Part shown: one piece after another, positions 1 through 64,000 of the stretch | Layout of the letters: each line of letters starts with the position of its first letter | Numbering within the stretch: the first letter of the stretch is position 1 | Source of the DNA: Escherichia coli | Lineage (GTDB): Bacteria; Pseudomonadota; Gammaproteobacteria; Enterobacterales; Enterobacteriaceae | Length of the DNA stretch: 64,000 nt | Assembly: GCF_024502345.1 (NCBI RefSeq) | Contig: NZ_JALDNN010000001.1 | Strand: one strand, 5' to 3' | Position numbers and translations under genes: made by a program | Notes under the pieces: model-generated | Databases searched by the model: none | Seen by the model: the letters and a program-made list of their open reading frames with translations, nothing else | Told to the model about the DNA's origin: nothing

Positions 1-377
1 TAGCGACCGCGATGCGGGAGTATTTTCCAGAACATTGGTGCGATTGACACAAGGCCAATCAGTAATGCCAGGTTAATTCGCCAGCGTTGGTCGTGTGGGT
101 AAAGTCCATACATAAACTGACCAAATCGTTCGTGGATGAAGACCCAACAGGCACCGGCTTTTGTGCAGTCGGCACGCGTTGAGCCAACCCAGTTAGCCTG
201 CAAAAATGCCCAGTTCAGCAACGGTGGGATCAGTTCACACATCAACCATATACAGCCAATAGTCAGTAGGCTATTGCTCCAGCTGGAGAACAGATTTTTT
301 CGCACCCACACCATAGCGCGGCTTGAGTTATGGCTCGCCGGGCGCGGGGGATGAGACAGCAATACTTTTGTCATCAT
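1..377 (-). CDS. yhdY: Amino-acid ABC transporter permease, 5' part only (runs off window start)
   Basis: Reverse-strand reading from ATG at 375-377 gives MMTKVLLSHPRAR...; sits immediately downstream of yhdX as in the yhdWXYZ operon. Confidence 0.6.
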   Translation of the reverse strand, partial: MMTKVLLSHPPRPASHNSSRAMVWVRKNLFSSWSNSLLTIGCIWLMCELIPPLLNWAFLQANWVGSTRADCTKAGACWVFIHERFGQFMYGLYPHDQRWRINLALLIGLVSIAPMFWKILPHRGR

Positions 378-383
378 GACTCC

Positions 384-1565
384 TTAGCGTTCCACGATCG
401 CGATGCGGCGGTTATAGATATTCATCAGCAGCGAGATAGTCAGGCTGATAATCAGATAGACCGACATGGTCATGGCTATCGTCTCGATGGCTTGCCCCGT
501 CTGGTTCAGCACGGTGCCAGCAAACAGCGAAACCATATCGGGATAGCCAATAGCGGCGGCAAGAGAGGAGTTTTTGACGATGTTGAGATACTGGCTGGTT
601 AACGGTGGAATAATCACCCGCAGTGCCTGGGGAATAATGACCTGGCGTAGCGTAACCGGGTTGGGTAATCCCAGTGACCGAGCAGCTTCATGTTGACCAT
701 AAGGCACTGCCTGGATCCCAGCGCGGATAATCTCGGCGATAAATGCAGAGGTATAAACCGAAAGTGCCAGCGTTAAGGCTGCCAGTTCAGGAATTAAAAC
801 CATCCCGCCGCGGAAGTTAAAGCCTTGTAGGGCTGGGACATCCCAGTGTAGTGCTGCGCCAAAAAGCCATTGCGCCAGTAAAGGCAAACCAATGATCAAC
901 ACTGCGGCGATGGGCCAGGTGCGGCGCAGTTGTCCGGTCTTTATCTGGTATGTTTTATTAAAGCGGAATAGCCCAACAGAAAGGACTATAGCCATAACAA
1001 CAGCCAGGATAAACGCAATAAATCCGTCTCCCAGCTGCGGTGACGGAATATAAAGCCCACGATTGCTCAAAAAGGCGAGAGCAAACGCGCTCACAGCCTG
1101 GCGTGGTCCGGGCAAATTGCGCAACACGGCAAAGTACCAGAAGAAGATTTGCAGCAGCGGGGGAATATTACGGAAGATCTCAATATAAATTGTGGAAAGC
1201 TTTCGTAGCAGCCAGTTATCCGAAAGTCTCGCCAGACCGATAAAGAAGCCCAAAACAGAAGCGAACACAATACACAATGCAGAAACCAGTAGCGTATTGA
1301 GTAAGCCGACAATAAAAACGCGTCCGTAGGTGTCGCCCTGCTGGTAATCGATCAAATGCTGGACAATACCGAAACCAGCGCCGCGATCCAGAAAGGCAAA
1401 ACCTGAAGTAATGCCACGATTGCTCAGATTCGTTACAGTGTTGTGAAATAACCAACCAACAATGCCGACAACAGCAACAACGGCAAGGATCTGGAATAAC
1501 CAGGCGCGAACCGTAGGGTTGGCAAAAGAGAGTGAGCCTTTAACGGTTGAGCGGCGATGAGACAT
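384..1565 (-). CDS. yhdX: Amino-acid ABC transporter permease
   Basis: 399-aa ORF in track; multi-pass membrane protein; likely true start at internal MSHRRSTVKG; conserved position after yhdW. Confidence 0.85.
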   Translation of the reverse strand: MSHRRSTVKGSLSFANPTVRAWLFQILAVVAVVGIVGWLFHNTVTNLSNRGITSGFAFLDRGAGFGIVQHLIDYQQGDTYGRVFIVGLLNTLLVSALCIVFASVLGFFIGLARLSDNWLLRKLSTIYIEIFRNIPPLLQIFFWYFAVLRNLPGPRQAVSAFALAFLSNRGLYIPSPQLGDGFIAFILAVVMAIVLSVGLFRFNKTYQIKTGQLRRTWPIAAVLIIGLPLLAQWLFGAALHWDVPALQGFNFRGGMVLIPELAALTLALSVYTSAFIAEIIRAGIQAVPYGQHEAARSLGLPNPVTLRQVIIPQALRVIIPPLTSQYLNIVKNSSLAAAIGYPDMVSLFAGTVLNQTGQAIETIAMTMSVYLIISLTISLLMNIYNRRIAIVER

Positions 1566-1632
1566 AGAAACCTCGGAAAGCATAACGCTGAAGAGAGCGC
1601 CGCCGTAGCGACGCCCGTTACCTCACACCGAC

Positions 1633-2658
1633 TTAACGCACGGGCGGCGCGTACTGAATACCGCCGTTATTCCAGAGATTATTTTGCCCACGTTTAATTT
1701 TCAGCGGGCTTTCTGAACCTACGTTACGCTCGAAAATTTCCGAGTAGTTACCCACCTGTTTGATGATGTTATAGGCCCATTTATTATCCAGCTTCAGATC
1801 CTTGCCGTAATCGCCTTCTTTACCCAGCAGATGTGCCATATCAGGCGTTGCTGGATTAGCCGCTTTTTCATCGACGTTCTGAGAATTGATGCCCATCTCT
1901 TCAGCATTCAGCATGGCGAAAAGCGTCCAGCGTACAATCGAGAACCATTCATCATCGCCACGACGAACTACCGGCCCAAGCGGTTCTTTAGAGATAACCT
2001 CCGGTAAGACAATCCATTCAGCTGGGTTGCTTAATTTGATGCGCAGGGCATACAGTTGCGACTGATCCGAGGCCAGCGTATCGCAGCGACCAGATTCCAG
2101 TGCCTTCGCTGATTCGTCAGAGCGATCGAAAGTCACCGGTGTGTACTTCATATTGTTTGCCTTGAAATAGTCGGCAACGTTGAGTTCGGTATCAGTACCC
2201 GCCTGAATACAGACGGTAGCGCCATCCAGTTCTTTCGCGCTTTTTAGCCCCGCTTTATCGTGCGTCAGGAAGCCAATGCCGTCGTAATAAGTGACGCCAG
2301 TAAATGCCATTCCCATCCCGGCGTCGCGAGATGAAGTCCAGGTCGTATTACGGGAGAGCAAATCCACTTCCCCTGACTGTAAAGCCGTGAAGCGTTCTTT
2401 TGCTGTGAGTGGGGTATATTTCACTTTCGTGTCGTCACCAAATACAGCAGCGGCAACACCACGACAAACATCAACATCAATACCTGAAAACTTACCGTCT
2501 GCATCGGCATAAGAGAACCCAGGTAATCCATCACTGATCCCGCATTGCACAAAACCTTTTTTCTGAACGGCATCAAGCGTCGCGCCAGCATGCGCCTGAT
2601 TTGCAACGGCAAGCAGCACGCTGGCGGCAGCCAGTGTGGCTATCATCATCTTTTTCAT
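1633..2658 (-). CDS. yhdW: Periplasmic amino-acid binding protein of ABC transporter
   Basis: 341-aa ORF with signal peptide MKKMMIATLAAASVLLAVANQAHA; conserved position. Confidence 0.9.
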   Translation of the reverse strand: MKKMMIATLAAASVLLAVANQAHAGATLDAVQKKGFVQCGISDGLPGFSYADADGKFSGIDVDVCRGVAAAVFGDDTKVKYTPLTAKERFTALQSGEVDLLSRNTTWTSSRDAGMGMAFTGVTYYDGIGFLTHDKAGLKSAKELDGATVCIQAGTDTELNVADYFKANNMKYTPVTFDRSDESAKALESGRCDTLASDQSQLYALRIKLSNPAEWIVLPEVISKEPLGPVVRRGDDEWFSIVRWTLFAMLNAEEMGINSQNVDEKAANPATPDMAHLLGKEGDYGKDLKLDNKWAYNIIKQVGNYSEIFERNVGSESPLKIKRGQNNLWNNGGIQYAPPVR

Positions 2659-3088
2659 AATGCTTCCTGTGAGGCGAAAATTATCGTTATAGGACGTTTG
2701 GGAAACGTCTTTTACCTGTCTGTGGCCATCCTCTTATAAGCAAAAGTAGTGCCAGCTTTTGCGCCCGATTTCGCGTCGCAATAAGCTGAGTGTAGACAGG
2801 AAATAATAAAAACAGCGCCCCGCAATGGTGCGAAAATGAAACATGCGCCACATTTTGGCGCAAAATATTTACGCGTGTTTTACTAAGCAGAATAATGATT
2901 GTTAGCGTGAGTATATTTCTGGTGGGAAGTATGAAAGTTAAATTGATGCGTTATTTCGAAAGCAGCGAAATAACGCGATATAACATGCTAAATCAGCAGA
3001 GAATTAGCCAGCAGAATATAGCAATATTTTATCTTATGTAAAGATACTGTATCGTTAAACAGAGCGCGAAACTCCGCGCCCTGTTCAG

Positions 3089-3310
3089 TTATTTCGACAG
3101 AGCGATGATCCCCATCGTCAGGCCAGCAACAGCTGCTGCCCCGCCAGCAATAGCCCCAGCCGTTTCCCAGTTATCCTGAGTTGTGCCTTTCATACAGGTA
3201 TTGGTGTGAACCAGACGACCCTGATCGTCATAAACCGGAACGCAGGGCGAATCATGAGCACAGCCCGCCAGCAATGCGGTGAGCAATGCCACAGGAATTA
3301 ATCTTTTCAT
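3089..3310 (-). CDS. yhdV: Small lipoprotein
   Basis: 73-aa ORF with lipoprotein signal MKRLIPVALLTALLAGC; conserved position downstream of acrF. Confidence 0.8.
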   Translation of the reverse strand: MKRLIPVALLTALLAGCAHDSPCVPVYDDQGRLVHTNTCMKGTTQDNWETAGAIAGGAAAVAGLTMGIIALSK

Positions 3311-3523
3311 GGTGTTACCTCAGTAATAAACGCTAACGCTTAATAAGTTAACTCTCTTATTAACGAGCTGAATGCCATTTTATCACCGGAGGTTATAAAT
3401 CTTGCGGAATGAATAATGACAAATTATGTGAATTGTAAAAATAGTGAAGGGAGCGGGAACTATAGAAAGTTTTTAAAGAGTGAGAAGAAGAATATCTTAT
3501 TAATTTTTATGGGTTTCACTGAA

Positions 3524-3553
3524 AATAATAAAGGCGCCCGAAAGCGCCTTTAT
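3524..3553 (-). terminator. Rho-independent terminator downstream of acrF
   Basis: GC hairpin aaaggcgcccgaaagcgccttt flanked by A/T runs, 10 bp beyond acrF stop. Confidence 0.6.
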
Positions 3554-3562
3554 GTTTCTGAT

Positions 3563-6500
3563 TTATCCTTTAAAGCAACGGCGGATCACCACAAAGAACA
3601 CCGGTACGAAGAAGATTGCCAGCAACGTTGCAGAGACCATTCCTCCCATTACCCCGATACCCACAGCGTTCTGCGCGCCACTGCCGGCACCGTTACTGAT
3701 AGCCAGCGGTAATACGCCGAGAATAAAGGCGAGAGAGGTCATCAGGATAGGACGCAGACGCATACGTACTGCCATTAGTGTCGCTTCAACAACACCTTTA
3801 CCCTCTTTCTCCATGAGATCTTTAGCGAACTCAACAATCAAAATAGCGTTTTTGGCCGACAAGCCAATTGTCGTTAGCAAGCCCACCATAAAGTAGACGT
3901 CATTTTTTTGATTAAAGAGTGTCGCCGCCAGCAGCACGCCGACAATCCCTAACGGCACGACCAACATAACCGAGACAGGAATTGACCAGCTTTCATAGAG
4001 TGCAGCAAGGCACAGGAAAACAACCACAAAGGAAATTGCTACCAGAGCGGGAGCCTGGTTTCCCGATAAGCGTTCCTGATACGACATACCCGTCCAGTCA
4101 TAACCAATGCCCGCAGGTAATTTTGACGCAAGGTTTTCCATCAACGCCATGGCATCGCCGGAACTGGTTCCTGGCGCGGCTTCCCCCTGAATCTCCATTG
4201 ACGGCAGACCGTTGTAGCGTTCCAGTCGCGGAGAGCCATACACCCAATGTGAAGTGGTAAAGGCAGAGAATGGCACCATTTCGCCGTTGGCGCTGCGGAC
4301 ATAAAGTTTATCGACATCTTCTGGCAGCATACGGAATTTGGCATCCGCCTGAACATACACCTTTTTCACGCGACCACGGTCGATGAAGTCGTTAACGTAA
4401 GTCCCACCCAGCGCCGTTGAAATGGTCTGATTGATGTCAGAAAGTGAAACACCTAATGCCTGCGCCTTTTCCTGGTCAACTTCCAGTTTAAACTGCGCGG
4501 TGTCTTCCAGGCCATTAGGACGCACGCTGACTAAGCTGGCAGGATGTTGCGCCGCCATACCAAGCAACTGGTTACGGGCCTGGGTTAGGGCATCGTGACC
4601 CAGCCCAGCCTGATCAATTAACTCAAAGTCGAAACCCGTTGCCGTGCCCAGTTCAACAATGGCTGGCATATTGAATGGAATGACAAAACCGTCGCGGATC
4701 TTGCCCAACTCCATTTTGGCACGATGGATTACCGCTTCCGCACTGTTTTCGTCACCACTACGCTCTTCCCACGGTTTCAGACTGACGAAGGCCATACCGG
4801 CGTTTTGTGCCTGGCCGCTGAAGCTAAAGCCGTTAACCGTAAAGACACTTTCAACGTTTGCTTTCTCGTTCTTCAGATAGTAATCCGTCACTTGATCCAA
4901 CACTTTTTGCGTCCGCTCTTGCGTCGCGCCAGCGGGTAACTGAATCATGGTCAGAAAGACACCCTGATCCTCTTCAGGTAAGAAGGAAGACGGAAGACGT
5001 AAAAACAACACCACCATTCCTGCAACAATCAGCGCATAGATCAGTAAATATCGTCCTGTGGAACCGAGGATTTTGCCGACGCTGTTGGTGTAGTGGTTAA
5101 CGCTATGATCGAAGGTGGTATTAAACCAGCCGAAGAAACCGCCCTTATTTTCGTGATGCTCAGCAGAGACGGGTTTAAGCAGCGTTGCACATAACGCAGG
5201 GGTAAGAATCAATGCCACCAGAACAGAAAGCGCCATTGCCGAAACGATGGTGATAGAGAACTGGCGATAAATTGCCCCAGTAGAACCGCCGAAGAATGCC
5301 ATCGGAATAAATACCGCTGACAGCACCATCGCGATACCCACCAGTGCGCCCTGAATTTGCGACATTGATTTTTCCGTCGCTTCTTTTGGCGGGAGCTTAT
5401 CCTCCATCATCACGCGCTCGACGTTCTCCACCACCACTATCGCATCATCGACGAGCAGCCCGATGGCAAGCACCATCCCGAACATCGTTAGTGTGTTGAT
5501 GGAGTAACCAAAAGCGGCGAGGATGGCAAACGTCCCTAACAACACCACGGGTACCGCAATGGTGGGGATCAGCGTTGCTCGCATATTCTGCAAGAACAGA
5601 TACATCACCAGGAACACCAGCATAATAGCTTCGAACAGTGTTTTTACCACTTCGTGAATAGAAAGCTGGACGAATGGCGTGGTGTCATAAGGGTAGAGAA
5701 CCTTCATTCCCTGCGGGAAGAATGGCTGTAATTCCGCCAGTTTTGCCTTAATGGCTTTCGCGGTATCGAGAGCATTCGCGCCGGTTGCCAGCTTAATCCC
5801 CAGGCCCGCCGCCGGTTTTCCGTTGATACGAGCGATAACGTTATAGTTTTCACCGCCAAGTTCAACCCGTGCGACATCTTTCAGGCGTACCACCGAGCCG
5901 TCACTGTTTACGCGCAGGGTCACTTTGCCGAATTCTTCCGGATTTTTTAACCGCGTTTGAGCAATAATCGAGGCATTCAACTGTTGCCCTGGTAACGCTG
6001 GCGTTCCGCCCAACTGTCCGGCAGCGATCTGATCGTTCTGTACCTTCAACTGGTTAATCACATCAACCGGTGTCAGTTTATATTTGTTTAGCAGATCGGC
6101 GTCCAGCCAGATACGCATCGCATACTGTGCGCCGAAAAGCTGTACGTCACCGACGCCATTCAGACGGCTAAGCGTATCTTTAACGTTAGAGGCCACATAG
6201 TCCGAGATATCGTCCTGTGTGGTGTCTGGGTTATCAGAGACAAAGCCCGCCACCATCAAATAGCTGCTACTGGACTTTTCAACACTGATCCCCTGCTGCT
6301 GAACCTCCTGCGGCAGCAACGGCGTGGCGAGCTGGAGTTTGTTCTGCACCTGCACTTGCGCGATATCAGGATCGGTCCCGGACTGGAAGGTAAGGGTAAT
6401 TGTCACGCTACCGGCGGAATCGCTGGTGGAGGACATATACATCAGGTTATCGATACCATTCATATTCTGTTCGATAACCTGCGTCACCGTATCCTGCACG

Positions 6501-6667
6501 GTCTGCGCATCAGCACCTGGATAGTTTGCCGAAACAGAAACCGCAGGCGGTGCAATGGTTGGATACTGAGCGACGGGCAATTGTAGGATCGCCAGTGCGC
6601 CCGCCATCATCAGAATAATGGCCAGCACCCATGCAAATATCGGTCGTCGAATAAAAAAGTTTGCCAT
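3563..6667 (-). CDS. acrF: RND multidrug efflux pump inner-membrane transporter AcrF
   Basis: 1034-aa [39 protein letters not shown]... typical AcrB/AcrF family; follows acrE. Confidence 0.95.
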
Positions 6668-6678
6668 GTCAGATTACC

Positions 6679-7836
6679 TTACTTCGATGCAGTATCTGCG
6701 GGGGTATCGGTAGTGGCTTTAACCTGCTCTCCCGGACGCGCTTTTTGCAGGCCGCTGACAATGACTTGATCGCCAGATTTCAGACCTTCGCTAATCAACC
6801 ATTTATCGCCAATCGCCTGACTGGCAACGACAGGGCGCGCTTCCACCTGACTTTTATCGTTAACAATCAGCACGGTTGCATCACCACGCGGTGTGCGGCT
6901 AACGCCTTGTTGCGGGATAAGAATGGCGTCAGGTTGGACGCCTTCATCAATCCGTGCACGCACAAACATACCCGGCAAAAGCGTATGTTGCGGGTTAGGG
7001 AAGACAGCACGTAGGGTTATGGAGCCGGTGCTTTCATCAACGGTCACATCAGAGAATTGCAGCGTACCTTTCAGGGGATAGGTTTGACCGTTTTCCATGA
7101 CCAACTCTACGTTGCTGGTGGCGTTTTCCTTATGCAAATTTCCTTGCTCTACGGATTGCTTCAGCCTCATAAAATCGTTGCTGGATTGGGTCACATCAAC
7201 GTAGATAGGATCGAGCTGCTGGACAGTCGCCAGTTCAGTCGTTTGCCCATTAGTGACAAGAGCGCCTTCGGTCACGGTCGATTTGCCGATACGTCCGCTA
7301 ATTGGCGCAGTCACTTTGGTATAAGCGAGATTGATGCGAGCGCTTTCGACTGTGGCTTTTGCGGCAATCACGGCGGCATCGGCCTGGCGAGCATCAGCAA
7401 TGGCCTGGTCGTACTCCTGCTGGCTGATGTATTTCGTACCCACGAGCGGAACGTAACGTTTTACCGTCAAATGCGCGATGGCGGCGGCGGCTTCACTTTT
7501 CGCCAGTTCGCCTTTCGCGCTGTCATAATTTGCCTGATAGGTCGCGGGATCGATCTGGTACAGGGACTGGCCTGCTTGTACATCGCTGCCTTCAGTGAAA
7601 TTACGATTCAGTACGATCCCGCTAACCTGTGGGCGAACTTCGGCTATACGGTAAGCATTGGTGCGGCCTGGTAATTCAGTCTTAACTTCTAACGGGGCCG
7701 TTTTCACAATATGAACGGTAACCTGCGGTTCACCGACGTGAGCTTTCTCTTCTCCCTTATCGTTACAACCGGCGATTAAAGCCGCGGAGATCAGAATAAA
7801 GGAGGGCAGGAGGAAAAACCTGGCATGTTTCGTCAT
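6679..7836 (-). CDS. acrE: RND efflux pump periplasmic adaptor (membrane fusion protein) AcrE
   Basis: 385-aa ORF with lipoprotein signal MTKHARFFLLPSFILISAALIAGC; 11 bp upstream of acrF. Confidence 0.95.
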   Translation of the reverse strand: MTKHARFFLLPSFILISAALIAGCNDKGEEKAHVGEPQVTVHIVKTAPLEVKTELPGRTNAYRIAEVRPQVSGIVLNRNFTEGSDVQAGQSLYQIDPATYQANYDSAKGELAKSEAAAAIAHLTVKRYVPLVGTKYISQQEYDQAIADARQADAAVIAAKATVESARINLAYTKVTAPISGRIGKSTVTEGALVTNGQTTELATVQQLDPIYVDVTQSSNDFMRLKQSVEQGNLHKENATSNVELVMENGQTYPLKGTLQFSDVTVDESTGSITLRAVFPNPQHTLLPGMFVRARIDEGVQPDAILIPQQGVSRTPRGDATVLIVNDKSQVEARPVVASQAIGDKWLISEGLKSGDQVIVSGLQKARPGEQVKATTDTPADTASK

Positions 7837-8258
7837 TACTATTCCTCAAAAAACCAAAAGCGCGTTATTTACCCAGAAAGGCAACGCGTTAACTCGCAGA
7901 AAGAAAAATACAGTTCGCTATCCTACAAATTATCATTCGTCGATGTAAGGAATAGTTATGAATACTGGCGTCTCAAGGCACATAAACACAAAAAAAGATT
8001 AATATTCTACTGTTTTATTTTGACGCGGGTTGAAAGAGGCAGAATTAAAACCTCGTAAATTGAAATATATATTCATGTGGCGAATGTATTTTAGGTAAAT
8101 AATATATATTATTTATTTGACGATTTATAGCAACTCAATGTTACCCTCTCGTATAAATACACATTAGATGATAGATTAACCTTCGCTATTTTCTCACCCT
8201 GTGTCGAATATATTTATTTCCTGAATAATTAATCATGGCAAAAAGAACCAAAGCCGAA

Positions 8259-8267
8259 GCTCTGAAG
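8259..8267. repeat. Left 9-bp target-site duplication GCTCTGAAG of the IS903-group insertion
   Basis: Identical 9-mer immediately flanks both IS ends (8259-8267 and 9325-9333). Confidence 0.85.
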
Positions 8268-9324
8268 GGCTTTGTTGAATAAATCGAACTTTTGCTGAGT
8301 TGAAGGATCAGATCACGTATCTTCCCGACAACGCAGACCGTTCCGTGGCAAAGCAAAAGTTCAAAATCACCAACTGGCCCACCTACAATAAAGCCCTCAT
8401 CAACCGTGGCTCCATAACTTTCTGGCTGGATGATGAAGCTATTCAGGCCTGGTATGAGTCAGCAACACCTTCTTCACGAGGCAGACCTCAGCGCTATTCT
8501 GACCTTGCCATCACGACTGTGCTGGTCATTAAACGCGTATTCAGGCTGACCCTGCGCGCTGCGCAGGGCTTTATTGATTCCATTTTTTCTCTGATGAACG
8601 TTCCGCTACGCTGCCCGGATTACAGCTGTGTCAGCAGGCGGGCAAAGTCGGTTAATGTCAGTTTCAAAACGCCCACCCGGGGTGAAATCGCACACCTGGT
8701 AATTGATTCCACCGGGCTGAAGGTCTTCGGTGAAGGCGAGTGGAAAGTCAAAAAGCATGGCCAGGAACGCCGCCGTATCTGGCGTAAGCTGCATCTCGCC
8801 GTTGACAGTAAAACACATGAAATCATCTGCGCTGACCTGTCGCTGAACAACGTTACGGACTCAGAGGCCTTCCCCGGGTTAATCCGGCAAACCCACCGGA
8901 AAATCAGGTCAGCCGCCGCCGATGGCGCTTACGATACCCGGCTATGTCACGATGAACTGCGGCGTAAGAAAATCAGCGCGCTTATCCCTCCCCGAAAAGG
9001 TGCGGGTTACTGGCCCGGTGAATATGCAGACCGTAACCGTGCAGTGGCTAATCAGCGAATGACCGGGAGTAATGCGCGGTGGAAATGGACAACAGATTAC
9101 AACCGTCGCTCGATAGCGGAAACGGCGATGTACCGGGTAAAACAGCTGTTCGGGGGTTCACTGACACTGCGTGACTACGATGGTCAGGTTGCAGAGGCTA
9201 TGGCCCTGGTACGAGCGCTGAACAAAATGACGAAAGCAGGTATGCCTGAAAGCGTGCGTATTGCCTGAAAACACAACCCGCTACGGGGGAGACTTACCCG
9301 AAATCTGATTTATTCAACAAAGCC
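8268..9324 (+). mobile_element. IS903-group (IS5 family) insertion sequence, 1057 bp
   Basis: 18-bp terminal inverted repeats GGCTTTGTTGAATAAATC (8268-8285) and reverse complement (9307-9324); single transposase ORF; 9-bp direct target duplication; length and repeat sizes match IS903/IS102-type elements. Confidence 0.85.
8300..9268 (+). CDS. IS903-group DDE transposase
   Basis: 322-aa ORF (TTG start in track) MKDQITYLPDNADRSVAKQKFKITNWPTYNKALINRGSITFWLDDEAIQAWY...; recognised as IS5-family/IS903-group transposase. Confidence 0.85.
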   Translation: MKDQITYLPDNADRSVAKQKFKITNWPTYNKALINRGSITFWLDDEAIQAWYESATPSSRGRPQRYSDLAITTVLVIKRVFRLTLRAAQGFIDSIFSLMNVPLRCPDYSCVSRRAKSVNVSFKTPTRGEIAHLVIDSTGLKVFGEGEWKVKKHGQERRRIWRKLHLAVDSKTHEIICADLSLNNVTDSEAFPGLIRQTHRKIRSAAADGAYDTRLCHDELRRKKISALIPPRKGAGYWPGEYADRNRAVANQRMTGSNARWKWTTDYNRRSIAETAMYRVKQLFGGSLTLRDYDGQVAEAMALVRALNKMTKAGMPESVRIA

Positions 9325-9333
9325 GCTCTGAAG
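9325..9333. repeat. Right 9-bp target-site duplication GCTCTGAAG
   Basis: Direct repeat of 8259-8267 flanking the IS. Confidence 0.85.
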
Positions 9334-9965
9334 ACCCGGCAAGAACTGATTGAAACTGCCATCGCCCAGTTTGCGCAACATGGCGTAAGCAAGACGACGC
9401 TCAACGACATTGCCGATGCCGCTAACGTTACGCGTGGCGCTATCTACTGGCACTTCGAAAACAAGACTCAACTGTTTAATGAGATGTGGTTGCAACAGCC
9501 TTCATTGCGGGAGTTAATCCAGGAACACTTGACGGCTGGATTAGAGCATGACCCGTTTCAACAATTGCGTGAAAAATTGATTGTCGGCTTGCAATATATT
9601 GCCAAAATTCCCCGCCAGCAGGCGTTGCTGAAAATCTTATATCACAAATGTGAATTTAATGATGAGATGCTGGCCGAGGGAGTGATACGCGAAAAGATGG
9701 GCTTTAATCCGCAGACTCTCCGCGAAGTATTGCAGGCGTGTCAGCAACAAGGTTGTGTAGCAAATAACCTCGATTTAGATGTTGTGATGATTATTATTGA
9801 TGGTGCCTTCAGCGGAATTGTTCAAAACTGGTTAATGAATATGGCGGGTTATGATCTTTATAAACAAACCCCCGCTCTGGTCGATAACGTATTAAGAATG
9901 TTCATGCCAGATGAAAACATAACGAAATTAATTCATCAAACGAATGAATTAAGTGTCATGTAAAT

Positions 9966-10145
9966 TCACATTCTGTCCTGAAAATTCAGTTCGTCACAGT
10001 TAACCAGTTTTAGTGGATTAACTGAGTTCATATTACGGCATTTGTCTGTTTCTGTTGTCAGCAGTTCAATCCACTGCATCAGTAAAGTATCAAACAGAAA
10101 AACGAAGACAGCGAAAACGACGAGCCACCAATACTTGCGAATCAT
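9966..10145 (-). CDS. yhdU: Small membrane protein YhdU
   Basis: ORF containing MIRKYWWLVVFAVFVFLFDTLLMQWIELL...; conserved position between acrS and yhdJ. Confidence 0.75.
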   Translation of the reverse strand: MIRKYWWLVVFAVFVFLFDTLLMQWIELLTTETDKCRNMNSVNPLKLVNCDELNFQDRM

Positions 10146-10228
10146 TACCTGAGCCTGTGCATGTTTAACCAAGTCTGGCAGGAAATATACACGAAATGAA
10201 TAATCTGAAAACCAGGCTTACACTTCCT

Positions 10229-11113
10229 TTACTTTGCAATGAGATCGGGGTCAACTTCGCTTAACCGGCTTCGTTTTGACAGGTTGCCGGTCTTTCTTTT
10301 TTTCACTTTCGCCAGTTCTTCCGCAGAGTAATGCGACGCGACATCCAGCCGTCGAAGCCCCATTTTGATGTACTCGCTGTTGATCTCAATACCAATGAAT
10401 TTTCGCCCGCTGGAGACGGCTACGGCACCGGTAGTAAAGCTACCGGCAAACGGGTCGAGAACGATATCGCCTGGGTTGGAAGAGGCGAGAATAATGCGTT
10501 TCAGTAAGGCTTCCGGTTTTTGCGTCGGGTGGTTTTCATATTCATCCATCAAATAACGCACGCGCGGAAAATCCCAGACGTTACCCGGTACTTTTTGATG
10601 ATTGTAAGGCTGTGGAGGATTTTTGCGATAATCGATCAACGCGCGCTGCGATCCGGTTTTGGCTTCTACCAGAATAGCATCACCGTTGAACGTGTAGTTC
10701 TTTGCGTCTTTCACCATCATCAGGATGGGTTCATACATGGAACCGTAGTGTTTTTTCGCCTGCACTCCAGAACTGTCATATGACCAGACGATGCGACTTT
10801 TGATGGTAAAAAGCTTGCGGCACTGGAGATCGATAAAGGGCATGTTTTCCGTACTGTTCATGATGTACATGCTGCCCTGCTTTTTCAGAACGCGGTGGCA
10901 CTCTGCAATCACTTCAAACAGCCAGTCGATAAACAGATCTTCTTTCCAGGCTTCGATCAGACCATCAAAATTTTTACCGATGTTATACGGTGGGTCGGCA
11001 AAGATCAGATCGACGCTTTCAGTAGGTAGCTTTTTAAGTTCGGCAAGGGCATCACCGTGAATAATGGTCTTAGCTTCATTACCAAACCGGGTCGGTTCAC
11101 ATCCTGTTCTCAT
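10229..11113 (-). CDS. yhdJ: Orphan N6-adenine DNA methyltransferase YhdJ
   Basis: 296-aa ORF with methyltransferase motifs FADPPY and DPFAGSFTTG; likely start at MRTGCEP. Confidence 0.9.
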   Translation of the reverse strand: MRTGCEPTRFGNEAKTIIHGDALAELKKLPTESVDLIFADPPYNIGKNFDGLIEAWKEDLFIDWLFEVIAECHRVLKKQGSMYIMNSTENMPFIDLQCRKLFTIKSRIVWSYDSSGVQAKKHYGSMYEPILMMVKDAKNYTFNGDAILVEAKTGSQRALIDYRKNPPQPYNHQKVPGNVWDFPRVRYLMDEYENHPTQKPEALLKRIILASSNPGDIVLDPFAGSFTTGAVAVSSGRKFIGIEINSEYIKMGLRRLDVASHYSAEELAKVKKRKTGNLSKRSRLSEVDPDLIAK

Positions 11114-11140
11114 GGTCACTCCCTTTGTGACACCTATAAA

Positions 11141-11180
11141 AAAGGCGCTTCCCCATGCCGAGTAGCGCCTTTTTAATCAA
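11141..11180 (-). terminator. Bidirectional rho-independent terminator (ancestral fis terminator)
   Basis: aaaaaaggcgcttccccatgccgagtagcgccttttt: GC stem flanked by A6 and T5 runs, immediately downstream of the left copy of the fis 3'-end repeat. Confidence 0.6.
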
Positions 11181-11198
11181 GCATTTAGCTAACCTGAA

Positions 11199-11215
11199 TT
11201 AGTTCATGCCGTATT
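11199..11215. repeat. Left copy of 17-bp direct repeat TTAGTTCATGCCGTATT (duplicate of fis 3' terminus; att-like)
   Basis: Exact 17/17 identity with 13069-13085, which is the true 3' end of fis including its stop codon. Confidence 0.9.
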
Positions 11216-11382
11216 GTAAAATACAGAGTCATTATACGTAATTTATTATCACTCTAGATAATTTGTATTCATCATAAATAATTGATGCGGAAAGAGATAT
11301 TTATTTTTTATTGGCTCGCATTGTATCATCAGTTATCAGTTACTCCCTGCATACAGTTGTCAAAAAGGTTGTCATTAACTCT

Positions 11383-11481
11383 ATGGCCGAAAATAAACTC
11401 TCAGATGTTCAATTGCGTGCGTTAACCCGCAAAGTCATCGAAAAACCTTTTGATGTTGCTGACGGTGGCCAAGTTGGGTGA
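11383..11481 (+). pseudogene. Putative integrase N-terminal (arm-binding domain) remnant, 32 codons then stop
   Basis: MAENKLSDVQLRALTRKVIEKPFDVADGGQVG* resembles the KLTD..R..KP....DGGG N-terminal motif of tyrosine integrases; followed by a hairpin plus T7 run at about 11570-11600. Confidence 0.35.
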
Positions 11482-11610
11482 AAACCTGCTATGCAGCTAC
11501 CGCATAAGGGTAGTGGATTCCGCTGAAATCTTGCCGTTCATCCGATCATAACATCACAACAGTTGTTGCCCATTACCCTGGCGAATGCCGGGGCTTTTTT
11601 TATTTTCAAA

Positions 11611-11923
11611 GTGACGCCTAGGTGTCATTAATTTATAAGGTGTCATGGTAGGTGTCATTGTTCTCAAGCCATAACCCGCAAGGGTTGCGACATTACTAAT
11701 GACACCTATGACACCTATGACAGCATTTTTAAAGAAAATAACGACCACTGTAATAATGTAACAGTGGTCGTTATACTTTATAGAAATGGGTGTCATGGTG
11801 TCACAGGTGTCATTCATTACAGTATCTTGTTTGTATTTTTCTTTAATAATCAGCGTGTTTCCCGCTATGACACCTAATGACACCTTTCCAACATAACGCC
11901 GTCATGGTGACATTAGGTGTCAT
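11611..11923. repeat. Iteron-like array: at least 11 copies of the 9-mer AGGTGTCAT / ATGACACCT in both orientations
   Basis: Forward copies at 11620, 11638, 11650, 11789, 11797 (variant), 11805, 11915; reverse copies at 11699, 11708, 11867, 11877; arranged as two similar modules (three forward then two reverse) about 169 bp apart. Confidence 0.8.
11739..11773. repeat. Perfect hairpin/palindrome with 13-bp arms (TAACGACCACTGT / ACAGTGGTCGTTA) and 9-nt AT-rich loop, central to the 9-mer array
   Basis: Read directly from sequence. Confidence 0.8.
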
Positions 11924-12274
11924 CGCCATCTGCTGCCAAAAAAGTCAAGGTACTTCCGAGGGGGGTACAGCCTGCGGGGGCATTGGTCCCGCGTAATTCG
12001 CGTTGTGCGTGCCCCTACAAAACTCACTTTATGATTACGTCAAGTAAATCAATCATTTATGTGAATCCTATCAAAGCACTGGCACCATACGTGCGCGATT
12101 GCAAAATAAAGCGAACACGTTTTACACACGCTGAATTGTAAAGATGTGTAAATATCGATTACGCCGGATTATGCCGGGTTATTTGCAAGTATTCAGGGTT
12201 ATAAGTTACTGATTTTACATTAAAAAGCTCACATTGTGGCTATTGTGTTCGGTCTGGTTACTGTATATCTTTAA

Positions 12275-12991
12275 GTCATTCCAGGCGATTTAGCTGGCCT
12301 GGCGCTGGCAGGTTATCAGATTTACCGCCATTGGGCTGGTGTGAAGGCTTTCTTTGGCGGAGTGGGTGAAGGCATCAAATCCGGGCTGGAACCGCTTAGC
12401 GACGCTCTGAGCCGCCTTTATGAACGCATGGGGCCGCTGAAACCTGTCATTGATGGTGTGGGTGCTGCGGTTAAGACGGTTTTCAACTGGTTCACGTCAT
12501 TGACCGAGCCGGTCAAGTACAGTGGCGAGGAACTGGATAAGGCCGGTAAAATGGGGATGACGTTCGGTAAGACCCTGGCGGCTGGCATCGAGCTTGTGAC
12601 CGCACCGATCACGTTCCTGATTGATAAGATTCTGTGGGTGTCTGACAACATCGGCAACCTGACCAACAAGGCACTGGAGTTTAAAAACGCCGTGTCTGAT
12701 GTTGCTGGTGGTGCGTGGCAGAAAACCAAAGATTTCTTTACCGCACCATTCCGCGACGATGTACAGCAGCCAGCAGCAACCACTGCCTCTGGTGCTGCCC
12801 TGCCGTCACCTGCACTGGCCAACCGCTCTGGTGGCACTACGGTGCATAGCAACGACCAGTACCACATCAGCGTGAAGGCAGAACCTGGTATGAATGAAGA
12901 TGCATTAGCCCGGAAGGTGATACAGCAACTACGACAGCAACAAGCAGTAAGGCAGCGAAGCATGATGATAGATGGCGCGCAAACACCATAA
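12275..12991 (+). pseudogene. 5'-truncated phage tail tape-measure-like protein, C-terminal fragment
   Basis: Open frame from 12275 (stop at 12272 upstream) encodes ...LAGLALAGYQIYRHWAGVKAFFGGVGEGIKSGLEPLSDALSRLYERMGPLKPVIDGVGAAVKTVFNWF...VHSNDQYHISVKAEPGMNEDALARKVIQQLRQQQ; Gly/Ala-rich segments and C-terminal tail typical of tape-measure proteins; no plausible start or RBS for a full gene. Confidence 0.4.
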
Positions 12992-13068
12992 GGGTTGTCA
13001 GTACGGTTGCAACAAAAAGTAAAGGGACTGAAATAGCCCCTTTAATTTCATGCCGTTACAGCTTGACT

Positions 13069-13085
13069 TTAGTTCATGCCGTATT
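13069..13085. repeat. Right copy of 17-bp direct repeat TTAGTTCATGCCGTATT (native fis 3' end)
   Basis: Encodes the last codons ...YGMN* of fis on the minus strand. Confidence 0.9.
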
Positions 13086-13365
13086 TTTTCAATTTTTTAC
13101 GCAGCGTACCACGGTTGATGCCCATCATCAGCGCAGCACGGGTCTGGTTACCACGGGTGTATTGCATCACCATGTCCAACAGGGGCTGTTCTACTTCAGC
13201 CAGTACCAGCTCATAGAGGTCATTCACATCCTGACCATTCAGTTGAGCAAAATAGTTCTTCAGTGCCTGTTTAACCGAGTCACGCAGGGGTTTTTGGGTT
13301 ACCTGATCCTGAGAGTTAACGGTAGAAACGGTCAGTACGTCAGAATTTACGCGTTGTTCGAACAT
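13069..13365 (-). CDS. fis: Nucleoid-associated protein Fis
   Basis: 98-aa [101 protein letters not shown], recognised as Fis. Confidence 0.97.
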
Positions 13366-13390
13366 AGTTCTGTCAGCTCTTTATTTCTGT

Positions 13391-14356
13391 TTACGCAAAA
13401 TTTTCGAAGTATGCCTCCAACGCCTCCAGCTGTTCGCTGGCATCCTCAATGGCGTTGAATGTGCGCCGAAACTGGTCATTGGGAGCGTGTTCCTGGAGAT
13501 ACCAGGAAACGTGTTTACGTGCAATTCGGTACCCTTTTGCCGGACCATAAAAGTCATGCAGTTCCCGAACGTGCGCGCAAAGCAAGCGCTTAACCTCTGC
13601 CAAAGGCAGCGGGGGCAGCAACTCCCCAGTGTCCAGATAATGCTGGATTTCCCGAAAGATCCAGGGTCTTCCCTGAGCTGCGCGGCCTATCATCAGGGCA
13701 TCCGCCCCTGTATAGTCGAGCACAGCTCTGGCTTTAAGCGGGTCAGTAATGTCGCCATTCGCGATAACCGGAATGGAAACTTTCTGCTTAACTGCCTGAA
13801 TACTGTCGTACTCAGCTTCTCCATTGAACAAACAGGCGCGTGTACGGCCATGAATGGTCAGAGCCTGAATGCCACAGTCTTCAGCCAGTTGGGCAATCTC
13901 TTCGCAGTTACGGTGTTCCGGCGCCCAGCCAGTGCGAATCTTCAGGGTAACAGGAACGTCCACTGCATTGACGACCTCGGTAAGGATCGATTTAACGACT
14001 TCCGGGTACTGCAAGAGGGCTGAACCTGCGAGCTTGCGATTCACTTTTTTAGCCGGGCAACCCATATTGATATCAATAATCTGGGCACCGCTTTCCACGT
14101 TAATACGTGCTGCATCTGCCATTTCTTTCGGATCGCTACCGGCAATTTGCACGGTGCGAATACCGGGTTCATCAATGTGCACCATCCGTAAACGAGATTT
14201 ATCGCTTTCCCAAACTTGTGGGTTAGAAGACATCATCTCGGATACTGTCAATCCGGCTCCCATCTCGTAGCACAACGTCCGAAAAGGTCTGTCTGTAATG
14301 CCAGCCATGGGCGCTGCGATCAGGCGATTTCTGAGCTGATATTGTCCGATGCGCAT
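13391..14356 (-). CDS. dusB: tRNA-dihydrouridine synthase B
   Basis: 321-aa ORF immediately upstream of fis (dusB-fis operon); TIM-barrel flavoprotein sequence. Confidence 0.93.
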
Positions 14357-14684
14357 GTGTTAAGAAATGACCATACTGTGACTGCAAGGCGGCGTATATT
14401 ACGCATTTTTCGCACGAGATGAAAGGCCAAACTTTGACCAATCCTCTGAGATGGATCAAAGAATTGCATTTAAAATGAGCGTAGCGCGATAATTACTCAT
14501 AAAAATCATCATATTAGAAAATAGTGACTAAAATTCACACTCAAAGAAATTTGAGTAAGTTCTCAATTTTTCTTTATGAATGAAAATTTTGGCACGCAAA
14601 TTTGCGTAAATAATCAGCAAGTTTGCGTGCCTTTTGTGACGTCGCTCGCATTTTGTTGGCTGATGCGAACTTACCTGAAGATGA

Positions 14685-15566
14685 TTAATTCTTACGACCA
14701 GTAATGCGGCACCACTCTTCTTTTTCCACGACCGGGTCCAGAGCGAAGCTGTCGGCATAGGCTTCGCAAACGCTCTCCGCCTGGCTTGCCAGAATACCAG
14801 AAAGGCCCAGTAAGCCGCCTGAAACTGGCAGGACGCTAATTAACGGTGCCAGTTCACGTAACGGGCCTGCGAGGATGTTAGCGACCACCACGTCGGCTTT
14901 CATCGCTTCTGGCTGATCTTTCGGTAAGTAGAGTTCCAGACGCTCAGAAACACCATTACGTTCGGCGTTGTCGCGGCTGGCCTGAATCGCCTGCGGATCG
15001 ATATCAATACCAATGGCTTTTGCTGCACCAAGCTTCAGCGCTGCGATAGCCAGAATGCCGGAACCGCAGCCAAAGTCGATCACCGTTTTACCGGTTAAAT
15101 CGAGGCTGTCGAGCCATTGCAGGCACAAAGATGTGGTTGGATGGGTACCCGTACCAAACGCCAGCCCTGGGTCTAACATCACGTTGACGGCGTTTTCGTC
15201 CGGCACATCACGCCAGCTTGGGCAGATCCACAGTCGTTCACCAAAGCGCATCGGGTGGAAATTATCCATCCATTCGCGCTCCCAGTCTTTATCTTCCAGT
15301 TGTTCGATTTTATGCGCGAAGCCCGCACCGAGCAGCGGATGGTTTTCCAGAATCGCCACCACGTCGTTCATGTCGGTTTCAGCGTCGAACAGACCAATCA
15401 CATCGGTGTCGCCCCACAGGCGCGTTTCGCCCGGCAGCGGCTCAAATACTGGCGTATCGTGGGTATCCTGAAAAGTGATAGAAACGGCACCCGCTTCCAT
15501 CAGCGCATCGCTAAGATCTTCCGCGTTCGCGCCGGTGGTGTTCAGTTTCAGTTGGATCCAAGGCAT
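14685..15566 (-). CDS. prmA: Ribosomal protein L11 methyltransferase
   Basis: 293-aa ORF with SAM-binding motif [13 protein letters not shown]. Confidence 0.93.
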
Positions 15567-15577
15567 GGCAAAACTCT

Positions 15578-17029
15578 TTATTTATCAGTAGTCAAAACGG
15601 TAGCTTGCGGGACGGATGTACCGAAACGGTTTCCGACCAGGAAAGCCAGCAAACTTAGTAGTAACGAGGGCACGATAGGGTGGAAGCCCAGGTACTGAAT
15701 ATTCAGCGTCGCGAGTACGGCATACAGCACGCCGCCAACGATCATCGCACTTAGCGCGCCTTTGGCGTTGGCGCGTTCCCAGTAAAGACCCAGCACCAGC
15801 GGCCACAGGAAAACGGCTTCCAGCCCACCGAAGGCCAGCAAATTCAGCCAGATGATCATTTCTGGCGGCTTCCAGGCGGCAAGCAGCAGCAACGCGCCGA
15901 GAACTAACGTAATTACCGCCGACATCCGCTTCAGACGCGTCTCGTTTTGCATTTGATCCGGACGGATATTCAGATAGAGATCTTTAATGATCGTAGCGGA
16001 ACTTTGTAGCAATTGGGCGTTAATTGTCGACATGATCGCAGCCATAGGTGCAGCCAGAAAGATCCCGGCAGCAAACGGTGGCAGCACTTTTACCATTAAC
16101 GTCGGGATCACCAGATCCGGTACGGTGAGATCGGGGATCACTGCACGACCTAAGGCTCCGGCCAGGTGCATACCGAACATCAGGATTGCGACTACAATCG
16201 TACCGATGATGATCCCCCGGTGTACTGCTTTGCTGTCTTTATAAGAGATACAGCGCACCGCAGTATGCGGCAGGCCTATAACGCCAAAGCACACCAGTAC
16301 CCAGAACGACGTCATAAAGGCAGGCGACAGAATATCGTCAGCGCCTTGTGGCGTAACCAGTTGCGGATCGATGGTTTGCAAGGTCTGTACTGCGTTGCTT
16401 AAGCCGCCAGCGGCATGTACCACGCCAATAAGCAGCACAACGGTGCCAATCAGCATCACAAGCCCTTGCATGGTGTCGTTCAGCACGCTGGCGCGAAAGC
16501 CACCAAAGGCGGTATACAACGCAATGCTGATACCGAAAATCAGCAGCCCGGTTTCATAAGGAATACCCGCCGCGGTTTCCAGCAGGCGCGCGCCGCCGAT
16601 AAACTGCACGGTCATCGCGCCAATAAACGCGACCAGCAAACTCAAACTCGCCAGCCACACCAAAAGACGACTCTGATAGCGGGCAAACAGCATATCGTTC
16701 AGCGTCACTGCATTGTAGCGGCGCGCAAGAATCGCAAACTTCTTGCCGAGAATACCGAGTGAAAGCCAGACTGCAGGAAGCTGAATCATCGCCAGCAATA
16801 CCCAGCCAAGGCCGTATTTGTAAGCAGCTCCAGGCCCGCCGATAAACGAACTGGCACTGATATAAGTCGCGGTGAGCGTCATCGCCAGCACAATACCGCC
16901 CATAGAGCGGCTGCCGAGGAAATACTCATTAAGGAAGGTGCCGGTGCTCCGTTTACGCATCGCATAAACAGAGATACCGAACACCACCACCAGATAGGCG
17001 ACCAGCGGTAGAATTACTTCAAGCTGCAT
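15578..17029 (-). CDS. panF: Sodium/pantothenate symporter
   Basis: ORF with SSS-family membrane topology; likely start [15 protein letters not shown]; overlaps yhdT end as in K-12. Confidence 0.93.
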
Positions 17030-17261
17030 CGTCATCCTCCAGTGGGATATCGCGATAGATAAATTTCACCATCGCCCAGCACAGTCCAATAAACAGCAGC
17101 GGCGTCAGGATGCAGGCCATCTCAAACCAGCGCGGAAAGCCGGTAAAACCGGGGGCAACGCCAGGTAAGTAAGCGGCTACTAACCATACCGCCAGATACA
17201 AAAGGGTCAGCCCCAGCGCCCAGCGCGCCTCTTTATGGGCCTGAACAAAACGAGTGTCCAT
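17019..17261 (-). CDS. yhdT: Small membrane protein YhdT (DUF997)
   Basis: 80-aa ORF overlapping panF start. Confidence 0.8.
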   Translation of the reverse strand: MDTRFVQAHKEARWALGLTLLYLAVWLVAAYLPGVAPGFTGFPRWFEMACILTPLLFIGLCWAMVKFIYRDIPLEDDDAA

Positions 17262-17326
17262 TTTTTGTCCCTGATGGGTGAAGAAAGCGAGGATTGTACC
17301 TTATGGGGGTTGTCGATCCCCAGTAA

Positions 17327-17354
17327 TAAAAAAGGCCGGAAAATCCGGCCTTTT
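17327..17354 (-). terminator. Rho-independent terminator after accC
   Basis: aaaaaaggccggaaaatccggcctttt hairpin with flanking A/T runs. Confidence 0.6.
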
Positions 17355-17369
17355 GACGCTTTTGCAGTC

Positions 17370-18719
17370 TTATTTTTCCTGAAGACCGAGTTTTTTCTCC
17401 AGATAGTGGATGTTAGTGCCACCATGCTGGAAGTTCTCGTCATTCATGATGCGGATCTGCAGATCAACGTTGGTTTTGATACCGTCGATGATCAGCTCCT
17501 GCAGCGCATTCTTCATGCGGGCAATCGCCACGTCACGGTTTTCACCGTAGCAAATCAGCTTACCGATCATTGAGTCATAGTACGGCGGCACGGTGTAGCC
17601 CGCGTAGATATGAGACTCCCAACGCACGCCAAAACCGCCAGGTGCGTGGAAACGGGTGATTTTGCCCGGGCTTGGCAGGAAGGTGTTCGGATCTTCGGCG
17701 TTGATACGACATTCCACCGCATGGCCGCGAACGTGAACTTCTTCTTGCTTGATCGACAGCGGTTGACCGGCAGCGATACGCAGCTGTTCTTTGATCAGGT
17801 CAACGCCGGTGATCATTTCTGTAACCGGGTGTTCTACCTGAATACGGGTGTTCATTTCGATGAAATAGAACTCGCCGTTTTCGAACAGGAACTCGAAAGT
17901 ACCTGCACCGCGATAGCCGATATCAACACACGCTTTAGCGCAACGTTCGCCGATGTAGCGACGCAGTTCCGGGGTAATGCCCGGTGCTGGTGCTTCTTCG
18001 ACCACTTTCTGGTGGCGGCGCTGCATGGAGCAGTCACGTTCCGCCAGATAGATAGCGTTGCCCTGACCGTCAGCCAGTACCTGAATCTCGACGTGGCGAG
18101 GATTTTCCAGGTATTTCTCCATGTAAACCATATCGTTGCTGAAAGCAGCTTTCGCTTCCGCACGGGTCATGGAGATGGATTGTGCCAGTTCAGCGTCGCC
18201 GCGCACTACGCGCATACCGCGACCACCGCCGCCGCCGGAGGCTTTGATAATCACCGGATAACCAATGCGTTTAGCAATGGCACGGTTTTTATCCATATCG
18301 TCGCCCAGCGGGCCGTCAGAACCCGGTACGCAAGGGACGCCCGCTTTTTTCATCGCCGCGATTGCGGATACTTTGTCGCCCATCAGGCGAATGGTTTCTG
18401 CTTTCGGGCCAATGAAGATAAAGCCGGAGCGTTCAACCTGCTCGGCAAAGTTGGCGTTCTCGGAGAGGAAGCCGTAACCCGGATGGATTGCTACTGCGCC
18501 GGTGATTTCAGCGGCGCTGATGATTGCCGGGATGTTCAGATAACTTTTTACTGACGGAGCAGGGCCAATACAGACCGTTTCATCTGCCAGTAATACGTGT
18601 TTTAGATCGCGATCCGCGCTGGAGTGCACAGCGACAGTCTTGATGCCCAGTTCTTTACAGGCACGAAGAATACGCAATGCAATCTCGCCGCGGTTGGCAA
18701 TAACAATTTTATCCAGCAT
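17370..18719 (-). CDS. accC: Biotin carboxylase subunit of acetyl-CoA carboxylase
   Basis: ORF with [33 protein letters not shown]...; true start at internal Met (track ORF extended 13 codons upstream). Confidence 0.97.
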
Positions 18720-18729
18720 GTTCGCCTCG

Positions 18730-19200
18730 TTACTCGATGACGACCAGCGGCTCGTCAAATTCTACCGGTTGTCCACTTTCGACCAGAATTGCTTTCACGG
18801 TACCGGATTTGTCCGCTTCGATCTGGTTCATCATTTTCATGGCTTCAACGATGCACAGGGTATCGCCCACGTTGACTTTCTGACCCACTTCGATGAACGC
18901 TTTTGCGTCCGGGCTTGGGGTGCGGTAGAAAGTACCAACCATCGGGGAACGTACGATGTGACCACTGATTTCCGCTGCTGCTGGCGCTTCCATGGAAGGA
19001 ACGGTCGCCGGAGCGGCTGCGTTAGATTGAGCTGGCTGCTGCATCATTGGTGCAGCGTAAGCTTGTTGCATCACAGGGAAACTTGCGGCAGGAGCTGCAC
19101 GGCTAATGCGTACTGACTCTTCGCCTTCGGAGATTTCCAGTTCGGAGATGCCTGATTCTTCAACCAGCTCGATCAGTTTTTTAATCTTACGAATATCCAT
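18730..19200 (-). CDS. accB: Biotin carboxyl carrier protein
   Basis: 156-aa ORF ending with biotinylation motif ...[41 protein letters not shown]. Confidence 0.97.
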
Positions 19201-20177
19201 GAGTGGGTTCCGTACTCTTTGTTTAGTGTGATTGTGACAGGCGTTTCACCGCCGTCTGTAAAGCGTATGCCCCGACAGCTGTATGCATAGCGATAAATTC
19301 CAGCAGGCCGGGACGCCGGTCTATTTTGCCCCAGAGTGTCAATGTTAGACTTGACGGACATTGTGCAGCGATCTGCTGCTATCCTCCGGCAAAAAACAAA
19401 ATATACCTTCGTTGCGCCAATGTCACCTTTTCCGCAGCGCAAAAACTGCGTCAGGGAGGACGAGGTCGCACATTATAACGATTTCGTAGCAATTGGCAGC
19501 TAAATACTGGTCTTATCAGGGAAGATAATCAACAGCTAACATGTAAATAACCTTCAACACCGTGTAATTTGCAACAAGCCGCACAATTCACGAAATTAGC
19601 GCCATCATCGACGGAACTTCTTATAACGTAAGGTGAAAAGCTGTAAAGCCAGCCCTGCGAAGATGAGGGGCTGCAATGAGATAATCTTCACAGACCACAA
19701 ATAATGTAGGGATGCCAGGATCGCGACAAGATAGACGACATTACGCAGCGGTTGCTGGGGATTACCCAATTTTCACTGCATCGTCTGGATAGATGTGAAT
19801 GCTAAAGCACGCAAAATTAACCGACTGACAATGCACAGCATTAAATACGTCCGAGTGATTAATTTGTAGTCAAATAAAATCAGATTATTCACCTCATGGT
19901 ACCAGAAATAAGTAAGGGGTTAAGCGTAGCGTCGCCCAGGCAAAGCACCATAAACCTAACAGGCGACGGAGGCGTATCAATAATAGCTGTTTAGTGGAGT
20001 ATCAATGCGCATCAATTTATGGTCAGTCGAAATCATGACTTTCCAGTTTGGATTATGTTGTACAACTTCCTGACCAAGGTGTTCGACGAAAGCTGTCCGG
20101 CTAACCGCTTTTCCCGTTAACCGATTGAATAATGATTTCAAAATGAGTTCCCTCTCTTATTATTCCTTGCTAAATGG

Positions 20178-21152
20178 TTAGTTAACCTTCACCAGCGTGC
20201 GACCCTGGGTCTGGTTATTAATGATGGCCTCGGCAAAGTTCGGTGCCTCTGACAGAGATATCTCTTTTGCCGCCTGGGTATAGAATGATTCCGGTAAATC
20301 GGCGACCAGTCGCTGCCAGGCTTGTGCGCGGCGTTCTGGTGGCGTCATTACTGAATCCACCCCTTGCAAACGGACATTACGCAGAATAAATGGCATGACC
20401 GTGGTTGGCAGAGTAAAACCACCCGCCAGACCACAGGCCGCCACGCAGCCGCCGTAATTCATTTGCGCCAGCACTTTTGCCAGCACTTTGTCGCCAACAG
20501 TGTCAATTGCCCCAGCCCAGACTTGTTTTTCCAGAGGACGGGATTCGGCAAACTCATCACGAGGGAGAATACGGCTGGCACCTAAACTTTTCAGATATTC
20601 ATGGGTACTTTCGCGACCGGAAACGGCAACGACCTGATAACCCAACTTATGCAGCAGCGCCACGGCGGTACTGCCGACGCCACCACTGGCACCCGTCACG
20701 ACAATCTCCCCGTCCTGCGGGCGAACACCGGCATCTTCCAGCGCCATTACACACAGCATGGCGGTAAAACCGGCAGTACCGATAATCATTGCTTTACGCG
20801 CGTCCAGCCCTTGCGGCATGGCAACCAGCCAGTCACCTTTCACTCGCGCCTGCTCCGCCAGCCCACCCCAGTGGTTTTCACCAACGCCCCAGCCAGTGAG
20901 TAACACCTCCTGACCGGCATGAAAACGCGGATCTTCGCTGGTGCGTACAGTTCCGGCAAAATCGATCCCAGGAATCATCGGAAAATTACGGATGATTTTT
21001 CCCTTACCGGTAATCGCCAGCGCATCTTTATAGTTCAGGCTCGACCAGTGAACATCGACCGTGACATCGCCCTCCGGCAGGCGACTTTCGTCCAGAGTCT
21101 GTACTGATGCGAGAGTTTTGCCGTCCTGCTGTTCTAAAAGTAACGCCTGCAT
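20178..21152 (-). CDS. acuI: Acrylyl-CoA reductase AcuI (YhdH), MDR-family oxidoreductase
   Basis: 324-aa ORF, zinc-independent MDR/quinone-oxidoreductase-like. Confidence 0.9.
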   Translation of the reverse strand: MQALLLEQQDGKTLASVQTLDESRLPEGDVTVDVHWSSLNYKDALAITGKGKIIRNFPMIPGIDFAGTVRTSEDPRFHAGQEVLLTGWGVGENHWGGLAEQARVKGDWLVAMPQGLDARKAMIIGTAGFTAMLCVMALEDAGVRPQDGEIVVTGASGGVGSTAVALLHKLGYQVVAVSGRESTHEYLKSLGASRILPRDEFAESRPLEKQVWAGAIDTVGDKVLAKVLAQMNYGGCVAACGLAGGFTLPTTVMPFILRNVRLQGVDSVMTPPERRAQAWQRLVADLPESFYTQAAKEISLSEAPNFAEAIINNQTQGRTLVKVN

Positions 21153-21303
21153 AAGTGGTCCTCATGTGCATGATGGATTGGAAAATAATTTCTGAAGACT
21201 ATACTCGCTAATGGAAAAGCAAAGCCGATGAAGCGCAATAAATTGCGAGATAAATCTGATTTGCTAGTATGCCCGCTTCCTCACTATCGGAGTTAACACA
21301 AGG

Positions 21304-23244
21304 ATGAGATTAACGACGAAATTTTCGGCCTTTGTTACGCTGCTCACCGGGTTAACAATTTTTGTGACTTTGCTGGGCTGTTCGCTAAGTTTCTACAACG
21401 CCATTCAGTATAAGTTTAGTCATCGCGTTCAGGCGGTGGCGACGGCGATTGATACCCACCTTGTGTCGAATGACTTCAGCGCATTAAGGCCACAAATTAC
21501 CGAATTAATGATGTCGGCAGATATCGTTCGTGTAGACCTGCTCCATGGTGATAAGCAGGTTTATACCCTGGCCAGAAATGGTAGTTATCGTCCGGTTGGC
21601 ACCAGCGATCTGTTTCGTGAACTGAGCGTTCCGTTGATAAAGCATCCGGGGATGTCGTTGCGTCTGGTTTATCAGGATCCGATGGGCAACTATTTCCATT
21701 CGTTGATGACCACCGCGCCGCTCACAGGGGCGATTGGCTTTATCATTCTTATGCTCTTTCTGGCGGTACGCTGGTTACAACGGCAACTTGCCGGGCAAGA
21801 ATTGCTGGAAACCCGGGCTACTCGTATCTTAAACGGTGAGCGTGGCTCTAATGTGTTGGGAACCATCTATGAATGGCCGCCCAGAACCAGCAGTGCGCTG
21901 GATACGCTGCTTCGTGAAATTCAGAACGCACGCGAACAACACAGCCGTCTTGATACGCTGATCCGCTCTTATGCCGCACAGGACGTGAAAACCGGCCTCA
22001 ATAACCGACTCTTTTTCGATAATCAGTTAGCAACGTTACTGGAAGATCAGGAGAAAGTAGGTACCCACGGGATCGTGATGATGATTCGTCTGCCGGATTT
22101 CAATATGTTGAGCGATACCTGGGGGCACAGCCAGGTTGAAGAACAGTTCTTCACTCTGACGAACCTGCTGTCGACATTTATGATGCGCTACCCTGGCGCA
22201 CTGCTGGCGCGTTACCACCGCAGTGATTTTGCTGCGCTGTTACCGCACCGGACGTTAAAAGAGGCAGAGAGCATCGCCGATCAGTTAATCAAAGCCGTCG
22301 ATACCTTGCCGAACAATAAAATGCTCGATCGCGACGATATGATCCACATTGGTATCTGCGCCTGGCGTAGTGGTCAGGATACCGAGCAGGTAATGGAACA
22401 TGCAGAGTCTGCCACGCGTAATGCGGGATTGCAGGGCGGCAATAGCTGGGCTATTTACGATGACTCGTTGCCTGAAAAAGGACGCGGTAATGTTCGCTGG
22501 CGTACGCTTATCGAGCAAATGCTCAGTCGCGGCGGCCCGCGCCTTTATCAAAAACCGGCGGTTACTCGCGAAGGTCAGGTTCATCATCGCGAACTCATGT
22601 GCCGCATCTTCGATGGTAATGAAGAGGTTAGCTCGGCGGAGTATATGCCGATGGTCTTGCAGTTTGGCTTATCGGAAGAGTATGACCGTCTGCAAATCAG
22701 CCGTCTTATTCCACTATTGCGTTACTGGCCAGAGGAAAATCTGGCGATTCAGGTTACCGTTGAGTCGCTGATTCGCCCGCGTTTTCAGCGTTGGCTGCGC
22801 GATACGTTAATGCAATGTGAAAAATCACAACGAAAACGCATAATTATTGAACTTGCAGAGGCCGATGTAGGTCAACATATCAGTCGTTTACAACCTGTTA
22901 TTCGTTTAGTGAATGCTTTAGGGGTACGGGTAGCCGTCAACCAGGCTGGTTTGACGCTGGTAAGCACCAGTTGGATCAAAGAACTTAATGTTGAGTTACT
23001 CAAGCTCCATCCGGGGCTGGTCAGAAACATTGAGAAGCGAACGGAGAACCAGCTGCTGGTTCAAAGCCTGGTGGAAGCCTGCTCCGGGACCAGCACCCAA
23101 GTTTACGCCACCGGTGTGCGTTCGCGAAGCGAGTGGCAGACCCTGATTCAGCGCGGTGTTACAGGCGGGCAAGGGGATTTTTTCGCGTCCTCACAGCCAC
23201 TTGATACTAACGTGAAAAAATATTCACAAAGATACTCGGTTTAA
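21304..23244 (+). CDS. csrD: RNase E specificity factor CsrD (degenerate GGDEF-EAL protein)
   Basis: 646-aa ORF with two N-terminal TM segments; divergent from mreB as in K-12. Confidence 0.9.
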   Translation: MRLTTKFSAFVTLLTGLTIFVTLLGCSLSFYNAIQYKFSHRVQAVATAIDTHLVSNDFSALRPQITELMMSADIVRVDLLHGDKQVYTLARNGSYRPVGTSDLFRELSVPLIKHPGMSLRLVYQDPMGNYFHSLMTTAPLTGAIGFIILMLFLAVRWLQRQLAGQELLETRATRILNGERGSNVLGTIYEWPPRTSSALDTLLREIQNAREQHSRLDTLIRSYAAQDVKTGLNNRLFFDNQLATLLEDQEKVGTHGIVMMIRLPDFNMLSDTWGHSQVEEQFFTLTNLLSTFMMRYPGALLARYHRSDFAALLPHRTLKEAESIADQLIKAVDTLPNNKMLDRDDMIHIGICAWRSGQDTEQVMEHAESATRNAGLQGGNSWAIYDDSLPEKGRGNVRWRTLIEQMLSRGGPRLYQKPAVTREGQVHHRELMCRIFDGNEEVSSAEYMPMVLQFGLSEEYDRLQISRLIPLLRYWPEENLAIQVTVESLIRPRFQRWLRDTLMQCEKSQRKRIIIELAEADVGQHISRLQPVIRLVNALGVRVAVNQAGLTLVSTSWIKELNVELLKLHPGLVRNIEKRTENQLLVQSLVEACSGTSTQVYATGVRSRSEWQTLIQRGVTGGQGDFFASSQPLDTNVKKYSQRYSV

Positions 23245-23422
23245 CCTGCCGTTTAATCCGTTTTCACGTAGAATAACGCGCGCTGCGTCTCATGGGAGTG
23301 TGCTTGTCTGCTCGCCAGATTGTTGCAGCACATATGCAGATGAATGACCTTACGCGGTTGCAAACAGGCGAGGAATGCTGCTGATGCATTAAGCCTTTCT
23401 GGACTCAGGCAGAGATTTGTAA

Positions 23423-24592
<1,170 letters not shown>

Positions 24593-24657
24593 TCGGATGC
24601 AGGCAGGGGAAGCGTCTGTTTACCCTGCCTGGTCTGATACGAGAATACGCATAACTT

Positions 24658-26249
<1,592 letters not shown>

Positions 26250-26257
26250 AGGTTTCT

Positions 26258-26851
26258 ATGACTTCTCTGTATTTAGCTTCCGGTTCTCCGCGTCGTCAGG
26301 AGTTACTTGCGCAACTTGGCGTGACCTTTGAACGTATTGTTACGGGCATTGAGGAGCAGCGTCAGCCGCAGGAGAGCGCGCAGCAGTATGTTGTGCGTCT
26401 GGCGCGCGAGAAAGCACGGGCAGGTGTCGCGCAAACGGCGAAGGATCTCCCGGTGCTGGGTGCGGATACTATCGTTATCCTGAATGGAGAAGTGCTGGAG
26501 AAACCGCGCGACGCAGAGCATGCGGCGCAGATGTTGCGCAAATTATCGGGTCAGACCCATCAGGTGATGACGGCAGTGGCGTTGGCCGACAGCCAGCACA
26601 TTCTCGATTGCCTGGTGGTCACCGATGTGACTTTCAGAACGTTAACAGACGAAGACATCGCGGGCTATGTCGCCAGCGGTGAACCGTTAGATAAAGCAGG
26701 TGCATACGGTATTCAGGGGCTGGGTGGCTGTTTTGTCAGGAAGATAAATGGCAGCTATCACGCCGTAGTCGGCTTACCGCTGGTTGAAACGTATGAATTA
26801 TTAAGTAATTTTAACGCACTGCGTGAGAAAAGGGATAAACATGACGGCTGA
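26258..26851 (+). CDS. yhdE: Maf-family nucleoside triphosphate pyrophosphatase
   Basis: 197-aa [28 protein letters not shown]... Confidence 0.93.
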
Positions 26852-28310
26852 ATTGTTAGTAAACGTAACGCCTTCGGAAACGCGAGTGGCGTATATTGAT
26901 GGCGGTATTCTGCAGGAAATTCATATTGAACGTGAGGCGCGACGCGGAATAGTAGGCAATATCTACAAGGGTCGTGTAAGTCGTGTACTTCCGGGTATGC
27001 AGGCGGCTTTTGTAGATATTGGGCTGGATAAAGCCGCGTTTCTTCATGCATCTGACATCATGCCGCACACCGAATGTGTGGCGGGTGAAGAACAAAAGCA
27101 ATTCACGGTGCGCGACATCTCGGAACTGGTTCGTCAGGGGCAAGATCTGATGGTGCAGGTGGTGAAAGATCCGCTTGGCACTAAGGGGGCGCGCCTGACC
27201 ACCGATATCACGCTGCCTTCTCGCTATCTGGTCTTTATGCCAGGGGCTTCTCACGTTGGTGTTTCCCAACGTATTGAAAGCGAATCAGAACGTGAACGCC
27301 TGAAAAAAGTGGTCGCAGAGTATTGCGACGAGCAGGGCGGGTTTATCATCCGTACCGCAGCGGAAGGGGTTGGCGAGGCTGAACTGGCCTCCGATGCCGC
27401 TTATCTGAAACGCGTCTGGACCAAAGTTATGGAGCGTAAAAAACGCCCGCAGACCCGTTATCAGCTGTACGGCGAACTGGCGCTGGCGCAGCGTGTTCTG
27501 CGTGATTTCGCCGACGCCGAACTGGACCGCATTCGCGTTGACTCACGCCTGACTTACGAAGCATTGCTGGAGTTTACCTCGGAGTACATTCCCGAGATGA
27601 CCAGCAAGCTGGAGCATTACACCGGACGCCAGCCGATTTTCGATCTCTTTGATGTCGAAAACGAAATCCAGCGAGCGCTGGAACGCAAAGTAGAACTGAA
27701 ATCCGGTGGTTATCTGATTATCGACCAGACCGAAGCGATGACCACCGTGGACATCAATACCGGAGCGTTTGTCGGTCATCGCAATCTGGACGACACCATT
27801 TTCAATACCAATATTGAAGCGACGCAGGCTATCGCTCGCCAGTTACGGTTGCGTAATCTGGGTGGGATTATCATTATTGATTTCATCGATATGAATAATG
27901 AAGATCACCGCCGCCGCGTGCTGCACTCGCTGGAGCAGGCGTTGAGCAAAGACCGGGTGAAAACCAGCGTTAATGGTTTTTCGGCGCTGGGGCTGGTGGA
28001 GATGACGCGTAAACGCACCCGCGAAAGCATTGAGCACGTACTGTGTAACGAATGCCCAACCTGCCACGGTCGCGGAACGGTGAAAACCGTGGAAACGGTA
28101 TGCTATGAAATCATGCGCGAGATTGTTCGTGTCCACCATGCTTACGACTCCGACCGTTTCCTGGTCTATGCTTCTCCGGCAGTAGCTGAAGCCTTGAAAG
28201 GCGAAGAGTCACACTCGCTGGCGGAAGTGGAAATTTTCGTTGGCAAACAGGTTAAAGTACAAATTGAACCGCTCTATAACCAGGAGCAGTTTGACGTCGT
28301 AATGATGTAA
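26841..28310 (+). CDS. rng: Ribonuclease G
   Basis: [31 protein letters not shown]... S1 domain and RNase E/G catalytic core; overlaps yhdE end. Confidence 0.96.
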
Positions 28311-28377
28311 ACAGATGCTGGGCCGCCATCCGGCAAAGGGTTTTTGAGTCACATTTTTAGCAGACAAGGAGTGACGG

Positions 28378-31300
28378 GTGAGGCGATTGCCGGGGATTTT
28401 ACTGCTTACTGGAGCCGCGCTCGTTGTGATCGCTGCCCTGCTGGTTAGCGGCCTGCGTATTGCTTTACCGCATCTTGACGCCTGGCGTCCGGAAATCCTC
28501 AACAAAATAGAATCCGCGACTGGCATGCCGGTAGAAGCCAGTCAGCTCTCAGCCAGCTGGCAGAATTTTGGCCCGACGCTTGAAGCACACGACATCCGTG
28601 CAGAACTAAAAGATGGCGGCGAATTTTCGGTTAAACGCGTTACTCTGGCGCTGGATGTCTGGCAGAGCCTGTTACATATGCGCTGGCAGTTTCGCGACCT
28701 CACTTTCTGGCAGCTGCGCTTTCGCACCAACACTCCTATCACCAGCGGTGGTGGTAATGACAGTCTGGAAGCCAGTCACATCAGCGATCTGTTTCTTCGT
28801 CAATTTGACCATTTCGATCTCCGCGACAGTGAAGTCAGTTTTCTGACGCCATCCGGTCAGCGCGCCGAGCTGGCGATCCCACAACTCACCTGGCTGAACG
28901 ATCCACGTCGACACCGTGCGGAAGGCCTGGTAAGCCTCTCCAGCCTTACCGGACAGCACGGCGTGATGCAGGTGCGCATGGATTTGCGCGATGATGAGGG
29001 GTTGTTAAGCAATGGTCGCGTCTGGCTACAGGCGGATGACATCGACCTGAAGCCGTGGCTCGGTAAATGGATGCAGGACAATATTGCTCTGGAAACGGCA
29101 CAGTTCTCCCTTGAAGGCTGGATGACGATCGACAAAGGCGATGTAACCGGCGGTGACGTCTGGCTGAAACAGGGCGGTGCCAGCTGGTTGGGCGAGAAGC
29201 AAACGCATACGCTGTCGGTGGATAATCTGACCGCGCATATTACGCGTGAAAATCCGGGCTGGCAGTTCTCTATTCCCGATACACGGATCACGATGGACGG
29301 CAAACCCTGGCCGAGCGGAGCATTGACGCTGGCCTGGATACCGGAACAGGACGTTGGCGGCAAAGACAATAAACGCAGTGACGAACTCCGGATTCGCGCC
29401 AGTAATCTGGAGCTGGCAGGCCTGGAGGGCATACGCCCGCTGGCCGCGAAACTTTCACCTGCACTGGGTGATGTTTGGCGCTCCACACAACCGAGCGGCA
29501 AGATTAACACTCTGGCGCTGGATATCCCGCTTCAGGCGGCAGACAAGACCCGTTTTCAGGCATCGTGGAGCGATCTGGCCTGGAAGCAATGGAAATTATT
29601 ACCGGGTGCGGAACACTTCTCCGGGACGCTTTCCGGCAGCGTTGAAAATGGTTTGCTTACCGCGTCGATGAAGCAGGCAAAGATGCCTTACGAAACGGTA
29701 TTCCGTGCGCCACTGGAAATCGCCGACGGCCAGGCAACTATAAGCTGGCTGAACAATGACAAAGGTTTCCAGCTGGATGGGCGTAATATTGACGTTAAAG
29801 CCAAAGCCGTCCATGCGCGCGGCGGTTTTCGTTACCTGCAACCTGCTAATGATGAACCCTGGCTGGGTATTCTGGCTGGCATCAGTACCGATGATGGTTC
29901 ACAAGCCTGGCGCTATTTCCCGGAAAACTTGATGGGTAAAGACCTGGTTGATTACTTAAGTGGCGCGATTCAGGGCGGTGAAGCGGATAACGCGACGCTG
30001 GTTTATGGTGGCAATCCGCAACTCTTCCCCTATAAACACAACGAAGGTCAGTTTGAAGTGCTGGTGCCGCTGCGCAACGCGAAGTTTGCCTTCCAGCCGG
30101 ACTGGCCTGCATTAACTAACCTTGATATTGAACTGGACTTTATTAACGACGGTTTATGGATGAAAACCGATGGCGTTAATCTGGGCGGCGTGCGCGCGAG
30201 TAATCTCACCGCAGTGATCCCTGACTACTCAAAAGAAAAACTGCTGATTGACGCTGACATTAAAGGTCCGGGTAAAGCCGTTGGCCCTTACTTTGATGAG
30301 ACACCGCTGAAAGATTCTCTGGGTGCGACCCTGCAAGAACTCCAGCTCGACGGCGATGTGAATGCTCGCTTACATCTTGATATCCCGCTGAACGGCGAAC
30401 TGGTAACCGCGAAAGGTGAAGTGACGCTGCGTAATAACAGTCTGTTTATCAAACCACTCGACAGCACCCTGAAAAATTTGAGCGGTAAATTCAGCTTTAT
30501 CAATGGCGATCTGCAAAGTGAACCACTGACAGCAAGCTGGTTTAATCAGCCGTTGAACGTGGATTTTTCCACCAAAGAAGGGGCAAAAGCCTACCAGGTT
30601 GCGGTGAATCTCAACGGTAACTGGCAACCGGCGAAAACCGGCGTTCTGCCTGAAGCGGTGAACGAAGCATTGAGTGGCAGCGTGGCGTGGGATGGTAAAG
30701 TGGGCATTGAGCTGCCTTATCATGCTGGCGCGACCTATAACGTAGAGCTGAACGGCGATCTGAAGAATGTGAGCAGTCACTTACCTTCACCGTTAGCCAA
30801 ACCTGCGGGTGAACCACTAGCGGTAAACGTTAAGGTTGATGGCAATCTCAACAGCTTTGAATTAACCGGACAGGCTGGTGCGGATAATCATTTCAATAGC
30901 CGATGGTTGCTCGGTCAAAAGCTGACGCTCGATCGTGCTATTTGGGCGGCAGACAGTAAAACGCTCCCGCCGTTGCCGGAACAAAGTGGCGTTGAACTCA
31001 ATATGCCGCCGATGAATGGTGCCGAGTGGCTGGCCCTGTTTCAGAAAGGTGCGGCGGAGAGTGTCGGTGGTGCAGCGAGTTTCCCACAACACATAACGTT
31101 ACGTACGCCTATGTTGTCGCTGGGAAATCAGCAATGGAATAACCTGAGTATTGTTTCGCAACCGACTGCAAATGGCACCCAGGTTGAGGCGCAAGGGCGT
31201 GAAATCAACGCCACGCTGGCGATGCGTAATAACGCGCCGTGGCTGGCGAATATCAAATATCTTTATTACAACCCGAGCGTGGCGAAAACTCGTGGTGATT

Positions 31301-32178
31301 CAACGCCGTCATCACCTTTCCCGACAACGGAGCGCATTAACTTCCGTGGCTGGCCGGACGCACAAATACGATGCGCAGAGTGCTGGTTCTGGGGGCAAAA
31401 ATTCGGTCGTATTGACAGTGATCTCACCATTTCTGGCGATACATTAACGCTGACCAATGGACTGATTGATACCGGTTTCTCGCGGCTTACTGCCGATGGT
31501 GAATGGGTTAATAATCCGGGGAATGAACGTACCTCGCTGAAAGGAAAACTGCGCGGGCAGAAAATTGATGCCGCCGCAGAATTTTTTGGTGTCACGACGC
31601 CCATACGGCAGTCATCATTTAATGTGGATTACGATTTACACTGGCGTAAAGCACCGTGGCAGCCAAATGAGGCGACGTTGAATGGCATCATTCATACTCA
31701 ACTGGGTAAAGGCGAAATTACCGAAATCAATACCGGACATGCCGGGCAATTGCTGCGCTTATTGAGCGTAGATGCCCTGATGCGTAAGCTGCGTTTTGAT
31801 TTCAGAGACACTTTTGGCGAAGGGTTCTATTTTGACTCCATTCGCAGCACCGCGTGGATTAAAGACGGCGTTATGCACACCGACGACACGCTGGTGGATG
31901 GCCTGGAGGCGGATATCGCCATGAAAGGGTCGGTAAATCTGGTACGTCGCGACCTGAATATGGAAGCGGTTGTCGCACCAGAGATTTCTGCGACGGTGGG
32001 CGTGGCTGCGGCTTTTGCGGTTAACCCCATTGTTGGCGCGGCAGTGTTTGCCGCCAGTAAAGTGCTGGGGCCGCTGTGGAGCAAAGTCTCCATTTTGCGC
32101 TATCACATTTCGGGTCCGCTGGACGATCCGCAAATCAACGAAGTGTTGCGCCAACCGCGTAAAGAAAAAGCGCAATGA
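28378..32178 (+). CDS. yhdP: AsmA-family outer-membrane biogenesis / lipid transport protein YhdP
   Basis: 1266-aa ORF with N-terminal TM anchor. Confidence 0.92.
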   Translation: MRRLPGILLLTGAALVVIAALLVSGLRIALPHLDAWRPEILNKIESATGMPVEASQLSASWQNFGPTLEAHDIRAELKDGGEFSVKRVTLALDVWQSLLHMRWQFRDLTFWQLRFRTNTPITSGGGNDSLEASHISDLFLRQFDHFDLRDSEVSFLTPSGQRAELAIPQLTWLNDPRRHRAEGLVSLSSLTGQHGVMQVRMDLRDDEGLLSNGRVWLQADDIDLKPWLGKWMQDNIALETAQFSLEGWMTIDKGDVTGGDVWLKQGGASWLGEKQTHTLSVDNLTAHITRENPGWQFSIPDTRITMDGKPWPSGALTLAWIPEQDVGGKDNKRSDELRIRASNLELAGLEGIRPLAAKLSPALGDVWRSTQPSGKINTLALDIPLQAADKTRFQASWSDLAWKQWKLLPGAEHFSGTLSGSVENGLLTASMKQAKMPYETVFRAPLEIADGQATISWLNNDKGFQLDGRNIDVKAKAVHARGGFRYLQPANDEPWLGILAGISTDDGSQAWRYFPENLMGKDLVDYLSGAIQGGEADNATLVYGGNPQLFPYKHNEGQFEVLVPLRNAKFAFQPDWPALTNLDIELDFINDGLWMKTDGVNLGGVRASNLTAVIPDYSKEKLLIDADIKGPGKAVGPYFDETPLKDSLGATLQELQLDGDVNARLHLDIPLNGELVTAKGEVTLRNNSLFIKPLDSTLKNLSGKFSFINGDLQSEPLTASWFNQPLNVDFSTKEGAKAYQVAVNLNGNWQPAKTGVLPEAVNEALSGSVAWDGKVGIELPYHAGATYNVELNGDLKNVSSHLPSPLAKPAGEPLAVNVKVDGNLNSFELTGQAGADNHFNSRWLLGQKLTLDRAIWAADSKTLPPLPEQSGVELNMPPMNGAEWLALFQKGAAESVGGAASFPQHITLRTPMLSLGNQQWNNLSIVSQPTANGTQVEAQGREINATLAMRNNAPWLANIKYLYYNPSVAKTRGDSTPSSPFPTTERINFRGWPDAQIRCAECWFWGQKFGRIDSDLTISGDTLTLTNGLIDTGFSRLTADGEWVNNPGNERTSLKGKLRGQKIDAAAEFFGVTTPIRQSSFNVDYDLHWRKAPWQPNEATLNGIIHTQLGKGEITEINTGHAGQLLRLLSVDALMRKLRFDFRDTFGEGFYFDSIRSTAWIKDGVMHTDDTLVDGLEADIAMKGSVNLVRRDLNMEAVVAPEISATVGVAAAFAVNPIVGAAVFAASKVLGPLWSKVSILRYHISGPLDDPQINEVLRQPRKEKAQ

Positions 32179-32253
32179 TTTGACGAGGGCGCGTAATTGC
32201 CCCAATCTCATAGGATAATCGTTGCCAAAGGCCAACGAGCCAGAACATAACCG

Positions 32254-32290
32254 TAGGCCGGATAGGGCGTTCACGCCGCATCCGGCAGCC
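32254..32290. repeat. REP (repetitive extragenic palindromic) element
   Basis: gtaggccggatagggcgttcacgccgcatccggcagcc matches the classic GCCGGATG...GCATCCGGC REP family; intergenic between yhdP and tldD. Confidence 0.75.
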
Positions 32291-32318
32291 GTAAAAAATC
32301 CTCTACTGCAGTAACTAA

Positions 32319-33779
<1,461 letters not shown>

Positions 33780-33906
33780 TAATTTCAGTATTTTCAGAAG
33801 GATAATTAATCTTTCTACGTGCACGAACGGTCCCCTCGCTCCTCTGGGGTTAGGGTGAGGGGAACCCGTTGGCACAGGTTTGTACAACGTAACAGTACAA
33901 TATGAA

Positions 33907-34836
33907 TTACTTCTCTTTCCCGCGCCCGTGCATCTCCTGAAACAATTTACCGACCTCAACAAAATAATCCGTCAGCGAGTTGATCACGACCTGTACCTTC
34001 AGCGGCAGCTTATCTTTTTCGGTATATAACGCATAAACCGGGCGTGGATCTGACTGATAACGCGGCAGCAGGATCTCCAGCTCCCCACGATTGATCTCGT
34101 TGATCACCCACATCAGCGGCACGTAGGCGATCCCGGCACCCGCCGTTAGCCAGCGCACCAGCGTCATCGGATCATTAGTCACAAATCTCCCTTGCGGGAT
34201 CAGGCGAGTCGAGATCCCTTCCGGTGCGATCAGTTCAAATTCATTGTCGGGCCGCACGCTGTATTCAAGCCATGAATGGCTACTTAAATCGGCGGGTTTT
34301 TCCGGTATGCCGTATTGTGTGAGATAGCTTTTCGCGGCGCACACCACCATTGGCATCGCGCCAAGACGGCGGGAAAACAGGCTGGAATCCTGCAACGCGC
34401 CGACGCGGATCACCACATCCAGACCGTCGGCAATCAGGTCGGGGGCTGGAATTCCGGTAACCAGATTGACGCTCAAACCTGGGTATTCTTTCAGCATTTT
34501 TGCTGTCAGCCCGGCGAGAACATTTTGTGCCATAGTTGAAGAACAGCCAATGCGTAGCGTCCCGATGGGGGTGTTATTGAAGGCATACAGTTGCTCATGA
34601 ACATCCTGCACTTCATGAAGCATCCGACGGCAGCCCTGGTAGTAAATTCTGCCGGCTTCGGTCAGGCCAATGCTGCGTGTGCTACGGTTTAACAGCTTTA
34701 CCTGCAACTCATCTTCCAGTTTTGACACCGTCTGACTGATGGACGAAACGCTCATCTGTAGCTGTCTGGCGGCGGCGGTAAAAGAGCCAAATTCAACTAC
34801 TTTGGCAAACACCGACATGCGTTTTAGTCGTTCCAT
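33907..34836 (-). CDS. aaeR: LysR-family transcriptional regulator AaeR
   Basis: 309-aa ORF with N-terminal HTH; divergent from aaeXAB. Confidence 0.92.
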   Translation of the reverse strand: MERLKRMSVFAKVVEFGSFTAAARQLQMSVSSISQTVSKLEDELQVKLLNRSTRSIGLTEAGRIYYQGCRRMLHEVQDVHEQLYAFNNTPIGTLRIGCSSTMAQNVLAGLTAKMLKEYPGLSVNLVTGIPAPDLIADGLDVVIRVGALQDSSLFSRRLGAMPMVVCAAKSYLTQYGIPEKPADLSSHSWLEYSVRPDNEFELIAPEGISTRLIPQGRFVTNDPMTLVRWLTAGAGIAYVPLMWVINEINRGELEILLPRYQSDPRPVYALYTEKDKLPLKVQVVINSLTDYFVEVGKLFQEMHGRGKEK

Positions 34837-35018
34837 TATTCACTCTGACTTAAAAGTGATTTAGATCACATAATATAGATAACAGCATAACAGTTACGCT
34901 AATATATTAAATATCAATCTACAGCAATGTTGCTCTCGCCCGGCTTTCCATGCCCTTCTCTGCGGCGACAGATGCTGAAAATAATAACGCCTGCTCTCTC
35001 TATACAACCAAGGTCAAC

Positions 35019-35222
35019 ATGAGTCTGTTTCCCGTTATCGTGGTGTTTGGGCTGTCCTTCCCACCGATATTTTTTGAATTGCTTTTATCACTGGCGATTT
35101 TCTGGCTGGTGCGCCGGGTACTTGTGCCAACAGGTATCTACGACTTTGTCTGGCATCCGGCGTTGTTCAACACCGCGCTCTATTGCTGCTTGTTTTATTT
35201 GATATCGCGACTGTTCGTTTGA
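35019..35222 (+). CDS. aaeX: Small membrane protein AaeX
   Basis: [67 protein letters not shown]. Confidence 0.85.
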
Positions 35223-35229
35223 GGTTGAA

Positions 35230-36162
35230 GTGAAAACACTAATAAGAAAATTCTCCCGTACGGCCATCACGGTCGTATTAGTCATTCTGGCCTTCATCGC
35301 AATTTTTAATGCCTGGGTCTATTACACCGAATCCCCCTGGACGCGTGACGCGCGCTTTAGCGCTGACGTCGTTGCGATCGCGCCGGACGTTTCTGGACTC
35401 ATTACCCAGGTGAATGTTCATGATAACCAGCTGGTGAAAAAAGGACAGATACTGTTCACCATCGACCAGCCGCGCTATCAAAAGGCGCTTGAGGAAGCGC
35501 AAGCCGATGTTGCTTATTATCAGGTACTGGCACAGGAGAAACGCCAGGAGGCCGGACGTCGTAACCGTCTCGGTGTGCAGGCGATGTCTCGCGAAGAGAT
35601 CGACCAGGCTAACAACGTACTACAAACGGTTCTGCATCAGTTAGCGAAAGCGCAGGCGACCCGCGATCTGGCAAAACTGGATCTTGAACGCACGGTGATC
35701 CGCGCGCCAGCAGATGGCTGGGTGACCAACCTCAACGTCTATACCGGTGAGTTTATTACTCGAGGATCAACGGCGGTTGCGCTGGTGAAACAGAACTCCT
35801 TCTATGTACTGGCCTATATGGAAGAAACTAAGCTGGAAGGGGTGCGTCCGGGGTATCGTGCAGAGATCACGCCGCTTGGCAGTAACAAAGTGCTGAAAGG
35901 GACTGTTGATAGTGTTGCCGCTGGGGTCACCAACGCCAGCAGCACGCGTGACGACAAAGGGATGGCGACCATCGACTCTAACCTTGAATGGGTGCGTTTG
36001 GCGCAACGTGTTCCGGTTCGTATTCGTCTCGACAACCAGCAAGAGAACATCTGGCCTGCGGGCACCACTGCTACAGTGGTGGTCACTGGCAAACAAGATC
36101 GCGACGAAAGCCAGGATTCGTTCTTCCGTAAAATGGCCCATCGCCTGCGTGAGTTTGGTTAA
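35230..36162 (+). CDS. aaeA: p-Hydroxybenzoic acid efflux pump adaptor subunit AaeA
   Basis: 310-aa ORF, HlyD-like membrane fusion protein, GTG start. Confidence 0.92.
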
Positions 36163-36167
36163 TCACG

Positions 36168-38135
36168 ATGGGTATTTTCTCCATTGCTAACCAACATATT
36201 CGCTTTGCGGTAAAACTGGCGACCGCCATTGTACTGGCGCTGTTTGTTGGCTTTCACTTCCAGCTGGAAACGCCACGCTGGGCGGTACTGACAGCGGCGA
36301 TTGTTGCCGCCGGTCCGGCCTTTGCTGCGGGAGGTGAACCGTATTCTGGCGCTATTCGCTATCGTGGCTTTTTGCGCATCATCGGCACATTTATTGGCTG
36401 TATTGCCGGACTGGTGATCATCATTGCGATGATCCGCGCACCATTATTGATGATTCTGGTGTGCTGTATCTGGGCTGGTTTTTGTACCTGGATATCCTCG
36501 CTGGTACGAATAGAAAACTCGTACGCGTGGGGGCTGGCCGGTTATACCGCGCTGATCATTGTGATCACCATTCAGCCGGAACCATTGCTTACGCCGCAGT
36601 TTGCCGTCGAACGTTGTAGCGAGATCGTTATCGGTATTGTGTGTGCGATTATGGCGGATTTGCTCTTTTCTCCGCGATCGATCAAACAAGAAGTGGCTCG
36701 AGAGCTGGAAAGTTTGCTGGTCGCGCAATATCAATTAATGCAACTCTGTATCAAGCATGGCGATGGTGAAGTTGTCGATAAAGCCTGGGGCGACCTGGTG
36801 CGACGCACCACGGCGCTACAAGGCATGCGCAGCAACCTGAATATGGAATCTTCCCGCTGGGCGCGGGCCAATCGACGTTTAAAAGCGATCAATACGCTAT
36901 CGCTGACGCTGATTACCCAATCCTGCGAAACTTATCTTATTCAGAATACGCGCCCGGAATTGATCACTGATACTTTCCGCGAATTTTTTGACACGCCGGT
37001 AGAAACCGCGCAGGACGTCCACAAGCAGCTCAAACGCCTGCGGAGAGTTATCGCCTGGACCGGGGAACGGGAAACGCCTGTCACCATTTATAGCTGGGTC
37101 GCGGCGGCAACGCGTTATCAGCTTCTCAAGCGCGGCGTTATCAGTAACACAAAAATCAACGCCACCGAAGAAGAGATCCTGCAAGGCGAACCGGAAGTAA
37201 AAGTAGAGTCAGCCGAACGTCATCATGCAATGGTTAACTTCTGGCGAACCACACTTTCCTGCATTCTGGGCACGCTTTTCTGGCTGTGGACGGGCTGGAC
37301 TTCCGGCAGTGGTGCAATGGTGATGATTGCGGTCGTGACGTCACTGGCAATGCGTTTGCCGAATCCACGCATGGTGGCGATCGACTTCATCTATGGGACG
37401 CTGGCCGCGCTGCCGTTAGGGCTGCTCTACTTTTTGGTGATTATCCCTAATACCCAACAGAGCATGTTGCTGCTGTGTATTAGCCTGGCAGTGCTGGGAT
37501 TCTTCCTCGGTATAGAAGTACAGAAACGGCGACTGGGCTCGATGGGGGCACTGGCCAGCACCATAAATATTATCGTGCTGGATAACCCGATGACTTTCCA
37601 TTTCAGTCAGTTTCTCGACAGCGCATTAGGGCAAATCGTCGGCTGTGTGCTCGCGTTCACCGTTATTTTGCTGGTGCGGGATAAATCGCGCGACAGGACC
37701 GGACGTGTACTGCTTAATCAGTTTGTTTCTGCCGCTGTTTCCGCGATGACTACCAATGTGGCACGTCGTAAAGAGAACCACCTCCCGGCACTTTATCAGC
37801 AGCTGTTTTTGCTGATGAATAAGTTCCCAGGGGATTTGCCGAAATTTCGCCTGGCGCTGACGATGATTATCGCGCACCAGCGCCTGCGTGATGCGCCGAT
37901 CCCGGTTAACGAGGATTTATCGGCGTTTCACCGACAAATGCGCCGCACAGCAGACCATGTGATATCTGCCCGTAGCGATGATAAACGTCGTCGGTACTTT
38001 GGCCAGTTGCTGGAAGAACTGGAAATCTACCAGGAAAAGCTACGCATCTGGCAAGCGCCACCGCAGGTGACGGAACCGGTTCATCGGCTGGCGGGGATGC
38101 TCCATAAGTATCAACATGCGTTGACCGATAGTTAG
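36168..38135 (+). CDS. aaeB: p-Hydroxybenzoic acid efflux pump subunit AaeB
   Basis: 655-aa membrane ORF following aaeA. Confidence 0.92.
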
Positions 38136-38226
38136 GTCAAAACCGACGCCAAAAGTGTCGGTTTTTTCATGGCTATACTTAGCGATGCACGGCAGAACTC
38201 GCCGCGAAACGTGACGGTGGCAACAG

Positions 38227-38499
38227 ATGAATATTTATACCTTTGATTTTGATGAGATTGAGAGTCAGGAGGATTTTTATCGTGACTTTAGCCAAACCTT
38301 TGGTCTGGCGAAAGATAAGGTACGCGATCTCGACTCACTATGGGATGTGTTAATGAACGATGTCCTGCCGCTACCACTTGAGATTGAATTTGTTCATCTG
38401 GGAGAGAAAACGCGTCGCCGTTTTGGCGCGTTAATATTGCTGTTTGATGAGGCAGAGGAAGAGCTGGAAGGGCATTTGCGTTTTAATGTTCGTCATTAG
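38227..38499 (+). CDS. yhcO: Barstar-like small protein YhcO
   Basis: 90-aa [45 protein letters not shown]... Confidence 0.85.
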
Positions 38500-38554
38500 C
38501 GCAAAAAAAAGCCCCCGAACCGGGGGCAATATCGTCGGACAAGACGATGAGGGT

Positions 38555-38818
38555 TTATTTGTACAGTTCAGCCGTAGCGTGCCAGGTGTCACCGCTACGA
38601 GCTTCAGTAATCTGGTAGGCCGTTGCGCCTTTCTCTTCCGCTTTTTTGTTCAGCATTTCACGCATATCCATTGGCGAAGACGCCACACCACTTACGGATA
38701 CGGTCCCGATTGCTTCACGATTTTGTGCTTGTGCAGCATCAATGGAGTCGGCAGCGAATGCACCGAAAGAGAGAACAGAAAGTACGCTTAATGCAGCAAC
38801 AGTGGTTTTGATTTTCAT
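38555..38818 (-). CDS. yhcN: Periplasmic stress-induced small protein YhcN (DUF1471)
   Basis: MKIKTTVAALSVLSVLSFGAFA signal peptide; 87 aa from internal Met of track ORF. Confidence 0.85.
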   Translation of the reverse strand: MKIKTTVAALSVLSVLSFGAFAADSIDAAQAQNREAIGTVSVSGVASSPMDMREMLNKKAEEKGATAYQITEARSGDTWHATAELYK

Positions 38819-39182
38819 GATTTTTACCTCGACATAATCTTTTAGCTGGGCCTTTGTTTCGTGACCCATATCACAAAATCAAGTATACACTAATTATTGA
38901 GCTAATTAATACCGCGCTAACTGTTTCAGTTGATACTAAGTGTTAAAAATGTGAATTTTAATAACAAAAAAGTATTAAAAACACGGTTATTTATTATAAA
39001 TACCAGTTTTTTCAATCAGATAATGAATTTTGCATAATGTGCTTTTTTTACCGTATGTATTCACTATGTGAATGATATGTCGCGGTAAAACGCACTATTC
39101 GTTAAATGAATCGCAGGGGAAAGCAGGGGATTGAGAGGGATAAGCAACATTTTCCCCGCCGCCAGAAGCGACGGGGCAGAGA

Positions 39183-39656
<474 letters not shown>

Positions 39657-39682
39657 TCACCCGATATGGTGGTTGATACAAC

Positions 39683-39717
39683 ATTATTGTGCATACAGAT
39701 GAATTTTTATGCAAACA
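39683..39717 (-). promoter_or_regulatory. Candidate ARG boxes (ArgR autoregulatory operator) upstream of argR
   Basis: Reverse strand reads TTTGCATAAAAATTCATCTGTATGCACAATAATGT, matching the TNTGAAT-4(A/T)-ATTCANW consensus. Confidence 0.5.
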
Positions 39718-40012
39718 GTCAGCCCTGAAGAAGGCTGAAATAATGTTATGAAAGAGCGGGATTTTATCAAATTTCGTTATTGAGAAACATGCCTGCGTCA
39801 CGGCATGCAAATTCTGCTTAAAAGTAAATTAATTGTTATCAAATTGATGTTGTTTTGGCTGAACGGTAGGGTATATTGTCACCACCTGTTGGAATGTTGC
39901 GCTAATGCATAAGCGACTGTTAATTACGTAAGTTAGGTTCCTGATTACGGCAATTAAATGCATAAACGCTAAACTTGCGTGACTACACATTCTTGAGATG
40001 TGGTCATTGTAA

Positions 40013-41026
<1,014 letters not shown>

Positions 41027-41042
41027 TTGATTAGCGGATAAT

Positions 41043-41072
41043 AAAAAACCGGAGCACAGACTCCGGTTTTTT
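41043..41072. terminator. Bidirectional rho-independent terminator between mdh and degS
   Basis: aaaaaaccggagcacagactccggtttttt. Confidence 0.7.
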
Positions 41073-41088
41073 GTTTTGAGCGCACGAC

Positions 41089-42156
41089 TCAATTGGTTGC
41101 CGGATATTCCTGAATGGTGACCTGCAGCGTTAACTGCTTATCATCACGCATCACTACAACCGGGATCACCGAACCAGGGCGAATTTCTGCCACCTGATCC
41201 ATCGTCTCCAGAGCAGAGATGGCCGGTTTGTTATCCACCGAAATAATCAGATCGTTGACCTGAATACCCGCATTCGCCGCCGGGCCGTCAGGTGACACTT
41301 CATTAACCACGATCCCTTGCAGTTGATCTATACCACCGCCCTGCGCGTGCAGTGGTGCGATCTCGCGTCCGCCGATACCAATGTAGCCGCGGATCACGCG
41401 ACCATCGCGGATCAGCTTATCCATAATTTTGGTTGCTAACTGGAAAGGAATCGCAAAGCCGATACCTTCCGGCGTTTCGCCATCGTTACTCTTATCAAAC
41501 GACAGCGTGTTAATGCCCATCAGTTCGCCCAGCGAGTTCACCAGCGCGCCGCCAGAGTTACCGTGGTTAATGGAAGCATCGGTTTGTAGGAAGTTTTGCC
41601 GCCCGGTCGGGTTCAGACCGATTCGACCCGTGGCACTAATAATCCCCTGGGTAATGGTCTGCCCGAGGTTGTACGGGTTACCGATCGCCAGTACCACGTC
41701 GCCAATGTGCGGTACGCGACGTGCATTAATTGGAATGGTAGGTAAACCGCCAGTGGCATTAATTTTAAGTACCGCCAGATCGGTTAGAGAGTCAGATCCC
41801 ACCAGCAATGCTTCAAATACACGTCCATCCTGTAAGGCGACGATGATCTGATCGGCGTCGTTGATGACGTGTTTATTGGTGATGATATAACCGCGTTGAT
41901 CCATGATTACACCGGATCCCAGGGTGCGGATCTCAAGCTGGTTGTGAGAGTTGGTGTTCAAACCACGGTTGTAAACGTTAACCACCGCTGGCGCGGCGCG
42001 GCGAACCGCCAGATTATAACTGGCAGGCGTCTCATCGGTACTGTCAAATTGCGGAGTGGAAAGCGGGTTAAGGCTGCGCAGCGAAGGCATGGCAACCAGC
42101 AGAATAGCGCCGACAATTAATCCAATCGCAACGGAACGTAAGAGCTTCACAAACAT
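41089..42156 (-). CDS. degS: Envelope-stress serine endoprotease DegS
   Basis: 355-aa ORF with trypsin-like domain and single PDZ. Confidence 0.95.
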   Translation of the reverse strand: MFVKLLRSVAIGLIVGAILLVAMPSLRSLNPLSTPQFDSTDETPASYNLAVRRAAPAVVNVYNRGLNTNSHNQLEIRTLGSGVIMDQRGYIITNKHVINDADQIIVALQDGRVFEALLVGSDSLTDLAVLKINATGGLPTIPINARRVPHIGDVVLAIGNPYNLGQTITQGIISATGRIGLNPTGRQNFLQTDASINHGNSGGALVNSLGELMGINTLSFDKSNDGETPEGIGFAIPFQLATKIMDKLIRDGRVIRGYIGIGGREIAPLHAQGGGIDQLQGIVVNEVSPDGPAANAGIQVNDLIISVDNKPAISALETMDQVAEIRPGSVIPVVVMRDDKQLTLQVTIQEYPATN

Positions 42157-42245
42157 GATGGAGGCGTCATTAAAAAAGGGAACGGCAGCAGCATACCACG
42201 AGTTAACCGGACATCACACGTCAGCCTGATGCCCGGTTTACGACA

Positions 42246-43613
42246 TTAACGCATCAGCAGATAGATGCTTTCATTGCCGCGTACAATTTGCAGGGCGATG
42301 ATGGCCGGTTTTGCCGTCAGCACTTTACGCATTTCAGCAATCGAGTTCACCCGATCGCGGTTGACGCCAATGATCACATCGTCTTTTTGCAAGCCAGCCT
42401 GAGCAGCTGGGCTTCCTTTGACAACTTCATCGATCTTAATACCTTTGCCGCCATCTTTTAGCTGACCATCGCTCAACGTTGCACCTTCCAGCGCTGGCGT
42501 GATCATTTCAGCGCTGGCCGACGAAGAGGTGCTGGTATCGAGCGTCACTTCTACTTCCAGTGGTTTGCCGTTACGCAGCAGGCCAAGCTTCACTTTCGTG
42601 CCCGGCTCGGTGGTCGCGATACGAGAGCGCAACTCAGCAAAGCTATTCAGCGGTTTGCCGTTGAGGCTGGTAATAATATCGCCCGCTTTGACGCCCGCTT
42701 TCGCCGAGCCAGAACCTGGCAACACTTCGCTGACAAACGCGCCACGCTGCACGTCAAGGTTGAAGGCTTTGGCGATATCGGCACTCATCTCGGTGCCTTT
42801 GATGCCTAACAAACCGCGTTTGATTTCACCAAAGTCGATAAGCTGCTGCGCCAGTGTTCGCGCCATATTACTGGGGATGGCAAATCCAATTCCGACGCTC
42901 CCGCCGCCAGGCGCAAGGATTGCAGTGTTGATGCCAATTAACTCTCCGTTAAGGTTTAACAGTGCACCGCCGGAGTTACCGCGGTTAATGGAAGCATCTG
43001 TCTGGATAAAGTTTTCCAGACCTTCAAGATTCAACCCGCTGCGTCCTAATGCGGAAACAATGCCAGAGGTGGCGGTTTGCCCAAGGCCAAATGGGTTACC
43101 GACCGCCACGGCAAAATCACCGACGCGCAATTTATCGGAGTCGGCAATAGCGATTTGCGTTAATTTGCTCGGGTTTTGAATTTGCAACAGGGCGATATCG
43201 CTCTGGTCATCGCTACCAATCAGTTTTGCATCAAACTCGCGCCCATCATTGAGCTGAATACTGATTTTCTGTGCCTGATTAATCACATGGTTGTTGGTCA
43301 GCACATAGCCTTTACTGGCGTTGATGATGACACCGGAGCCTAAACCTTCGAAGGGTTGTGCAGGTTGATCCGGTAAATCATCACCAAAAAACTTTTTGAA
43401 TTCTTCCGGGATTTTCTGTCCCTGACTGGCCGTTCCTTCCACCCGTACGCTCACCACTGCCGGAAGCACTTTTTCCAGCATTGGAGCCAGACTGGGGAGG
43501 GGGGCCTGATCGGCAACCTGGCCTGGAATCGACGCGACGGCCTGAAATGACGCCGAGAGAGTTAACCCGACACTTAACGCTAATGCACTCAACAGCTGGG
43601 TTTGTTTTTTCAT
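42246..43613 (-). CDS. degQ: Periplasmic serine endoprotease DegQ
   Basis: ORF with signal peptide MKKQTQLLSALALSVGLTLSASFQAVA, protease domain and two PDZ domains. Confidence 0.95.
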   Translation of the reverse strand: MKKQTQLLSALALSVGLTLSASFQAVASIPGQVADQAPLPSLAPMLEKVLPAVVSVRVEGTASQGQKIPEEFKKFFGDDLPDQPAQPFEGLGSGVIINASKGYVLTNNHVINQAQKISIQLNDGREFDAKLIGSDDQSDIALLQIQNPSKLTQIAIADSDKLRVGDFAVAVGNPFGLGQTATSGIVSALGRSGLNLEGLENFIQTDASINRGNSGGALLNLNGELIGINTAILAPGGGSVGIGFAIPSNMARTLAQQLIDFGEIKRGLLGIKGTEMSADIAKAFNLDVQRGAFVSEVLPGSGSAKAGVKAGDIITSLNGKPLNSFAELRSRIATTEPGTKVKLGLLRNGKPLEVEVTLDTSTSSSASAEMITPALEGATLSDGQLKDGGKGIKIDEVVKGSPAAQAGLQKDDVIIGVNRDRVNSIAEMRKVLTAKPAIIALQIVRGNESIYLLMR

Positions 43614-43766
43614 TATTCCTGCTCTCGTACCTGAATGATAAGAAAAGAGATTCAAAACAGTTTGATGTTATTGAATTTTCAGACGGCTAACAATGAGACA
43701 CCAGATTAAATGATAGTCGGGGAGGGAGAGAAGAGGAGGGCGCAATGGCTGCGCCCGAAAAATAAA

Positions 43767-44165
43767 TTAGTCGCGCTTCGCGCCAGTACGCAGCAGGCCG
43801 GATGCGCCTTCAGAATAGTCGCGAGGCATCTGCACCGGTGCCTGATCGTTGCTGGCTTCAGACTCTGCCAGACGATTACGGAACGGGTTTGCTTCAGCAG
43901 ACAGTTCCGGCAGCAGGCTGCTGGAGCTTTTCGCCATGTGCTGATACAGCTGGCGATAGTCGTGCGCCATGGTATCCAGTAATTCCGCGCTGCGGGCAAA
44001 GTGGCTAACCAGCTCTTCGCGATACTCGTCCAGTTCAGCTTTATTCTTTTCCAGTTCGTACTGCAACGCCTGTTGCTGGCGTAGTTTACGATTACCAAAA
44101 CGCATGGCCACAGCACCAATAATGATGCCGACGACTAACCCAATTAGCGCATATTCCCAGGTCAT
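43767..44165 (-). CDS. zapG: Z-ring associated inner membrane protein ZapG (YhcB)
   Basis: MTWEYALIGLVVGIIIGAVAMRFGNRKLRQQQALQYELEKNKAELDEYR... Confidence 0.9.
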   Translation of the reverse strand: MTWEYALIGLVVGIIIGAVAMRFGNRKLRQQQALQYELEKNKAELDEYREELVSHFARSAELLDTMAHDYRQLYQHMAKSSSSLLPELSAEANPFRNRLAESEASNDQAPVQMPRDYSEGASGLLRTGAKRD

Positions 44166-44358
44166 GAACATCTCCCGTTGTCTTTTGTTTCCGTAGGGTG
44201 TTGGCTTCAGGCTCCATGCCTGCGGCTGATTATGCCACTATAACCGTTAATTCCACAGAAGTGGAATCCCGACTGCATATCGCGTAGTGTAGAACGGCCT
44301 TTTTTTCGTCAACCGTGAACAACGGCGCACCGATTATTCAAGGAATAACAATAAGATC

Positions 44359-45486
44359 ATGCAAAGCGTTACCCCAACATCGCAATACCTGAAGGCGCTC
44401 AATGAAGGCAGCCATCAACCCGACGACGTTCAAAAAGAGGCCGTCAGCCGCCTGGAAATTATTTATCAGGAACTCATCAATAGCACGCCACCAGCCCCCA
44501 GGACGAGTGGGCTAATGGCGCGGGTCGGTAAGCTGTGGGGTAAACGCGAAGACACAAAGCATACGCCAGTGCGTGGCTTATATATGTGGGGCGGTGTAGG
44601 ACGCGGGAAAACCTGGCTGATGGACCTTTTCTATCAAAGCCTGCCGGGAGAGCGGAAACAGCGCCTGCACTTTCACCGTTTTATGCTGCGGGTGCACGAA
44701 GAGTTAACTGCCTTACAGGGGCAGACCGATCCGCTGGAAATTATTGCCGATCGCTTTAAAGCCGAAACTGACGTGCTCTGTTTTGACGAATTTTTTGTTT
44801 CTGATATTACCGACGCCATGCTACTTGGCGGTCTGATGAAAGCCCTGTTCGCCCGCGGTATTACCCTGGTAGCGACGTCAAATATTCCGCCGGATGAACT
44901 TTATCGAAATGGCTTGCAACGTGCGCGTTTTCTGCCTGCAATCGATGCCATTAAACAGCATTGTGATGTAATGAATGTGGACGCTGGTGTTGATTATCGA
45001 CTGCGTACACTCACTCAGGCGCATCTGTGGCTTTCGCCACTCAACGATGAAATCCGGGCGCAAATGGATAAACTATGGTTGGCGCTGGCGGGGGCGAAAC
45101 GAGAAATTTCACCAACGTTAGAAATCAACCATCGGCCATTAGCGACAATGGGCGTCGAGAACCAGACGCTGGCGGTCTCTTTTACTACGCTGTGCGTCGA
45201 CGCCCGCAGTCAGCATGACTATATTGCGCTCTCACGTCTCTTTCATACGGTCATGTTGTTTGATGTACCAGTTATGACGCGGTTGATGGAGAGCGAAGCG
45301 CGGCGCTTTATTGCGCTGGTGGATGAGTTTTACGAGCGCCATGTCAAATTAGTGGTGAGTGCAGAAGTGCCGCTGTATGAAATTTATCAGGGTGAGCGGC
45401 TGAAGTTTGAGTTCCAGCGTTGCCTGTCACGTCTGCAAGAGATGCAAAGCGAAGAGTATCTGAAGCGCGAGCATTTGGCGGGTTAA
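44359..45486 (+). CDS. zapE: Cell division ATPase ZapE (YhcM), AFG1-like
   Basis: 375-aa ORF with Walker A GGVGRGKT. Confidence 0.92.
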   Translation: MQSVTPTSQYLKALNEGSHQPDDVQKEAVSRLEIIYQELINSTPPAPRTSGLMARVGKLWGKREDTKHTPVRGLYMWGGVGRGKTWLMDLFYQSLPGERKQRLHFHRFMLRVHEELTALQGQTDPLEIIADRFKAETDVLCFDEFFVSDITDAMLLGGLMKALFARGITLVATSNIPPDELYRNGLQRARFLPAIDAIKQHCDVMNVDAGVDYRLRTLTQAHLWLSPLNDEIRAQMDKLWLALAGAKREISPTLEINHRPLATMGVENQTLAVSFTTLCVDARSQHDYIALSRLFHTVMLFDVPVMTRLMESEARRFIALVDEFYERHVKLVVSAEVPLYEIYQGERLKFEFQRCLSRLQEMQSEEYLKREHLAG

Positions 45487-45617
45487 AACCTGCCACAAAT
45501 CACAAAAAGGGGTCGATCTTTGACCCCGACTTCTCTATAATCCTGCGACCCCACGTTACAAGAAAGTTTTTTTCCCAAAACTTTTTGTGTGCTGGCATAG
45601 GCTATTCGAAGGGGTAG

Positions 45618-46133
<516 letters not shown>

Positions 46134-46145
46134 TCGGGATTATAG

Positions 46146-46541
<396 letters not shown>

Positions 46542-46555
46542 TTGGCTTCTGCTCC

Positions 46556-46582
46556 GGCAGAAAACAATTTTCGAAAAAACCC
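46556..46582 (+). terminator. Rho-independent terminator of rplM-rpsI
   Basis: aaaaacccgcttcggcgggttttttt. Confidence 0.8.
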
Positions 46583-46935
46583 GCTTCGGCGGGTTTTTTT
46601 ATGGCTAAAATCTGAATCAGCGTAAAAACTGGAATGTTGCTTTTTGCTGCCACCTGACAGACAGGTAAAACAAAAACCACATCGCCAATAAGGGACTAAG
46701 TCAACTATTTCAGACTAAAGCGCATCTCTTTTTCCCCATTTCCGGCATCGACTCACCACAAAGGTCGCAAAATCTGGTAAACTATCATCCAATTTTCTGC
46801 CCAAATGTCGGGTATTGCTCATTTTTTGTTTGATTTTCGAACAAAGAGAGTCGTTCCTTACTGGGTAACACAACTTCTGACTGGCCACCTGGTGGCTGGT
46901 AGCAGTAAAAATTCTGACTATACCTGGAGGTTTTC

Positions 46936-47574
46936 ATGGCTGTCGCTGCCAACAAACGTTCGGTAATGACGCTGTTTTCCGGTCCTACTGACATCTATAG
47001 CCATCAGGTCCGCATTGTGCTGGCTGAGAAAGGTGTAAGTTTCGAGATCGAACACGTGGAAAAGGACAATCCGCCTCAGGATCTGATTGACCTCAACCCG
47101 AATCAGAGCGTTCCGACCCTGGTGGATCGTGAGCTGACCCTGTGGGAATCTCGCATCATTATGGAATATCTGGATGAGCGTTTCCCGCATCCGCCACTGA
47201 TGCCTGTTTACCCGGTAGCTCGCGGTGAAAGCCGTCTGTACATGCATCGCATCGAAAAAGACTGGTACACGCTGATGAACACCATCATCAACGGTTCAGC
47301 TTCTGAAGCAGATGCCGCACGTAAGCAACTGCGCGAAGAACTGCTGGCGATTGCGCCGGTCTTCGGTCAGAAGCCGTACTTCCTGAGTGATGAGTTCAGC
47401 CTGGTCGATTGCTACCTTGCTCCGCTGCTGTGGCGTCTGCCGCAACTGGGTATCGAGTTCAGCGGCCCGGGTGCGAAAGAGCTGAAAGGCTATATGACCC
47501 GCGTCTTTGAGCGTGACTCTTTCCTTGCTTCTTTAACTGAAGCAGAACGTGAAATGCGTCTGGGCCGGAGTTAA
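46936..47574 (+). CDS. sspA: Stringent starvation protein A
   Basis: 212-aa GST-fold ORF MAVAANKRSVMTLFSGPTDIYSHQVRIVLAEKGVSFEIEHVEKDNPPQDLIDLNP... Confidence 0.97.
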   Translation: MAVAANKRSVMTLFSGPTDIYSHQVRIVLAEKGVSFEIEHVEKDNPPQDLIDLNPNQSVPTLVDRELTLWESRIIMEYLDERFPHPPLMPVYPVARGESRLYMHRIEKDWYTLMNTIINGSASEADAARKQLREELLAIAPVFGQKPYFLSDEFSLVDCYLAPLLWRLPQLGIEFSGPGAKELKGYMTRVFERDSFLASLTEAEREMRLGRS

Positions 47575-47579
47575 TCTGT

Positions 47580-48077
47580 ATGGATTTGTCACAGCTAACA
47601 CCACGTCGTCCCTATCTGCTGCGTGCATTCTATGAGTGGTTGCTGGATAACCAGCTCACGCCGCACCTGGTGGTGGATGTGACGCTCCCTGGCGTGCAGG
47701 TTCCTATGGAATATGCGCGTGACGGGCAAATCGTACTCAACATTGCGCCGCGTGCTGTCGGCAATCTGGAACTGGCGAATGATGAGGTGCGCTTTAACGC
47801 GCGCTTTGGTGGCATTCCGCGTCAGGTTTCTGTGCCGCTGGCTGCCGTGCTGGCTATCTACGCCCGTGAAAATGGCGCTGGCACGATGTTTGAACCTGAA
47901 GCTGCCTACGATGAAGATGCCAGCATCATGAATGATGAAGAGGCATCGGCAGACAACGAAACCGTTATGTCGGTTATTGATGGCGACAAGCCAGATCACG
48001 ATGATGACACTCATCCTGACGATGAACCTCCGCAGCCACCACGCGGTGGTCGACCGGCATTACGCGTTGTTAAGTAA
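47580..48077 (+). CDS. sspB: ClpXP adaptor stringent starvation protein B
   Basis: 165-aa ORF MDLSQLTPRRPYLLRAFYEWLLDNQLTPHLVVDVTLPGVQVPMEY... with acidic tail and C-terminal ...RGGRPALRVVK. Confidence 0.97.
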   Translation: MDLSQLTPRRPYLLRAFYEWLLDNQLTPHLVVDVTLPGVQVPMEYARDGQIVLNIAPRAVGNLELANDEVRFNARFGGIPRQVSVPLAAVLAIYARENGAGTMFEPEAAYDEDASIMNDEEASADNETVMSVIDGDKPDHDDDTHPDDEPPQPPRGGRPALRVVK

Positions 48078-48079
48078 TA

Positions 48080-48112
48080 CAAAACAGGCCCTGGTGGCCT
48101 GTTTTGTCTTTT
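48080..48112. terminator. Bidirectional terminator between convergent sspB and dcuD
   Basis: caaaacaggccctggtggcctgttttgtctttt. Confidence 0.7.
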
Positions 48113-48118
48113 AATGGC

Positions 48119-49467
48119 TTAATAAAATAGCGTGATTGTGGCAATCATATTCACCACGAAACCGACTGCCATGGGGATCGCTGTCCGCTTCACCACCGCA
48201 AAAGGCGAAACGCCTGCAATTCCTGACGTAACGACTACCACCGCAGTAATCGGCGAAACCGCGCGCGCTAGCGTCGTGGCAAAATGCATCGGCATAATCA
48301 TTACAACCGCTGGTACATGTAGTCCGGCTGCGATATTCGGAATAAGACTGGCAAATGACATAAACGGCGCATTGCCAGAGCCCATCACAATGGCACAAAT
48401 GGCAATGACCAGCGCCATAATAATCATCACGCCAATACCGCCCAGACCAGAATGCTCCGCACCCCTGATAACCGCATCGACAGTGCCAATCGTCGTTAAG
48501 CCTTTCGCAAATATTTCACCCGCGACCACCAGCGTTACGACGTTGGCAAACTGCGTACCCATGCCGTCAAAAAACGCCTGCACATCGTCCATTGTTTCGC
48601 GCAAGTTATGCTTGCGGAAGAACTCAACAAACATCGTCACCGTCAAACTCAGTAACATCACCACCACCAGATGCAGTTCTGACTGCATCAGCCCGATGTG
48701 GGCAAGGAATAGCGAGCCGAGCATCAGGATTAACGGCATCACAGGTAAAATGGCGTAATAGAGCGGCGGGACATTATCGAGAGCTTTTTGCTCTGCCTGT
48801 TCGTGATTGATATTTTTATCTTTTTTGTCAAAAGCGCGTTGCACGAAAAAGTGGGAGATCGCCACCGAGATAATGACGCAAGAGGCGACCGGAAGCTGGT
48901 AGTGGAAGAAGTAAGTGGCAATTTTCATTCCCGCGACCTGGGCTGCAAAAATGGAGTTCGTTTCCAGAATCCCCCACTCAATGGACATTGTGGTTGCGAT
49001 AACCGCCACCGCAGAGAGACGGCTTACTCCCAGACTCACCAGTGTCGGAAATAAGGTGACCATCAGCAACATACCCAGGCCGGAGGCGCTGGTAATAAAC
49101 TGCGCCATGATTTGGCCGATGACGTAAGTTGCCGACAGAATAATATACGGCGAGCGAATGAGTTTTAACGGGCGGCTTAACAAGCTCACCATCGCGCGAC
49201 TGGCTCCTGTGCGCTCCATGTAGCGGGCATAACCGCCCACCGCCATAATCGACAGCCCCAATCCGGCAATGCGGTTGGACAGCATGCGCAGGATTTCATT
49301 ATAAATATCGACGATCAAGTAGCCGCTGCTTTTGGCGGGATCGAGTACACCACCGAACCCTAACCAGACACCGCACATCATCAGGAAGATACCTGCGGCA
49401 GCCAGCACCACCTGAGGTTTGTAGTTTTTCAGGATCAAATAGCCCATCGTAATTAATACGATGACAG
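48119..49467 (-). pseudogene. dcuD: C4-dicarboxylate transporter DcuD, 5' end replaced by IS1
   Basis: Reverse-strand frame is open from the IS1 boundary: ...[33 protein letters not shown]...; upstream start region and first codons absent. Confidence 0.8.
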
Positions 49468-49522
49468 GGTGATGCTGCCAACTTACTGATTTAGTGTATG
49501 ATGGTGTTTTTGAGGTGCTCCA

Positions 49523-49798
49523 GTGGCTTCTGTTTCTATCAGCTGTCCCTCCTGTTCAGCTACTGACGGGGTGGTGCGTAACGGCAAAAGCACCGCCGGA
49601 CATCAGCGCTATCTCTGCTCTCACTGCCGTAAAACATGGCAACTGCAGTTCACTTACACCGCTTCTCAACCCGGTACGCACCAGAAAATCATTGATATGG
49701 CCATGAATGGCGTTGGATGCCGGGCAACCGCCCGCATTATGGGCGTTGGCCTCAACACGATTTTCCGCCATTTAAAAAACTCAGGCCGCAGTCGGTAA
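49523..49798 (+). CDS. insA: IS1 protein InsA
   Basis: [91 protein letters not shown]. Confidence 0.95.
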
Positions 49799-50220
49799 CC
49801 TCGCGCATACAGCCGGGCAGTGACGTCATCGTCTGCGCGGAAATGGACGAACAGTGGGGATACGTCGGGGCTAAATCGCGCCAGCGCTGGCTGTTTTACG
49901 CGTATGACAGGCTCCGGAAGACGGTTGTTGCGCACGTATTCGGTGAACGCACTATGGCGACGCTGGGGCGTCTTATGAGCCTGCTGTCACCCTTTGACGT
50001 GGTGATATGGATGACGGATGGCTGGCCGCTGTATGAATCCCGCCTGAAGGGAAAGCTGCACGTAATCAGCAAGCGATATACGCAGCGAATTGAGCGGCAT
50101 AACCTGAATCTGAGGCAGCACCTGGCACGGCTGGGACGGAAGTCGCTGTCGTTCTCAAAATCGGTGGAGCTGCATGACAAAGTCATCGGGCATTATCTGA
50201 ACATAAAACACTATCAATAA
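49717..50220 (+). CDS. insB: IS1 InsB frame (expressed as InsAB' transposase by -1 frameshift)
   Basis: ORF ...[62 protein letters not shown]... Confidence 0.9.
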
Positions 50221-50315
50221 GTTGGAGTCATTACCAGAAAACCCTGCCATTTTCCCCTACTTTCAATCCTGTGATAGGATGTCACTGATGATGTTAATCA
50301 CACTGACCTTACAGA

Positions 50316-51107
50316 ATGGGCCTTATGAACGCATTTGATTCGCAAACCGAAGATTCTTCACCTGCAATTGGTCGCAACTTGCGTAGCCGCCCGCTGGCGC
50401 GTAAAAAACTCTCCGAAATGGTGGAAGAAGAGCTGGAACAGATGATCCGCCGTCGTGAATTTGGCGAAGGTGAACAATTACCGTCTGAACGCGAACTGAT
50501 GGCGTTCTTTAACGTTGGGCGTCCTTCGGTGCGTGAAGCGCTGGCAGCGTTAAAACGCAAAGGTCTGGTGCAAATAAACAACGGCGAACGTGCCCGCGTC
50601 TCACGTCCTTCTGCGGACACCATCATCGGCGAGCTTTCCGGCATGGCGAAAGATTTCCTTTCTCATCCTGGTGGGATTGCCCATTTCGAACAATTACGTC
50701 TGTTCTTTGAATCCAGCCTGGTGCGCTATGCGGCTGAACACGCCACCGATGAGCAAATCGATTTGCTGGCAAAAGCACTGGAAATCAACAGTCAGTCGCT
50801 GGATAACAACGCGGCATTCATTCGCTCAGACGTTGATTTCCACCGCGTGCTGGCGGAGATCCCAGGTAACCCAATCTTCATGGCGATCCACGTTGCCCTG
50901 CTCGACTGGCTGATCGCCGCACGTCCAACCGTGGCTGATCAGGCTCTGCACGAGCATAACAACGTTAGCTATCAACAGCATATTGCGATCGTTGACGCGA
51001 TCCGCCGCCACGATCCTGACGAAGCCGATCGTGCGTTGCAATCGCATCTCAACAGCGTCTCTGCTACCTGGCACGCCTTCGGTCAGACCACCAACAAAAA
51101 GAAATAA
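50316..51107 (+). CDS. nanR: GntR/FadR-family sialic acid regulon repressor NanR
   Basis: 263-aa [79 protein letters not shown]. Confidence 0.95.
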
Positions 51108-51170
51108 TGCCACTTTAGTGAAGCAGATCGCATTATAAGCTTTCTGTATGGGGTGTTGCTTAATTGATCT

Positions 51171-51193
51171 GGTATAACAGGTATAAAGGTATA
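51171..51193 (+). promoter_or_regulatory. Nan box: three tandem GGTATA repeats (NanR operator) in the nanA promoter
   Basis: GGTATAacaGGTATAaaGGTATA read directly, 36 bp upstream of nanA start. Confidence 0.8.
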
Positions 51194-51228
51194 TCGTTTA
51201 TCAGACAAGCATCACTTCAGAGGTATTT

Positions 51229-52122
51229 ATGGCAACGAATTTACGTGGCGTAATGGCTGCACTCCTGACTCCTTTTGATCAACAACAAGCACTGGATAAA
51301 GCGAGTCTGCGCCGCCTGGTTCAGTTCAATATTCAGCAGGGCATTGACGGTTTATACGTGGGTGGTTCGACCGGCGAAGCCTTTGTACAAAGCCTTTCCG
51401 AGCGTGAACAGGTACTGGAAATCGTCGCCGAAGAGGCGAAAGGTAAGATTAAACTCATCGCCCACGTCGGTTGCGTCAGCACCGCCGAAAGCCAACAACT
51501 TGCGGCATCGGCTAAACGTTATGGCTTCGATGCCGTCTCCGCCGTCACACCGTTCTACTATCCTTTCAGCTTTGAAGAACACTGCGATCACTATCGGGCA
51601 ATTATTGATTCGGCGGATGGTTTGCCGATGGTGGTGTACAACATTCCAGCCCTGAGCGGGGTAAAACTGACCCTGGATCAGATCAACACCTTGGTTACGC
51701 TGCCTGGTGTCGGCGCGCTGAAACAGACCTCTGGCGATCTCTATCAGATGGAACAGATCCGTCGTGAACATCCTGATCTGGTGCTCTATAACGGTTACGA
51801 CGAAATCTTCGCTTCCGGCTTGCTGGCGGGCGCAGACGGCGGTATCGGCAGTACTTACAATATCATGGGCTGGCGCTATCAGGGGATCGTGAAGGCGCTG
51901 AAAGAAGGCGATATCCAGACCGCGCAGAAACTGCAAACTGAGTGCAATAAAGTCATTGATTTACTGATCAAAACGGGCGTATTCCGCGGCCTGAAAACTG
52001 TTCTGCATTATATGGATGTTGTTTCTGTGCCGCTGTGCCGCAAACCGTTTGGTCCGGTAGATGAAAAATATCTGCCAGAACTGAAGGCGCTGGCCCAGCA
52101 GTTGATGCAAGAGCGCGGGTGA
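51229..52122 (+). CDS. nanA: N-acetylneuraminate lyase
   Basis: 297-aa [55 protein letters not shown]. Confidence 0.97.
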
Positions 52123-52230
52123 GTTGTTTCCCCTCGCTCGCCCCTACCGGGTGAGGGGAAATAAACGCATCTGTACCCTACAATTTTCATACCAAAGCGT
52201 GTGGGCATCGCCCACCGCGGGAGACTCACA

Positions 52231-53721
52231 ATGAGTACTACAACCCAGAATATCCCGTGGTATCGCCATCTCAATCGTGCACAATGGCGGGCATTTTCCG
52301 TTGCCTGGTTGGGATATCTGCTTGACGGTTTTGATTTCGTTTTAATCGCCCTGGTACTCACCGAAGTACAAGGTGAATTCGGGCTGACGACGGTGCAGGC
52401 GGCAAGTCTGATCTCCGCAGCCTTTATCTCTCGCTGGTTCGGCGGCCTGATGCTCGGCGCTATGGGTGACCGCTACGGGCGTCGTCTGGCAATGGTCACC
52501 AGCATCGTTCTCTTCTCGGCCGGGACGCTGGCCTGCGGCTTTGCGCCAGGCTACATCACCATGTTTATCGCTCGTCTGGTCATCGGCATGGGGATGGCGG
52601 GTGAATACGGTTCCAGCGCCACCTATGTCATTGAAAGCTGGCCAAAACATCTGCGTAACAAAGCCAGTGGCTTTCTGATTTCAGGCTTCTCTGTGGGGGC
52701 CGTCGTTGCCGCTCAGGTCTACAGCTTGGTGGTTCCGGTCTGGGGCTGGCGTGCGCTGTTCTTTATCGGCATTTTGCCAATCATCTTTGCTCTCTGGCTG
52801 CGTAAAAACATCCCGGAAGCGGAAGACTGGAAAGAGAAACACGCAGGTAAAGCACCAGTACGCACAATGGTGGATATTCTCTACCGTGGTGAACATCGCG
52901 TTGCCAATATCGTAATGACACTGGCGGCGGCTACTGCGCTGTGGTTCTGCTTCGCCGGTAACCTGCAAAATGCCGCGATCGTCGCTGTTCTTGGGCTGTT
53001 ATGCGCCGCAATCTTTATCAGCTTTATGGTGCAGAGTACGGGCAAACGCTGGCCAACTGGCGTAATGCTGATGGTGGTCGTGTTGTTTGCTTTCCTCTAC
53101 TCATGGCCGATTCAGGCGCTGCTGCCAACGTATCTGAAAACCGATCTGGCTTATAACCCGCATACTGTCGCCAATGTGCTGTTCTTTAGTGGCTTTGGCG
53201 CGGCGGTGGGGTGCTGCGTCGGTGGCTTCCTCGGTGACTGGCTGGGAACCCGCAAAGCGTACGTTTGTAGTCTGTTGGCCTCGCAGCTGCTGATTATTCC
53301 GGTATTTGCGATTGGCGGTGCAAACGTCTGGGTGCTCGGTCTGTTACTGTTCTTCCAGCAAATGCTTGGACAAGGGATCGCCGGGATCTTACCAAAACTG
53401 ATTGGCGGTTATTTCGATACCGACCAGCGTGCAGCGGGCCTGGGCTTTACCTACAACGTTGGCGCATTGGGCGGTGCACTGGCCCCAATCATCGGCGCGT
53501 TGATCGCTCAACGTCTGGATCTGGGTACTGCGCTGGCATCGCTCTCGTTCAGTCTGACATTTGTGGTGATCCTGCTGATTGGTCTGGATATGCCTTCCCG
53601 CGTTCAGCGTTGGCTGCGCCTGGAAGCATTGCGTACTCATGACGCTATCGACGGCAAACCATTTAGCGGTGCCGTGCCATTTGGCAGCGCCAAAAACGAT
53701 TTAGTCAAAACCAAAAGTTAA
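52231..53721 (+). CDS. nanT: Sialic acid MFS transporter NanT
   Basis: [46 protein letters not shown]...; track ORF extended upstream. Confidence 0.96.
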
Positions 53722-53768
53722 TCCTGTTGCCCGGTCTATGTACCGGGCCTTTCGCTAAGGGAAGATGT

Positions 53769-54454
53769 ATGTCGTTACTTGCACAACTGGATCAAAAAAT
53801 CGCTGCTAACGGTGGCCTGATTGTCTCCTGCCAGCCGGTTCCTGACAGCCCGCTCGATAAACCCGAAATCGTCGCAGCCATGGCATTAGCGGCAGAGCAG
53901 GCGGGCGCGGTTGCCATTCGCATCGAAGGTGTGGCAAATCTGCAAGCCACGCGTGCGGTGGTGAGCGTGCCGATTATTGGAATTGTGAAACGCGATCTGG
54001 AGGATTCTCCGGTACGCATCACGGCCTATATTGAAGATGTCGATGCGCTGGCGCAGGCGGGCGCGGACATTATCGCCATTGACGGCACCGACCGCCCGCG
54101 TCCGGTGCCTGTTGAAACGCTGCTGGCACGTATTCATCATCACGGTTTACTGGCGATGACCGACTGCTCAACGCCGGAAGACGGCCTGGCATGCCAAAAG
54201 CTGGGAGCCGAAATTATTGGCACTACGCTTTCTGGCTATACCACGCCTGAAACGCCAGAAGAGCCGGATCTGACGCTGGTGAAAAGGTTGAGCGACGCCG
54301 GATGTCGGGTGATTGCCGAAGGGCGTTACAACACGCCTGCTCAGGCGGCTGATGCGATGCGCCACGGCGCGTGGGCGGTGACGGTCGGTTCTGCCATTAC
54401 GCGTCTTGAACACATTTGTCAGTGGTACAACACAGCGATGAAAAAGGCGGTGCT

Positions 54455-54458
<4 letters not shown>
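53769..54458 (+). CDS. nanE: N-acetylmannosamine-6-phosphate 2-epimerase
   Basis: [54 protein letters not shown]... Confidence 0.96.
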
Positions 54459-55791
<1,333 letters not shown>

Positions 55792-55866
55792 ATTTATTAG
55801 ATCAGGCGTGACCTGACCCATCTTTGGCACAGAGCCAAACCTGAACTGACGGACCGCTCTGTGCCA

Positions 55867-56208
55867 TTACCTGACGTTGTATTCTTTTATGTTAACACCC
55901 TTGATACTGTATATACCTGTCCGCTTAATTCGCTTGCCCTTTTTATTCGTAATAGTTGCTGTAAGTGTACTGCAGCGAATGGAATGACGTTCATCAATCA
56001 CCAGCCGAATTGCTTCTGAAGCATCTTCCACCTCTAGAAGGTCGTGAGTCTTATTTAAGCCGAATGGAACAAGGTGGAAGGCAGTTTTTCCTGATGATTT
56101 TCTGGTTATTTTTACTGGATACAACACATCACCACTTTTATGGATTAATTCAAGCTGTTCAATGTAAATCATGGCAACTTTCCTTCGTTTATTTGCATGA
56201 ATATACAA
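55867..56208 (-). CDS. Hypothetical small protein (101-113 aa) in AT-rich DNA, not recognised
   Basis: ORF MYIHANKRRKVAMIYIEQLELIHKSGDVLYPVKITRKSSGKTAFHLVPFGLNKTHDLLEVEDASEAIRLVIDERHSIRC...; low-GC context; alternative start at MIYIEQ (56172). Confidence 0.3.
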   Translation of the reverse strand: MYIHANKRRKVAMIYIEQLELIHKSGDVLYPVKITRKSSGKTAFHLVPFGLNKTHDLLEVEDASEAIRLVIDERHSIRCSTLTATITNKKGKRIKRTGIYSIKGVNIKEYNVR

Positions 56209-56668
56209 ACCGAAAATAGGAGATGCAATACAAAAGCTGTGGAAATATCAAACAGCCTCTCAATTTGGCAGACAGCGTCTGCCAAATCTTTGCCGATGGG
56301 AATTCTGCAGATGGTGTCTGCGGAATTCCCAATGGTGTTAATTCGCCAGACACTGTCTGGCGAATTTCAACATGTTGAAAAAAGAGGTAAAAAAGCCTCA
56401 TTTGGCGTAAGTTTTTTGCAGAGAACCCACGCTTATACCTTAGACTTAAATCCTTTGATAGTCGCTTGATTAGCTGCGCACCATACGCAGCCCTTGCCTC
56501 GCCACCTTGTTCAAATTCGACAATTCGTCGGCCAATTTCCCAGTATGTCGCGGTCATCAGCGCGTTAACGCTACGTACCGTTTCCGTCCGGACGCTATCG
56601 ACCAGGTGAATAATATCGTCGTGGATTTGCTGGTAGCCTGTTGAGGTTCTCTCTGAGAGCGATTCCAT
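56189..56668 (-). pseudogene. yhcG: YhcG-like (DUF1016 N-terminal domain) fragment, terminated after a palindromic repeat cluster
   Basis: ...TATYWEIGRRIVEFEQGGEARAAYGAQLIKRLSKDLSLRYKRGFSAKNLRQMRLFY... resembles the DUF1016/YhcG N-terminal motif; ORF is only 159 aa and its C-terminal third is encoded by three palindromes. Confidence 0.5.
56263..56366. repeat. Three tandem palindromes at exact 39-bp centre-to-centre spacing sharing a GCAGAC/GTCTGC-type core
   Basis: U1 56263-56287 ATTTGGCAGACagcGTCTGCCAAAT (perfect); U2 56298-56330 GGGAATTCTGCAGAtggtgTCTGCGGAATTCCC (one mismatch); U3 56340-56366 AATTCGCCAGACAcTGTCTGGCGAATT (perfect). Confidence 0.85.
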
Positions 56669-56851
56669 TATCTGTCCCTTTATATGGCGCTGCGTTGAAT
56701 AATGGAATCAGCTATACGCCGGGCATCTACCGGTAACAATCCAGATGAGCGTATTACATTGGTTTTCTTCAGATTATGCGAGGCGCTTTCCAGAAAGAAA
56801 GGAGAATTTCAGCGCCGACTCTTTTCTGAGGAGGCGGCGCTGGGACAGAGC

Positions 56852-58282
<1,431 letters not shown>

Positions 58283-61200
58283 TTACTGCGCCTGCACGCG
58301 CAACTCTGCTGCGCTACGACTACGATGACCCAGCAGTGCTTTTACATCACTGGACTTCGGTTTAACCAGCGCAAATTTAGTGGCGAAGGTTGACCAGTTC
58401 GCCAGAATCTCTTCACCGCGCTGAGAGCCAGTATGCTGAACATGCTCGGTGATAAGACCGCGCAGATGCTCTTCATGGATCGCCAGATCGTCAACGCTTA
58501 AGACCTCGACCAGTTCCGGGTTAACGCGTTTGCGGAAATCACCGCTTTCATCGAGAACGTAAGCGAAGCCGCCGGTCATGCCCGCACCGAAGTTAACGCC
58601 GGTTTTACCCAGAATACAGACAATACCGCCCGTCATATATTCACAGCCGTTGTCGCCAATGCCTTCTACCACGGTGATAGCACCGGAGTTCCGCACGCCG
58701 AAACGTTCACCCGCGCGGCCTGCGGCATACAGACGACCACCGGTCGCGCCATACAGGCAGGTGTTGCCGATAATACTTGCTTCATGGCTGCGGAAGGCGG
58801 AACCAACCGGAGGACGAATGGCGATTAAGCCGCCCGCCATGCCTTTACCGACATAGTCGTTGGCATCCCCGGTCAGGTACAGTTCCACGCCGCCCGCGTT
58901 CCATACACCGAAACTCTGGCCTGCGGTGCCGTTGAAGTACGCTTTGATAGGATCGGCTGCCAGCCCCTGATCGCCGTGCGTCTGGGCGATATAGCCTGAA
59001 AGCGACGCGCCCACGGAGCGATCGGTATTGCGGATATCGAACCAGAAGGTTTTGCTCTGGCGTTCATCGACAAACGGTTTCGCCTGTTGCAGCAACTGCG
59101 CGTTCAGCAGGCCGTTATCAAACGGCGGGTTGTTTTCGGTGCAGTAGAGTGCCTTACCTGGATGCGGTTCGGCGGTCTCCAGCAGCTTCGACAGCGCCAG
59201 TTTTTGCTGTTTGGCGGTGAAACCGTCCAGTTCTTTCAGCAGGTCGGTGCGACCAATCAGATCCACCAGACGCGTTACGCCCAGCTGTGCCATCAGCTCG
59301 CGGGTTTCACGGGCAATAAATTCAAAGTAATTGGTAACCTTGAACGGCAGGCCGTGATAGTGGTTCTTACGCAGTTTGTCATCCTGAGTTGCTACACCCG
59401 TTGCGCAGTTGTTCAGATGGCAAATACGTAGATATTTACAGCCGAGCGCCACCATAGGGCCAGTGCCGAAGCCGAAGCTTTCTGCGCCGAGAATCGCCGC
59501 CTTGATGATATCGACACCCGTTTTCAGGCCGCCATCGACCTGCAAACGGATCTTGTGACGCAAGCCGTTAGCAACCAGCGCCTGCTGGGTTTCAACAAGC
59601 CCCAGCTCCCACGGACAGCCTGCGTATTTCACCGATGAAAGCGGACTTGCGCCGGTGCCGCCGTCATAGCCTGCGATGGTGATTAAATCGGCATAAGCTT
59701 TTGCCACGCCAGTCGCGATGGTGCCTACGCCCGGTTCGGAAACCAGCTTCACGGAGATCATCGCTTTCGGGTTAACCTGCTTGAGGTCGAAAATGAGCTG
59801 CGCTAAGTCCTCGATAGAGTAGATATCGTGGTGCGGCGGCGGGGAGATCAGCGTCACTCCGGGCACCGAATAGCGCAGTTTGGCGATGTAAGGAGTGACT
59901 TTATCACCCGGCAACTGACCGCCTTCGCCCGGCTTCGCGCCCTGGGCGACTTTAATCTGAATGACGTCGGCATTGACCAGATACGCCGGAGTAACCCCAA
60001 AGCGACCGGAAGCCACCTGCTTGATGCGCGACACTTTGTTGGTGCCGTAGCGCGCCGGATCTTCACCGCCTTCACCGGAGTTTGAGTTACCGCCGATGCT
60101 GTTCATCGCTTCCGCCAGCGCCTCGTGGGCTTCCGGGCTTAACGCGCCGATAGACATCGCGGCGGTATCAAAGCGTTTAAACAGTTCGCTTGCCGGTTCA
60201 ACATCAGCAATGTTGACCGCGTTTTCACCCGGCGTAATTGCCAGCAGATCGCGCAGCGTGGTTGCCGGACGCTCATTAACCAGCTTCGCGTATTCCTGAT
60301 AGTCGCTGTACTCGCCGCTCTGTACCGCCTGTTGCAGCGTGCGCACCACGTCCGGGTTGTAGGCGTGGTATTCGCCGCCGTGGACGTATTTCAGCAGGCC
60401 GCCCTGGCTGATGGGCTTGCGCGCCAGCCAGGCACGTTTCGACAGATTCAGCAGATCCTGCTGGAAGTCTTCAAAGCTCGCCCCCCCAATGCGGCTGACC
60501 GCCCCCTGGAAGCACAGGCCCACTACATCATCGTGCAGACCGACCGCTTCAAACAGTTTCGAGCAGCGGTAAGAGGCGATGGTGGAGATGCCCATTTTGG
60601 ACATGATTTTGTACAAGCCTTTGTTGATGCCGTTACGGTAGTTGAGCATCACGGTACGATAATCTTTGGCAATCGCATGGGTGTCTACCAGGCGGCCCAG
60701 CGTTTCATAGGCAAGGTATGGATAAATAGCCGTCGCGCCGAAGCCCAGCAACACGGCGAAGTGGTGCGGATCGCGGGCGCTGGCGGTTTCGACGATGATG
60801 TTGGCATCGCAGCGCAGGCTTTGATCGACCAGACGGGTCTGGATCGCGCCAACCGCCATCGGAGCCGGAACCGGCAGGCGATCTTTAGCGATATTCCGGT
60901 CGGAGAGCACCAGCAACACGGTGCCGCTACGTACCATTTTTTCGGCTTTGTCGCACAGCTCTTTGACTGTCGCTTCGAGCGTGGTTTTAGTGACGTCAAA
61001 GGTGATATCCAGCGTATCTGCGCGGTAGTGCTCCTCTTTCATCGTCGTGAGCTGTTTGAAATCGGAGTAGAGCAGAATCGGCGATTTAAAGCTTAAACGG
61101 TGCGCCTGGCCCTCTGCTTCACAGAAGACGTTCATTTCACGACCAATGCTGGTGGCGAGCGACATAACATGCGCTTCACGCAGCGGGTCGATTGGCGGGT

Positions 61201-62836
61201 TAGTCACCTGGGCAAACTGCTGGCGGAAGTAGTCGTAAATAATGCGCGGCTGACTGGAGAGCACGGCGAATGGGGTATCATCGCCCATCGAACCGACCGC
61301 TTCCTGACCGTTTTCGCCCAGTACGCGAATTACGGAGTCCAGCTCTTCCGCGCTGTAGTTAAACTGTTTCTGGTAGCTGGCAAGCGTGTCGTCGTCCAGT
61401 TCGCGGCTACCCACTTCTTCATCGGGCAGATCTTCAAACGGTACCAGTCGGCGGACGTTTTTCTCCATCCACTCTTTATAAGGGTGGCGGCTTTTCAGAT
61501 CGTCATCGGTTTCTGCCGAGTGCAGAATACGTCCACTGCGAGTGTCGATCACCATCAGTTCGCCTGGCCCGACGCGGCCTTTTTCGACCACTTCGTCAGG
61601 CTGGTAATCCCAGATACCGACTTCAGAGGCGCAGGTGATGAGCTTATCTTTGGTGATGACGTAGCGCGCCGGACGCAGACCGTTACGGTCGAGGTTACAG
61701 GCAGCAAAACGACCGTCAGACATCACGATGCCCGCCGGGCCATCCCACGGCTCCATATGCATGGAGTTAAAGTCAAAGAAGGCACGCAGTTCCGGGTCCA
61801 TATCCGGGTTGTTCTGCCAGGCGGGTGGTACTAATAGACGCATGGCGCGGATGATATCCATCCCGCCTGCCAGCAGCAGTTCCAGCATGTTATCCATCGA
61901 ACTGGAGTCAGAGCCGGTTTCGTTGACGAACGGTGCGGCGTCGTGCAGGTCAGGGATAAGCGGTGTCTGGAATTTATAAGTACGCGCACGCGCCCATTGG
62001 CGGTTACCGGTGATGGTGTTGATTTCACCATTATGCGCCAGGTAGCGGAACGGTTGCGCCAGCGGCCAGCGCGGTACGGTGTTAGTGGAGAAGCGCTGGT
62101 GGAACAGGCAAATGGCCGATTCCAGACGCAGGTCCGCAAGATCCAGATAAAAGCGCGGCAGATCCGCCGGCATACACAGACCTTTATAGATGTTCACCAG
62201 ATTCGACAGGCTACAGACGTAGAAGTCTTTGTCGGCTTCGAGACGCTTTTCAATGCGACGGCGGGTGATAAACAGACGGCGCTCCATATCGCGTGGACGC
62301 CAGCCTGCCGGGGCGTTCACAAAAATTTGCTCAATGCGTGGCAGAGAGGAGAGGGCGATTTCACCCAGCACGCCTTCGTTAGTGGGGACATCACGCCAGC
62401 CCACAATCGACAAGGTTTCGCGTTGCAGCTCTTCTTCAACGATGCGGCGTGCGGCAGCAGCGAGTTCAGGATCTTTATTCAGGAAGAGCATCCCGACAGC
62501 GTAGTTTTTTGCTAAACGCCAGCCGCGCTCCTGCGCAACGATGCGAAAAAAGCGATCCGGTTTTTGTAATAGCAAGCCGCAACCGTCACCAGTTTTACCA
62601 TCGGCGAGAATCGCGCCACGGTGCTGCATACGGGCCAGTGCGTGTATTGCAGTACGCACTACCTTGTGGCTAGGTTCGCCTTCTATGTGGGCGATCAGGC
62701 CGAAACCACAGTTATCCCTCTCAAGGGATTTATCGTACAACATATCGTGAACCTCCCCCAGGCTCTGCGGGAACCCCACTACCGAACCGCTGCGCACGGG
62801 CACAGAAAGAGCGTGGCGACGGGGGTTGCGTGTCAT
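58283..62836 (-). CDS. gltB: Glutamate synthase (NADPH) large subunit
   Basis: ORF of 1517-1522 aa; [26 protein letters not shown]...[27 protein letters not shown]...; Ntn-amidotransferase, FMN and GXGXG domains. Confidence 0.97.
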
Positions 62837-63414
62837 ACGCGCGCCTCGCATTCGCCCCCTTGTTGTCCTTTTCGCATCGGTTAATACGGTGAAGAGGGGA
62901 TCTCAATTACTGCATAAATATGATGAGCAGGCTGCTCATCCAGAAAGCTTCCAGCGGATCTCCAACTTATCGGGAAAGCTGATACAGGTCAAATGGCAAG
63001 CTTATTGGTACAGAAATGTGCTTTAGCGCAAAATTCTTTATTAAATGGCTGAAATTAAAATAGATTTTATCTTTAAGGCTAAAAGGGAAGTCGTTAGAGA
63101 AACAGTCAATTCCTGACTGTCATAAAGGCGTGTTAACCCTTATCCTGCCTTGAACTGACGAGAAAACCAGCATTTTATACTGCCTTAATTGGTAATGACG
63201 TTTCATGCTACTGTTTTTGCCTAAAATCCATAAGGAGATAAAAAAATCTGACACAAGATAAGCAAAAGTGATTTATGTGATTATGCATGAAATTTCGGTA
63301 ATTTTGATTGATTATGCAGTTGATAAAAGCAGGCCGGGACGATTGATCCAGGTCATCGCCGAATTGAGCTAAAAATGGCAGGCTTTGGCCTCTTTTCAAG
63401 GCGCGGTCTATCAG

Positions 63415-64000
63415 ATTATGCAGTTACAGAAATTAGTCAATATGTTTGGTGGTGATCTCACCCGTCGTTATGGGCAAAAGGTGCATAAGCTGACGCTGCA
63501 CGGCGGTTTTAGCTGCCCTAACCGTGACGGTACCATCGGGCGTGGTGGCTGCACATTCTGTAATGTGGCCTCGTTTGCCGATGAAGCGCAGCAGCATCGT
63601 TCCATTGCCGAGCAACTGGCGCACCAGGCGAATTTAGTTAACCGCGCTAAACGCTATCTGGCCTACTTTCAGGCGTATACCAGCACCTTTGCGGAAGTTC
63701 AGGTGCTGCGTTCTATGTATCAGCAGGCGGTGAGCCAGGCCAATATTGTCGGTTTGTGTGTTGGTACCCGCCCGGACTGCGTGCCGGATGCGGTGCTGGA
63801 TCTGCTTTGCGAATATAAGGACCAGGGTTACGAAGTGTGGCTGGAGCTGGGGCTACAAACCGCCCACGACAAAACACTGCATCGCATCAACCGCGGCCAT
63901 GATTTTGCCTGTTATCAGCGTACAACCCAGCTGGCACGTCAGCGCGGGCTGAAGGTGTGTTCCCACTTAATTGTCGGCCTGCCTGGCGAAGGGCAGGCTG
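63415..64000 (+). CDS. yhcC: Radical SAM protein YhcC, 5' part (runs off window end)
   Basis: ATG at 63415 opens MQLQKLVNMFGGDLTRRYGQKVHKLTLHGGFSCPNRDGTIGRGGCTFCNVASF... with radical-SAM Cys motif; divergent from gltB; not in the ORF track because no stop lies in the window. Confidence 0.85.
   Translation, partial: MMQLQKLVNMFGGDLTRRYGQKVHKLTLHGGFSCPNRDGTIGRGGCTFCNVASFADEAQQHRSIAEQLAHQANLVNRAKRYLAYFQAYTSTFAEVQVLRSMYQQAVSQANIVGLCVGTRPDCVPDAVLDLLCEYKDQGYEVWLELGLQTAHDKTLHRINRGHDFACYQRTTQLARQRGLKVCSHLIVGLPGEGQA

Follow-up and report, generated by a model that had tools for sequence, protein, structure and literature searches.

An IS903B insertion interrupts acrS (envR) beside the acrEF operon of Escherichia coli

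Activation of the acrEF efflux operon by insertion sequences was reportedly described by Kobayashi (2001), Jellen-Ritter and Kern (2001) and Olliver (2005), with IS1, IS2, IS5 and IS10 represented across a series of laboratory-selected alleles that arose under drug or solvent selection. The operon itself is silent, being repressed by H-NS, and IS elements upstream of it raise its expression (PMC4462101). Strains that are null for acrB evolve IS insertions upstream of acrE (PMC7771234; PMC9783932). The documented activating positions, relative to the acrE start codon, are -138 and -187 for IS1, -86 and -90 for IS2, and -94 and -163 for IS5; all were found in acrB-null backgrounds, and promoters borne by the elements were held responsible (PMC9783932). 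The supplementary Table S2 of one of these studies also includes insertions labelled "acrS", namely an IS5 at 3,407,126 and an IS2 at 3,407,133 in the reference coordinates of that paper (PMC7771234), and we suspect that both sit in the spacer near acrE. The preliminary description of the present locus cites IS insertions in the acrS-acrE region as a known way of activating acrEF, in agreement with the published record on insertions upstream of acrE (PMC4462101, PMC9783932, PMC7771234).

The gene that faces this operon encodes EnvR (AcrS), a TetR-family protein, which is transcribed divergently from acrEF and predominantly represses acrAB rather than acrEF. EnvR has a higher affinity than AcrR for the acrAB promoter, and a role as a switch, co-expressed with acrEF, has been proposed for it (PMC9780535). 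The locus described here, in which acrS is interrupted by an IS903B element, lies within a 64-kb stretch of E. coli DNA, referred to as the window; all coordinates below are positions in that window.

Structure of the insertion and of the interrupted gene

The genes are arranged as acrF-acrE / acrS-yhdU-yhdJ, with acrS divergent from acrEF. On the minus strand, acrF (3563-6667; RND permease, 1034 aa) and acrE (6679-7836; periplasmic adaptor, 385 aa) are both intact, as judged from their open reading frames together with three collinear annotated loci in the case of acrF and, in the other, a collinear annotated acrE whose boundary falls exactly at position 7837. The control region between the divergent genes (7837-8234) is the native one: its 398 bp are uninterrupted and align without gaps to genomes that carry the empty site. 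Downstream of acrS lies its neighbour yhdU (DUF2556), which is intact on the minus strand at 9966-10145; in the annotated collinear E. coli locus yhdU begins 3 nt past the acrS stop.

A complete IS903B of 1057 bp occupies positions 8268-9324 on the plus strand. Its limits are given by the 18-bp inverted repeats, GGCTTTGTTGAATAAATC, which match each other without mismatch; the left repeat (IRL, plus strand, 8268-8285) forms the acrE-proximal end of the element and the right repeat (IRR, 9307-9324) was recovered as an 18-mer match on the minus strand. These are the only two matches to the repeat in the whole 64-kb window, against a shuffle expectation of 0.06. Both ends adjoin a 9-bp target duplication, GCTCTGAAG, the left copy (8259-8267) abutting IRL and the right copy (9325-9333) abutting IRR, and no other copies occur in the window. 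The transposase frame is open as far as 9268 from either a TTG at 8300 (322 aa) or a GTG at 8345 (307 aa). The 307-aa product (8345-9268, plus strand) aligns with all 289 positions of the NCBIfam profile for IS5-family transposases, NF033579 (profile positions 1-289), with a score of 357.6 bits (cut-off, 140 bits). It points away from acrE, as first described, and towards the 3' part of acrS.

The preliminary description had called the insertion intact on account of its 18-bp repeats, 9-bp duplication and complete transposase ORF, and each of these features was recovered by the motif, ORF and profile scans. Its assignment to the IS903 group was right and can be refined: the element matches annotated IS903B copies from many different E. 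coli chromosomes and plasmids at 100% identity over the full 1057 bp. The name is the one that PGAP gives to these copies ("IS5-like element IS903B family transposase"). Sequence of the IS903 type is present in 1,993 of the 5,426 complete E. coli genomes, at up to 47 places per genome. Since the copy in acrS is base for base the same as many others, it transposed recently and presumably remains active.

IS903B entered acrS after codon 11 and before codon 12. The 5' fragment (8235-8267, plus strand) starts at the ATG at 8235 and comprises codons 1-11, MAKRTKAEALK; the 3' fragment (9334-9963, plus strand) holds codons 12-220 and the stop. When positions 8268-9333, i.e., the element and one copy of the duplication, are deleted, a 663-nt ORF is restored that encodes a normal AcrS of 220 aa. 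This reconstructed protein matches the AcrS equivalog NF007430 over its full length at 431.8 bits (cut-off, 274 bits). The reported split of AcrS after MAKRTKAEALK is thereby borne out by the sequence and by the reconstruction, and the naming of the gene product as a TetR-family acrAB repressor encoded divergently from acrEF is upheld by the profile match, the synteny and the published work (PMC9780535).

As it stands, the acrS frame runs into the element and ends at a TAA at 8280-8282, which yields a peptide of 15 aa. In the 3' part the first canonical in-frame start is the ATG at 9484 (Met62); a product of 159 aa beginning there would cover only positions 62-220 of the NF007430 profile and would lack the N-terminal helix-turn-helix. 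Given a 15-aa product and a restart devoid of the DNA-binding motif, the gene as read from its frames is certainly a null allele. An N-terminal fusion that retains the helix-turn-helix was also considered; the frame leading from the element into acrS extends for about 29 codons without a stop and includes no ATG, GTG or TTG and just one CTG, which makes such a product improbable. A second, intact acrS had been named as an observation that would overturn the first account. No further acrS-like sequence was found elsewhere within the 64-kb window, which is the extent over which the point can be assessed; among the complete genomes acrS is single-copy in nearly all (median of one place per genome, maximum of two).

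The insertion adjoins a tract of unusual composition. No 398-bp stretch of the window exceeds the acrE-acrS spacer, with its 31.9% GC, in AT content, and only 0.08% of all stretches of that length are as AT-rich. The 200 bp to the left of IS903B have 30.5% GC, and the element lies 33 bp beyond the spacer edge. Along the locus, the GC content is about 30% in the spacer, 53% in the inserted 1 kb, and 35-37% in the 3' end of acrS and yhdU. The insertion had been placed 400 bp upstream of acrEF; more precisely, the ATG of acrE is separated by 398 bp from that of acrS and by 432 bp from the end of IS903B.

The locus in other E. coli genomes

An insertion at codons 11/12 of acrS was present in none of the 5,426 complete E. 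coli genomes, and a 39-nt sequence spanning the junction, CCAAAGCCGAAGCTCTGAAGGGCTTTGTTGAATAAATCG, had no exact match among the GTDB representatives or the JGI metagenome contigs. The two complete-genome records that cover the query carry IS903-group elements at other positions, in the spacer in the case of ZY22049 and within yhdJ in that of TW10690. Over 24.6 kb of flanking core genes, the best identity to any complete genome was 99.3%, so that the lineage has no clone-mate among the complete genomes. The reconstructed empty site (1061 bp) aligned in one ungapped piece, at 99.7% identity, to strain FDAARGOS_943, and about 5,200 other genomes also align. This site is interrupted in at most 27 of 5,242 genomes; judging from these alignments, acrS disruptions are rare and include no recurrent single-site allele. 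At least 80% of the broader 1798-bp interval is kept in 5,222 of the 5,426 genomes.

Comparators were sampled from the complete genomes by means of the empty-site query, and individual matches were then inspected. In ZY22049, an IS903-group element at -207 of acrE is oriented like the one in the window and flanked by a 9-bp duplication, AGAGGCAGA, and acrS is intact; the two elements differ at one base in their first ~190 bp, after which their sequences diverge. Genome 510016 carries an IS1A at -109 of acrE, together with a deletion of acrS and yhdU. Its position fits the laboratory activating class, whereas that of the window allele does not. In Z1323HEC0393 an IS3-family element is found within acrS itself, after 207 nt. 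MSB1_1A has an IS903B within acrE, and NDM6 has an IS903B at the same acrE site, accompanied by a deletion that extends through acrS into yhdU. The elements in TW10690 and 2017-19-1CC are located in yhdJ. Finally, in EcPF16 the 5' end of acrE, the spacer, acrS and yhdU are all unmatched, and the yhdJ end of the query alone aligns.

The natural IS alleles of the acrE-acrS locus thus vary both in position and in element, and none shares the junction of the window. Such varied events, several of which destroy acrE, would fit better with tolerated insertions in a dispensable, silenced region than with consistent selection for AcrEF. Elements of the IS903 type were seen in the 1798-bp interval of at least three genomes, against about 1.7 expected at uniform density, a figure derived from 4,712 chromosomal places in the 5,426 genomes; the count comes from incomplete sampling and includes genomes that are probably related by clonal descent. 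This rough and incompletely sampled estimate reveals no clear excess of IS903-type insertions at the locus. The allele is new in the collections searched, and the event is of a well-known and ordinary kind.

Origin and expected effect of the allele

We consider it likely, with a probability of roughly 70%, that IS903B hopped recently into the 5' end of acrS as part of neutral traffic in an H-NS-silenced and dispensable region, and that the pump has not been switched on. An active IS903B copy would have transposed into the gene by simple cut-and-paste, generating the 9-bp target duplication. The landing site may have been set by the capture of IS903 in AT-rich DNA bound by H-NS. DNA of this type preferentially captures IS903 (PMC11335895); when Cooper et al. 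re-analysed the IS903 insertions of Swingle et al., H-NS-bound DNA accounted for 19 of 32 in wild-type E. coli, as compared with 11 of 33 in an hns mutant and 10 of 33 random positions (PMC11335895). The present element adjoins AT-rich DNA of the H-NS-bound type, at a distance of 33 bp from a tract of 31.9% GC. We infer the occupancy of the acrE-acrS locus by H-NS from its AT content and from published work, part of it in Salmonella. The bias of IS903 towards such DNA, combined with the AT-rich spacer, would provide a non-adaptive reason for the presence of IS903B at acrS; as the rough count does not establish a hotspot, the idea of capture rests on the literature.

The insertion presumably persisted since acrS is normally silent and dispensable, and the phenotype to be expected at baseline is for the same reason nil or slight. 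The acrEF operon would stay silenced by H-NS, and acrAB would stay under the control of AcrR. The single change to be predicted is conditional: if the locus were derepressed, AcrS could no longer shut down acrAB, and the proposed switch between AcrAB and AcrEF would then be broken.

An adaptive origin, in which the insertion was selected since the removal of AcrS relieves the repression of acrAB and raises intrinsic efflux, appears unlikely. The strength of the repressor lends it some plausibility: besides its tighter binding to the acrAB promoter, overexpression of EnvR has a strong phenotype, in which AcrB is abolished, and the deletion of envR from a clinical isolate of Salmonella that expressed this gene highly raised acrA 2.1-fold (PMC9780535). 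In ordinary backgrounds, however, envR is silenced by H-NS, to which the little or no effect of an envR deletion in Salmonella SL1344 has been ascribed (PMC9780535). Moreover, envR gave no efflux signal in a genome-wide transposon screen of E. coli; under acriflavine, insertions in envR showed no selection signal by TraDIS, as opposed to 12.1 log-fold for acrR (PMC10197877). The rarity of acrS disruptions (at most 27 of 5,242 genomes) and the lack of a recurrent single-site allele among them likewise argue against it. The published losses of envR thus have little or no phenotype, and a small baseline effect is accordingly expected for this allele. The genes acrB, acrR and marR are located outside the window; the insertion could still have been selected if the background were AcrB-defective.

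Activation of acrEF is less probable still. Here, the element would break an H-NS nucleoprotein domain extending over the spacer and acrS, or an unrecognised outward promoter would reside in its left end. The proposal has precedents, in that laboratory insertions upstream of acrE switch on an operon that is silenced by H-NS, and ZY22049 carries, from an independent event, an IS903-group element at -207 that is oriented likewise. In addition, 1 kb of 53% GC now parts the AT-rich spacer from the AT-rich 3' end of acrS and yhdU, and such a block, placed at the border of the silenced domain, could make silencing less effective. The position of the insertion speaks against it: the end of the element is at -432, outside the documented range of -86 to -187, and all 398 bp of the native spacer are retained. 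Consensus scans at 9/12 and at the more permissive 8/12 found no outward or hybrid promoter in the outward 200 bp of the acrE-proximal IS end or at the junction, although a weak or atypical promoter may escape scans of this type; the sites that they did return were confined to native DNA left of the insertion and occurred at background frequency. Nor does IS903B figure as a promoter donor in the papers examined, where it appears as a gene-inactivating element or as an entry in lists of IS types. Other natural IS903B insertions at the locus inactivate acrE, which argues against consistent selection for AcrEF. The suggestion of the preliminary description that the insertion joins the acrEF-activating class consequently finds no support in its distance, in the intact spacer or in the promoter predictions.

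A combined effect can also be envisaged, again with a low probability. The loss of AcrS and the arrival of 1 kb of DNA with normal GC content at the border of the H-NS domain might together uncouple the proposed AcrAB/AcrEF switch, such that acrEF is partly derepressed, or both pumps are expressed together once silencing is lifted. If so, this would be a natural efflux-up allele that acts from 432 bp without an IS promoter.

Lastly, misplacement of an IS copy in acrS by the assembler can be dismissed, even for a multicopy element found at up to 47 places per genome and even though repeats are a classic source of misjoins, since the 9-bp duplication is perfect and the removal of the element and one copy restores the wild-type gene to the base, in one piece with the empty sites of other genomes.

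On the preferred reading of a recent and neutral insertion, the allele is an example of a natural acrS null and one more case of IS traffic around acrEF. It would be relevant to the prediction of resistance only if acrEF or acrAB proved to be derepressed by an insertion at such a distance upstream. Disruptions of acrS would then deserve a flag in genotype-to-phenotype pipelines; the present evidence does not warrant one, because the published tests of envR loss of function are essentially negative.

Comparison with known systems

What the window allele shares with the laboratory activating alleles is an IS in the vicinity of acrS and acrE, with an intact acrEF operon downstream of it. The laboratory alleles were selected with drugs or solvents in acrB-null strains; their elements are 86-187 bp away from the acrE start codon and provide IS-borne or hybrid promoters. 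The window allele, in contrast, lies at -432, inside acrS, involves another IS family and has no predicted outward promoter. Of the four papers that mention both IS903 and acrS, none has a title or abstract on an insertion of this kind.

As a member of the IS903 group of the IS5 family, the element conforms to IS903B in its length of 1057 bp, its 18-bp repeats, its 9-bp duplication and its single DDE transposase of 307 aa. It is no different from other IS903B copies, and the insertion site alone is new among the collections searched.

A further parallel comes from Klebsiella, where IS903B and ISKpn26 knock out small negative regulators such as mgrB, the loss of which leads to colistin resistance. 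In both instances a small negative regulator is inactivated by the simple insertion of an IS5-family element. The two differ in outcome: loss of mgrB confers a strong and selectable phenotype, whereas published tests of acrS loss show a slight phenotype or none.

Lineage of the source strain, and natural loss or rearrangement of acrS in complete E. coli genomes

Across the core genes dusB through aaeB, which flank the locus (window 13400-38000), the best match among 5,426 complete E. coli genomes was only 99.3% identical; the source lineage is without a close relative in that collection. In the same set, 184 of the 5,426 genomes gave no megablast match at all to a 1061-bp query composed of the acrE-acrS spacer and acrS rebuilt without the insertion sequence, and 204 of 5,426 kept less than 80% of the 1798-bp empty-site stretch that extends from the 5' end of acrE to the 3' end of yhdJ. 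Among complete E. coli genomes, acrS is thus lost or rearranged naturally at a frequency that is not very low.

An integrative-element remnant between yhdJ and fis

The yhdJ-fis interval of the window carries a ∼1.85-kb remnant of an integrative element (11199-13085). A 17-bp sequence, TTAGTTCATGCCGTATT, is repeated directly and without mismatch on its two sides, at 11199-11215 and at 13069-13085, where it forms the 3' end of fis. Strain JML285 has an intact element of ∼9.5 kb at the same site, with genes for an integrase, an HTH protein, a VapE-type primase and a phage tail tape-measure protein, together with small ORFs; this element looks like a phage satellite. Only three segments of the JML285-type element survive in the window. 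One is the attL side, in which the integrase gene is cut short after ∼90 nt; another is a piece of 827 bp from the middle of the element; and the third consists of the final ∼700 bp of the tape-measure gene. This implies two deletions within the element.

Insertion sequences around acrE in other strains

In both MSB1_1A and NDM6, IS903B is located within acrE at an identical position, ∼200 nt past the start of the gene (equivalent to about 7633-7645 in the window). NDM6 also lacks all of the sequence from the IS903B insertion to yhdU (window equivalent 7646-10079), which looks like an adjacent deletion mediated by IS903B that took away the 5' end of acrE together with the spacer and acrS.

Strain ZY22049 carries an IS903-group element at -207 relative to the acrE start (positions 3208-4263 of its locus, L001), with the target duplication AGAGGCAGA. 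This element differs from the IS903B of the window by a single base in the first ∼190 bp but diverges markedly beyond, as would be expected if it were an isoform of the IS903 group with a mosaic or recombinant origin.

In strain 510016, two copies of IS1A in opposite orientation flank acrEF, one on each side (positions 943-6862 of its locus, L004). The first copy lies just past the end of acrF. The second is 109 bp upstream of acrE, and on that side acrS and yhdU have been lost. The IS1A-acrEF-IS1A layout resembles a composite transposon. The 510016 allele is a natural counterpart of the laboratory IS1 alleles that activate acrEF.

Follow-up and report, generated by a model that had tools for sequence, protein, structure and literature searches.

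Within the 64,000-nucleotide stretch of Escherichia coli DNA that was analyzed (the window), fis (13069-13365, minus strand) and yhdJ are separated by an insert bounded by two exact copies of the sequence TTAGTTCATGCCGTATT, one at 11199-11215 (attL) and the other at 13069-13085 (attR), with 1,853 bp between them. The right copy coincides with the final 17 nt of fis, stop codon included. No further copy was present in the window when up to two mismatches were allowed, and 0 of 100 dinucleotide-preserving shuffles of the sequence contained a match to the 17-mer. Since the outer bases differ between the two copies, the repeat is exactly 17 bp long, in agreement with the first-pass annotation of this DNA, which had described a perfect 17-bp direct repeat of the fis terminus. 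The empty site, CTAACCTGAA-core-TTTTCAATTT, is obtained when the sequence left of attL is joined to that right of attR, and because the flanks restore an intact attB in this way, the insertion is attributed to site-specific integration by a tyrosine integrase. The spacing of ~85 bp between fis and yhdJ that the first-pass annotation gave for K-12 was found in an empty-site strain (85 bp), and 5,309 of the 5,426 complete E. coli genomes searched (~98%) have an empty fis site. In other E. coli the same 17-bp site is occupied by larger islands with an intact integrase. These relatives, the prevalence of the empty site and the match of the insert to one such island (below) bear out the earlier proposal of foreign DNA inserted by a tyrosine integrase behind fis and subsequently decayed.

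The insert opens with an AT-rich stretch (11216-11382, plus strand; 27-34% GC), the left att arm together with the DNA upstream of the integrase gene, that is 100% identical to the left end of an intact relative, the 13P484A island; a promoter-like site lies within it at 11255-11282. Beyond it the first-pass annotation had recognized an integrase-like N-terminal remnant, a dense array of 9-mers around a hairpin and a truncated tape-measure-like gene, and all three were confirmed. The integrase remnant (11383-11469, plus strand) holds codons 1-29 of 411, followed by Q-V-G-stop, and is 100% identical to the start of int in the 13P484A island. The 3' 86 bp of a 74-aa hypothetical gene that follows vapE in that island come next (11466-11551, plus strand; positions 15210-15295 of the 13P484A locus), then a terminator-like hairpin with a T-run that closes the replication module (11576-11593, plus strand; terminator scan), a putative replication origin made of iterons (11621-11923), a cos site block (11939-12011) and a non-coding stretch (12012-12290), which maps to 15756-16034 of the 13P484A locus, between cos and the first late gene of the parent island, where no ORF is annotated in intact islands. 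The 3' 30% of a tape-measure gene fills most of the remainder (12293-12991, plus strand; the last 232 codons, 531-762, and the stop), and is 100% identical to positions 20001-20701 of the 13P484A locus. A partial third copy of the repeat core, TTCATGCCGT, does exist close to the right end as had been reported, but at 13047-13056 and 12 bp from attR rather than at 13057-13066 and 2 bp from it; this extra copy is shared by both subfamilies of the parent island described below and is missing from a cfPICI-like island at the fis site.

The insert aligns collinearly with three pieces of the 13P484A island, the identities being 100%, 99.4% and 100%, and neither of its att arms differs in sequence from those of intact islands. 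The parent island, represented by the 13P484A island and by Eco8902.9.fis (loci L001 and L006), measures 9.56 kb, within the ~7-20 kb range of PICIs (phage-inducible chromosomal islands) at fis, and carries, in order, int, alpA, a 93-aa gene, vapE, the 74-aa gene, the iterons of the origin, cos, six late genes and the tape-measure gene. This long form was found in 48 of the 5,426 complete E. coli genomes and the short form in 0. The intact integrase gene has 411 codons (11390-12625 of the 13P484A locus), and its product matches phrog_1 (integrase, 6e-52) and is full length in both parents. AlpA matches Pfam PF05930 over the full model (E = 3.9e-13), the VapE primase/helicase matches phrog_2249 (1e-82) and the tape measure protein matches phrog_28 (3e-103) and TIGR01760 (7e-67). 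The tape measure is the sole phage structural gene of the parents, in which int faces inward and genes for capsid, portal, terminase, sheath and lysis proteins are all absent; without capsid or terminase genes, such an island must depend on helper capsids and a helper terminase. The six late-zone genes had no match in PHROGs, NCBIfam or PADLOC, and the two that were also tried against Pfam (294 aa and 149 aa) had none there. For the 294-aa protein there was likewise no match among PDB sequences or by tblastn against phages, and its AlphaFold model was unusable (2-sequence alignment, mean pLDDT 36).

Comparison with the parent revealed two internal deletions. At junction 1 (11466-11469; string J1, GTTGCTGACGGTGGCCAAGTTGGGTGAAAACC), defined by a three-way junction comparison, 3,737 bp were lost at a 4-bp microhomology (TGGC), removing the rest of int, alpA, the 93-aa gene, vapE and the start of the 74-aa gene. 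At junction 2 (12291-12292; string J2, CGATTTAGCTGGCCTGGCGCTGGCAGG), 3,966 bp were lost at a 2-bp microhomology (TA), and with them went the six small late genes and the first 530 codons of the tape-measure gene. Reading frames are truncated at both junctions, which shows the short form to be derived rather than ancestral. The 827-bp middle segment that was retained consists of 86 bp of the flanking gene and the 766-bp non-coding ori/cos region of the parent, from which ~25 bp are missing on the right. Neither junction was identified in the 5,426 complete genomes, and both were absent from metagenome contigs and from 100,044 species-representative genomes (four scans, all empty).

The putative origin contains 13 copies of the iteron GGTGTCAT, 10 exact and three with one mismatch, and only three exact copies occur in the other 62 kb of the window. 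The iterons form five groups of alternating orientation on either side of a stretch of low GC and, at the center, a 28-nt inverted repeat (11724-11788), a strong palindrome with a DNA fold z of -10.9. The region has a GC content of 31-35% and differs by only three SNPs across the island family. In the intact islands it lies directly 3' of the VapE replicase gene; the window keeps the array and lacks vapE. Two other readings of this DNA were rejected. An RNA element was not supported, as the best Rfam score was 43.5 bits versus a threshold of 150 bits, there was no gathering-level match anywhere in the window, and the sub-threshold matches were to plant-miRNA hairpins and result from the iteron palindrome. 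A 109-aa minus-strand ORF (11554-11883), whose RefSeq relatives are annotated as hypothetical protein, is probably spurious, its "MTP" repeats being translated iterons.

The cos block is 97-99% identical to the corresponding sequence of the Jilinvirus phages ECO1230-10, ep3 and Bas97, its flanks are unrelated, and beyond these 73 bp no nucleotide match of the insert to any phage was found. In ep3 the block has the lysis genes on one side and the gene for the small terminase on the other. It includes a presumed 13-nt cohesive end, GGGGCATTGGTCC (11977-11989), and the two termini of the linear ECOO78 record share precisely these 13 nt as their overlap. Two proteins of the parent island point in the same direction: residues 159-553 of VapE are 65% identical to the ECOO78 primase, the first 158 residues being specific to the island, and the tape measure shares 42-43% identity over its full length with Jilinvirus tape measures. 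Because three modules, cos with its cohesive end, the helicase domain of the replicase and the tape measure, are common to island and phage, Jilinvirus myoviruses are the predicted helper of parent islands of the Eco8902.9.fis type. Iterons are not among the common modules, since GGTGTCAT occurs just once in ECOO78, whose own cluster is made of six copies of GGTGACAA. The helper prediction is the one modestly new lead of this work. No paper on satellites was apparent by title or abstract in the literature on "Jilinvirus", and the paper on the BASEL phage collection, which describes phages of this type as poorly characterized and their lifestyle as "enigmatic", does not contain the word "satellite". 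The prediction is directly testable, as HeidiAbel/Bas97 belongs to that collection. We found no literature explaining a satellite with a full-length, divergent tape measure protein of its own; this gene may indicate interference at the level of the tail or an adaptation for host entry.

The attachment site itself is not new. The first-pass annotation knew of no description of fis as an integration site, but the fis terminus is an already published and well-documented PICI attachment site: Tommasini, Mageeney and Williams (2023, NAR Genom Bioinform 5:lqad036; PMC10111431) catalogued 3,565 "fis GIs" with the consensus block TACGGCATGAACTAA, and cited Schoeniger et al. (2016) for experimental excision from fis in Klebsiella; Kpn47.16.fis is an island whose excision was shown by experiment. 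Their survey, which uses AlpA (Pfam Phage_AlpA) as the signature separating PICIs from prophages, found no prophage among these islands and included five fis islands of <4 kb that lack alpA, none of them from E. coli. Its main text mentions no tape measure genes and helpers other than lambdoid phages are not discussed, and fis is not mentioned as an attachment site by Fillol-Salom et al. (2018). Eco8902.9.fis (CP029369.1/504662-514140), which belongs to the intact parent family of the insert, appears in the supplement of PMC10111431 with the identical 17-bp block. In the window, the 17-bp repeat includes the reverse complement of TACGGCATGAACTAA, the attL block, read as its reverse complement, gives the fis-PICI block aatacggcatgaactaa that was published, and the repeat is flanked by yhdJ and fis. 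Further likenesses to fis PICIs are found in the parent, where alpA adjoins int, the integrase probably belongs to the same clade (54% identity to that of the cfPICI-like fis island), and a replication zone precedes a late zone with the tape-measure gene as a captured late gene of helper type. Unlike these islands, the window holds a doubly deleted shell without an intact int, alpA, replicase or late gene. Since AlpA is missing, alpA having fallen inside deletion 1, the insert is a remnant of a member of the fis PICI group and not a functional member. It is real but ordinary, and by itself has little significance beyond adding one more decayed mobile element to a catalogued hotspot.

In view of this evidence, we regard the insert with high confidence as the fossil of a Gram-negative PICI of the published "fis PICI" group. 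The earlier description of a cryptic integrated element holds insofar as the DNA is foreign, integrated and degraded, but what it derives from is a phage satellite and not a prophage. The tyrosine integrase of a 9.56-kb island inserted the island into the last 17 bp of fis, duplicating the 17-bp block, leaving the fis coding sequence unaltered and placing an island terminator behind it, and the two later deletions then eliminated every complete gene. By analogy with characterized PICIs, Int and AlpA would excise the intact parent, VapE would fire the iteron origin, and a terminase of the Jilinvirus type (ep3, ECO1230-10, ECOO78, Bas97) would cut the mimicked cos and package the island. Excision, origin function, cos cleavage and the identity of the helper are all inferred from sequence. 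The remnant appears to keep the DNA sites for these processes and to encode none of the proteins; with no trans-acting genes left, it is incapable by itself of excision, replication or spread, and is most likely an inert scar.

It was somewhat unexpected, for two random deletions, that the retained middle piece should be almost exactly the non-coding ori/cos region of the parent, and this coincidence leaves room for a different reading, in which the 1.87-kb unit, with attL, attR, ori and cos, is a non-autonomous miniature PICI mobilized by a sibling fis PICI and a Jilinvirus helper. Its relation to a PICI would be that of a MITE to a transposon, or of a defective-interfering genome to its virus, and it would parasitize an element that is itself a parasite of phages. 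The loss of all trans-acting genes with retention of all presumed cis sites, the close match of the 827-bp segment to the ori/cos region and the perfect identity of both att arms to those of intact islands are what such an element should look like. We nevertheless consider it improbable: the empty scans for the two junctions give no sign of spread, ~0.7 kb (38%) of the unit is a useless 3' fragment of the tape-measure gene that would be superfluous in a streamlined element, the junctions resemble ordinary illegitimate recombination, and a unit of 1.87 kb would be packageable only as a long multimer. In a weaker version of the same idea, the chromosomal cos would be cut beside fis by the terminase of an infecting Jilinvirus, and, if so, might act as a decoy against the phage or promote transduction of neighboring genes.

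That the insert is instead what is left of a Jilinvirus-like prophage at fis might be supposed from its Jilinvirus cos site and tape-measure fragment, but this is very improbable and is effectively refuted by the collinear match (99.4-100% identity) to a 9.6-kb island of PICI organization, with an inward-facing int, AlpA and a replicase. The resemblance to the phages is otherwise at the protein level (65% for the C-terminus of VapE, 42-43% for the tape measure), with the nucleotide match confined to the 73-bp cos block, and the published survey recorded no prophage among the fis islands (PMC10111431). Practically no probability attaches to the reverse order of events, in which the 9.6-kb islands descend from the short form and gained their additional genes later. 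This has formal possibility alone in its favor and would leave an int that ends after 29 codons, a 74-aa gene without a start and a tape-measure gene lacking 530 codons, each broken exactly at a junction; the 48 genomes with the long form and none with the short form also speak against it.

As the remnant of a fis PICI, the insert can be compared with other satellites through its parent. Islands of the EcCICFT073 type redirect packaging with Rpp. The parent resembles these cos PICIs (Fillol-Salom et al. 2018 ISME J; 2019 Mol Cell) in having int, alpA, a primase/replicase, an iteron origin and cos, and in lacking terminase genes, with packaging presumed to proceed via the helper cos sequence that is carried. 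It differs in that their helpers are lambdoid siphoviruses and their attachment sites are others, whereas the parent seems to mimic the cos of a small myovirus (Jilinvirus) and has a full-length tape measure and six genes without detectable homologues. An island with the gene set of the capsid-forming cf-PICIs (Alqurainy et al., bioRxiv 10.1101/2022.09.08.507074), namely genes for capsid, protease, portal, HNH and both terminase subunits (small and large), occupies the identical fis site in strain 30821_1#117 (locus L002) and has an integrase related to that of the parent; capsid, protease, portal, connector and terminase genes are all lacking from both parents. With P4 and its helper P2 the parent has in common a size of ~10 kb, integration, a myovirus as helper (a predicted one in the case of the parent), a cos nearly identical to that of the helper, a regulator of the AlpA type and a replicase of the primase-helicase kind, for which the iterons would be the target. 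Unlike P4, it uses a different attachment site, its late-zone genes have no match to Sid, Psu, Delta or Epsilon among PHROGs, its replicase is of the VapE type and resembles the primase of its predicted helper at 65% identity, and it carries a tape-measure gene, which P4 does not.

For the host, the integration exchanged one terminator of fis for another. The native terminator, a GGCGCT...AGCGCC hairpin between A and T runs read from the sequence (11140-11175, minus strand), was missed by a simple terminator scan because its loop is 14 nt; it lies directly 3' of fis in empty-site strains and here is 1.87 kb away from fis, beside yhdJ. In its place stands a terminator-like hairpin with a T-run (13010-13044, minus strand; terminator scan), 25 nt 3' of the fis stop codon, that is also kept in the intact islands. 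Since the island provides both the duplicated 3' end and this replacement terminator, fis remains intact, and the sole present-day effects of the insert are likely to be termination of the dusB-fis transcript at a hairpin supplied by the island and the additional 1.87 kb between fis and yhdJ.

The perfect 17-bp repeat proposed in the first-pass annotation was borne out by direct reading of 10400-13800 and a search of the whole 64-kb window: TTAGTTCATGCCGTATT occurs exactly twice, at 11199-11215 and 13069-13085, with no extra copy in the 64-kb window when up to two mismatches were allowed and no match in any of 100 shuffles. The right copy forms the fis 3' terminus, stop codon included (fis 13069-13365, minus strand), the two copies are 1,853 bp apart and, as their flanking bases differ on both sides, the repeat is exactly 17 bp. 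In the empty-site strain C43(DE3), where fis and yhdJ are 85 bp apart, matching the ~85 bp that the annotation gave for K-12, the single 17-mer lies between CTAACCTGAA and TTTTCAATTT. These are the outer flanks of the left and right window copies, respectively, a geometry that would be expected for conservative site-specific recombination. The third, partial core TTCATGCCGT lies at 13047-13056 rather than at the 13057-13066 originally assigned to it. With a synthetic empty-site query, the fis site was contiguous in 5,309 of 5,426 complete E. coli genomes, and in none of these genomes was the 2.5-kb region spanning the insert present to 80% or more. The 1.85-kb element is therefore truly an insertion, and not an ancestral feature universal in E. 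coli, the alternative that the annotation had named. A terminator-like hairpin with a T-run is located on the minus strand at 13044-13020, 25 nt past the fis stop codon; the native fis terminator now adjoins yhdJ, and the island hairpin stands in its place. A related motif is present in both att arms (AAGGTTGTCATTA at 11361-11377 on the left and AAGGGTTGTCAGTA at 12987-13003 on the right), with another GTCATTA at 11228-11234; the arm motifs could be arm-type integrase or AlpA binding sites, although with so few copies they may be due to chance.

The insert is a decayed copy of a catalogued fis phage-inducible chromosomal island (PICI). Strain 13P484A has a 9,556-bp island between the identical two 17-mers, comprising genes for a tyrosine integrase (int) and AlpA (59 aa; Pfam PF05930, E = 3.9e-13), a 93-aa gene, a VapE primase/helicase gene (562 aa), a 74-aa gene, a 766-bp non-coding region, six small late genes without detectable homologues and, last, a tape measure gene (762 aa). 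The island of WCHEC035148 represents a second subfamily with the same architecture. By blastn, the window aligned to the 13P484A locus in three collinear pieces, 10900-11469 to 10907-11476 (100% identity), 11466-12292 to 15210-16036 (99.4%) and 12291-13400 to 20001-21110 (100%), and the insert thus corresponds to an island of this type minus two internal deletions of 3,737 and 3,966 bp (9,556 - 3,737 - 3,966 = 1,853). The only microhomologies with the parental sequences at the junctions are TGGC and TA, as is typical of illegitimate recombination. Since both deletions truncate genes (what remains is the first 29 codons of int, the last 86 bp of the 74-aa gene and codons 531-762 of the tape measure gene), the 1.85-kb form is derived relative to the 9,556-bp island. 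Tyrosine-integrase integration at fis with later degradation, the mechanism that the annotation had read from this locus, is supported.

The implied novelty of fis as an integration site, in contrast, is not supported, as published work already covers the site, the mechanism and the family of the parent island. Tommasini, Mageeney and Williams (2023, PMC10111431) catalogued "fis GIs" (2,642, later 3,565) in Enterobacterales and a small number of neighbouring families, with a strongly conserved fis-terminus identity block (TACGGCATGAACTAA), and found no prophages at fis. They divided fis PICIs into four zones (an integration zone that includes AlpA, a Bro zone, a replication zone and a late zone in which helper late genes are captured) and noted five fis islands of <4 kb without alpA. 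Excision and replication after mitomycin C were shown earlier for Kpn47.16.fis (Schoeniger et al. 2016, as cited in PMC10111431). Their supplement includes Eco8902.9.fis (CP029369.1/504662-514140), which is the WCHEC035148 island, and its identity block aatacggcatgaactaa is the exact reverse complement of the window 17-mer.

The middle piece of the insert retains a putative replication origin at 11621-11923, with the usual layout of PICI origins. This interval holds 10 exact and three one-mismatch GGTGTCAT iterons, compared with three exact matches elsewhere in the window. The iterons fall into five groups whose orientation alternates, and they surround a stretch with 31-35% GC and an inverted repeat of 28 nt; folded as single-stranded DNA the array gave z = -10.9. 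In intact islands it is directly 3' of the replicase module and nearly invariant across the family. A 109-aa ORF (11554-11883, minus strand; a hypothetical protein in RefSeq relatives, WP_000052065.1) lies wholly over the iterons and is probably not a gene, because its repeated Met-Thr-Pro motifs are translated iterons.

The adjacent 11939-12011 has 97-99% identity to the Jilinvirus phages ECO1230-10, ep3 and HeidiAbel/Bas97, with unrelated flanks. This cos block is flanked by the lysis genes and the small terminase gene in ep3 and is found at the record end, directly after the spanin gene, in Bas97. The linear ECOO78 record both starts and stops within the block, and its two ends share the 13-mer GGGGCATTGGTCC as an overlap, as would be expected of a cohesive end; this 13-mer is intact in the window (11977-11989). 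Residues 159-553 of the parent VapE have 65% identity to the C-terminal part of the ECOO78 primase, and the parent tape measure protein is 42.6% identical over its full length to that of ECOO78 (41.6-43.1% for other Jilinvirus phages); the remaining parent-island proteins had no match in ECOO78. From these similarities, Jilinvirus is the predicted helper of the parent island. The VapE match, together with the lack of GGTGTCAT iterons in ECOO78, which has its own GGTGACAA cluster instead, suggests that the island has a helper-like helicase domain and an origin specificity of its own. The six GGTGACAA copies of ECOO78 (~2250-2750 of its locus), similar to the island iterons yet distinct, lie in the gap that separates the late transcriptional activator gene from the next one and may serve the phage as its own origin or as sites for activator binding. 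According to the BASEL phage collection paper, Jilinvirus phages are small myoviruses that are poorly characterised and whose lifestyle is "enigmatic"; the paper contains no occurrence of "satellite", and by titles and abstracts none of the eight Jilinvirus papers found concerns satellites.

Retention of all presumed cis-acting sites, loss of all trans-acting genes and the close match of the middle piece to the parent non-coding region raise the possibility of a non-autonomous, mobilisable mini-element, but we consider this reading very improbable. The ori/cos segment occurs in 48 complete E. coli genomes, in all 48 of which it is separated from the int end, so that the first junction is absent; the second is likewise absent among complete E. 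coli genomes, and neither was found in metagenome contigs or 100,044 species-representative genomes. Moreover, 38% of the remnant is a functionless tape-measure fragment. On these grounds we conclude that the remnant is, with little doubt, a one-off product of decay.

The only modestly new point concerns the intact relatives and lies outside the window, namely that Jilinvirus is their predicted helper and that these satellites encode a tape measure. Late genes and the full-length tape measure gene (762 aa) occupy 16062-20701 of the 13P484A locus and 9820-14398 of the WCHEC035148 locus. The six small late genes (294, 104, 54, 149, 69 and 68 aa) had no match in PHROGs, NCBIfam or PADLOC, nor did the 294- and 149-aa genes in Pfam or the 294-aa gene in PDB sequences and phage genomes. 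"Tape" is absent from the main text of PMC10111431 and the part of its supplement examined, and no PICI-encoded tape measure was apparent by title or abstract among the matches listed for PICI and tape measure. A 15.8-kb cfPICI-like island is present at the identical fis site in isolate 30821_1#117 (4219-20016 of its locus), with genes for int, an HTH protein, an Icd-like protein, primase, major capsid, protease, portal, HNH and the small and large terminase. Its attR reads ...TATCAGTTCATGCCGTATT, and on integration fis therefore acquired a TGA stop codon in place of TAA; the attL/attR mismatch pattern confines the crossover to GTTCATGCCGTA.

Other features were observed in the window. At ~32229-32292 it lacks ~210-270 bp of a repeat-containing yhdP-tldD intergenic stretch relative to C43(DE3), the two blast segments overlapping by 64 bp. 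A canonical 768-bp IS1 (49468-50235; ends GGTGATGCTGCCAACTTACTGAT and GGTAATGACTCCAACTTATTGAT) takes the place of 318 bp of the C43(DE3) nanR-dcuC intergenic region, among them the initial 19 nt of the gene annotated as dcuC, which points to an IS1 insertion with an adjacent deletion. A 1,057-bp IS903-like element (IS5 family) at 8268-9324, with terminal inverted repeats beginning GGCTTTGTTGAATAAATC, a 9-bp target duplication (GCTCTGAAG) and one 322-aa transposase ORF (8300-9268; NF033579, 6e-107), interrupts acrS (envR) ~25-33 nt from its 5' end, leaving only a truncated ORF at 9484-9963. AcrS represses the acrEF efflux operon, which the insertion could derepress or activate.

Follow-up and report, generated by a model that had tools for sequence, protein, structure and literature searches.

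The window, a stretch of 64,000 nucleotides of Escherichia coli DNA, carries acrF, acrE, an acrS gene cut by an insertion sequence, yhdU and yhdJ (10229–11119, minus strand), followed by fis (13069–13365, minus strand), dusB and prmA. This is the yhdJ–fis neighbourhood of E. coli. In K-12, fis and yhdJ lie 85 bp apart, and the empty K-12 site was colinear with the window up to position 11215 and resumed at 13069. The window contains an insertion of 1,870 bp at this site, flanked by an exact 17-bp direct repeat, TTAGTTCATGCCGTATT (11199–11215 and 13069–13085). The reverse complement of the repeat, AATACGGCATGAACTAA, contains the published att block, TACGGCATGAACTAA, of fis PICIs, phage-inducible chromosomal islands with the fis 3' end as their integration site (Tommasini, Mageeney & Williams 2023, NAR Genom Bioinform, PMC10111431).

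Several features of the surroundings were recorded as well. At window positions 8300–9963, acrS/envR is interrupted by the gene for an IS5-family transposase (322 aa; NCBIfam transpos_IS5_2, E 6e-107), and the acrS ORF that is left has 159 aa (9484–9963) instead of 220 aa. A similar IS5/acrS arrangement was detected in 2 of the 5,426 complete E. coli genomes, at 94–96% identity. On the other side of yhdJ, the native terminator hairpin of fis (11136–11177) has been pushed 1.9 kb off, to the yhdJ side of the insertion. Weak Rfam matches to STnc40 and STnc70 in the fis terminator region were rejected, as they scored far below the gathering scores. A terminator-like hairpin carried by the element lies directly downstream of the fis stop codon, and fis transcripts at occupied sites would presumably end there. 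The att core is present a third time in degenerate form, TTAATTTCATGCCGT (13042–13056), overlapping the stem of this hairpin; in a repeat-family alignment it shows 87% identity to the fis-side core, from which it lies 26 bp inward.

E. coli JML285 (L001) carries an element of 9,519 bp between yhdJ and fis. Read inward from the yhdJ side, this intact element encodes a 411-aa integrase, a 59-aa helix-turn-helix protein, orf93, a 562-aa VapE-domain protein and orf74, then a terminator and an iteron block, and finally six hypothetical proteins and a 762-aa tape-measure protein. The 59-aa protein matched Phage_AlpA (PF05930; E 3.5e-13), while the 562-aa protein contains a VapE-like domain (E 4.5e-48) and was called a primase/helicase by PHROGs. 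Accessions for the intact fis-PICI integrase and AlpA are WP_001460096.1 and WP_001439227.1. The 762-aa protein was identified as a tape-measure protein by both NCBIfam (TIGR01760) and PHROGs (phrog_28). No Pfam, NCBIfam or PHROGs match was obtained for orf93, and NCBIfam and PHROGs gave none for orf74, the 294-aa protein or five small proteins of the late zone. The inward order of int followed by AlpA was present in both intact relatives, L001 and L002, and 47 of the 5,426 complete E. coli genomes carry the 411-aa integrase at the yhdJ|fis position.

The window was compared with L001 by BLAST, and the junctions were defined together with a base-by-base three-way comparison. Three colinear blocks were obtained: window 10900–11469 corresponds to L001 15698–16267 (98.4% over 570 bp), window 11466–12292 to L001 20001–20827, and window 12291–13400 to L001 24738–25847. 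The features between the two att cores are as follows.

11199–11215, unstranded: att core, yhdJ-side copy of TTAGTTCATGCCGTATT, a duplicate of the fis 3' end (exact repeat; K-12 empty site)
11216–11382, plus strand: att arm next to the integrase, with the region upstream of that gene (colinear with the L001 element)
11383–11469, plus strand: integrase pseudogene fragment, codons 1–29 of 411 (identity to L001 residues 1–29)
11466–11469, unstranded: deletion junction 1, TGGC microhomology, 3,737 bp missing
11466–11551, plus strand: 3' end of orf74, last 28 codons (11466–12292 equals L001 20001–20827 at 99.8%)
11470–11481, plus strand: out-of-frame read-through, QVG and the stop of the 32-codon ORF (frame comparison of the ORF at 11383 with the orf74 frame, ORF 11450–11551)
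11576–11601, plus strand: hairpin and T7 resembling a Rho-independent terminator (fold and scan; the spacing of 25 bp from the orf74 stop at 11551 is the same in intact elements)
11617–11926, unstranded: iteron block, ten exact copies of GGTGTCAT in both orientations (octamer count and repeat search)
12291–12292, unstranded: deletion junction 2, TA microhomology, 3,912 bp missing
12293–12991, plus strand: C-terminal remnant of the 762-aa tape-measure gene (comparison with L001)
13020–13044, minus strand: element-borne terminator-like hairpin directly downstream of the fis stop (scan; putative function)
13069–13085, unstranded: att core, fis-side copy, overlapping the last fis codons and the stop (exact repeat; K-12 empty site)

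At junction 1, integrase codons 30–411, alpA, orf93, vapE and the first 46 codons of orf74 have been lost, and integrase codon 29 is joined out of frame to orf74 codon 47. Junction 2 removed the six small genes and the first 546 codons of the tape-measure gene. The last third of that gene remains, and it holds an internal GTG-initiated ORF of 216 codons (12341–12991). Altogether, 7.6 of 9.5 kb are gone from the window copy, leaving both att cores, the integrase upstream region, 29 integrase codons, the orf74 tail with its terminator, the iterons and the end of the tape-measure gene. Since the integrase catalytic domain, AlpA and the primase are missing, the remnant is unable to excise, integrate or replicate by itself.

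The 32-codon frame MAENKLSDVQLRALTRKVIEKPFDVADGGQVG starts with an ATG at 11383 and ends with a stop at 11479–11481 on the plus strand (ORF 11383–11481). Its length is ordinary, as 71 ORFs of at least 25 aa overlap positions 9000–15000. The original prediction had noted a resemblance to the N-terminal arm-binding motif of tyrosine integrases and had proposed that the gene was truncated by a deletion. Both ideas were supported. Residues 1–29 of the ORF are identical to the N-terminus of the 411-aa tyrosine integrase of E. coli JML285 (L001 16181–17416), which starts with MAENKLSDVQLRALTRKVIEKPFDVADGGSLSVRV. When this integrase of a fis-inserted island was used as a tblastn query against the whole 64-kb window, it matched 11383–11475 with 29/31 identity and E = 2.9e-13, a match to a real integrase that lies far beyond chance. 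No other significant integrase fragment was found by this search in the 64-kb window, and residues 32–411 remained unmatched.

In the full-length orthologue, Pfam recognised Arm-DNA-bind_3 (PF13356) at residues 6–104 (E 7.3e-14) and Phage_integrase (PF00589) at residues 223–385 (E 1.1e-16). When the 32-aa peptide alone was searched against Pfam, no match was returned at E ≤ 1, the peptide being too short, so that the ORF is identified through its intact orthologue at this locus. The window keeps roughly the first quarter of the arm-binding domain (~24 of ~99 residues). The catalytic domain PF00589 with its catalytic Tyr is absent from the window and falls within the 3,737-bp deletion. Judged by its sequence, the feature is an integrase pseudogene fragment without functional family membership, and the 32-aa peptide would have no function.

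The frame of the ORF is closed by the junction itself. Beyond junction 1 the integrase frame continues into the tail of orf74 in the wrong frame and reaches a stop after three codons. A nonsense or frameshift mutation as the source of the stop was rejected, since the three-way alignment revealed a deletion junction at this place.

The ATG of the ORF adjoins the att site of its own element. Its distance from the att-like repeat, predicted to be 167 bp, was found to be exact: the core ends at 11215 and the start codon lies at 11383. A weak σ70-like match is present in this upstream region (11255–11282); it is a consensus match only and could act as a promoter. The upstream region also contains a tandem of two ATCAGTT heptamers (11328–11341), about 40 bp upstream of the integrase ATG. 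In L006, a neighbouring PICI has two copies of GTGTAGTCAGTG (~3875–3900) at the matching relative position. Both tandems are candidate arm-type integrase binding sites, judged from their sequence and position.

Downstream of the junction, the window retains the tail of orf74, which encodes a 74-aa hypothetical protein (WP_000122089.1; L001 19862–20086) and follows the VapE primase gene in the intact element. A hairpin of seven pairs, six of them G-C, with a 4-nt loop is located at 11576–11593, followed by a C and then by seven T residues at 11595–11601. The predicted features of a Rho-independent terminator, i.e. a G+C-rich stem-loop and a U-run placed after a stop codon, are present. The hairpin has a folding energy of −16 kcal/mol with a z-score of −2.06, and a terminator scan found two terminator-like sites in 2 kb, compared to 1.9 expected by chance. 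The hairpin is real, yet statistically unremarkable when taken alone. With all copies sharing more than 99% identity, the structure gains no support from covariation. An Rfam search of 11100–13100 at E ≤ 1 gave no match within 11383–11600.

The original prediction of an integrase remnant followed by a terminator was right about the presence of the hairpin and its T7 run, with the correction that these belong to another gene. A terminator of the integrase itself was rejected, as in intact elements it follows orf74. The hairpin with its T7 run is the native end of the gene string int-alpA-orf93-vapE-orf74, where it may terminate transcription. It now lies only about 95 bp from the integrase remnant as a consequence of the 3,737-bp deletion.

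Next to the terminator, ten GGTGTCAT octamers occur at 11621–11923, compared to 1.7 expected in the whole 64-kb window. They surround an AT-rich inverted repeat of 28 nt (11724–11788). Rfam models of plant miRNAs that aligned to the iteron palindrome (11691–11821) were rejected as chance matches to a generic hairpin, far below their gathering scores. One 9-bp iteron unit, ATGACACCT, is lacking in L004. From its place after the primase gene, the iteron block is probably the replication origin of the satellite. In the replication zone of the window, the VapE primase-helicase gene is deleted and the iteron block is kept; the intact relatives have VapE. A minus-strand ORF of 109 codons with repeated MTP motifs runs through the iterons (window 11554–11883; L002 15392–15721). 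Some RefSeq genomes list it as a hypothetical protein, probably a false gene prediction to which the repeats have given rise.

Positions 11100–13100 of the window were not found in one piece in any of the 5,426 complete E. coli genomes by megablast; some of these genomes carry the region in three separate places. Neither junction occurred in this set. For junction 1, 47 of the genomes contained the two halves of the query apart from each other, corresponding to an intact integrase. An exact 38-mer across junction 1 was not matched by any JGI metagenome contig, IMG/VR viral contig or GTDB representative genome. The truncated tape-measure product of 216 aa is recorded in 41 blocks of a public assembly collection, and eight loci from these blocks (L003–L010) were compared for junctions. 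Both junctions were present and exact in L003 (NCBI, GCA_050022275.1) and in L005, L007 and L008 (all three ENA), and L003 was 100% identical to the window over 3,137 bp. Only junction 2 was found in L004, L006, L009 and L010 (all Logan), which have kept alpA, orf93, vapE and orf74.

Deletion 2 may have preceded deletion 1, as parsimony suggests, because junction 1 was never seen without junction 2 in a public-copy search that was keyed on the junction-2-dependent product and is blind to forms with junction 1 only. Independent of that search, the one observation bearing on the order is that junction 1 was missing from the complete E. coli genomes, JGI metagenomes, IMG/VR and the GTDB representatives. 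In L005 and L008 the remnant of 1,853 bp is 100% identical to that of the window, against a divergence of about 1% from the window in the flanks (yhdJ, dusB and prmA). In this comparison (window positions 10863–13480), full identity extends beyond the att cores by 336 bp and 395 bp. An identical remnant in differing flanks likely reflects homologous recombination of the segment or of the flanks.

In L006, a second and different PICI lies in tandem at the same 17-bp fis core (3729–6335), right after the form that carries junction 2 only. It encodes a 407-aa integrase, 54% identical to that of this family, a DUF6387 protein and AlpA.

Taken together, we are highly confident that the ORF is a dead integrase fragment of a fis PICI that lost its mobility and replication genes through two deletions at microhomologies. 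In this sequence of events, an intact 9.5-kb fis PICI would have inserted site-specifically at the 3' end of fis. A deletion of 3,912 bp at a TA dinucleotide would then have taken out the middle of the late region, and a deletion of 3,737 bp between two TGGC tetranucleotides would have fused the integrase stub out of frame to the orf74 tail. Both deletions may have arisen by RecA-independent illegitimate recombination or by replication slippage at the microhomologies. If the two junctions were instead assembly artefacts, the genome would hold the full element. Short-read assemblies can mis-join at repeats, but nothing specific to the window points to this, and the junctions lie in unique sequence at microhomologies of 4 bp and 2 bp, away from repeats. 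Moreover, identical junctions are seen again in NCBI, ENA and Logan assemblies of independent origin, along with a coherent intermediate form, and this leaves the artefact with a negligible probability.

A different possibility is that the remnant is a non-autonomous mini-PICI, which is excised, replicated and re-integrated at fis with the help of the integrase, AlpA and primase of an intact sibling and of a helper phage. Both 17-bp cores, the flanking arms and the iterons survive, as such an element would need, and siblings do co-reside, as in the tandem of L006; tandems have been reported before as well (PMC10111431). The 100% identity of the deleted form in L005 and L008 across a flank difference of about 1% could result from spread between backgrounds, or from later recombination of the flanks. 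However, an identical tract that continues 336 and 395 bp past the cores suits homologous recombination better than site-specific insertion, and no packaging signal is known to be kept. Neither IMG/VR viral contigs nor JGI metagenomes contain junction 1, the 64-kb window has no sibling integrase, and a unit of 1.9 kb is far under any capsid-filling size. We therefore regard mobilisation in trans as improbable, though it is the foremost of the alternatives. Still less probable is that the fragment is expressed and has its own function, either as a 32-aa micropeptide, e.g. an arm-site decoy against incoming fis-PICI integrases, or as a terminator-bounded sRNA that extends between the integrase promoter and 11601. 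With the upstream region, a start codon and a terminator in place, a transcript of ~250–350 nt is plausible. But only ~24 of the ~99 arm-binding residues are left, the last three codons are an accident of the out-of-frame junction, and neither Rfam (11383–11600, E ≤ 1) nor Pfam gave a match. This configuration is known from a rare lineage only; none of the complete E. coli genomes has it, and signs of selection are accordingly lacking.

For a decayed fis PICI, which is the reading we favour, positions 11199–13085 should be annotated as a whole, with an integrase pseudogene, an orf74 fragment, a putative iteron origin and a tape-measure fragment. None of the short ORFs in this interval, three in number and including the one on the minus strand through the iterons, should be called a hypothetical protein. 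The progenitor, an intermediate with one deletion and an end product with two deletions together give a base-resolved picture of how a satellite may become locked in place and erode through deletions at short microhomologies while its att sites survive. Remnants of this kind will be overlooked by integrase-anchored island finders such as TIGER, and since it has no integrase gene, the remnant would be missed by the integrase-anchored TIGER survey of fis islands (PMC10111431). A mini-satellite mobilised in trans, if true, would explain the identical deleted form in backgrounds that differ by about 1%.

The element belongs to the published fis PICI family; what the window contains is a decayed remnant of it. 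A first survey described 2,642 fis PICIs and a second one 3,565 fis islands, all of them in Enterobacterales (PMC10111431). These islands have the att identity-block consensus TACGGCATGAACTAA at the fis terminus, and yhdJ is the usual gene across the island (PMC10111431). They comprise four zones: an integration zone with inward int and AlpA, a Bro zone, a replication zone, and a late zone in which genes of helper prophages are captured. Excision has been demonstrated experimentally only for one Klebsiella member, Kpn47.16.fis (cited in PMC10111431). The window shares with them the integration site, the att block inside the 17-bp repeat and yhdJ opposite fis. The intact relatives match the zone order, with int and AlpA, a primase gene and putative origin, and a late zone with the tape-measure gene, although no Bro-network protein was recognised in the intact relative. 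In contrast, the window copy does not display int followed by AlpA, as only 29 integrase codons are left and alpA is deleted. A 9.5-kb satellite with its own tape-measure gene fits the late gene capture of fis PICIs.

Other Gram-negative PICIs, such as EcCICFT073, have reportedly been described. Elements of the EcCICFT073 type have a similar layout, with co-oriented int, alpA and primase/replicase genes, an iteron origin, a size of ~10 kb and dependence on a helper phage. They differ in their integration site and in carrying packaging-redirection genes, none of which were identified here, whereas the window copy is a remnant without function. P4-type integrases and CP4-57-like islands share the combination of Arm-DNA-bind_3 (DUF4102) and Phage_integrase and an adjacent AlpA gene with the orthologue, and they likewise insert into a conserved gene whose 3' end is duplicated. 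Their target is a tRNA or tmRNA gene, whereas here it is the protein-coding fis, and only 29 integrase codons are left in the window. In the cryptic prophages of E. coli K-12, internal deletions leave att-proximal integrase stubs that lock the decaying element in place. The window resembles these stubs, but here both att cores survive, progenitor and intermediate are available, and the path of decay is resolved to the base.

Follow-up and report, generated by a model that had tools for sequence, protein, structure and literature searches.

A probable orphaned replication origin in a decayed phage-inducible chromosomal island at the fis locus of Escherichia coli

A cluster of short repeats lying between yhdJ and fis in a 64,000-nt stretch of Escherichia coli DNA (contig NZ_JALDNN010000001.1; the whole stretch analysed is referred to as the window) is most probably the replication origin of a fis-integrating phage-inducible chromosomal island (PICI), left here as an orphaned relic. 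A probability of about 0.85 is placed on this reading, which was reached by comparative genomics and by analogy. It draws on the position and architecture of the array, its co-occurrence with a replication gene (rep) in intact relatives of the island, the exchange of array and rep as a cassette, the co-variation of the repeats with the C-terminal domain of Rep, the homology of Rep to Rep1 of the staphylococcal island SaPI1, and the conservation of the repeats among strains. What was an unexplained repeat cluster can now be annotated as the probable relic of a satellite origin, beside a relic cos site and bounded by intact att sites.

The window contains nine exact copies of the 9-mer AGGTGTCAT, each inside 11620-11923 (0.27 expected in the whole window), and none of 100 whole-window shuffles reached this number. 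When the 313-bp segment itself was shuffled 2,000 times with its own dinucleotide composition kept, no 9-mer of any kind exceeded four copies, so the motif density remarked on in the initial annotation does lie beyond random expectation. Allowing up to two mismatches to AGGTGTCAT, 14 sites were located within 11611-11923, nine exact and five degenerate; the earlier figure of at least eleven copies in about 310 bp is thus right once degenerate copies are counted and wrong for exact ones. In a literature search with the motif string, the ten papers listed of 391 concerned unrelated primer- or guide-type sequences. The elements of the array are as follows:

11620, 11638, 11650, 11788, 11796, 11805, 11905 and 11915, plus strand: forward AGGTGTCAT-type sites, at most two mismatches
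11611, 11699, 11708, 11717, 11867 and 11877, minus strand: reverse AGGTGTCAT-type sites, at most two mismatches
11611-11725, no strand: left iteron module, with a degenerate reverse site at 11611, three forward AGGTGTCAT sites, a spacer, reverse sites at 11699 and 11708 and a degenerate site at 11717
11724-11788, no strand: central AT-rich zone with hairpin, 30% GC, candidate melting site
11788-11923, no strand: right iteron module, with forward sites at 11788, 11796 and 11805, a spacer at 11814-11866, reverse sites at 11867 and 11877 and forward sites at 11905 and 11915
11576-11603, plus strand: intrinsic terminator closing the replication operon, with a 7-bp stem (6 G-C pairs), a 4-nt loop and a T-run

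With degenerate copies in lower case, the order is r(11611) F(11620) F(11638) F(11650), spacer, R(11699) R(11708) r(11717) in the left part and AT-rich zone, f(11788) f(11796) F(11805), AT-rich spacer, R(11867) R(11877) f(11905) F(11915) in the right part, the step between neighbouring sites being 8-12 bp except for a single step of 18 bp. The array thus resolves, as first described, into two modules of three forward and two reverse sites, at an offset of 168-169 bp (about 169 bp had been given) and with the AT-rich zone and hairpin in between. The spacer of the left module (11659-11698) contains a small GC hairpin that is polymorphic among strains. The central hairpin is real, but its arms, given earlier as 13 bp, are a perfect 14 bp (11738-11751 and 11761-11774) around a 9-nt loop, with an imperfect extension to 11724-11788; as single-stranded DNA it has a dG of -16.8 kcal/mol (z = -7.2 versus shuffles). 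The array segment is 39% GC with stretches of 30-32%, and the least stable 40-bp windows of the region, starting at 11812 (lowest) and 11748 (second), both fall between repeat sets. An inverted repeat of other sequence occupies the same place in the sibling island L005, and more distant arrays have none. The terminator upstream of the array is invariant in six strains except for the length of its T-run. A search of 11100-13100 for Rfam RNA families gave sub-threshold matches to plant and animal microRNA-precursor models, which were driven by the long inverted repeats and were rejected.

Across six strains, 15 positions of the array are variable, and one of these, a degenerate ninth base, lies inside an iteron. 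About six variants would be expected within iterons (binomial P ~0.005, from six sequences in which some substitutions may share a single recombination event). Natural variation in these sequences therefore avoids the repeats, which indicates selective conservation of the iterons. The array contains no DnaA box, IHF consensus, GATC or oriC-type 13-mer, and an origin initiated by the host was rejected for this reason; absence of DnaA boxes and IHF consensus sites is as expected of a self-loading initiator.

The surroundings of the array are an Escherichia-type chromosome, in the order acrF-acrE-acrS-yhdU-yhdJ, remnant, fis-dusB-prmA. Within the same stretch, a 1,057-bp copy of IS903B (8268-9324, 99.6-99.8% identical to annotated IS903B), flanked by a 9-bp target duplication (8259-8267 and 9325-9333), splits acrS 33 nt from its start and so disrupts the gene for the repressor of the adjoining acrEF efflux operon. 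The array sits in a 1.9-kb PICI remnant at the 3' end of fis, composed of the following features in addition to those above:

11199-11213, minus strand: att identity block TACGGCATGAACTAA on the yhdJ side, an exact match to the fis-PICI block (PMC10111431)
11383-11469, plus strand: 5' stub of int, 87 nt, ending at deletion junction 1
11466-11551, plus strand: 3' fragment of a 74-aa ORF, which when intact (L001 14862-15086) lies between rep and the array
11939-12011, plus strand: cos-like site of Jilinvirus type, starting 16 bp past the array
12293-12991, plus strand: 3' fragment of a tape-measure-like gene, following deletion junction 2 (12291-12292)
13069-13083, minus strand: att identity block TACGGCATGAACTAA, an exact copy forming the 3' end of fis (13069-13365, minus strand)

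The 15-nt block TACGGCATGAACTAA has two matches in the window against 0.13 expected, and both att blocks are intact; some 3,500 fis PICIs are reported to share this identity block (PMC10111431). The history of the remnant was read by alignment to an intact island (record L001). Window 9325-11469 corresponds to L001 9123-11267, where int starts at 11181; L001 11268-15000 is gone from the window; window 11466-12292 corresponds to L001 15001-15827 at 99.8% identity; and from 12291 onward the window follows L001 from 19738 onward. Deletion 1, whose junction at 11466-11469 is a 4-bp microhomology, begins after the first 87 nt of int and stops midway through the 74-aa ORF. Deletion 2 begins about 370 bp beyond the array and spares the final 700 bp of the tape-measure-like gene. 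Together the two deletions took out int, alpA, rep and most late genes, and the surviving 827 bp between them hold the terminator, the array, the cos-like site and an untranslated stretch. Three direct TAYGCCGGRTTAT-like 13-mers at 12160-12202, spaced by 10 and 20 bp, lie in the untranslated stretch upstream of a deleted 294-aa gene and may serve the island late operon as an operator or promoter element.

As int is reduced to 87 nt and the unidirectional int, alpA and pri of a PICI are missing, the window holds a remnant and not an island; it keeps four cis sites (two att blocks, the putative ori and cos). The suggestion that no gene for a cognate protein is left and that the array may be a relic was borne out: tblastn found no Rep homologue in the 64-kb window, and mapping to the intact island places rep within a deletion. 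With rep deleted, the origin would be orphaned and inert unless a matching Rep were supplied in trans; the array is a sequence-intact orphan relic, and a functional replicon of rep plus ori is not present in the window. The possibility that the remnant is a spreading mobile mini-element found no support. The deletion-1 junction had no match in any of 5,426 complete E. coli genomes, in a metagenome collection or in species-representative genomes, and the remnant is therefore treated as simple decay.

The intact island, about 9 kb between yhdJ and fis, was present in 47 of the 5,426 complete E. coli genomes. Its genes are unidirectional and in L001 run int, an AlpA-type HTH protein gene, a 93-aa ORF, rep (13164-14852) for a 562-aa VapE-domain Rep, the 74-aa ORF and the array; the 294-aa ORF, several small ORFs and a gene for a 762-aa tape-measure-like protein follow downstream. 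NCBIfam holds no family for Rep or for the 74-aa, 93-aa and 294-aa products. The array was found in 47 of the 5,426 genomes and the helicase/C-terminal part of rep likewise in 47, and the two sets of genomes are identical. In intact relatives about 300 bp separate the rep stop from the first iteron, by way of the 74-aa ORF and the terminator, and array-rep offset and strand were alike in all four records checked.

Array and rep also move together. Homology between L001 and its syntenic sibling L005 extends as far as rep nucleotide 346 and returns at L001 15461 (window 11926), the last iteron ending at window 11923 (L001 15458); the remainder of rep and the array have been swapped between the two islands as a block. 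In place of AGGTGTCAT, the L005 array has seven copies of ACTCGCCACCAC together with reverse degenerate copies and a central inverted repeat, followed by the same cos core. Other Rep types have arrays of similar layout at the equivalent position, with 12 copies of CGGGATA (FFF RRR RR FF RR) beside a DUF927-protein Rep and five copies of AAGTGCG beside a RepA-family helicase. The relation between Rep and repeat in further records, with Rep identities given to the L001 type, is as follows:

L103 (Enterobacter): Rep 93% identical, C-terminal helix identical, repeat AGGTGTCAT
L100 (Pantoea): Rep 79%, C-terminal helix identical, repeat AGGTGTCA(T/C)
L102: Rep 64%, C-terminal helix similar, core GGTGTCA kept
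L031: Rep 45%, C-terminal helix retaining CGxILRK, core GGTGTCA kept
L101 (K. michiganensis): Rep 62%, C-terminal helix divergent, repeat AGGGTCCA in nine copies

Five fis islands were compared, and identities to L001 were tabulated separately for islands with the same and with a different iteron. The Rep helicase domain is 87-98% identical in the former and 39-59% in the latter, and the Rep C-terminal domain 91-98% versus 33-35%; the corresponding ranges are 59-99% and 56-58% for Int and 64-100% and 66-67% for AlpA. Iteron type does not track Int, AlpA, the 93-aa ORF, the Rep N-terminal domain or the downstream 294-aa gene. The comparison indicates that the iteron is specific to the Rep allele and follows the Rep helicase and C-terminal domains. 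In every fis island with the GGTGTCA core the 74-aa ORF is part of the exchanged cassette (97%, 81% and 49% identity), and islands with other repeats lack it; its product could be a binder or co-factor, although distant loci that share the GGTGTCA core have arrays without the ORF.

An unbiased scan of viral-contig DNA for three tandem GGTGTCA cores found 85 stretches. Of these, 76 were discarded as having one orientation and no Rep; they are unrelated tandem repeats, many in giant-virus bins. A match in L042 was also discarded, its repeats lying inside a 1150-aa ORF. Mixed-orientation non-coding arrays occurred only directly downstream of primase/helicase ORFs, and in L031, L045 and L027 the array starts 9-12 nt past the rep stop. 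Two further records (L009 9713-10017 and L088 7544-7848) carry a mixed-orientation (G)GGTGTCAT array around an AT-rich centre, 85 nt downstream of a 701-aa primase-like ORF (phrog_6088) with no detectable similarity to the VapE-type Rep. The core is accordingly not exclusive to one protein family, and these cases may reflect either convergent evolution of one core or the shuffling of a DNA-binding domain.

The Rep of the intact islands (WP_021530714.1) has 562 aa, with a VapE-like Pfam domain and a C-terminal domain at about residues 470-562. Its sole PDB relative by sequence is 7PDS (E = 2e-16), the DNA complex of SaPI1 Rep1, a staphylococcal island initiator-helicase (PMC9371898). An AlphaFold model built from 21 homologues (mean pLDDT 74) likewise has 7PDS as its best structural match (E = 5e-18 over about 450 residues). 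In this model, residues 475-542 form a helix-strand-helix-helix-strand-strand arrangement (pLDDT about 81-84), by which the C-terminus is predicted to be a winged helix; specificity groups of Rep differ in its long third helix (513-527, KSQATQCGNILRKLT). The N-terminal 150 aa or so are PICI-specific, with 66% identity to the RepA-family helicase and 60% to the DUF927 protein. By sequence and predicted fold Rep is a homologue of SaPI1 Rep1, and it is probably a self-loading initiator-helicase of the SF3/VapE type.

In the origins of SaPIs and Gram-negative PICIs, two opposed iteron sets flank an AT-rich region directly downstream of rep (PMC6092414; PMC9371898), and SaPI Reps read 5-6-bp iterons with a winged-helix domain and melt and load without ATP or DnaA (PMC9371898). 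[quoted passage not shown] By analogy with SaPI Rep, the winged helix would bind the 9-bp repeats, and convergent repeat sets would nucleate hexamers either side of the AT-rich stretches at 11724-11788 and 11814-11866. The DNA would then melt at these stretches and Rep would load itself as helicase without DnaA. Binding of Rep to the iterons, melting and firing of the origin are read across from the staphylococcal case. The initial annotation had listed replication-origin iterons among its options, and the co-occurrence with Rep, the cassette exchange and the C-terminal co-variation now support that option over the others.

Four other accounts of the repeats were weighed. The first takes them for cosB-like packaging sites, bound by a small terminase or packaging-redirection protein and acting with the adjoining cos. 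Only 16 bp separate the end of the array from the cos segment shared with phages, and in lambda terminase-binding repeats flank cosN (PMC6092414), a point counted for this account. The phages that share the cos segment, on the other hand, lack AGGTGTCAT, and homology to them stops at 11939; L005 has the same cos core with entirely different repeats; and the presence of terS in islands does not track repeat type. The small-terminase gene of L005 lies in an insertion (8654-9133) that is not in L001 (17047-17274) despite the cos core common to both, so packaging modules vary independently of the replication cassette. Packaging sites are very unlikely on this evidence.

Slightly harder still to credit is an account in which the repeats are AlpA operators or integrase arm-type sites that control excision or transcription of the downstream operon. 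The array does lie between two operons of the intact island and contains weak sigma-70-like matches, and operators and arm sites, too, typically consist of short repeats clustered in both orientations. Against this, the Pantoea island with the same repeat has an Int (59%) and AlpA (64%) no closer than those of different-repeat islands (56-58% and 66-67%). The array of intact islands stands about 4 kb away from one att block and about 5 kb from the second, and in L031, L045 and L027 the same core begins 9-12 nt after the rep stop. Iteron type being independent of Int and AlpA, the earlier option of repressor or integrase sites is not supported.

A plasmid-style partition centromere or incompatibility locus, the remaining option of the initial annotation, deserves next to no weight: centromeres of parS/parC type also have dense short repeats in mixed orientation, but no ParA/ParB/ParR-type (or parM/parR) genes are annotated or detected in the intact islands examined, the repeats co-vary with a helicase cassette, and PICIs reportedly have no plasmid state or segregation genes (PMC6092414). 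Just as remote is the idea that the segment is protein-coding and its repeats reflect a repetitive peptide, the relevant feature being:

11554-11883, minus strand: 109-aa ORF over the array, called by PGAP as a hypothetical protein in most of the 47 related genomes

This call is the point in favour of coding; however, the ORF has an internal in-frame stop, with no other change, in strain JML285, which is otherwise 99.7% identical, it spans the terminator of the upstream operon, sibling islands have no homologous ORF, and a single repeated peptide could not be encoded by repeats that run both ways. The stop and the terminator overlap make the ORF probably a spurious gene call, and the description of the segment as AT-rich and non-coding stands.

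With the array read as a satellite origin, the neighbouring cos-like site and the late genes point to the phages on which the island may have depended. The segment 11939-12011 matches, at 98.6% identity, the non-coding interval that separates the lysis genes from terS in the Jilinvirus myophages ep3, ECO1230-10 and HeidiAbel_Bas97. For ECOO78 and Arya, both ends of the genome record fall within this site and overlap by 17 nt, TGCGGGGGCATTGGTCC (window 11973-11989), which on the simplest reading is probably the cohesive-end core. The product of the intact tape-measure-like gene (L001 18150-20438; 762 aa, phrog_28) matches Jilinvirus tape measure proteins along its full length at 42-43% identity, and its identity to the tape measures of Pseudomonas phages PPpW-3 and Persinger is 48%. 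The 9-kb satellite thus carries a tape measure homologue of full length, and the window keeps the 3' third of the gene; published work on Tai tail interference was considered for a link and has no bearing on this gene.

The replication proteins are alike as well. Rep residues 159-556 are 65% identical to the Arya and ep3 primases, and the C-terminal domain 57-60% (the loci compared with L001 rep were L098, Arya, 35005-37305 and L099, ep3, 8135-10444); the Toprim/primase N-terminus of the phage protein is replaced in the island Rep by the domain of about 150 aa common to unrelated PICI Reps. Helper phages carrying the same array were considered and rejected, as Arya and ep3 contain no copy of AGGTGTCAT and GGTGTCA is not clustered in them. 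Jilinvirus has an array of its own, in which GGTGAC(C/T/A)A recurs about 12 times in mixed orientation around an AT-rich centre, and which is possibly the phage origin and was located as follows:

Arya (L098) 39404-39700: Jilinvirus array, intergenic, 2-3 kb downstream of the primase gene
ep3 (L099) 13185-13450: Jilinvirus array, intergenic, 2-3 kb downstream of the primase gene

The island repeat GGTGTCAT and the phage intergenic repeat GGTGACNA differ at the fifth core position, and the predicted recognition helices are KSQATQCGNILRKLT in the island Rep and KSQATNCSNVLRKLT in the phage primase. Taken together, the cos site, the tape measure, the likeness to the primase and the phage array suggest Jilinvirus-type phages as the helpers, and a common ancestry of the rep-ori cassettes of satellite and helper. 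No paper linking Jilinvirus and satellites was found in the literature searched. A phage primase able to recognise the island repeats could fire the relic origin in trans, beside a cos cleavable by the same phage, but this outcome is considered improbable. Alternatively, the one-base shift may keep satellite and helper origins orthogonal.

The kind of origin described here is already well known, and the helper-phage connection is the part most worth following. The island family offers a natural series for how SF3 initiator-helicases read their origins, in that a constant backbone has had the Rep C-terminal helix and the iteron swapped together. The side observations point to Jilinvirus phages in two roles, as helpers of a satellite widespread among enterobacteria and as the source from which its replication module evolved; if true, the link bears on whether satellites build orthogonal origins from the machinery of their helpers.

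Iteron origins of plasmids such as pSC101, R6K, P1 and F consist of tandem repeats bound by a plasmid-encoded initiator beside an AT-rich unwinding element. Plasmid iterons are 17-22 bp long and mostly in one orientation, and winged-helix initiators of the RepA type recruit DnaA and DnaB. The array differs from an origin of the plasmid RepA/pi class in its 9-bp repeats, their two orientations, the absence of a DnaA box and the VapE-type helicase encoded beside it in intact islands. Satellite P4 resembles the island in that the C-terminal DNA-binding domain of its primase-helicase (alpha) recognises short repeated octamers at its own origin and, like the island, it carries its helper's cos site; it differs in gene content and organisation, in repeat sequence and in requiring a second cis site, crr.

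With SaPI1 Rep1, SaPIbov1 and PriRep5 (PMC9371898) the island shares Rep homology and a predicted C-terminal winged helix, and with SaPI origins (PMC9371898) the placement of 6-12 or more short iterons downstream of rep and at least two opposed iterons on each side of an AT-rich centre. The iterons are 9 bp here versus 5-6 bp in SaPIs, there are 14 sites and two AT-rich stretches, the host is Gram-negative, and the PICI-specific N-terminal domain of about 150 aa sets the island Rep apart from SaPI Reps.

The fis PICIs surveyed by Mageeney et al. 2023 (PMC10111431) have the same TACGGCATGAACTAA ends, one of them the 3' end of fis, the same position between fis and yhdJ, and likewise a phage late gene, here tape-measure-like, captured at the fis-proximal end; the present element is a 1.9-kb decayed remnant without int, alpA and pri. 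That survey did not characterise origins, and it mentions 2-3-kb components in tandem arrays at fis (PMC10111431). No description of this Rep allele or of the AGGTGTCAT iteron was found in the literature searched. Among the closest described origins are those of EcCICFT073-type PICIs (Fillol-Salom et al. 2018, PMC6092414), which share the Rep-allele-specific iterons, an island-borne helper cos site and unidirectional int, alpA and rep with the island family; the element in the window differs from these in its integration at fis, in a cos site of Jilinvirus type rather than of lambda or phi80 type, and in the deletion of its Rep.

Follow-up and report, generated by a model that had tools for sequence, protein, structure and literature searches.

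The window, a 64-kb stretch of Escherichia coli chromosome, carries the gene order acrE, acrS, yhdU, yhdJ (10229-11113, minus strand), an insert, fis (13069-13365, minus strand), dusB, prmA, panF and accC. K-12 has an 85-bp gap between fis and yhdJ. Both ends of the insert carry the same 17 bp, TTAGTTCATGCCGTATT, as an exact direct repeat. Its reverse complement, AATACGGCATGAACTAA, makes up the final 17 nt of fis, and the empty site of K-12 departs from the window exactly at this block (Table 1). A sequence-only reading had placed the open frame considered below inside a mobile-element insert, and the repeat found on both sides bears this out. An element-borne GC-rich hairpin between the convergent stop codons of the frame and of fis probably takes over as the fis terminator in the occupied site, since the native one now lies beyond the insert, at about 11140-11180.

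Table 1. Features of the insert between yhdJ and fis. Positions are those of the window; L002 is the intact locus of strain JML285; TMP, tape-measure protein.
Feature	Position	Strand	Remarks
Left blastn block	11000-11469		L002 (JML285) 3798-4267
Middle blastn block	11466-12292		L002 (JML285) 8001-8827, 99.76% identity
Right blastn block	12291-13400		L002 (JML285) 12738-13847
attL identity block TTAGTTCATGCCGTATT	11199-11215		Direct repeat with 13069-13085; K-12 divergence point; same block listed for E. coli 9/10.fis PICIs in the part of the E. coli list covered here (PMC10111431)
Integrase 5' stub	11383-11469	+	First 29 codons of a 411-aa tyrosine integrase; int start at L002 4181
Deletion junction 1	11466-11469		TGGC microhomology in both parental sides; 3,737 bp lost
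hyp74 3' end (74-aa gene after the primase gene)	11466-11551	+	Last 27 codons; whole gene at L002 7862-8086; out of frame with the integrase stub
Origin-like region	11619-11926		11 iteron cores GGTGTCA/TGACACC in both orientations; self-inverted blast match; putative replication function
Leader/noncoding DNA preceding the capsid gene in the intact element	11927-12290	+	Ribosome-binding site and start codon of the capsid gene lost
Open frame as reported	12275-12991	+	216-aa annotated product from GTG 12341
Deletion junction 2	12291-12292		TA microhomology; 3,912 bp lost
TMP gene 3' fragment	12291-12991	+	nt 1589-2289, residues 530-762 of 762; native stop codon kept
Hairpin with T-runs, GC-rich	13016-13048		Between convergent TMP and fis stops; terminator-like site on the minus strand (13044-13020) plus inverted repeat
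attR identity block	13069-13085		Last 17 nt of functional fis (13069-13365, minus strand)

The open frame follows directly on a TAA codon (12272-12274), runs for 238 sense codons from 12275 onward and ends at a second TAA (12989-12991); from the local base composition, the probability of such a stop-free run is about 3e-5. The first in-frame start is the GTG at which public annotation begins a "hypothetical protein", and a Shine-Dalgarno-like sequence is absent upstream of every candidate start in the frame. The sequence-only reading, according to which the frame begins right after a stop codon and has no credible start or ribosome-binding site, holds on both points, while its description of the product as Gly/Ala-rich applies only modestly (A 12.2% and G 10.5%, Ala+Gly 22.7% combined). 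A sigma-70 promoter scan found none near the frame, and a helper-activated promoter would escape such a scan; the TGT-N12-ACA dyad of P2/P4-type late promoters has no match upstream of the frame and a sole match inside the coding region.

When compared with 50,697 phage records by tblastn, the frame matches 278, P2-like Peduovirus among them. The best match is the C-terminus of the TMP of Escherichia phage vB_EcoM-ep3 (Jilinvirus), with 53.8% identity over residues 6-238 (E = 2e-60), and it falls on a gene annotated "tail length tape measure protein". The PHROG matches are phrog_5690 (1.8e-26), phrog_28 (tail length tape measure, 6.9e-17) and seven more tail/TMP families. The resemblance of the C-terminal tail to those of phage TMPs, first noticed from the sequence alone, is borne out by tblastn and by phrog_28; as for the P2 gpT-like and lambda gpH-like families named as candidates, the homologues are phage TMPs, but the nearest belong to Jilinvirus ep3-like myoviruses and not to either of those families specifically. 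Among the TMPs of ep3-like myoviruses (vB_EcoM-ep3, ECOO78, ECO1230-10 and Pseudomonas PPpW-3), that of ep3 is matched by the fragment over its C-terminal 233 residues at 54%. A homologue search that used the fragment as query yielded no more than 8 clusters, without the full-length TMPs, and is uninformative on family size. Pfam gives the fragment a sole match, a sub-threshold TMP repeat (10.9 bits against a cut-off of 15), and NCBIfam gives none, because the signature domains sit in the deleted part.

That deleted part is found in other strains. At this locus, JML285, EC130 and some 39 further complete E. coli genomes have an intact 2,289-nt TMP gene; among complete RefSeq E. coli genomes, 65 carry the gene, and in 39 the match spans 80% or more of its length. 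To the gene of JML285 the fragment is 99.7% identical (2 differences in 701 nt), covering 30.6% of it, and the encoded residues differ at two positions, V530L at the junction and M700L; the frame is the 3' end of a longer gene, as had been proposed from the sequence alone. Its first 16 nt (12275-12290) are upstream leader/intergenic DNA that is in frame by chance. The 762-aa parent protein matches phrog_28 at 3.7e-103 over residues 22-759, contains TIGR01760 (tape_meas_TP901) over residues 111-467 and PF10145 (PhageMin_Tail) over residues 156-359, and is collinear from end to end with the 785-aa TMP of ep3 (YP_009100040) at 42% identity. On these grounds it appears to be a genuine full-length TMP, to which, as to the fragment, the closest phage TMPs, those of ep3-like myoviruses, reach only 42-54% identity. 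The fragment begins at residue 530 of 762 without a ribosome-binding site and is devoid of both signature domains, and other tail genes are absent from both the remnant and the parent; it would be classed as TMP-derived, but not as a TMP.

The intact element of JML285 (L002) and EC130 (L001) occupies the same site between yhdJ and fis and measures 9,536 bp from repeat to repeat. Its genes are, in order, int (411 aa, with Arm-DNA-bind_3 and Phage_integrase domains), alpA (AlpA, 59 aa), hyp93, the gene of a VapE primase/helicase (562 aa), hyp74, about 770 bp of noncoding DNA, hyp294, hyp104, hyp54, hyp105, hyp69, hyp68 and the TMP gene, which ends 77 bp from the fis stop codon. They form integration, replication and late modules, the last consisting of a capsid gene, five small ORFs and, as the last gene, that of the TMP. 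The capsid gene is hyp294 (294 aa), whose product is predicted to be an HK97-fold major-capsid homologue by an AlphaFold2 model built from 20 homologues (mean pLDDT 66.8, pTM 0.66), some of which are fused to a Peptidase_S78 prohead protease; it has no tblastn match in the phage collection and was identified only through structure prediction. Neither it nor the eight small ORFs of the parent match a PHROG family, and the small ORFs show no similarity to phage ep3 by tblastn, which leaves a tail-chaperone identity of the ORFs before the TMP gene unsupported. In phages, TMP genes sit between tail chaperone and baseplate/hub genes, whereas the TMP gene of the satellite is terminal and accompanied by no other recognisable tail gene. 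One same-site variant carries an extra small-terminase gene (phrog_57, 4.4e-26). In E. coli and Salmonella, circular plasmids of about 9 kb that lack int carry a near-identical late module (88-100% protein identity), and the module also occurs on IMG/VR contigs of about 9.5 kb; a similar Proteus plasmid has a TMP at 94.6% identity.

Three blastn blocks at 98.5-99.8% identity align the window with the intact element (Table 1), and the synteny comparison suggested along with the sequence-only reading shows the same-locus elements of JML285 and EC130 to be collinear with the window. Internal deletions had been expected, and they are confirmed, although "several" comes down to exactly two. The deletion at junction 1 took int from codon 30, alpA, hyp93, the VapE primase/helicase gene and most of hyp74. 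The deletion at junction 2 begins 25 nt before the hyp294 start codon, reaches the second base of TMP codon 530 and took the capsid gene, the five small ORFs and TMP codons 1-529; the GGAG-N8-ATG of the capsid gene lies 12-25 nt past this junction in the parent. The length bookkeeping closes (9,536 - 3,737 - 3,912 = 1,887 bp, which is window 11199-13085), and no other pieces of the element are found elsewhere in the 64-kb window. With 80% of the element lost, the remnant keeps both att blocks, the origin-like region and the TMP tail. In the origin-like region, the 11 copies of the iteron core lie within 11621-11922, compared with 8 in the other roughly 63.7 kb of the window, and surround an AT-rich imperfect palindrome of about 125 bp (11698-11814). 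The sole Rfam matches of the remnant, hairpin models of plant miRNAs on this palindrome, fall below threshold and were rejected as artefacts of the inverted iterons.

Tape-measure genes are normally prophage genes, and the best phage matches of the frame are complete myoviruses; both points would suit an origin of the remnant from a complete tailed prophage formerly resident at the fis site. However, every intact same-site relative is an element of about 9.5 kb with int, alpA and primase genes in which no portal, large terminase, tube, sheath, baseplate or lysis genes were found, the window maps onto this small element without a gap, and a survey of 3,565 fis islands records no prophage at fis (PMC10111431), so that a prophage ancestry is exceedingly unlikely. 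The parent is a phage satellite and not a prophage, because of its int-alpA-primase arrangement, the iteron field after the primase gene and the absence of a virion/lysis gene set. Of the "prophage or satellite" origin offered by the sequence-only reading, the satellite, here a fis PICI, is retained and the prophage dropped.

The "fis" genomic islands were described by Tommasini, Mageeney and Williams (2023, PMC10111431), who classed all 3,565 as Gram-negative PICIs. The consensus identity block of these elements at the fis terminus is TACGGCATGAACTAA, and their plan has four zones: integration, Bro, replication (with the ori downstream of pri) and late, the last holding captured helper late genes, most often the capsid gene (PMC10111431). 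A Klebsiella fis PICI is cited there as excising and replicating after mitomycin C (PMC10111431). The integration, replication and late gene zones of the parent match this scheme (PMC10111431). Supplementary File 1 of the same paper, in the part covered here, lists Eco7667.9.fis (CP023899.1/1959329-1968807), Eco8587.9.fis (CP029108.1) and Eco8902.9.fis (CP029369.1) with the block aatacggcatgaactaa, and these three islands are the same genomes and coordinates as TMP-gene matches in complete genomes; to the last gene of such catalogued 9.5-kb fis PICIs the TMP fragment is 99.6-99.7% identical. The islands entered in that part of the E. coli list have lengths of 9-11 or 15 kb, with none of 2 kb or 6 kb, and a tape-measure gene appears nowhere in the main text (PMC10111431).

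With the fis PICIs the window copy shares attB and the block AATACGGCATGAACTAA, the yhdJ and fis flanks, an int stub, the origin and the attR arm; it differs from them in having neither int, alpA, primase gene and capsid gene nor TMP residues 1-529, and is no longer autonomous. Set against the features that define the family, the remnant is integrated at the fis 3' end with the flanking TACGGCATGAACTAA block. Of the terminal, inward-reading tyrosine integrase and AlpA, both of which are present in the intact relatives, 29 integrase codons are left and alpA is deleted. The primase gene is also deleted, and an iteron cluster, the putative origin, stands at the position expected downstream of it, while the late zone with its homologues of phage late genes is represented by the TMP 3' fragment. 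The window copy is, as judged from its gene content, a derivative of a fis PICI member and not a functional member.

Other known systems resemble the parent in part. Compared with capsid-gene-carrying PICIs (EcCICFT073-type GN-PICIs and the cf-PICI EcCI2, PDB 9gyi) and with SaPIbov5 Ccm, it is without the portal, protease, head-tail connector and large terminase of the cf-PICIs and has a TMP gene instead; this comparison concerns the parent, none of whose capsid-type genes survive in the window. Satellite phage P4 is likewise small, with an integrase of a related clade (PMC10111431) and a primase-helicase replicon, and the int-less plasmids of about 9 kb with the same late module recall the dual plasmid/integrated lifestyle of P4. 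In contrast to P4, nothing like sid, psu or delta is found among the scanned parent ORFs (no PHROG match), and the iterons differ. From cryptic mobile-element remnants in E. coli there is no real difference: these show the same decay by short-microhomology deletion, with att sites and gene stubs left behind. A literature search for a satellite with a tape-measure gene returned nothing on this element and surfaced defences that act by tail-assembly interference; a preprint on mini HK97 viruses concerns another family and was set aside.

By exact-protein look-up, the 216-aa product (P0105) is found, 100% identical, on 25 E. coli contigs in public collections, and eight of these contexts (L011-L018), from NCBI, ENA and Logan assemblies, were examined. 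The 76-nt sequence of junction 2 is identical in all eight independent contigs. Five of them (L012, L014, L016, L017 and L018) have junction 2 only and retain alpA, hyp93, the VapE gene and hyp74, together with int in the first four, the contig of L018 beginning downstream of int. In the remaining three (L011, L013 and L015) both junctions are present, and positions 11000-13400 of the window are matched at 100% identity. Because junction 1 is never seen without junction 2, whereas junction 2 also occurs alone, the 3,912-bp deletion that truncated the TMP gene preceded the 3,737-bp deletion. The one-deletion form L012 shows 0 mismatches in 3.9 kb to the chromosomal flank of the window, and the second deletion plausibly happened within this lineage. 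Megablast with the remnant and with a junction-spanning probe detects neither junction in the 5,426 complete RefSeq E. coli genomes; the junction copies were found only via the exact-protein look-up. Apart from this absence nothing specific points to a truncation created during assembly, and with the same junctions in independent NCBI, ENA and Logan assemblies, such an artefact is vanishingly unlikely.

Over 10863-13480, L013 and L015 show no differences from the window, whereas the flanking yhdJ/acrS and dusB-panF DNA differs at 114 positions in L013 and at 27 in L015, and the identical remnant is found in strains whose flanking core genes are 1-2.8% divergent. Since the same remnant, which has no integrase, lies in diverged backgrounds, it has moved between backgrounds. 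The SNP-free tract reaches 336 bp past attL and about 395 bp past attR, and homologous recombination of the region is the simplest explanation for its presence in different backgrounds, because the identity extends beyond both att blocks. A 100% identical remnant amid divergent flanks is unlike a purely vertical inert relic and in that respect sits uneasily with a pseudogene; homologous recombination would explain it. The remnant could instead be a mini-element that is excised, replicated and moved in trans by a co-resident fis PICI, with the TMP stub as mere cargo. The retention of both att blocks with their adjacent arms and of the origin would agree with this, as would the identity of 10863-13480 despite differing flanks and the existence of PICI/PICI tandems at fis (L014; PMC10111431). 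Yet homologous recombination accounts at least equally well for the SNP-free tract beyond attL and attR, copies that are circular or lie at another site were not seen, and 1.9 kb is far below any packaging unit; we consider transfer of this kind most unlikely.

The truncation is evolutionarily recent, and because only 2 nt differ from the parent, the intact frame carries no information on selection. The frame is open to its native stop and is annotated by gene callers, an observation that would speak against a pseudogene, but the event is too recent for decay to have set in, so it is uninformative. The DNA retained upstream is the late-operon leader, which could still carry a promoter; this too would weigh against a pseudogene.

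These features bear on a functional reading, in which the truncated TMP, a 216-aa C-terminal domain, is expressed from the late leader and acts as a decoy, dominant-negative against the tail/baseplate assembly of a related phage or helper. The frame, which lies directly behind that leader, is intact and identical in at least 23 contigs, in one-deletion and two-deletion forms alike, and the C-terminal third of the TMP (from about nt 1432) is the part that is conserved, at 88-94% nt identity, among otherwise divergent satellite TMP alleles. Tail-assembly interference by PICIs and prophages is, moreover, an existing defence principle, with Tai and Tab as precedents (PMC11364771, PMC10884400). Against it, no start has a Shine-Dalgarno sequence, one junction common to all copies points to a single accident and not to a recurrent design, and the second deletion, which wrecked the rest of the element, fits decay; in addition, the sequence identity is too high for conservation to imply selection. 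PADLOC defence models match neither the fragment nor the parent TMP nor seven other parent proteins. We regard a decoy as very unlikely. A slight chance is left that either the stub is expressed on infection by a related phage and poisons tail/baseplate assembly, or the att-ori-att remnant is moved in trans by intact fis PICIs; if true, either would help explain the 100% identical, integrase-less remnant in backgrounds that are 1-2.8% divergent.

The frame is, in our assessment, very probably a pseudogene, the 3' 30.6% of the TMP gene of a fis PICI of about 9.5 kb that was stranded by deletion. On this reading the satellite integrated by site-specific recombination into the fis 3' end; a 3,912-bp deletion between TA microhomologies first fused the capsid-gene leader to TMP codon 530, and a 3,737-bp deletion between TGGC microhomologies then removed int (after codon 29) through the primase gene, to leave a 1,887-bp remnant with both att blocks, the origin and the TMP tail. 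Because the promoter-proximal genes, a start and ribosome-binding site of its own and both TMP signature domains are lost, the fragment most likely makes no functional product and is presumably not expressed. The remnant is unable to excise alone, since int and alpA are gone, or to replicate alone, since the primase gene is gone. If the intact parent behaves like other Gram-negative PICIs, its excision would be induced by a helper phage through Int and AlpA, and the VapE primase would fire the iteron origin. Its late zone may then supply the capsid homologue, with a small terminase in some cases, and the TMP, helper-like in length, might be built into helper tails or compete for them.

The fragment is an ordinary relic in a degraded member of a known, catalogued family, the fis PICIs. 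For annotation, the public 216-aa "hypothetical protein" is better labelled a TMP pseudogene in a decayed fis PICI, and the remnant as a whole illustrates cleanly how a satellite decays in two steps through microhomology deletions. In E. coli, Salmonella and Proteus, a capsid homologue together with a full-length TMP gene is carried by some satellites and by plasmids of about 9 kb, a combination for which no discussion was found in the searchable literature. The only recognisable tail gene kept by this family of satellites and int-less plasmids is that of a full-length, phage-sized TMP. The parent family hints that satellites may bring their own tail-length or DNA-ejection components.

The integrase-less and doubly deleted fis PICI remnant lies in a stretch (10863-13480) that is 100% identical to the corresponding region in two other E. 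coli assemblies, L013 and L015. Against the same window, the flanking core genes (acrS-yhdJ and dusB-panF) differ at 114 positions in L013 and at 27 positions in L015. A fully identical remnant within differing core-gene flanks implies that the region has moved horizontally, with homologous recombination and mobilisation in trans as the two candidate routes.

The remnant contains an origin-like iteron field, in which a 9-bp indel at 11699-11707, corresponding to one iteron unit (ATGACACCT), separates three of the one-deletion forms (L012, L014 and L017) from the window. The only Rfam matches to this field are sub-threshold plant-miRNA hairpins, which were rejected as artefacts of the palindrome. 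At the fis end of the remnant, the hairpin between the gene fragment for the tail tape-measure protein (TMP) and fis appears to be a replacement terminator that the satellite brought for fis, the native terminator of which (~11140-11180) now lies beyond the insert, towards yhdJ.

Features of the window and probable plasmid-form or IMG/VR relatives of the fis PICI
Feature	Position or record	Description
Insertion sequence	8268-9324	1,057 bp; 9-bp target duplication
Transposase ORF	8300-9268	322 aa; NCBIfam NF033579 (IS5-family transposase), 6e-107
Origin-like iteron field	11619-11926	11 copies of GGTGTCA/TGACACC flanking an AT-rich imperfect palindrome of ~125 bp
Hairpin	13016-13048	T-runs on both strands; TMP and fis stop codons converge on it from either side
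Probable plasmid-form relatives	L005; L006; L007; L008	pM121-3; pSCU-121-2; Salmonella pR17.0904_9.3k; Proteus pW47-1
Further probable relatives, IMG/VR	L019; L020	9.45 kb; 9.6 kb

Other arrangements are found at the fis site. In L014 (positions 4651-8651), the one-deletion element is directly followed by a second island, which opens with an integrase of its own (407 aa) together with a DUF6387 gene and AlpA. The two islands form a PICI/PICI tandem, and such tandems at fis have been described (PMC10111431). In E. coli 126096 (L031, positions 2385-11870), the site is occupied by a variant fis PICI that possesses an extra gene for a 159-aa small terminase (phrog_57, 4.4e-26). Its TMP gene is matched by megablast to the allele of the intact element in JML285 over only about the last third (from ~nt 1432, 88.8% identity), which shows the gene to be mosaic, with a conserved C-terminal module.

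The capsid-to-TMP late module is also found on circular, 'non-mobilizable' plasmids of ~9 kb that lack integrase and alpA and in which the module is paired with a larger toprim and VapE/DUF5906 primase. In L006 and L007, the proteins shared with the fis PICI are 88-100% identical to their counterparts there, except the small h54 (40% in L007); L005 and L008, compared with it through TMP only, show 94.5-94.6% identity. These plasmids seem to be relatives of the fis PICI in plasmid form, and no discussion of them was found in the searchable literature. In Salmonella GCA_018535225.1 (L009 and L010, positions 4859-13576), a related small element is situated within a prophage head-gene cluster, with a Peptidase_S78 gene on one side and a Phage_capsid fragment on the other, and contains int, small ORFs, an AAA_25 helicase and a prohead-protease::capsid fusion with 51% identity to hyp294, the capsid homologue of the parent element. 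Its location among prophage head genes matches the 'helper-embedded PICI' configuration described previously (PMC10111431).

Outside the remnant, acrS/envR is broken by an insertion sequence ~25-33 nt past its start codon, with positions 4434-4442 of the K-12 locus (L003) found on either side. Its size and 9-bp duplication fit the IS903 group. The insertion sequence is absent from L011, L013 and L015, all of which carry the same PICI remnant as the window. Because AcrS represses acrEF, the interruption of acrS/envR may alter efflux regulation.

Follow-up and report, generated by a model that had tools for sequence, protein, structure and literature searches.

Two hairpin units downstream of tldD and nanA

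The 64-kb window, that is, the whole stretch of E. coli DNA that was analysed, is oriented in reverse to the 3.36-3.40 Mb region of the MG1655 genome. It contains two GC-rich hairpin units, one between the convergently transcribed tldD and aaeR (site 1) and one between nanA and nanT in the nan operon (site 2). Gene names were taken from the RefSeq annotation of identical or orthologous DNA. The features considered here are the following:

32334-33779, plus strand: tldD (open reading frame, annotation of orthologous DNA)
33819-33875, plus strand: site 1, BoxC element of type A in a decayed allele, with the flanks GTGCACGAACGGTC ... GAACCCGTTGGCAC (nhmmer profile, orthology)
33826-33870, plus strand: hairpin of site 1 (RNA fold of -26.3 kcal/mol, allele alignment)
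33907-34836, minus strand: aaeR, convergent with tldD (open reading frame, annotation)
51229-52122, plus strand: nanA (open reading frame, annotation)
52124-52164, plus strand: site 2, two-block BoxC-like hairpin between nanA and nanT in the nan operon (fold, BoxC profile, positional homology)
52231-53721, plus strand: nanT (sequence; its 1491 nt equal the annotated length of nanT in MG1655)

The initial annotation had described a hairpin unit present once after tldD and once after nanA, and both quoted strings were indeed found, at 33830-33866 and 52128-52162, within one base of where it had placed them. The pattern TCCCCTC-N10-30-GAGGGGA gave exactly two matches in the 64 kb (33831-33863 and 52129-52159), and none of 100 dinucleotide shuffles of the window contained any match. 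The two units have the arms TCCCCTCGCTC…GGGTGAGGGGAA in common. Their likeness is limited to these arms (11 nt and 12 nt) and the loops differ, so that the description as near-identical holds for the arms but not for the loops. Likewise, a position a few bases past a stop codon applies to site 2, which starts at 52124, 2 nt after the nanA stop (52122), but not to site 1, the motif of which starts 51 nt past the tldD stop (33779). The latter motif ends 43 nt short of the aaeR stop (33907, minus strand) within a stop-to-stop gap of 127 nt, and the 3' untranslated region of tldD passes through it. The hairpin of site 2 consists of a 5' arm (52124-52140), a loop (52141-52147) and a 3' arm (52148-52164), and the ATG of nanT (52231) follows 67 nt downstream of its end.

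Both units fold stably as RNA. For site 1, the folding energies were similar on both strands, with -26.3 kcal/mol (z=-3.0) on the plus strand and -22.7 kcal/mol (z=-3.1) on the minus strand. For site 2, we found -26.8 kcal/mol (z=-5.3) on the plus strand and just -17.6 kcal/mol (z=-1.9) on the minus strand.

Separating the units from a classic REP at 32254-32290 was justified: the sequence at this position reads as a true REP (GCCGGATAAGGCG...CGCATCCGGC), and MG1655 carries a BIME array at the same locus. On reading, neither unit contained the REP consensus palindrome (GCCGGATG/AAGGCG ... CGCATCCGGC). REP/BIME elements (PU) resemble the window units in being short, dispersed, extragenic imperfect palindromes located after genes, which give U-less stem-loops when transcribed, and a REP occupies the post-nanA position of site 2 in many species; they are, however, a separate sequence family without similarity to the units.

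A catalogued MG1655 copy as the orthologue of site 1

BoxC is a dispersed repeat known from E. coli and from enterobacteria related to it, listed for E. coli as a family of 56 bp with 32 copies (PMC2267715), and is identical to the PIT (potential intrastrand triplex) element and to the triplex motif TMECO, for which a consensus, CCCTCNCCC-N3-6-GGGNGAGGG-N3-GGGNGAGGG, and a list of 23 MG1655 copies have been published (Holder et al. 2015, PMC4666352). A full BoxC comprises one C block and two G blocks within conserved flanks; type A copies of MG1655 have gcac..gaacGGTC upstream of the core and GAAcaggcc..gcac downstream. Applied to the 18 MG1655 loci, the published three-block pattern re-found all 23 copies.

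The MG1655 orthologue of site 1 is located between aaeR and tldD (NC_000913.3, 3,390,494-3,390,529), reads GGTC-CCCTCGCCCCTTTGGGGTGAGGGTTAGGGTGAGGGG-AACCC and corresponds exactly to entry 14 in Table 1 of Holder et al. 2015 (3,390,529-3,390,494). The window allele aligns to this copy with one 6-nt gap. Using a profile of the 22 remaining MG1655 copies, from which the orthologue was excluded, nhmmer detected site 1 with E=8e-10 at 33821-33866 (envelope 33819-33875), again with a single 6-nt gap, which lies within the middle G block. Site 1 has retained the conserved flanks of the catalogued copies as well as the C block CCCTCGCTC (33832-33840) and the last G block GGGTGAGGG (33853-33861), which together form its stem, and its middle G block has been cut to GGGG (33846-33849) by the 6-nt deletion.

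Alignment of the window with six further E. coli alleles revealed a series of three forms between tldD and aaeR. The full three-block allele is present in MG1655 and in strain 94-3024, the allele lacking 6 nt in the window and three other strains, and an allele lacking 12 nt in strain 81009. Among 5,443 records matching the full K-12 allele (81 nt), 2,034 were at least 95% identical and 3,405 were 80-95% identical, and every allele read from the latter band was a deletion form. The exact 54-nt version of the window occurs in at least 1,426 records; the 6-nt-deleted allele is common in E. coli. The intergenic region as a whole is unusually polymorphic, with only 365 of 5421 E. coli records at least 99% identical and several length alleles. 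An insertion of the 6 nt in K-12, instead of a deletion here, was considered and rejected, as the three-block form is found in 22 independent copies. Since the deletion falls between GGG runs, replication slippage is the likely cause. The full, -6 and -12 alleles together document the erosion of a repeat in which short stretches between G runs were deleted.

Less than 2 kb from site 1, repeats have given rise to another length polymorphism. The spacer between yhdP and tldD (32179-32333) contains one REP and measures 155 nt here, and the same spacer in MG1655 has 429 nt, with about seven REP units arranged in a BIME-like array.

Both units as BoxC derivatives

The three-block pattern gave no match in the window, since the middle G block is missing from both copies. 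The window units are BoxC derivatives and not strict members of the family, because neither copy contains all three blocks of the definition. They agree with BoxC in homology, in orthology or positional homology, in intergenic location and in belonging to a multi-copy family. In the 128 kb searched with the 22-copy profile, sites 1 and 2 were the two best matches, and with the flanks included the homology of site 1 to BoxC was clear, that of site 2 marginal. In 5,425 E. coli genomes, BLAST searches with either site 1 allele located related places, the median per genome being 12-14. The search pattern TCCCCTC...GAGGGGA, which had been taken to define a family of two copies, also matches 11 of the 23 catalogued MG1655 BoxC copies.

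Like all catalogued copies, both window copies are intergenic. The genes flanking the 18 MG1655 loci are convergent in seven cases, co-directional in nine and divergent in two, and 16 of these loci lie downstream of at least one gene 3' end. A copy located between pstA and pstB resembles site 2 in lying within an operon just past a stop codon.

The proposal that the units belong to a palindromic repeat scattered through intergenic DNA, other than REP and located in the 3' regions of genes, has been borne out by these data. The implied novelty of the family has not: for its own reading, the initial annotation had named membership of a catalogued E. coli repeat family as the decisive counter-evidence, and the units proved to match BoxC, with site 1 orthologous to copy no. 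14. In our view it is highly probable that both units are decayed BoxC copies, making this a real observation on a family that was already known. The consensus sequences of the ERIC (IRU) and RSA families measure about 127 bp and about 150 bp. The window units, with 35-57 nt, are fully explained by BoxC. Catalogues have included BoxC since the 1990s, with renewed studies in 2000-2002 and 2015, and the units carry little weight as a discovery. On the other hand, searches with the strict three-block definition miss two-block relics like the copy between nanA and nanT, and BoxC copy numbers are consequently underestimated.

A BoxC-like match was also seen on a plasmid. In the 155-kb E. coli plasmid p94_0962-1 (NZ_CP074792.1), a segment located between flgF and flgG (1501-1538 of the locus read) is 97% identical over 38 nt. 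The published TMECO survey found the motif not to be associated with plasmids (PMC4666352).

Origin of the hairpin between nanA and nanT

Site 2 has the identical sequence in MG1655, where it is missing from the published list of 23 copies because it contains no middle block. The 22-copy profile matched it as the second-best hit of the window, with E=0.0078 and over the 3' block and flank only (52149-52169); on the minus strand the value was E=2.8. Both strands resemble BoxC, and the orientation of site 2 is ambiguous from its sequence, because the two-block hairpin is nearly self-complementary. The plus orientation appears favoured, solely by the alignment to other genera described below. The arms of site 2 have 11 nt and 12 nt in common with the BoxC arms, and the adjoining family-specific bases have been kept, namely TTTC preceding the C block and GAA following the G block.

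To follow the position through other genera, species-representative genomes were searched with NanA as the anchor, and the nanA-nanT spacer was read in each of the 80 loci obtained. Each of the seven Escherichia sequences that were read, those of E. albertii and E. whittamii among them, has the two-block hairpin after nanA. At this place, Pseudocitrobacter faecalis and Enterobacter sp. kpr-6 contain a full three-block BoxC pair composed of a minus-strand type A copy and a plus-strand type B copy, and full copies are also present in the spacer of P. vendiensis, as a tandem array of at least five units. Degenerate BoxC forms occupy the position in Kluyvera. The elements of Pseudocitrobacter, Enterobacter sp. 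kpr-6 and Kluyvera are followed by the same downstream leader as in E. coli. In a MAFFT alignment, site 2 was matched to the plus-oriented type B copy, the middle block of which fell opposite a gap. The array in P. vendiensis (2895-3300 of the locus read) is built from near-identical type A units with a period of about 70 nt and reflects local amplification.

Taken together, these comparisons make an old BoxC relic the most likely identity of site 2. There are two routes by which it could have arisen. A single type B unit might have lost its middle block, or an inverted BoxC pair might have collapsed, leaving the two outer, mutually complementary blocks; an outcome of the collapse type has been described at palindromic sites (Holder et al. 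2015, PMC4666352). That site 2 derives from BoxC by one route or the other is, in our judgement, quite probable.

It might also be possible that site 2 arose in place as a hairpin of the nan operon, for instance as a processing or stabilising signal, and that its arms resemble BoxC through convergence of GC-rich palindromes. Several observations would fit such an origin: in addition to failing the three-block pattern, being absent from the published list and matching the profile only in part, site 2 is near-invariant in E. coli (5393 of 5408 genomes are at least 99% identical over 136 nt), as opposed to the highly polymorphic site 1, and in many species unrelated hairpins are located at the same place. 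Against it stand the stretches shared with the BoxC arms including the family-specific flank bases, the full BoxC copies that occupy the exact position between homologous flanks in three other species, and the intermediate degenerate forms of Kluyvera. We regard an independent origin as improbable.

Whatever its source, a hairpin after nanA is a widespread feature. In 68 of the 80 species the 70 nt following nanA fold with -20 kcal/mol or less, compared with 14 of 80 coding controls. According to their origin, 47 of the elements at this place are REP-like, 11 are BoxC-like and 22 are of other kinds. The prevalence of the fold is consistent with a benefit of having some hairpin at this place. 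Within Escherichia, covariation lent no significant support to selection for the structure of site 2: pairing was kept in 95.8% of cells, a value equalled by 354 of 500 shuffles, and the four one-sided changes in the hairpin, all of which retain pairing via G-U, do not differ significantly from chance. No relevant description of a nanA-nanT stem-loop came up in a literature search. A strong post-nanA hairpin was missing only in Trabulsiella and a few others.

Two further elements were observed in the same spacer. A second, small hairpin (52197-52224, GCG-T-GTGGGC-ATC-GCCCAC-CGC) abuts the Shine-Dalgarno sequence of nanT, GGGAGA. It is conserved in Escherichia, Pseudocitrobacter, Kluyvera, Raoultella, Leclercia, Silvania, Siccibacter and Phytobacter, with compensatory changes in two of its six pairs (GC/AU/GU and CG/UA/GC), is not part of the leader type found in Citrobacter and Salmonella, and is replaced by a different hairpin in Buttiauxella; it had no match in Rfam. 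Between the post-nanA hairpin and the nanT leader lies the motif CCCTACAAT (52175-52183), which recurs as CCCTACAA/CCTACAA in Atlantibacter, Leclercia, Silvania and Siccibacter. Two possibilities for this motif are a -10-like element belonging to an internal promoter and a binding site.

Triplex formation, intrinsic termination and a new family

For full TMECO elements it has been proposed that an intrastrand triplex stalls polymerases and causes local genome instability, and the units of the window might likewise act at the DNA level. The polymorphism of the tldD-aaeR region with its several length alleles would fit the instability reported around TMECO sites (PMC4666352). Yet each window copy lacks one of the two G blocks required, site 2 is very stable across E. 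coli, and in vivo footprinting, as summarised by Holder et al. 2015 (PMC4666352), gave no support for a stable triplex even in full elements. Because one G block is missing, the ability to form an intrastrand triplex is predicted to be lost in both copies, and an action of this kind is very unlikely here.

A strong GC-rich stem soon after a coding region is also what would be expected of an intrinsic (Rho-independent) terminator, in this case of tldD and/or aaeR and of nanA, and it is in this feature that the units resemble such terminators. A U-tract after the stem was found on neither strand of either site. The stems are followed by AACCCGTTGG and AAATAAACGC instead of a U-rich tract, scans with promoter and terminator consensus sequences detected nothing at the two units, and Rfam covariance models gave no match at E<=1 in the 401-nt stretches around both sites. 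In addition, site 2 is located within an operon, upstream of nanT, and transcription on the tldD strand passes the orthologue of site 1 in MG1655, with bicyclomycin-sensitive (Rho-dependent) termination about 350 nt further on. For BoxC/PIT, Holder et al. 2015 (PMC4666352) summarise published tests without terminator activity, and published studies of BoxC/PIT/TMECO, again according to their summary, revealed no promoter or gene-regulatory role. Intrinsic termination by the two hairpins is very unlikely, and the label terminator-associated, which had been attached to the units, is true in a loose sense only.

The least credible reading, a new and uncatalogued two-copy family of REP-like or terminator-associated elements, could draw on the mere two exact matches in the 64-kb window, on the lack of an Rfam family, and on the RefSeq genomes, which have no annotation under the matches of the units, but it is refuted by catalogue entry 14, by the BoxC profile matches, by the same terminal motif in 11 catalogued copies and by the 12-14 related places per genome. 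The RefSeq annotation of MG1655 contains no repeat feature in this region.

A possible role of the decayed BoxC copies in RNA

We return to the interpretation of both units as decayed BoxC copies, each of which deviates from the family in the loss of the middle G block. With two blocks left, the C block would pair with the last G block to give a stable, GC-rich stem-loop without a U-tract, and the window units would have no dedicated function at the DNA level. Site 2 would be part of the nanA-nanT mRNA, and site 1 part of the 3' UTRs of both tldD and aaeR.

Public data on RNA 3' ends and Rho termination are available for MG1655, which carries the full site 1 allele and not that of the strain studied here (Adams et al. 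2021, PMC7815308, supplementary files). In these data a Rho termination region was mapped to 3,390,148 on the minus strand, which is the tldD strand in MG1655 (Rho score 6.0, p=5.5e-18). Since this region lies 346 nt beyond BoxC, transcription of the tldD strand continues past the element until Rho stops it within aaeR, in antisense orientation to this gene. Rho regions are also located beyond the BoxC copies after hemB, ppiC, ilvC, frlR, adk and tusA in MG1655. Two Term-seq 3' ends fall at or near BoxC copies. One of them (3,959,467, minus strand) is nucleotide 25 of BoxC no. 20, just past the stem formed by blocks 1 and 2, and the other (164,636, plus strand) lies 5 nt after BoxC no. 2. At two of the BoxC loci that were checked, adk and gcvP, the 3' end is provided by ordinary intrinsic terminators. 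The tables of Adams et al. 2021 list for MG1655 no 3' end after tldD and neither a 3' end nor a Rho region after nanA; the nan operon was probably uninduced in the cultures behind these data.

For transcripts that Rho terminates, stem-loops without U-tracts have been shown to determine where the 3' end lies and to protect it (Dar and Sorek 2018, PMC6061677). The tldD-strand copy of MG1655 resembles this class in having a U-less stem-loop in the 3' UTR and a Rho region downstream. It should be noted that the class is a functional one and not a sequence family, and that neither window hairpin coincides with a mapped 3' end. When transcribed, the units would let transcription pass, with Rho terminating further downstream, and the stem-loops could then act like those of REP, blocking 3'-5' exonucleases and defining or stabilising the 3' end of the upstream message. 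The inferred and most likely effect of a transcribed unit is that of a U-less stem-loop able to protect an RNA 3' end. A further step would be that decayed BoxC hairpins have been retained for this protection and that the one at site 2 has been exapted in the nan operon; we offer this only as a tentative suggestion, which is rather less probable than its alternatives.

If it were true, site 2 would stabilise the nanA segment of the nan transcript and uncouple the expression of nanA from that of nanT. At site 1, the -6 and -12 alleles would tune the 3' end of tldD and the antisense read-through into aaeR. For BoxC in general, the function of which is still listed as unknown, a simple role is suggested by the published maps of RNA 3' ends and Rho termination.

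A different, putative contribution of BoxC to a 3' end concerns the ilvC-ppiC spacer of MG1655 (3,959,445-3,959,532). Here, the conserved 5' flank of type B BoxC copies, TTTTCT, directly follows the terminator hairpin of ppiC, AAGGCCTTCTCCAGGAGAAGGCCTT, and the mapped ppiC 3' end (3,959,499) falls at this flank. The BoxC flank may supply the U-tract of the neighbouring ppiC terminator.

Follow-up and report, generated by a model that had tools for sequence, protein, structure and literature searches.

An IS1 element replaces the 5' end of dcuD upstream of nanR in Escherichia coli: a deletion at a recurrent IS1 target

Deletion of the DNA adjacent to a resident IS1 is a phenomenon known since the 1970s, and Reif and Saedler are said to have reported such deletions in 1975 in the classical gal and lac studies. 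In the textbook pattern of adjacent deletion mediated by an insertion sequence, the endpoint at the element stays the same and the distal ones vary. Deletions of rbs associated with IS150 were reportedly recovered by Cooper et al. in 2001 in the long-term evolution experiment with E. coli, with a measured fitness benefit. Insertion sequences upstream of silenced or weakly expressed operons also act on regulation, as in the activation of bgl and at flhDC. At the dcuD-nanR spacer itself, an insertion of IS5 became fixed during laboratory evolution, and its authors group it with mutations of nan regulation. The locus described here was found in a window of 64,000 nucleotides, the whole stretch of E. 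coli DNA that was analysed (NCBI RefSeq assembly GCF_024502345.1, contig NZ_JALDNN010000001.1), and its structure belongs among the IS1-associated adjacent deletions, an ordinary type of event.

The IS1 element, its flanks and the missing DNA

The window carries an E. coli-type chromosomal gene order (rplM-rpsI-sspAB-dcuD / nanR-nanATEK-nanQ-gltDB), colinear with K-12 MG1655 at 97-99% identity, and the best-matching complete genome is 99.3-99.4% identical to it over 24 kb. Junctions are compared between genomes in MGrc coordinates, which are those of the reverse complement of the reference locus (L005, MG1655 3,370,500-3,377,000) in the orientation of the window, the genome position being 3,377,001 minus the MGrc value. 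On this scale the ATG of dcuD, a gene that runs leftwards, lies at 2132 and that of nanR at 2512, with a spacer of 379 bp between them in MG1655. The features of the locus in the window are collected in Table 1.

Table 1. Positions of the features of the dcuD-nanR locus in the window
Feature	Position	Strand	Remarks
5'-truncated dcuD, DcuC-family C4-dicarboxylate carrier	48119-49467	-	Pfam PF03606, profile positions 13-460 of 461
Short palindrome, stem catcgta/tacgatg	49444-49464	-	dcuD codons 8-14; overlaps hot-spot target
Left flank cgatgacag	49459-49467		One copy of progenitor 9-bp duplication CGATGACAG; IS1 hot-spot target
Complete IS1, IS1B-like allele	49468-50235, 768 bp	+	Transposase reads toward nanR
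IRL ggtgatgctgccaacttactgat	49468-49490		IS1 left terminus
insA	49523-49798	+	Frame intact
A6C frameshift motif	49774-49780		
insB' frame	ends 50220	+	Intact
IRR atcaataagttggagtcattacc	50213-50235		IS1 right terminus
Right flank agaaaaccc	50236-50244		
Retained native nanR upstream DNA	50236-50315, 80 bp	+	MG1655 3,374,569-3,374,490
Putative nanR core promoter	50252-50280	+	-35-like ttcccc 50252-50257, 17-bp spacer, TG 50272-50273, -10 taggat 50275-50280
nanR, GntR/FCD sialic-acid repressor	50316-51107	+	Intact, 263 aa
NanR operator, three GGTATA repeats, upstream of nanA	51171-51193	+	Intact, read from sequence
nanA, nanT, nanE, nanK, nanQ (yhcH)	51229-55791	+	Frames all intact; MG1655-colinear, 97.3% identity

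The element is a bona fide IS1 that shows every defining feature except the target duplication. It has the size of the family and its imperfect terminal inverted repeats of about 23 bp (GGTGATGCTGCCAACTTACTGAT / GGTAATGACTCCAACTTATTGAT), and it has insA and insB' joined by a -1 frameshift at the A6C motif, together with the InsA zinc-ribbon/HTH and DDE_Tnp_IS1 domains (Pfam PF03811, PF12759 and PF03400, with E-values of 1e-21 to 1e-78). Its identity to annotated IS1A or IS1B copies is 99-100%, and it differs by 1 nt from the IS1 of EC31, CFSAN061770 and JX21CE35. The initial annotation had placed a complete IS1 against the dcuD frame within its first codons, and the boundaries bear this out, the left flank being in frame with dcuD and beginning at the second base of codon 7. 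It had also held that the 9 bp on either side of the element differ. On realignment the two 9-bp flanks are indeed unrelated, and the search for a direct repeat around the element, 8-bp offsets included, gave no match. The 8-9 bp duplication that marks a simple IS1 insertion is thus lacking in the window, as would be expected of a deletion derivative, the same site being duplicated in five other genomes.

Alignment with MG1655 gives the size of what is missing. The left flank ends at 3,374,888 (MGrc 2113), and the sequence is picked up again by the right flank at 3,374,569 (MGrc 2432), such that the window lacks the 318 bp at MG1655 3,374,570-3,374,887 and colinearity with K-12 is broken between the flanks. 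The lost DNA, whose A+T content is 70-82%, consists of 19 nt of the dcuD coding sequence and 299 of the 379 intergenic bp, in agreement with the earlier proposal that the start and promoter of dcuD and part of the intergenic region had been removed, and it is bounded by IRR, so that the deletion starts exactly at the terminus of the element. The distance first given from IS1 to the nanR start, 80 bp, is exact when counted to the annotated ATG at 50316. The two observations that would have refuted the initial reading, a matching duplication and flanks colinear with K-12, were both looked for and neither was found. An alternative by which the 318 bp represent a lineage-specific indel that was later hit by IS1 was rejected, as the tract begins on its left within the coding sequence of dcuD; the boundaries of the dcuD absence of the E. 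albertii type are, moreover, quite different.

Codons 1-6 of dcuD and the first base of codon 7 are gone, along with the promoter, and the longest open reading frame left starts at Met14 (ATG at 49447) and encodes 442 aa, as against the 455 aa of K-12 dcuD (1368 nt). The complete frame, native start codon and promoter of a functional dcuD are therefore all missing, and the consensus promoter scan of the window found no promoter-like site facing dcuD from within IS1. Annotation pipelines nevertheless label the 442-aa remnant as an intact DcuC transporter despite the missing start and promoter. As dcuD is reported to be unexpressed in most conditions tested and to have no known physiological role (PMC6414658, citing Janausch and Unden, 1999), its loss was probably without cost. 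The short palindrome near the new end of the frame was flagged as a hairpin, and in Citrobacter it persists with both arms changed; that it plays some role in the targeting of IS1 would be speculation.

IS1 alleles of the locus and the origin of the deletion

When 5,426 complete E. coli genomes were searched with junction-specific queries, each query returned 36-40 matches, all with IS1 at or beside the locus, and every junction was mapped in 24 loci retrieved out of these matches. A simple insertion at 2105-2113, flanked by the 9-bp duplication CGATGACAG, is present in the orientation of the window in 20AR0300, GPEC206-621, GmM062 and QEC11-421, and in the opposite orientation in FDAARGOS_1282. 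Further simple insertions with a duplication lie at 2055-2063 (T2), 2087-2095 (TUM14664), 2141-2149 (WP2-W18-CRE-03), 2225-2233 (PCP06171), 2297-2305 (FORC_031), 2397-2405 (EC31) and 2443-2451 (EP91B), and at 2433-2440, where the duplication is 8 bp, in the K-12 derivative C3026 and, oppositely oriented, in AR24.2b. Forms without a duplication join 2113 to 2432 in the window, to 2418 in FDAARGOS_943 and to 2430 in LR-48, and, with IS1 inverted, to 2433 in JX21CE35 and to 2436 in PRO_A-1443 and fS25a. CFSAN061770 joins 2144/2147 to 2397, also with no duplication, and QDFD216 carries IS1 at 2113, then 3.5 kb of foreign DNA and a second IS1 in direct orientation that abuts 2427. In three further genomes the entire nan operon is lost, the junctions running from 2113 to a yhcG remnant in LR881940, from 2113 to the gltF region in TOE3, and from about 2191 to the gltD-gltF spacer in WEM25.

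The left junction and the orientation of IS1 in the window are those of the four simple insertions named above and, because these progenitor-type genomes carry the duplication, the left flank in the window can be read as one copy of CGATGACAG, whose partner copy has been lost together with the 318 bp that followed it. The distal endpoints that share 2113 form a nested set (2418, 2427, 2430, 2432, 2433, 2436, the yhcG remnant and the gltF region), and nested deletions with a common endpoint at 2113 are the signature of an adjacent deletion mediated by an insertion sequence. The nanR-side endpoints lie in turn where independent simple insertions cluster, those of C3026 and AR24.2b (2433-2440) and of EP91B (2443-2451). 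The nearest relative of the window at this locus is FDAARGOS_943, with flank mismatches of 0/1900 on the left and 1/1700 on the right, as against at least 17 per side in all other genomes; it has the junction at 2113 in common with the window and a right junction 14 bp off, and its IS1 is IS1A-like, differing from the IS1B-like copy of the window at 7 sites between positions 262 and 444.

From these alleles we infer both an order of events and a mechanism of transposition. It is rather probable that an ancestral dcuD::IS1 came first and that a deletion from its IRR side toward nanR followed by intramolecular transposition. In the ancestor, a simple IS1 with its transposase reading toward nanR would have lain within codons 4-7 of dcuD, flanked by the duplication CGATGACAG. 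A later transposition event from the IRR end may then have targeted an insertion-prone stretch just upstream of the nanR promoter, removing the second copy of the duplication and the 318 bp, 327 bp in total. A single IS1 would have remained, joined on its left as before and on its right at a new place. Intramolecular transposition, classically called adjacent deletion, would be the likeliest of the routes. An ancestral insertion at 2113 followed by rightward deletion is favoured by parsimony, since the window and FDAARGOS_943 are then accounted for by one insertion and two deletions in place of two of each, by the distinctive left-end IS1 allele that LR-48 has in common with the progenitor-type QEC11-421, and by the deletions of TOE3 and LR881940, which also start at 2113.

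The initial annotation had offered either an IS1-mediated adjacent deletion or recombination between two IS1 copies, and the progenitors with their duplication and the nested deletions back that pair of routes without choosing within it. It is possible, though less likely, that a second IS1 inserted in direct orientation upstream of nanR (at 2432-2440, with the duplication AGAAAACCC) in a strain already carrying dcuD::IS1, and that homologous recombination between the two copies then removed one IS1 and the DNA between them. QDFD216 has just such a pair of direct copies, at junctions 2113 and 2427, simple insertions have occurred independently at 2433-2440 and 2443-2451, and the genomes involved hold at least 40 copies of IS1 as possible donors. 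Moreover, the difference of 7 sites between the IS1 alleles of the window and FDAARGOS_943 on near-identical flanks is not what plain descent of a single copy would predict and calls for gene conversion or a second IS1, and a hybrid IS1 would account for it. However, no genome was found among those searched in which two IS1 copies are parted only by the native 318 bp, no chimeric pattern is recognisable in the IS1 of the window, where the alleles are informative only at 262-444, and this route needs one event more than a deletion in one step. Both routes yield an identical sequence and are thus indistinguishable in their product.

The events could also have run in reverse, with IS1 inserting first upstream of nanR (2432-2440) and an IRL-mediated leftward deletion ending at 2113. 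CFSAN061770 provides a precedent, being a leftward derivative of an EC31-type insertion at 2397-2405 with the same IS1 allele, and 2113 is a genuine hot target. This order is nevertheless unlikely, for several independent deletions, including those of 6-14 kb in TOE3 and LR881940, would have to end on one and the same nucleotide, and the window and FDAARGOS_943 would require the additional insertion already mentioned. Highly improbable is a deletion that is unreal and owed to the mis-joining of reads across a repeated IS1. The element is a multicopy repeat, the exact structure of the window is absent from the 5,426 complete E. coli genomes, and its right junction was not found in the metagenome contig scan either. 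Against a mis-join, the left junction is reproduced at 100% identity in the independent draft GCA_001484235.1, which confirms that junction only; the flanks are just 318 bp apart in the reference, unlike those of a chimeric join of distant IS1 copies; and structures of this kind, their right junctions no more than 14 bp away, are present in at least seven other finished genomes.

The dcuD-nanR region is an IS1 hot spot. Insertions into the target at 2105-2113 are of both orientations and involve at least five IS1 alleles, 90.9-99.0% identical to the copy of the window, and a second cluster of insertions lies just upstream of nanR, where IS1 has independently entered 2433-2440 in a K-12 laboratory derivative and, oppositely oriented, in natural isolates. 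IS1 is found at the spacer in about 40-45 of the 5,426 complete genomes, in at least 21 distinct structures, whereas only about 5 of them would be expected to have IS1 in any one stretch of 400 bp if the roughly 12 chromosomal IS1 places per genome were spread evenly over 5 Mb, a comparison that holds to an order of magnitude only, owing to clonal inheritance. As 2113 is a hot target in both orientations, common junctions need not mean common ancestry. IS1 prefers A+T-rich DNA, and the A+T-richness of the deleted tract is consistent with this. A likeness of the target to the ends of IS1, in the form of a common ATGAC, was dropped as too short to mean anything. It might further be conjectured that the two hot spots, CGATGACAG at the 5' end of dcuD and the stretch upstream of the nanR promoter, about 320 bp apart, are repeatedly joined by IS1 with loss of the A+T-rich and probably silenced spacer, the nanR core promoter always being spared, and that this repeated outcome, in which nanR-nanATEK is either kept entire with its promoter or lost as a whole, reflects selection in the gut on sialic-acid regulation and not target preference alone, but we regard this as unlikely.

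The nanR promoter and the consequences of the deletion

In the dcuD-bearing Escherichia clades and Citrobacter, the spacer near nanR is poorly conserved except for a block at MGrc 2444-2477. Where dcuD is lacking, as in E. albertii and allies, Salmonella arizonae, C. koseri, Kluyvera, Raoultella, Enterobacter and Edwardsiella, nanR comes directly after the sspB terminator and the motif TGTGnTAnGAT lies at the same distance from nanR. Of 79 enterobacterial species loci, 71 have the pattern TGnTAnnWT at a distance of 32-53 nt before the conserved ATG, where chance would give about 2-3%, and the loci without an exact match mostly have one-base variants. What is conserved is a TG-extended -10 (TGnTAnGAT) with a weak -35 (TTCmCC) 17 bp upstream; in the window, tgaTAGGAT at 50272-50280 has the TGn and the -10 hexamer with A2 and T6 of a sigma-70 extended -10, at a conserved position. 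The block reads as the promoter of nanR, with a transcription start predicted from the motif near 50287. No nanR transcription start was found in the reviews, the NanR structure paper or the genome-wide supplements of transcription start sites that were consulted, the last of which list neither nanR nor dcuD. The consensus promoter scan gave, in the window, only the promoter-like site that IS1 itself has at IRL, and no new promoter at the joint between IS1 and nanR. In K-12 the same scan gave two 9/12 matches inside the deleted tract, and these were rejected as the nanR promoter, the region being poorly conserved and absent where nanR directly follows sspB. The start codon of nanR conserved among species is more likely Met4, at 50325, since the alignment of most orthologues begins at residue 4 and the first codon is ATA in C. 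youngae.

The right end of IS1 lies 16 bp before the -35-like element and all of the promoter elements lie inside the retained 80 bp, such that the core promoter of nanR appears to be retained in the window. The initial annotation had suggested that the nanR promoter may be altered, and this stands in part: native DNA upstream of about -51, the 70-82% A+T tract included, has been replaced by IS1, but the conserved putative core promoter has been kept. Because that promoter-like element lies within the retained DNA, gross loss of nanR expression would not be expected. The level of NanR might be somewhat changed by the loss of A+T-rich upstream DNA or by read-through from IS1, and effects on nanR are possible in view of the IS5 insertion fixed in the same spacer under laboratory evolution; overall, the effect of the deletion on nanR is probably small. 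Among the alleles of the locus, the nanR-side deletion endpoints and simple insertions (2397-2451) all stop short of the promoter element, or else the whole operon is lost. Downstream, nanR, its operator, whose repeat architecture is as described (PMC3658417), and the nan genes are intact, and repression and induction of the nan genes would be expected to be preserved.

Significance and comparison with described systems

Taken singly, the event is minor, as it puts a cryptic transporter gene out of action and probably leaves the promoter of a repressor gene in place. Of wider use is the finding that the dcuD-nanR spacer is a recurrent target of IS1 in natural and laboratory E. coli, so that rearrangements at this place should not serve as markers of shared ancestry. 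The comparison across species further yields a specific and testable position for the nanR promoter, of which no mapped instance was found in the literature consulted. A literature search found no publication on nanR with an IS1 insertion and, as far as could be found, the allele, the recurrence of the locus as a target and the putative nanR promoter appear to be undescribed; they are modest additions.

As at bgl and flhDC, an insertion sequence has here replaced A+T-rich upstream DNA near a promoter, but nothing here points to activation or to a hybrid promoter, and the consensus scan gave no new promoter at the joint of IS1 and nanR. With the laboratory IS5 case the present locus shares the intergenic region that served as target. 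That case, however, involved IS5 and not IS1, entailed no deletion, and arose under artificial selection for NanK activity. The IS150-associated deletions of rbs are similar in that a resident insertion sequence provides the fixed endpoint, that parallel deletions of varying extent into a neighbouring operon recur, and that one-step and two-step routes are ambiguous. Here, the element is IS1 and the locus another one, and the measured fitness benefit belongs to the rbs case. With respect to the IS1 deletions of gal and lac, the present alleles come from natural isolates and not from laboratory selections, their distal endpoints are clustered (2418-2436) at a second insertion cluster and not spread, and the proposed mechanism comes from sequence comparison. 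In all other respects compared the two agree, for IS1 stays in place, one junction is unchanged, the deletion starts at the end of the element, the duplication is lost, and the deletions of independent isolates form a nested series that has one endpoint in common.

Sequence around the dcuD start and nanR

The palindrome near the dcuD start (catcgta..tacgatg), which overlaps the 9-bp hot-spot target used by IS1 in several genomes, is kept in Citrobacter with both arms changed (catcgtt..aacgatg), and these two-arm changes hint that a structure or binding site has been conserved at the beginning of dcuD. The 442-aa dcuD remnant found in comparison loci L001, L002, L006-L009 and others is labelled in RefSeq as an intact "anaerobic C4-dicarboxylate transporter DcuC" and carries no pseudogene flag; either it has lost its native start and promoter, or IS1 lies between them and the remaining frame. 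On the other side of the junction, most nanR orthologues align from Met4 and codon 1 of C. youngae nanR is ATA, and the true nanR start probably lies three codons downstream of the annotated one.

Features of the window and of comparison locus L010 (QDFD216)
Feature	Position	Detail
IS903-like element	window 8268-9324	1,057 bp; near envR 5' end; 322-aa transposase
fis-yhdJ insert	window 11216-13068	1.85 kb; extra relative to K-12
Unmatched part of insert	window, roughly 11216-12290	~1.07 kb
Short palindrome	window 49444-49464	dcuD codons 8-14
Annotated nanR start (MGLMNAF...)	window 50316-50327	
Conserved nanR ATG	window 50325	
yhcG-like remnant	within window 55793-56850	159 aa
Two direct IS1 copies	L010 7141-12181	at same dcuD and nanR junctions

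Other features of the window

At the yhcG-like remnant the window lacks about 7 kb of the K-12 sequence: gltF, the fimbrial genes yhcA-yhcF and a portion of yhcG. gltD follows the remnant almost directly; the IS1 deletion of LR881940, which removed the whole nan operon, has its right end inside this remnant, near window position 56181. The fis-proximal half of the fis-yhdJ insert, which codes for a phage tail tape-measure fragment, also occurs in other E. coli, and the unmatched part found no counterpart in complete E. coli genomes at megablast sensitivity. The IS903-like element in envR, about 94% identical to IS903B, is flanked by a clean 9-bp duplication (GCTCTGAAG), and its junction with envR occurred in none of 5,426 complete E. 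coli genomes. EnvR represses the acrEF efflux genes, and the insertion could derepress them.

The dcuD-nanR region in other genomes

E. albertii and allies (L026, L030 and L031, at approximately locus positions 1420-1500) lack dcuD and the entire 379-bp spacer, with the sspB terminator followed after about 70 bp by nanR; dcuD and the spacer therefore constitute an insertion/deletion polymorphism within the genus. In QDFD216, the two IS1 copies enclose 3.5 kb of foreign DNA containing a gene for a phytase-like esterase as well as pieces of IS66, IS3 and IS5, and a two-IS1 structure of this type is also present in MIN9 and 50EVAW, as judged from search spans. The QDFD216 pair, together with the DNA it encloses, is a composite, transposon-like structure.
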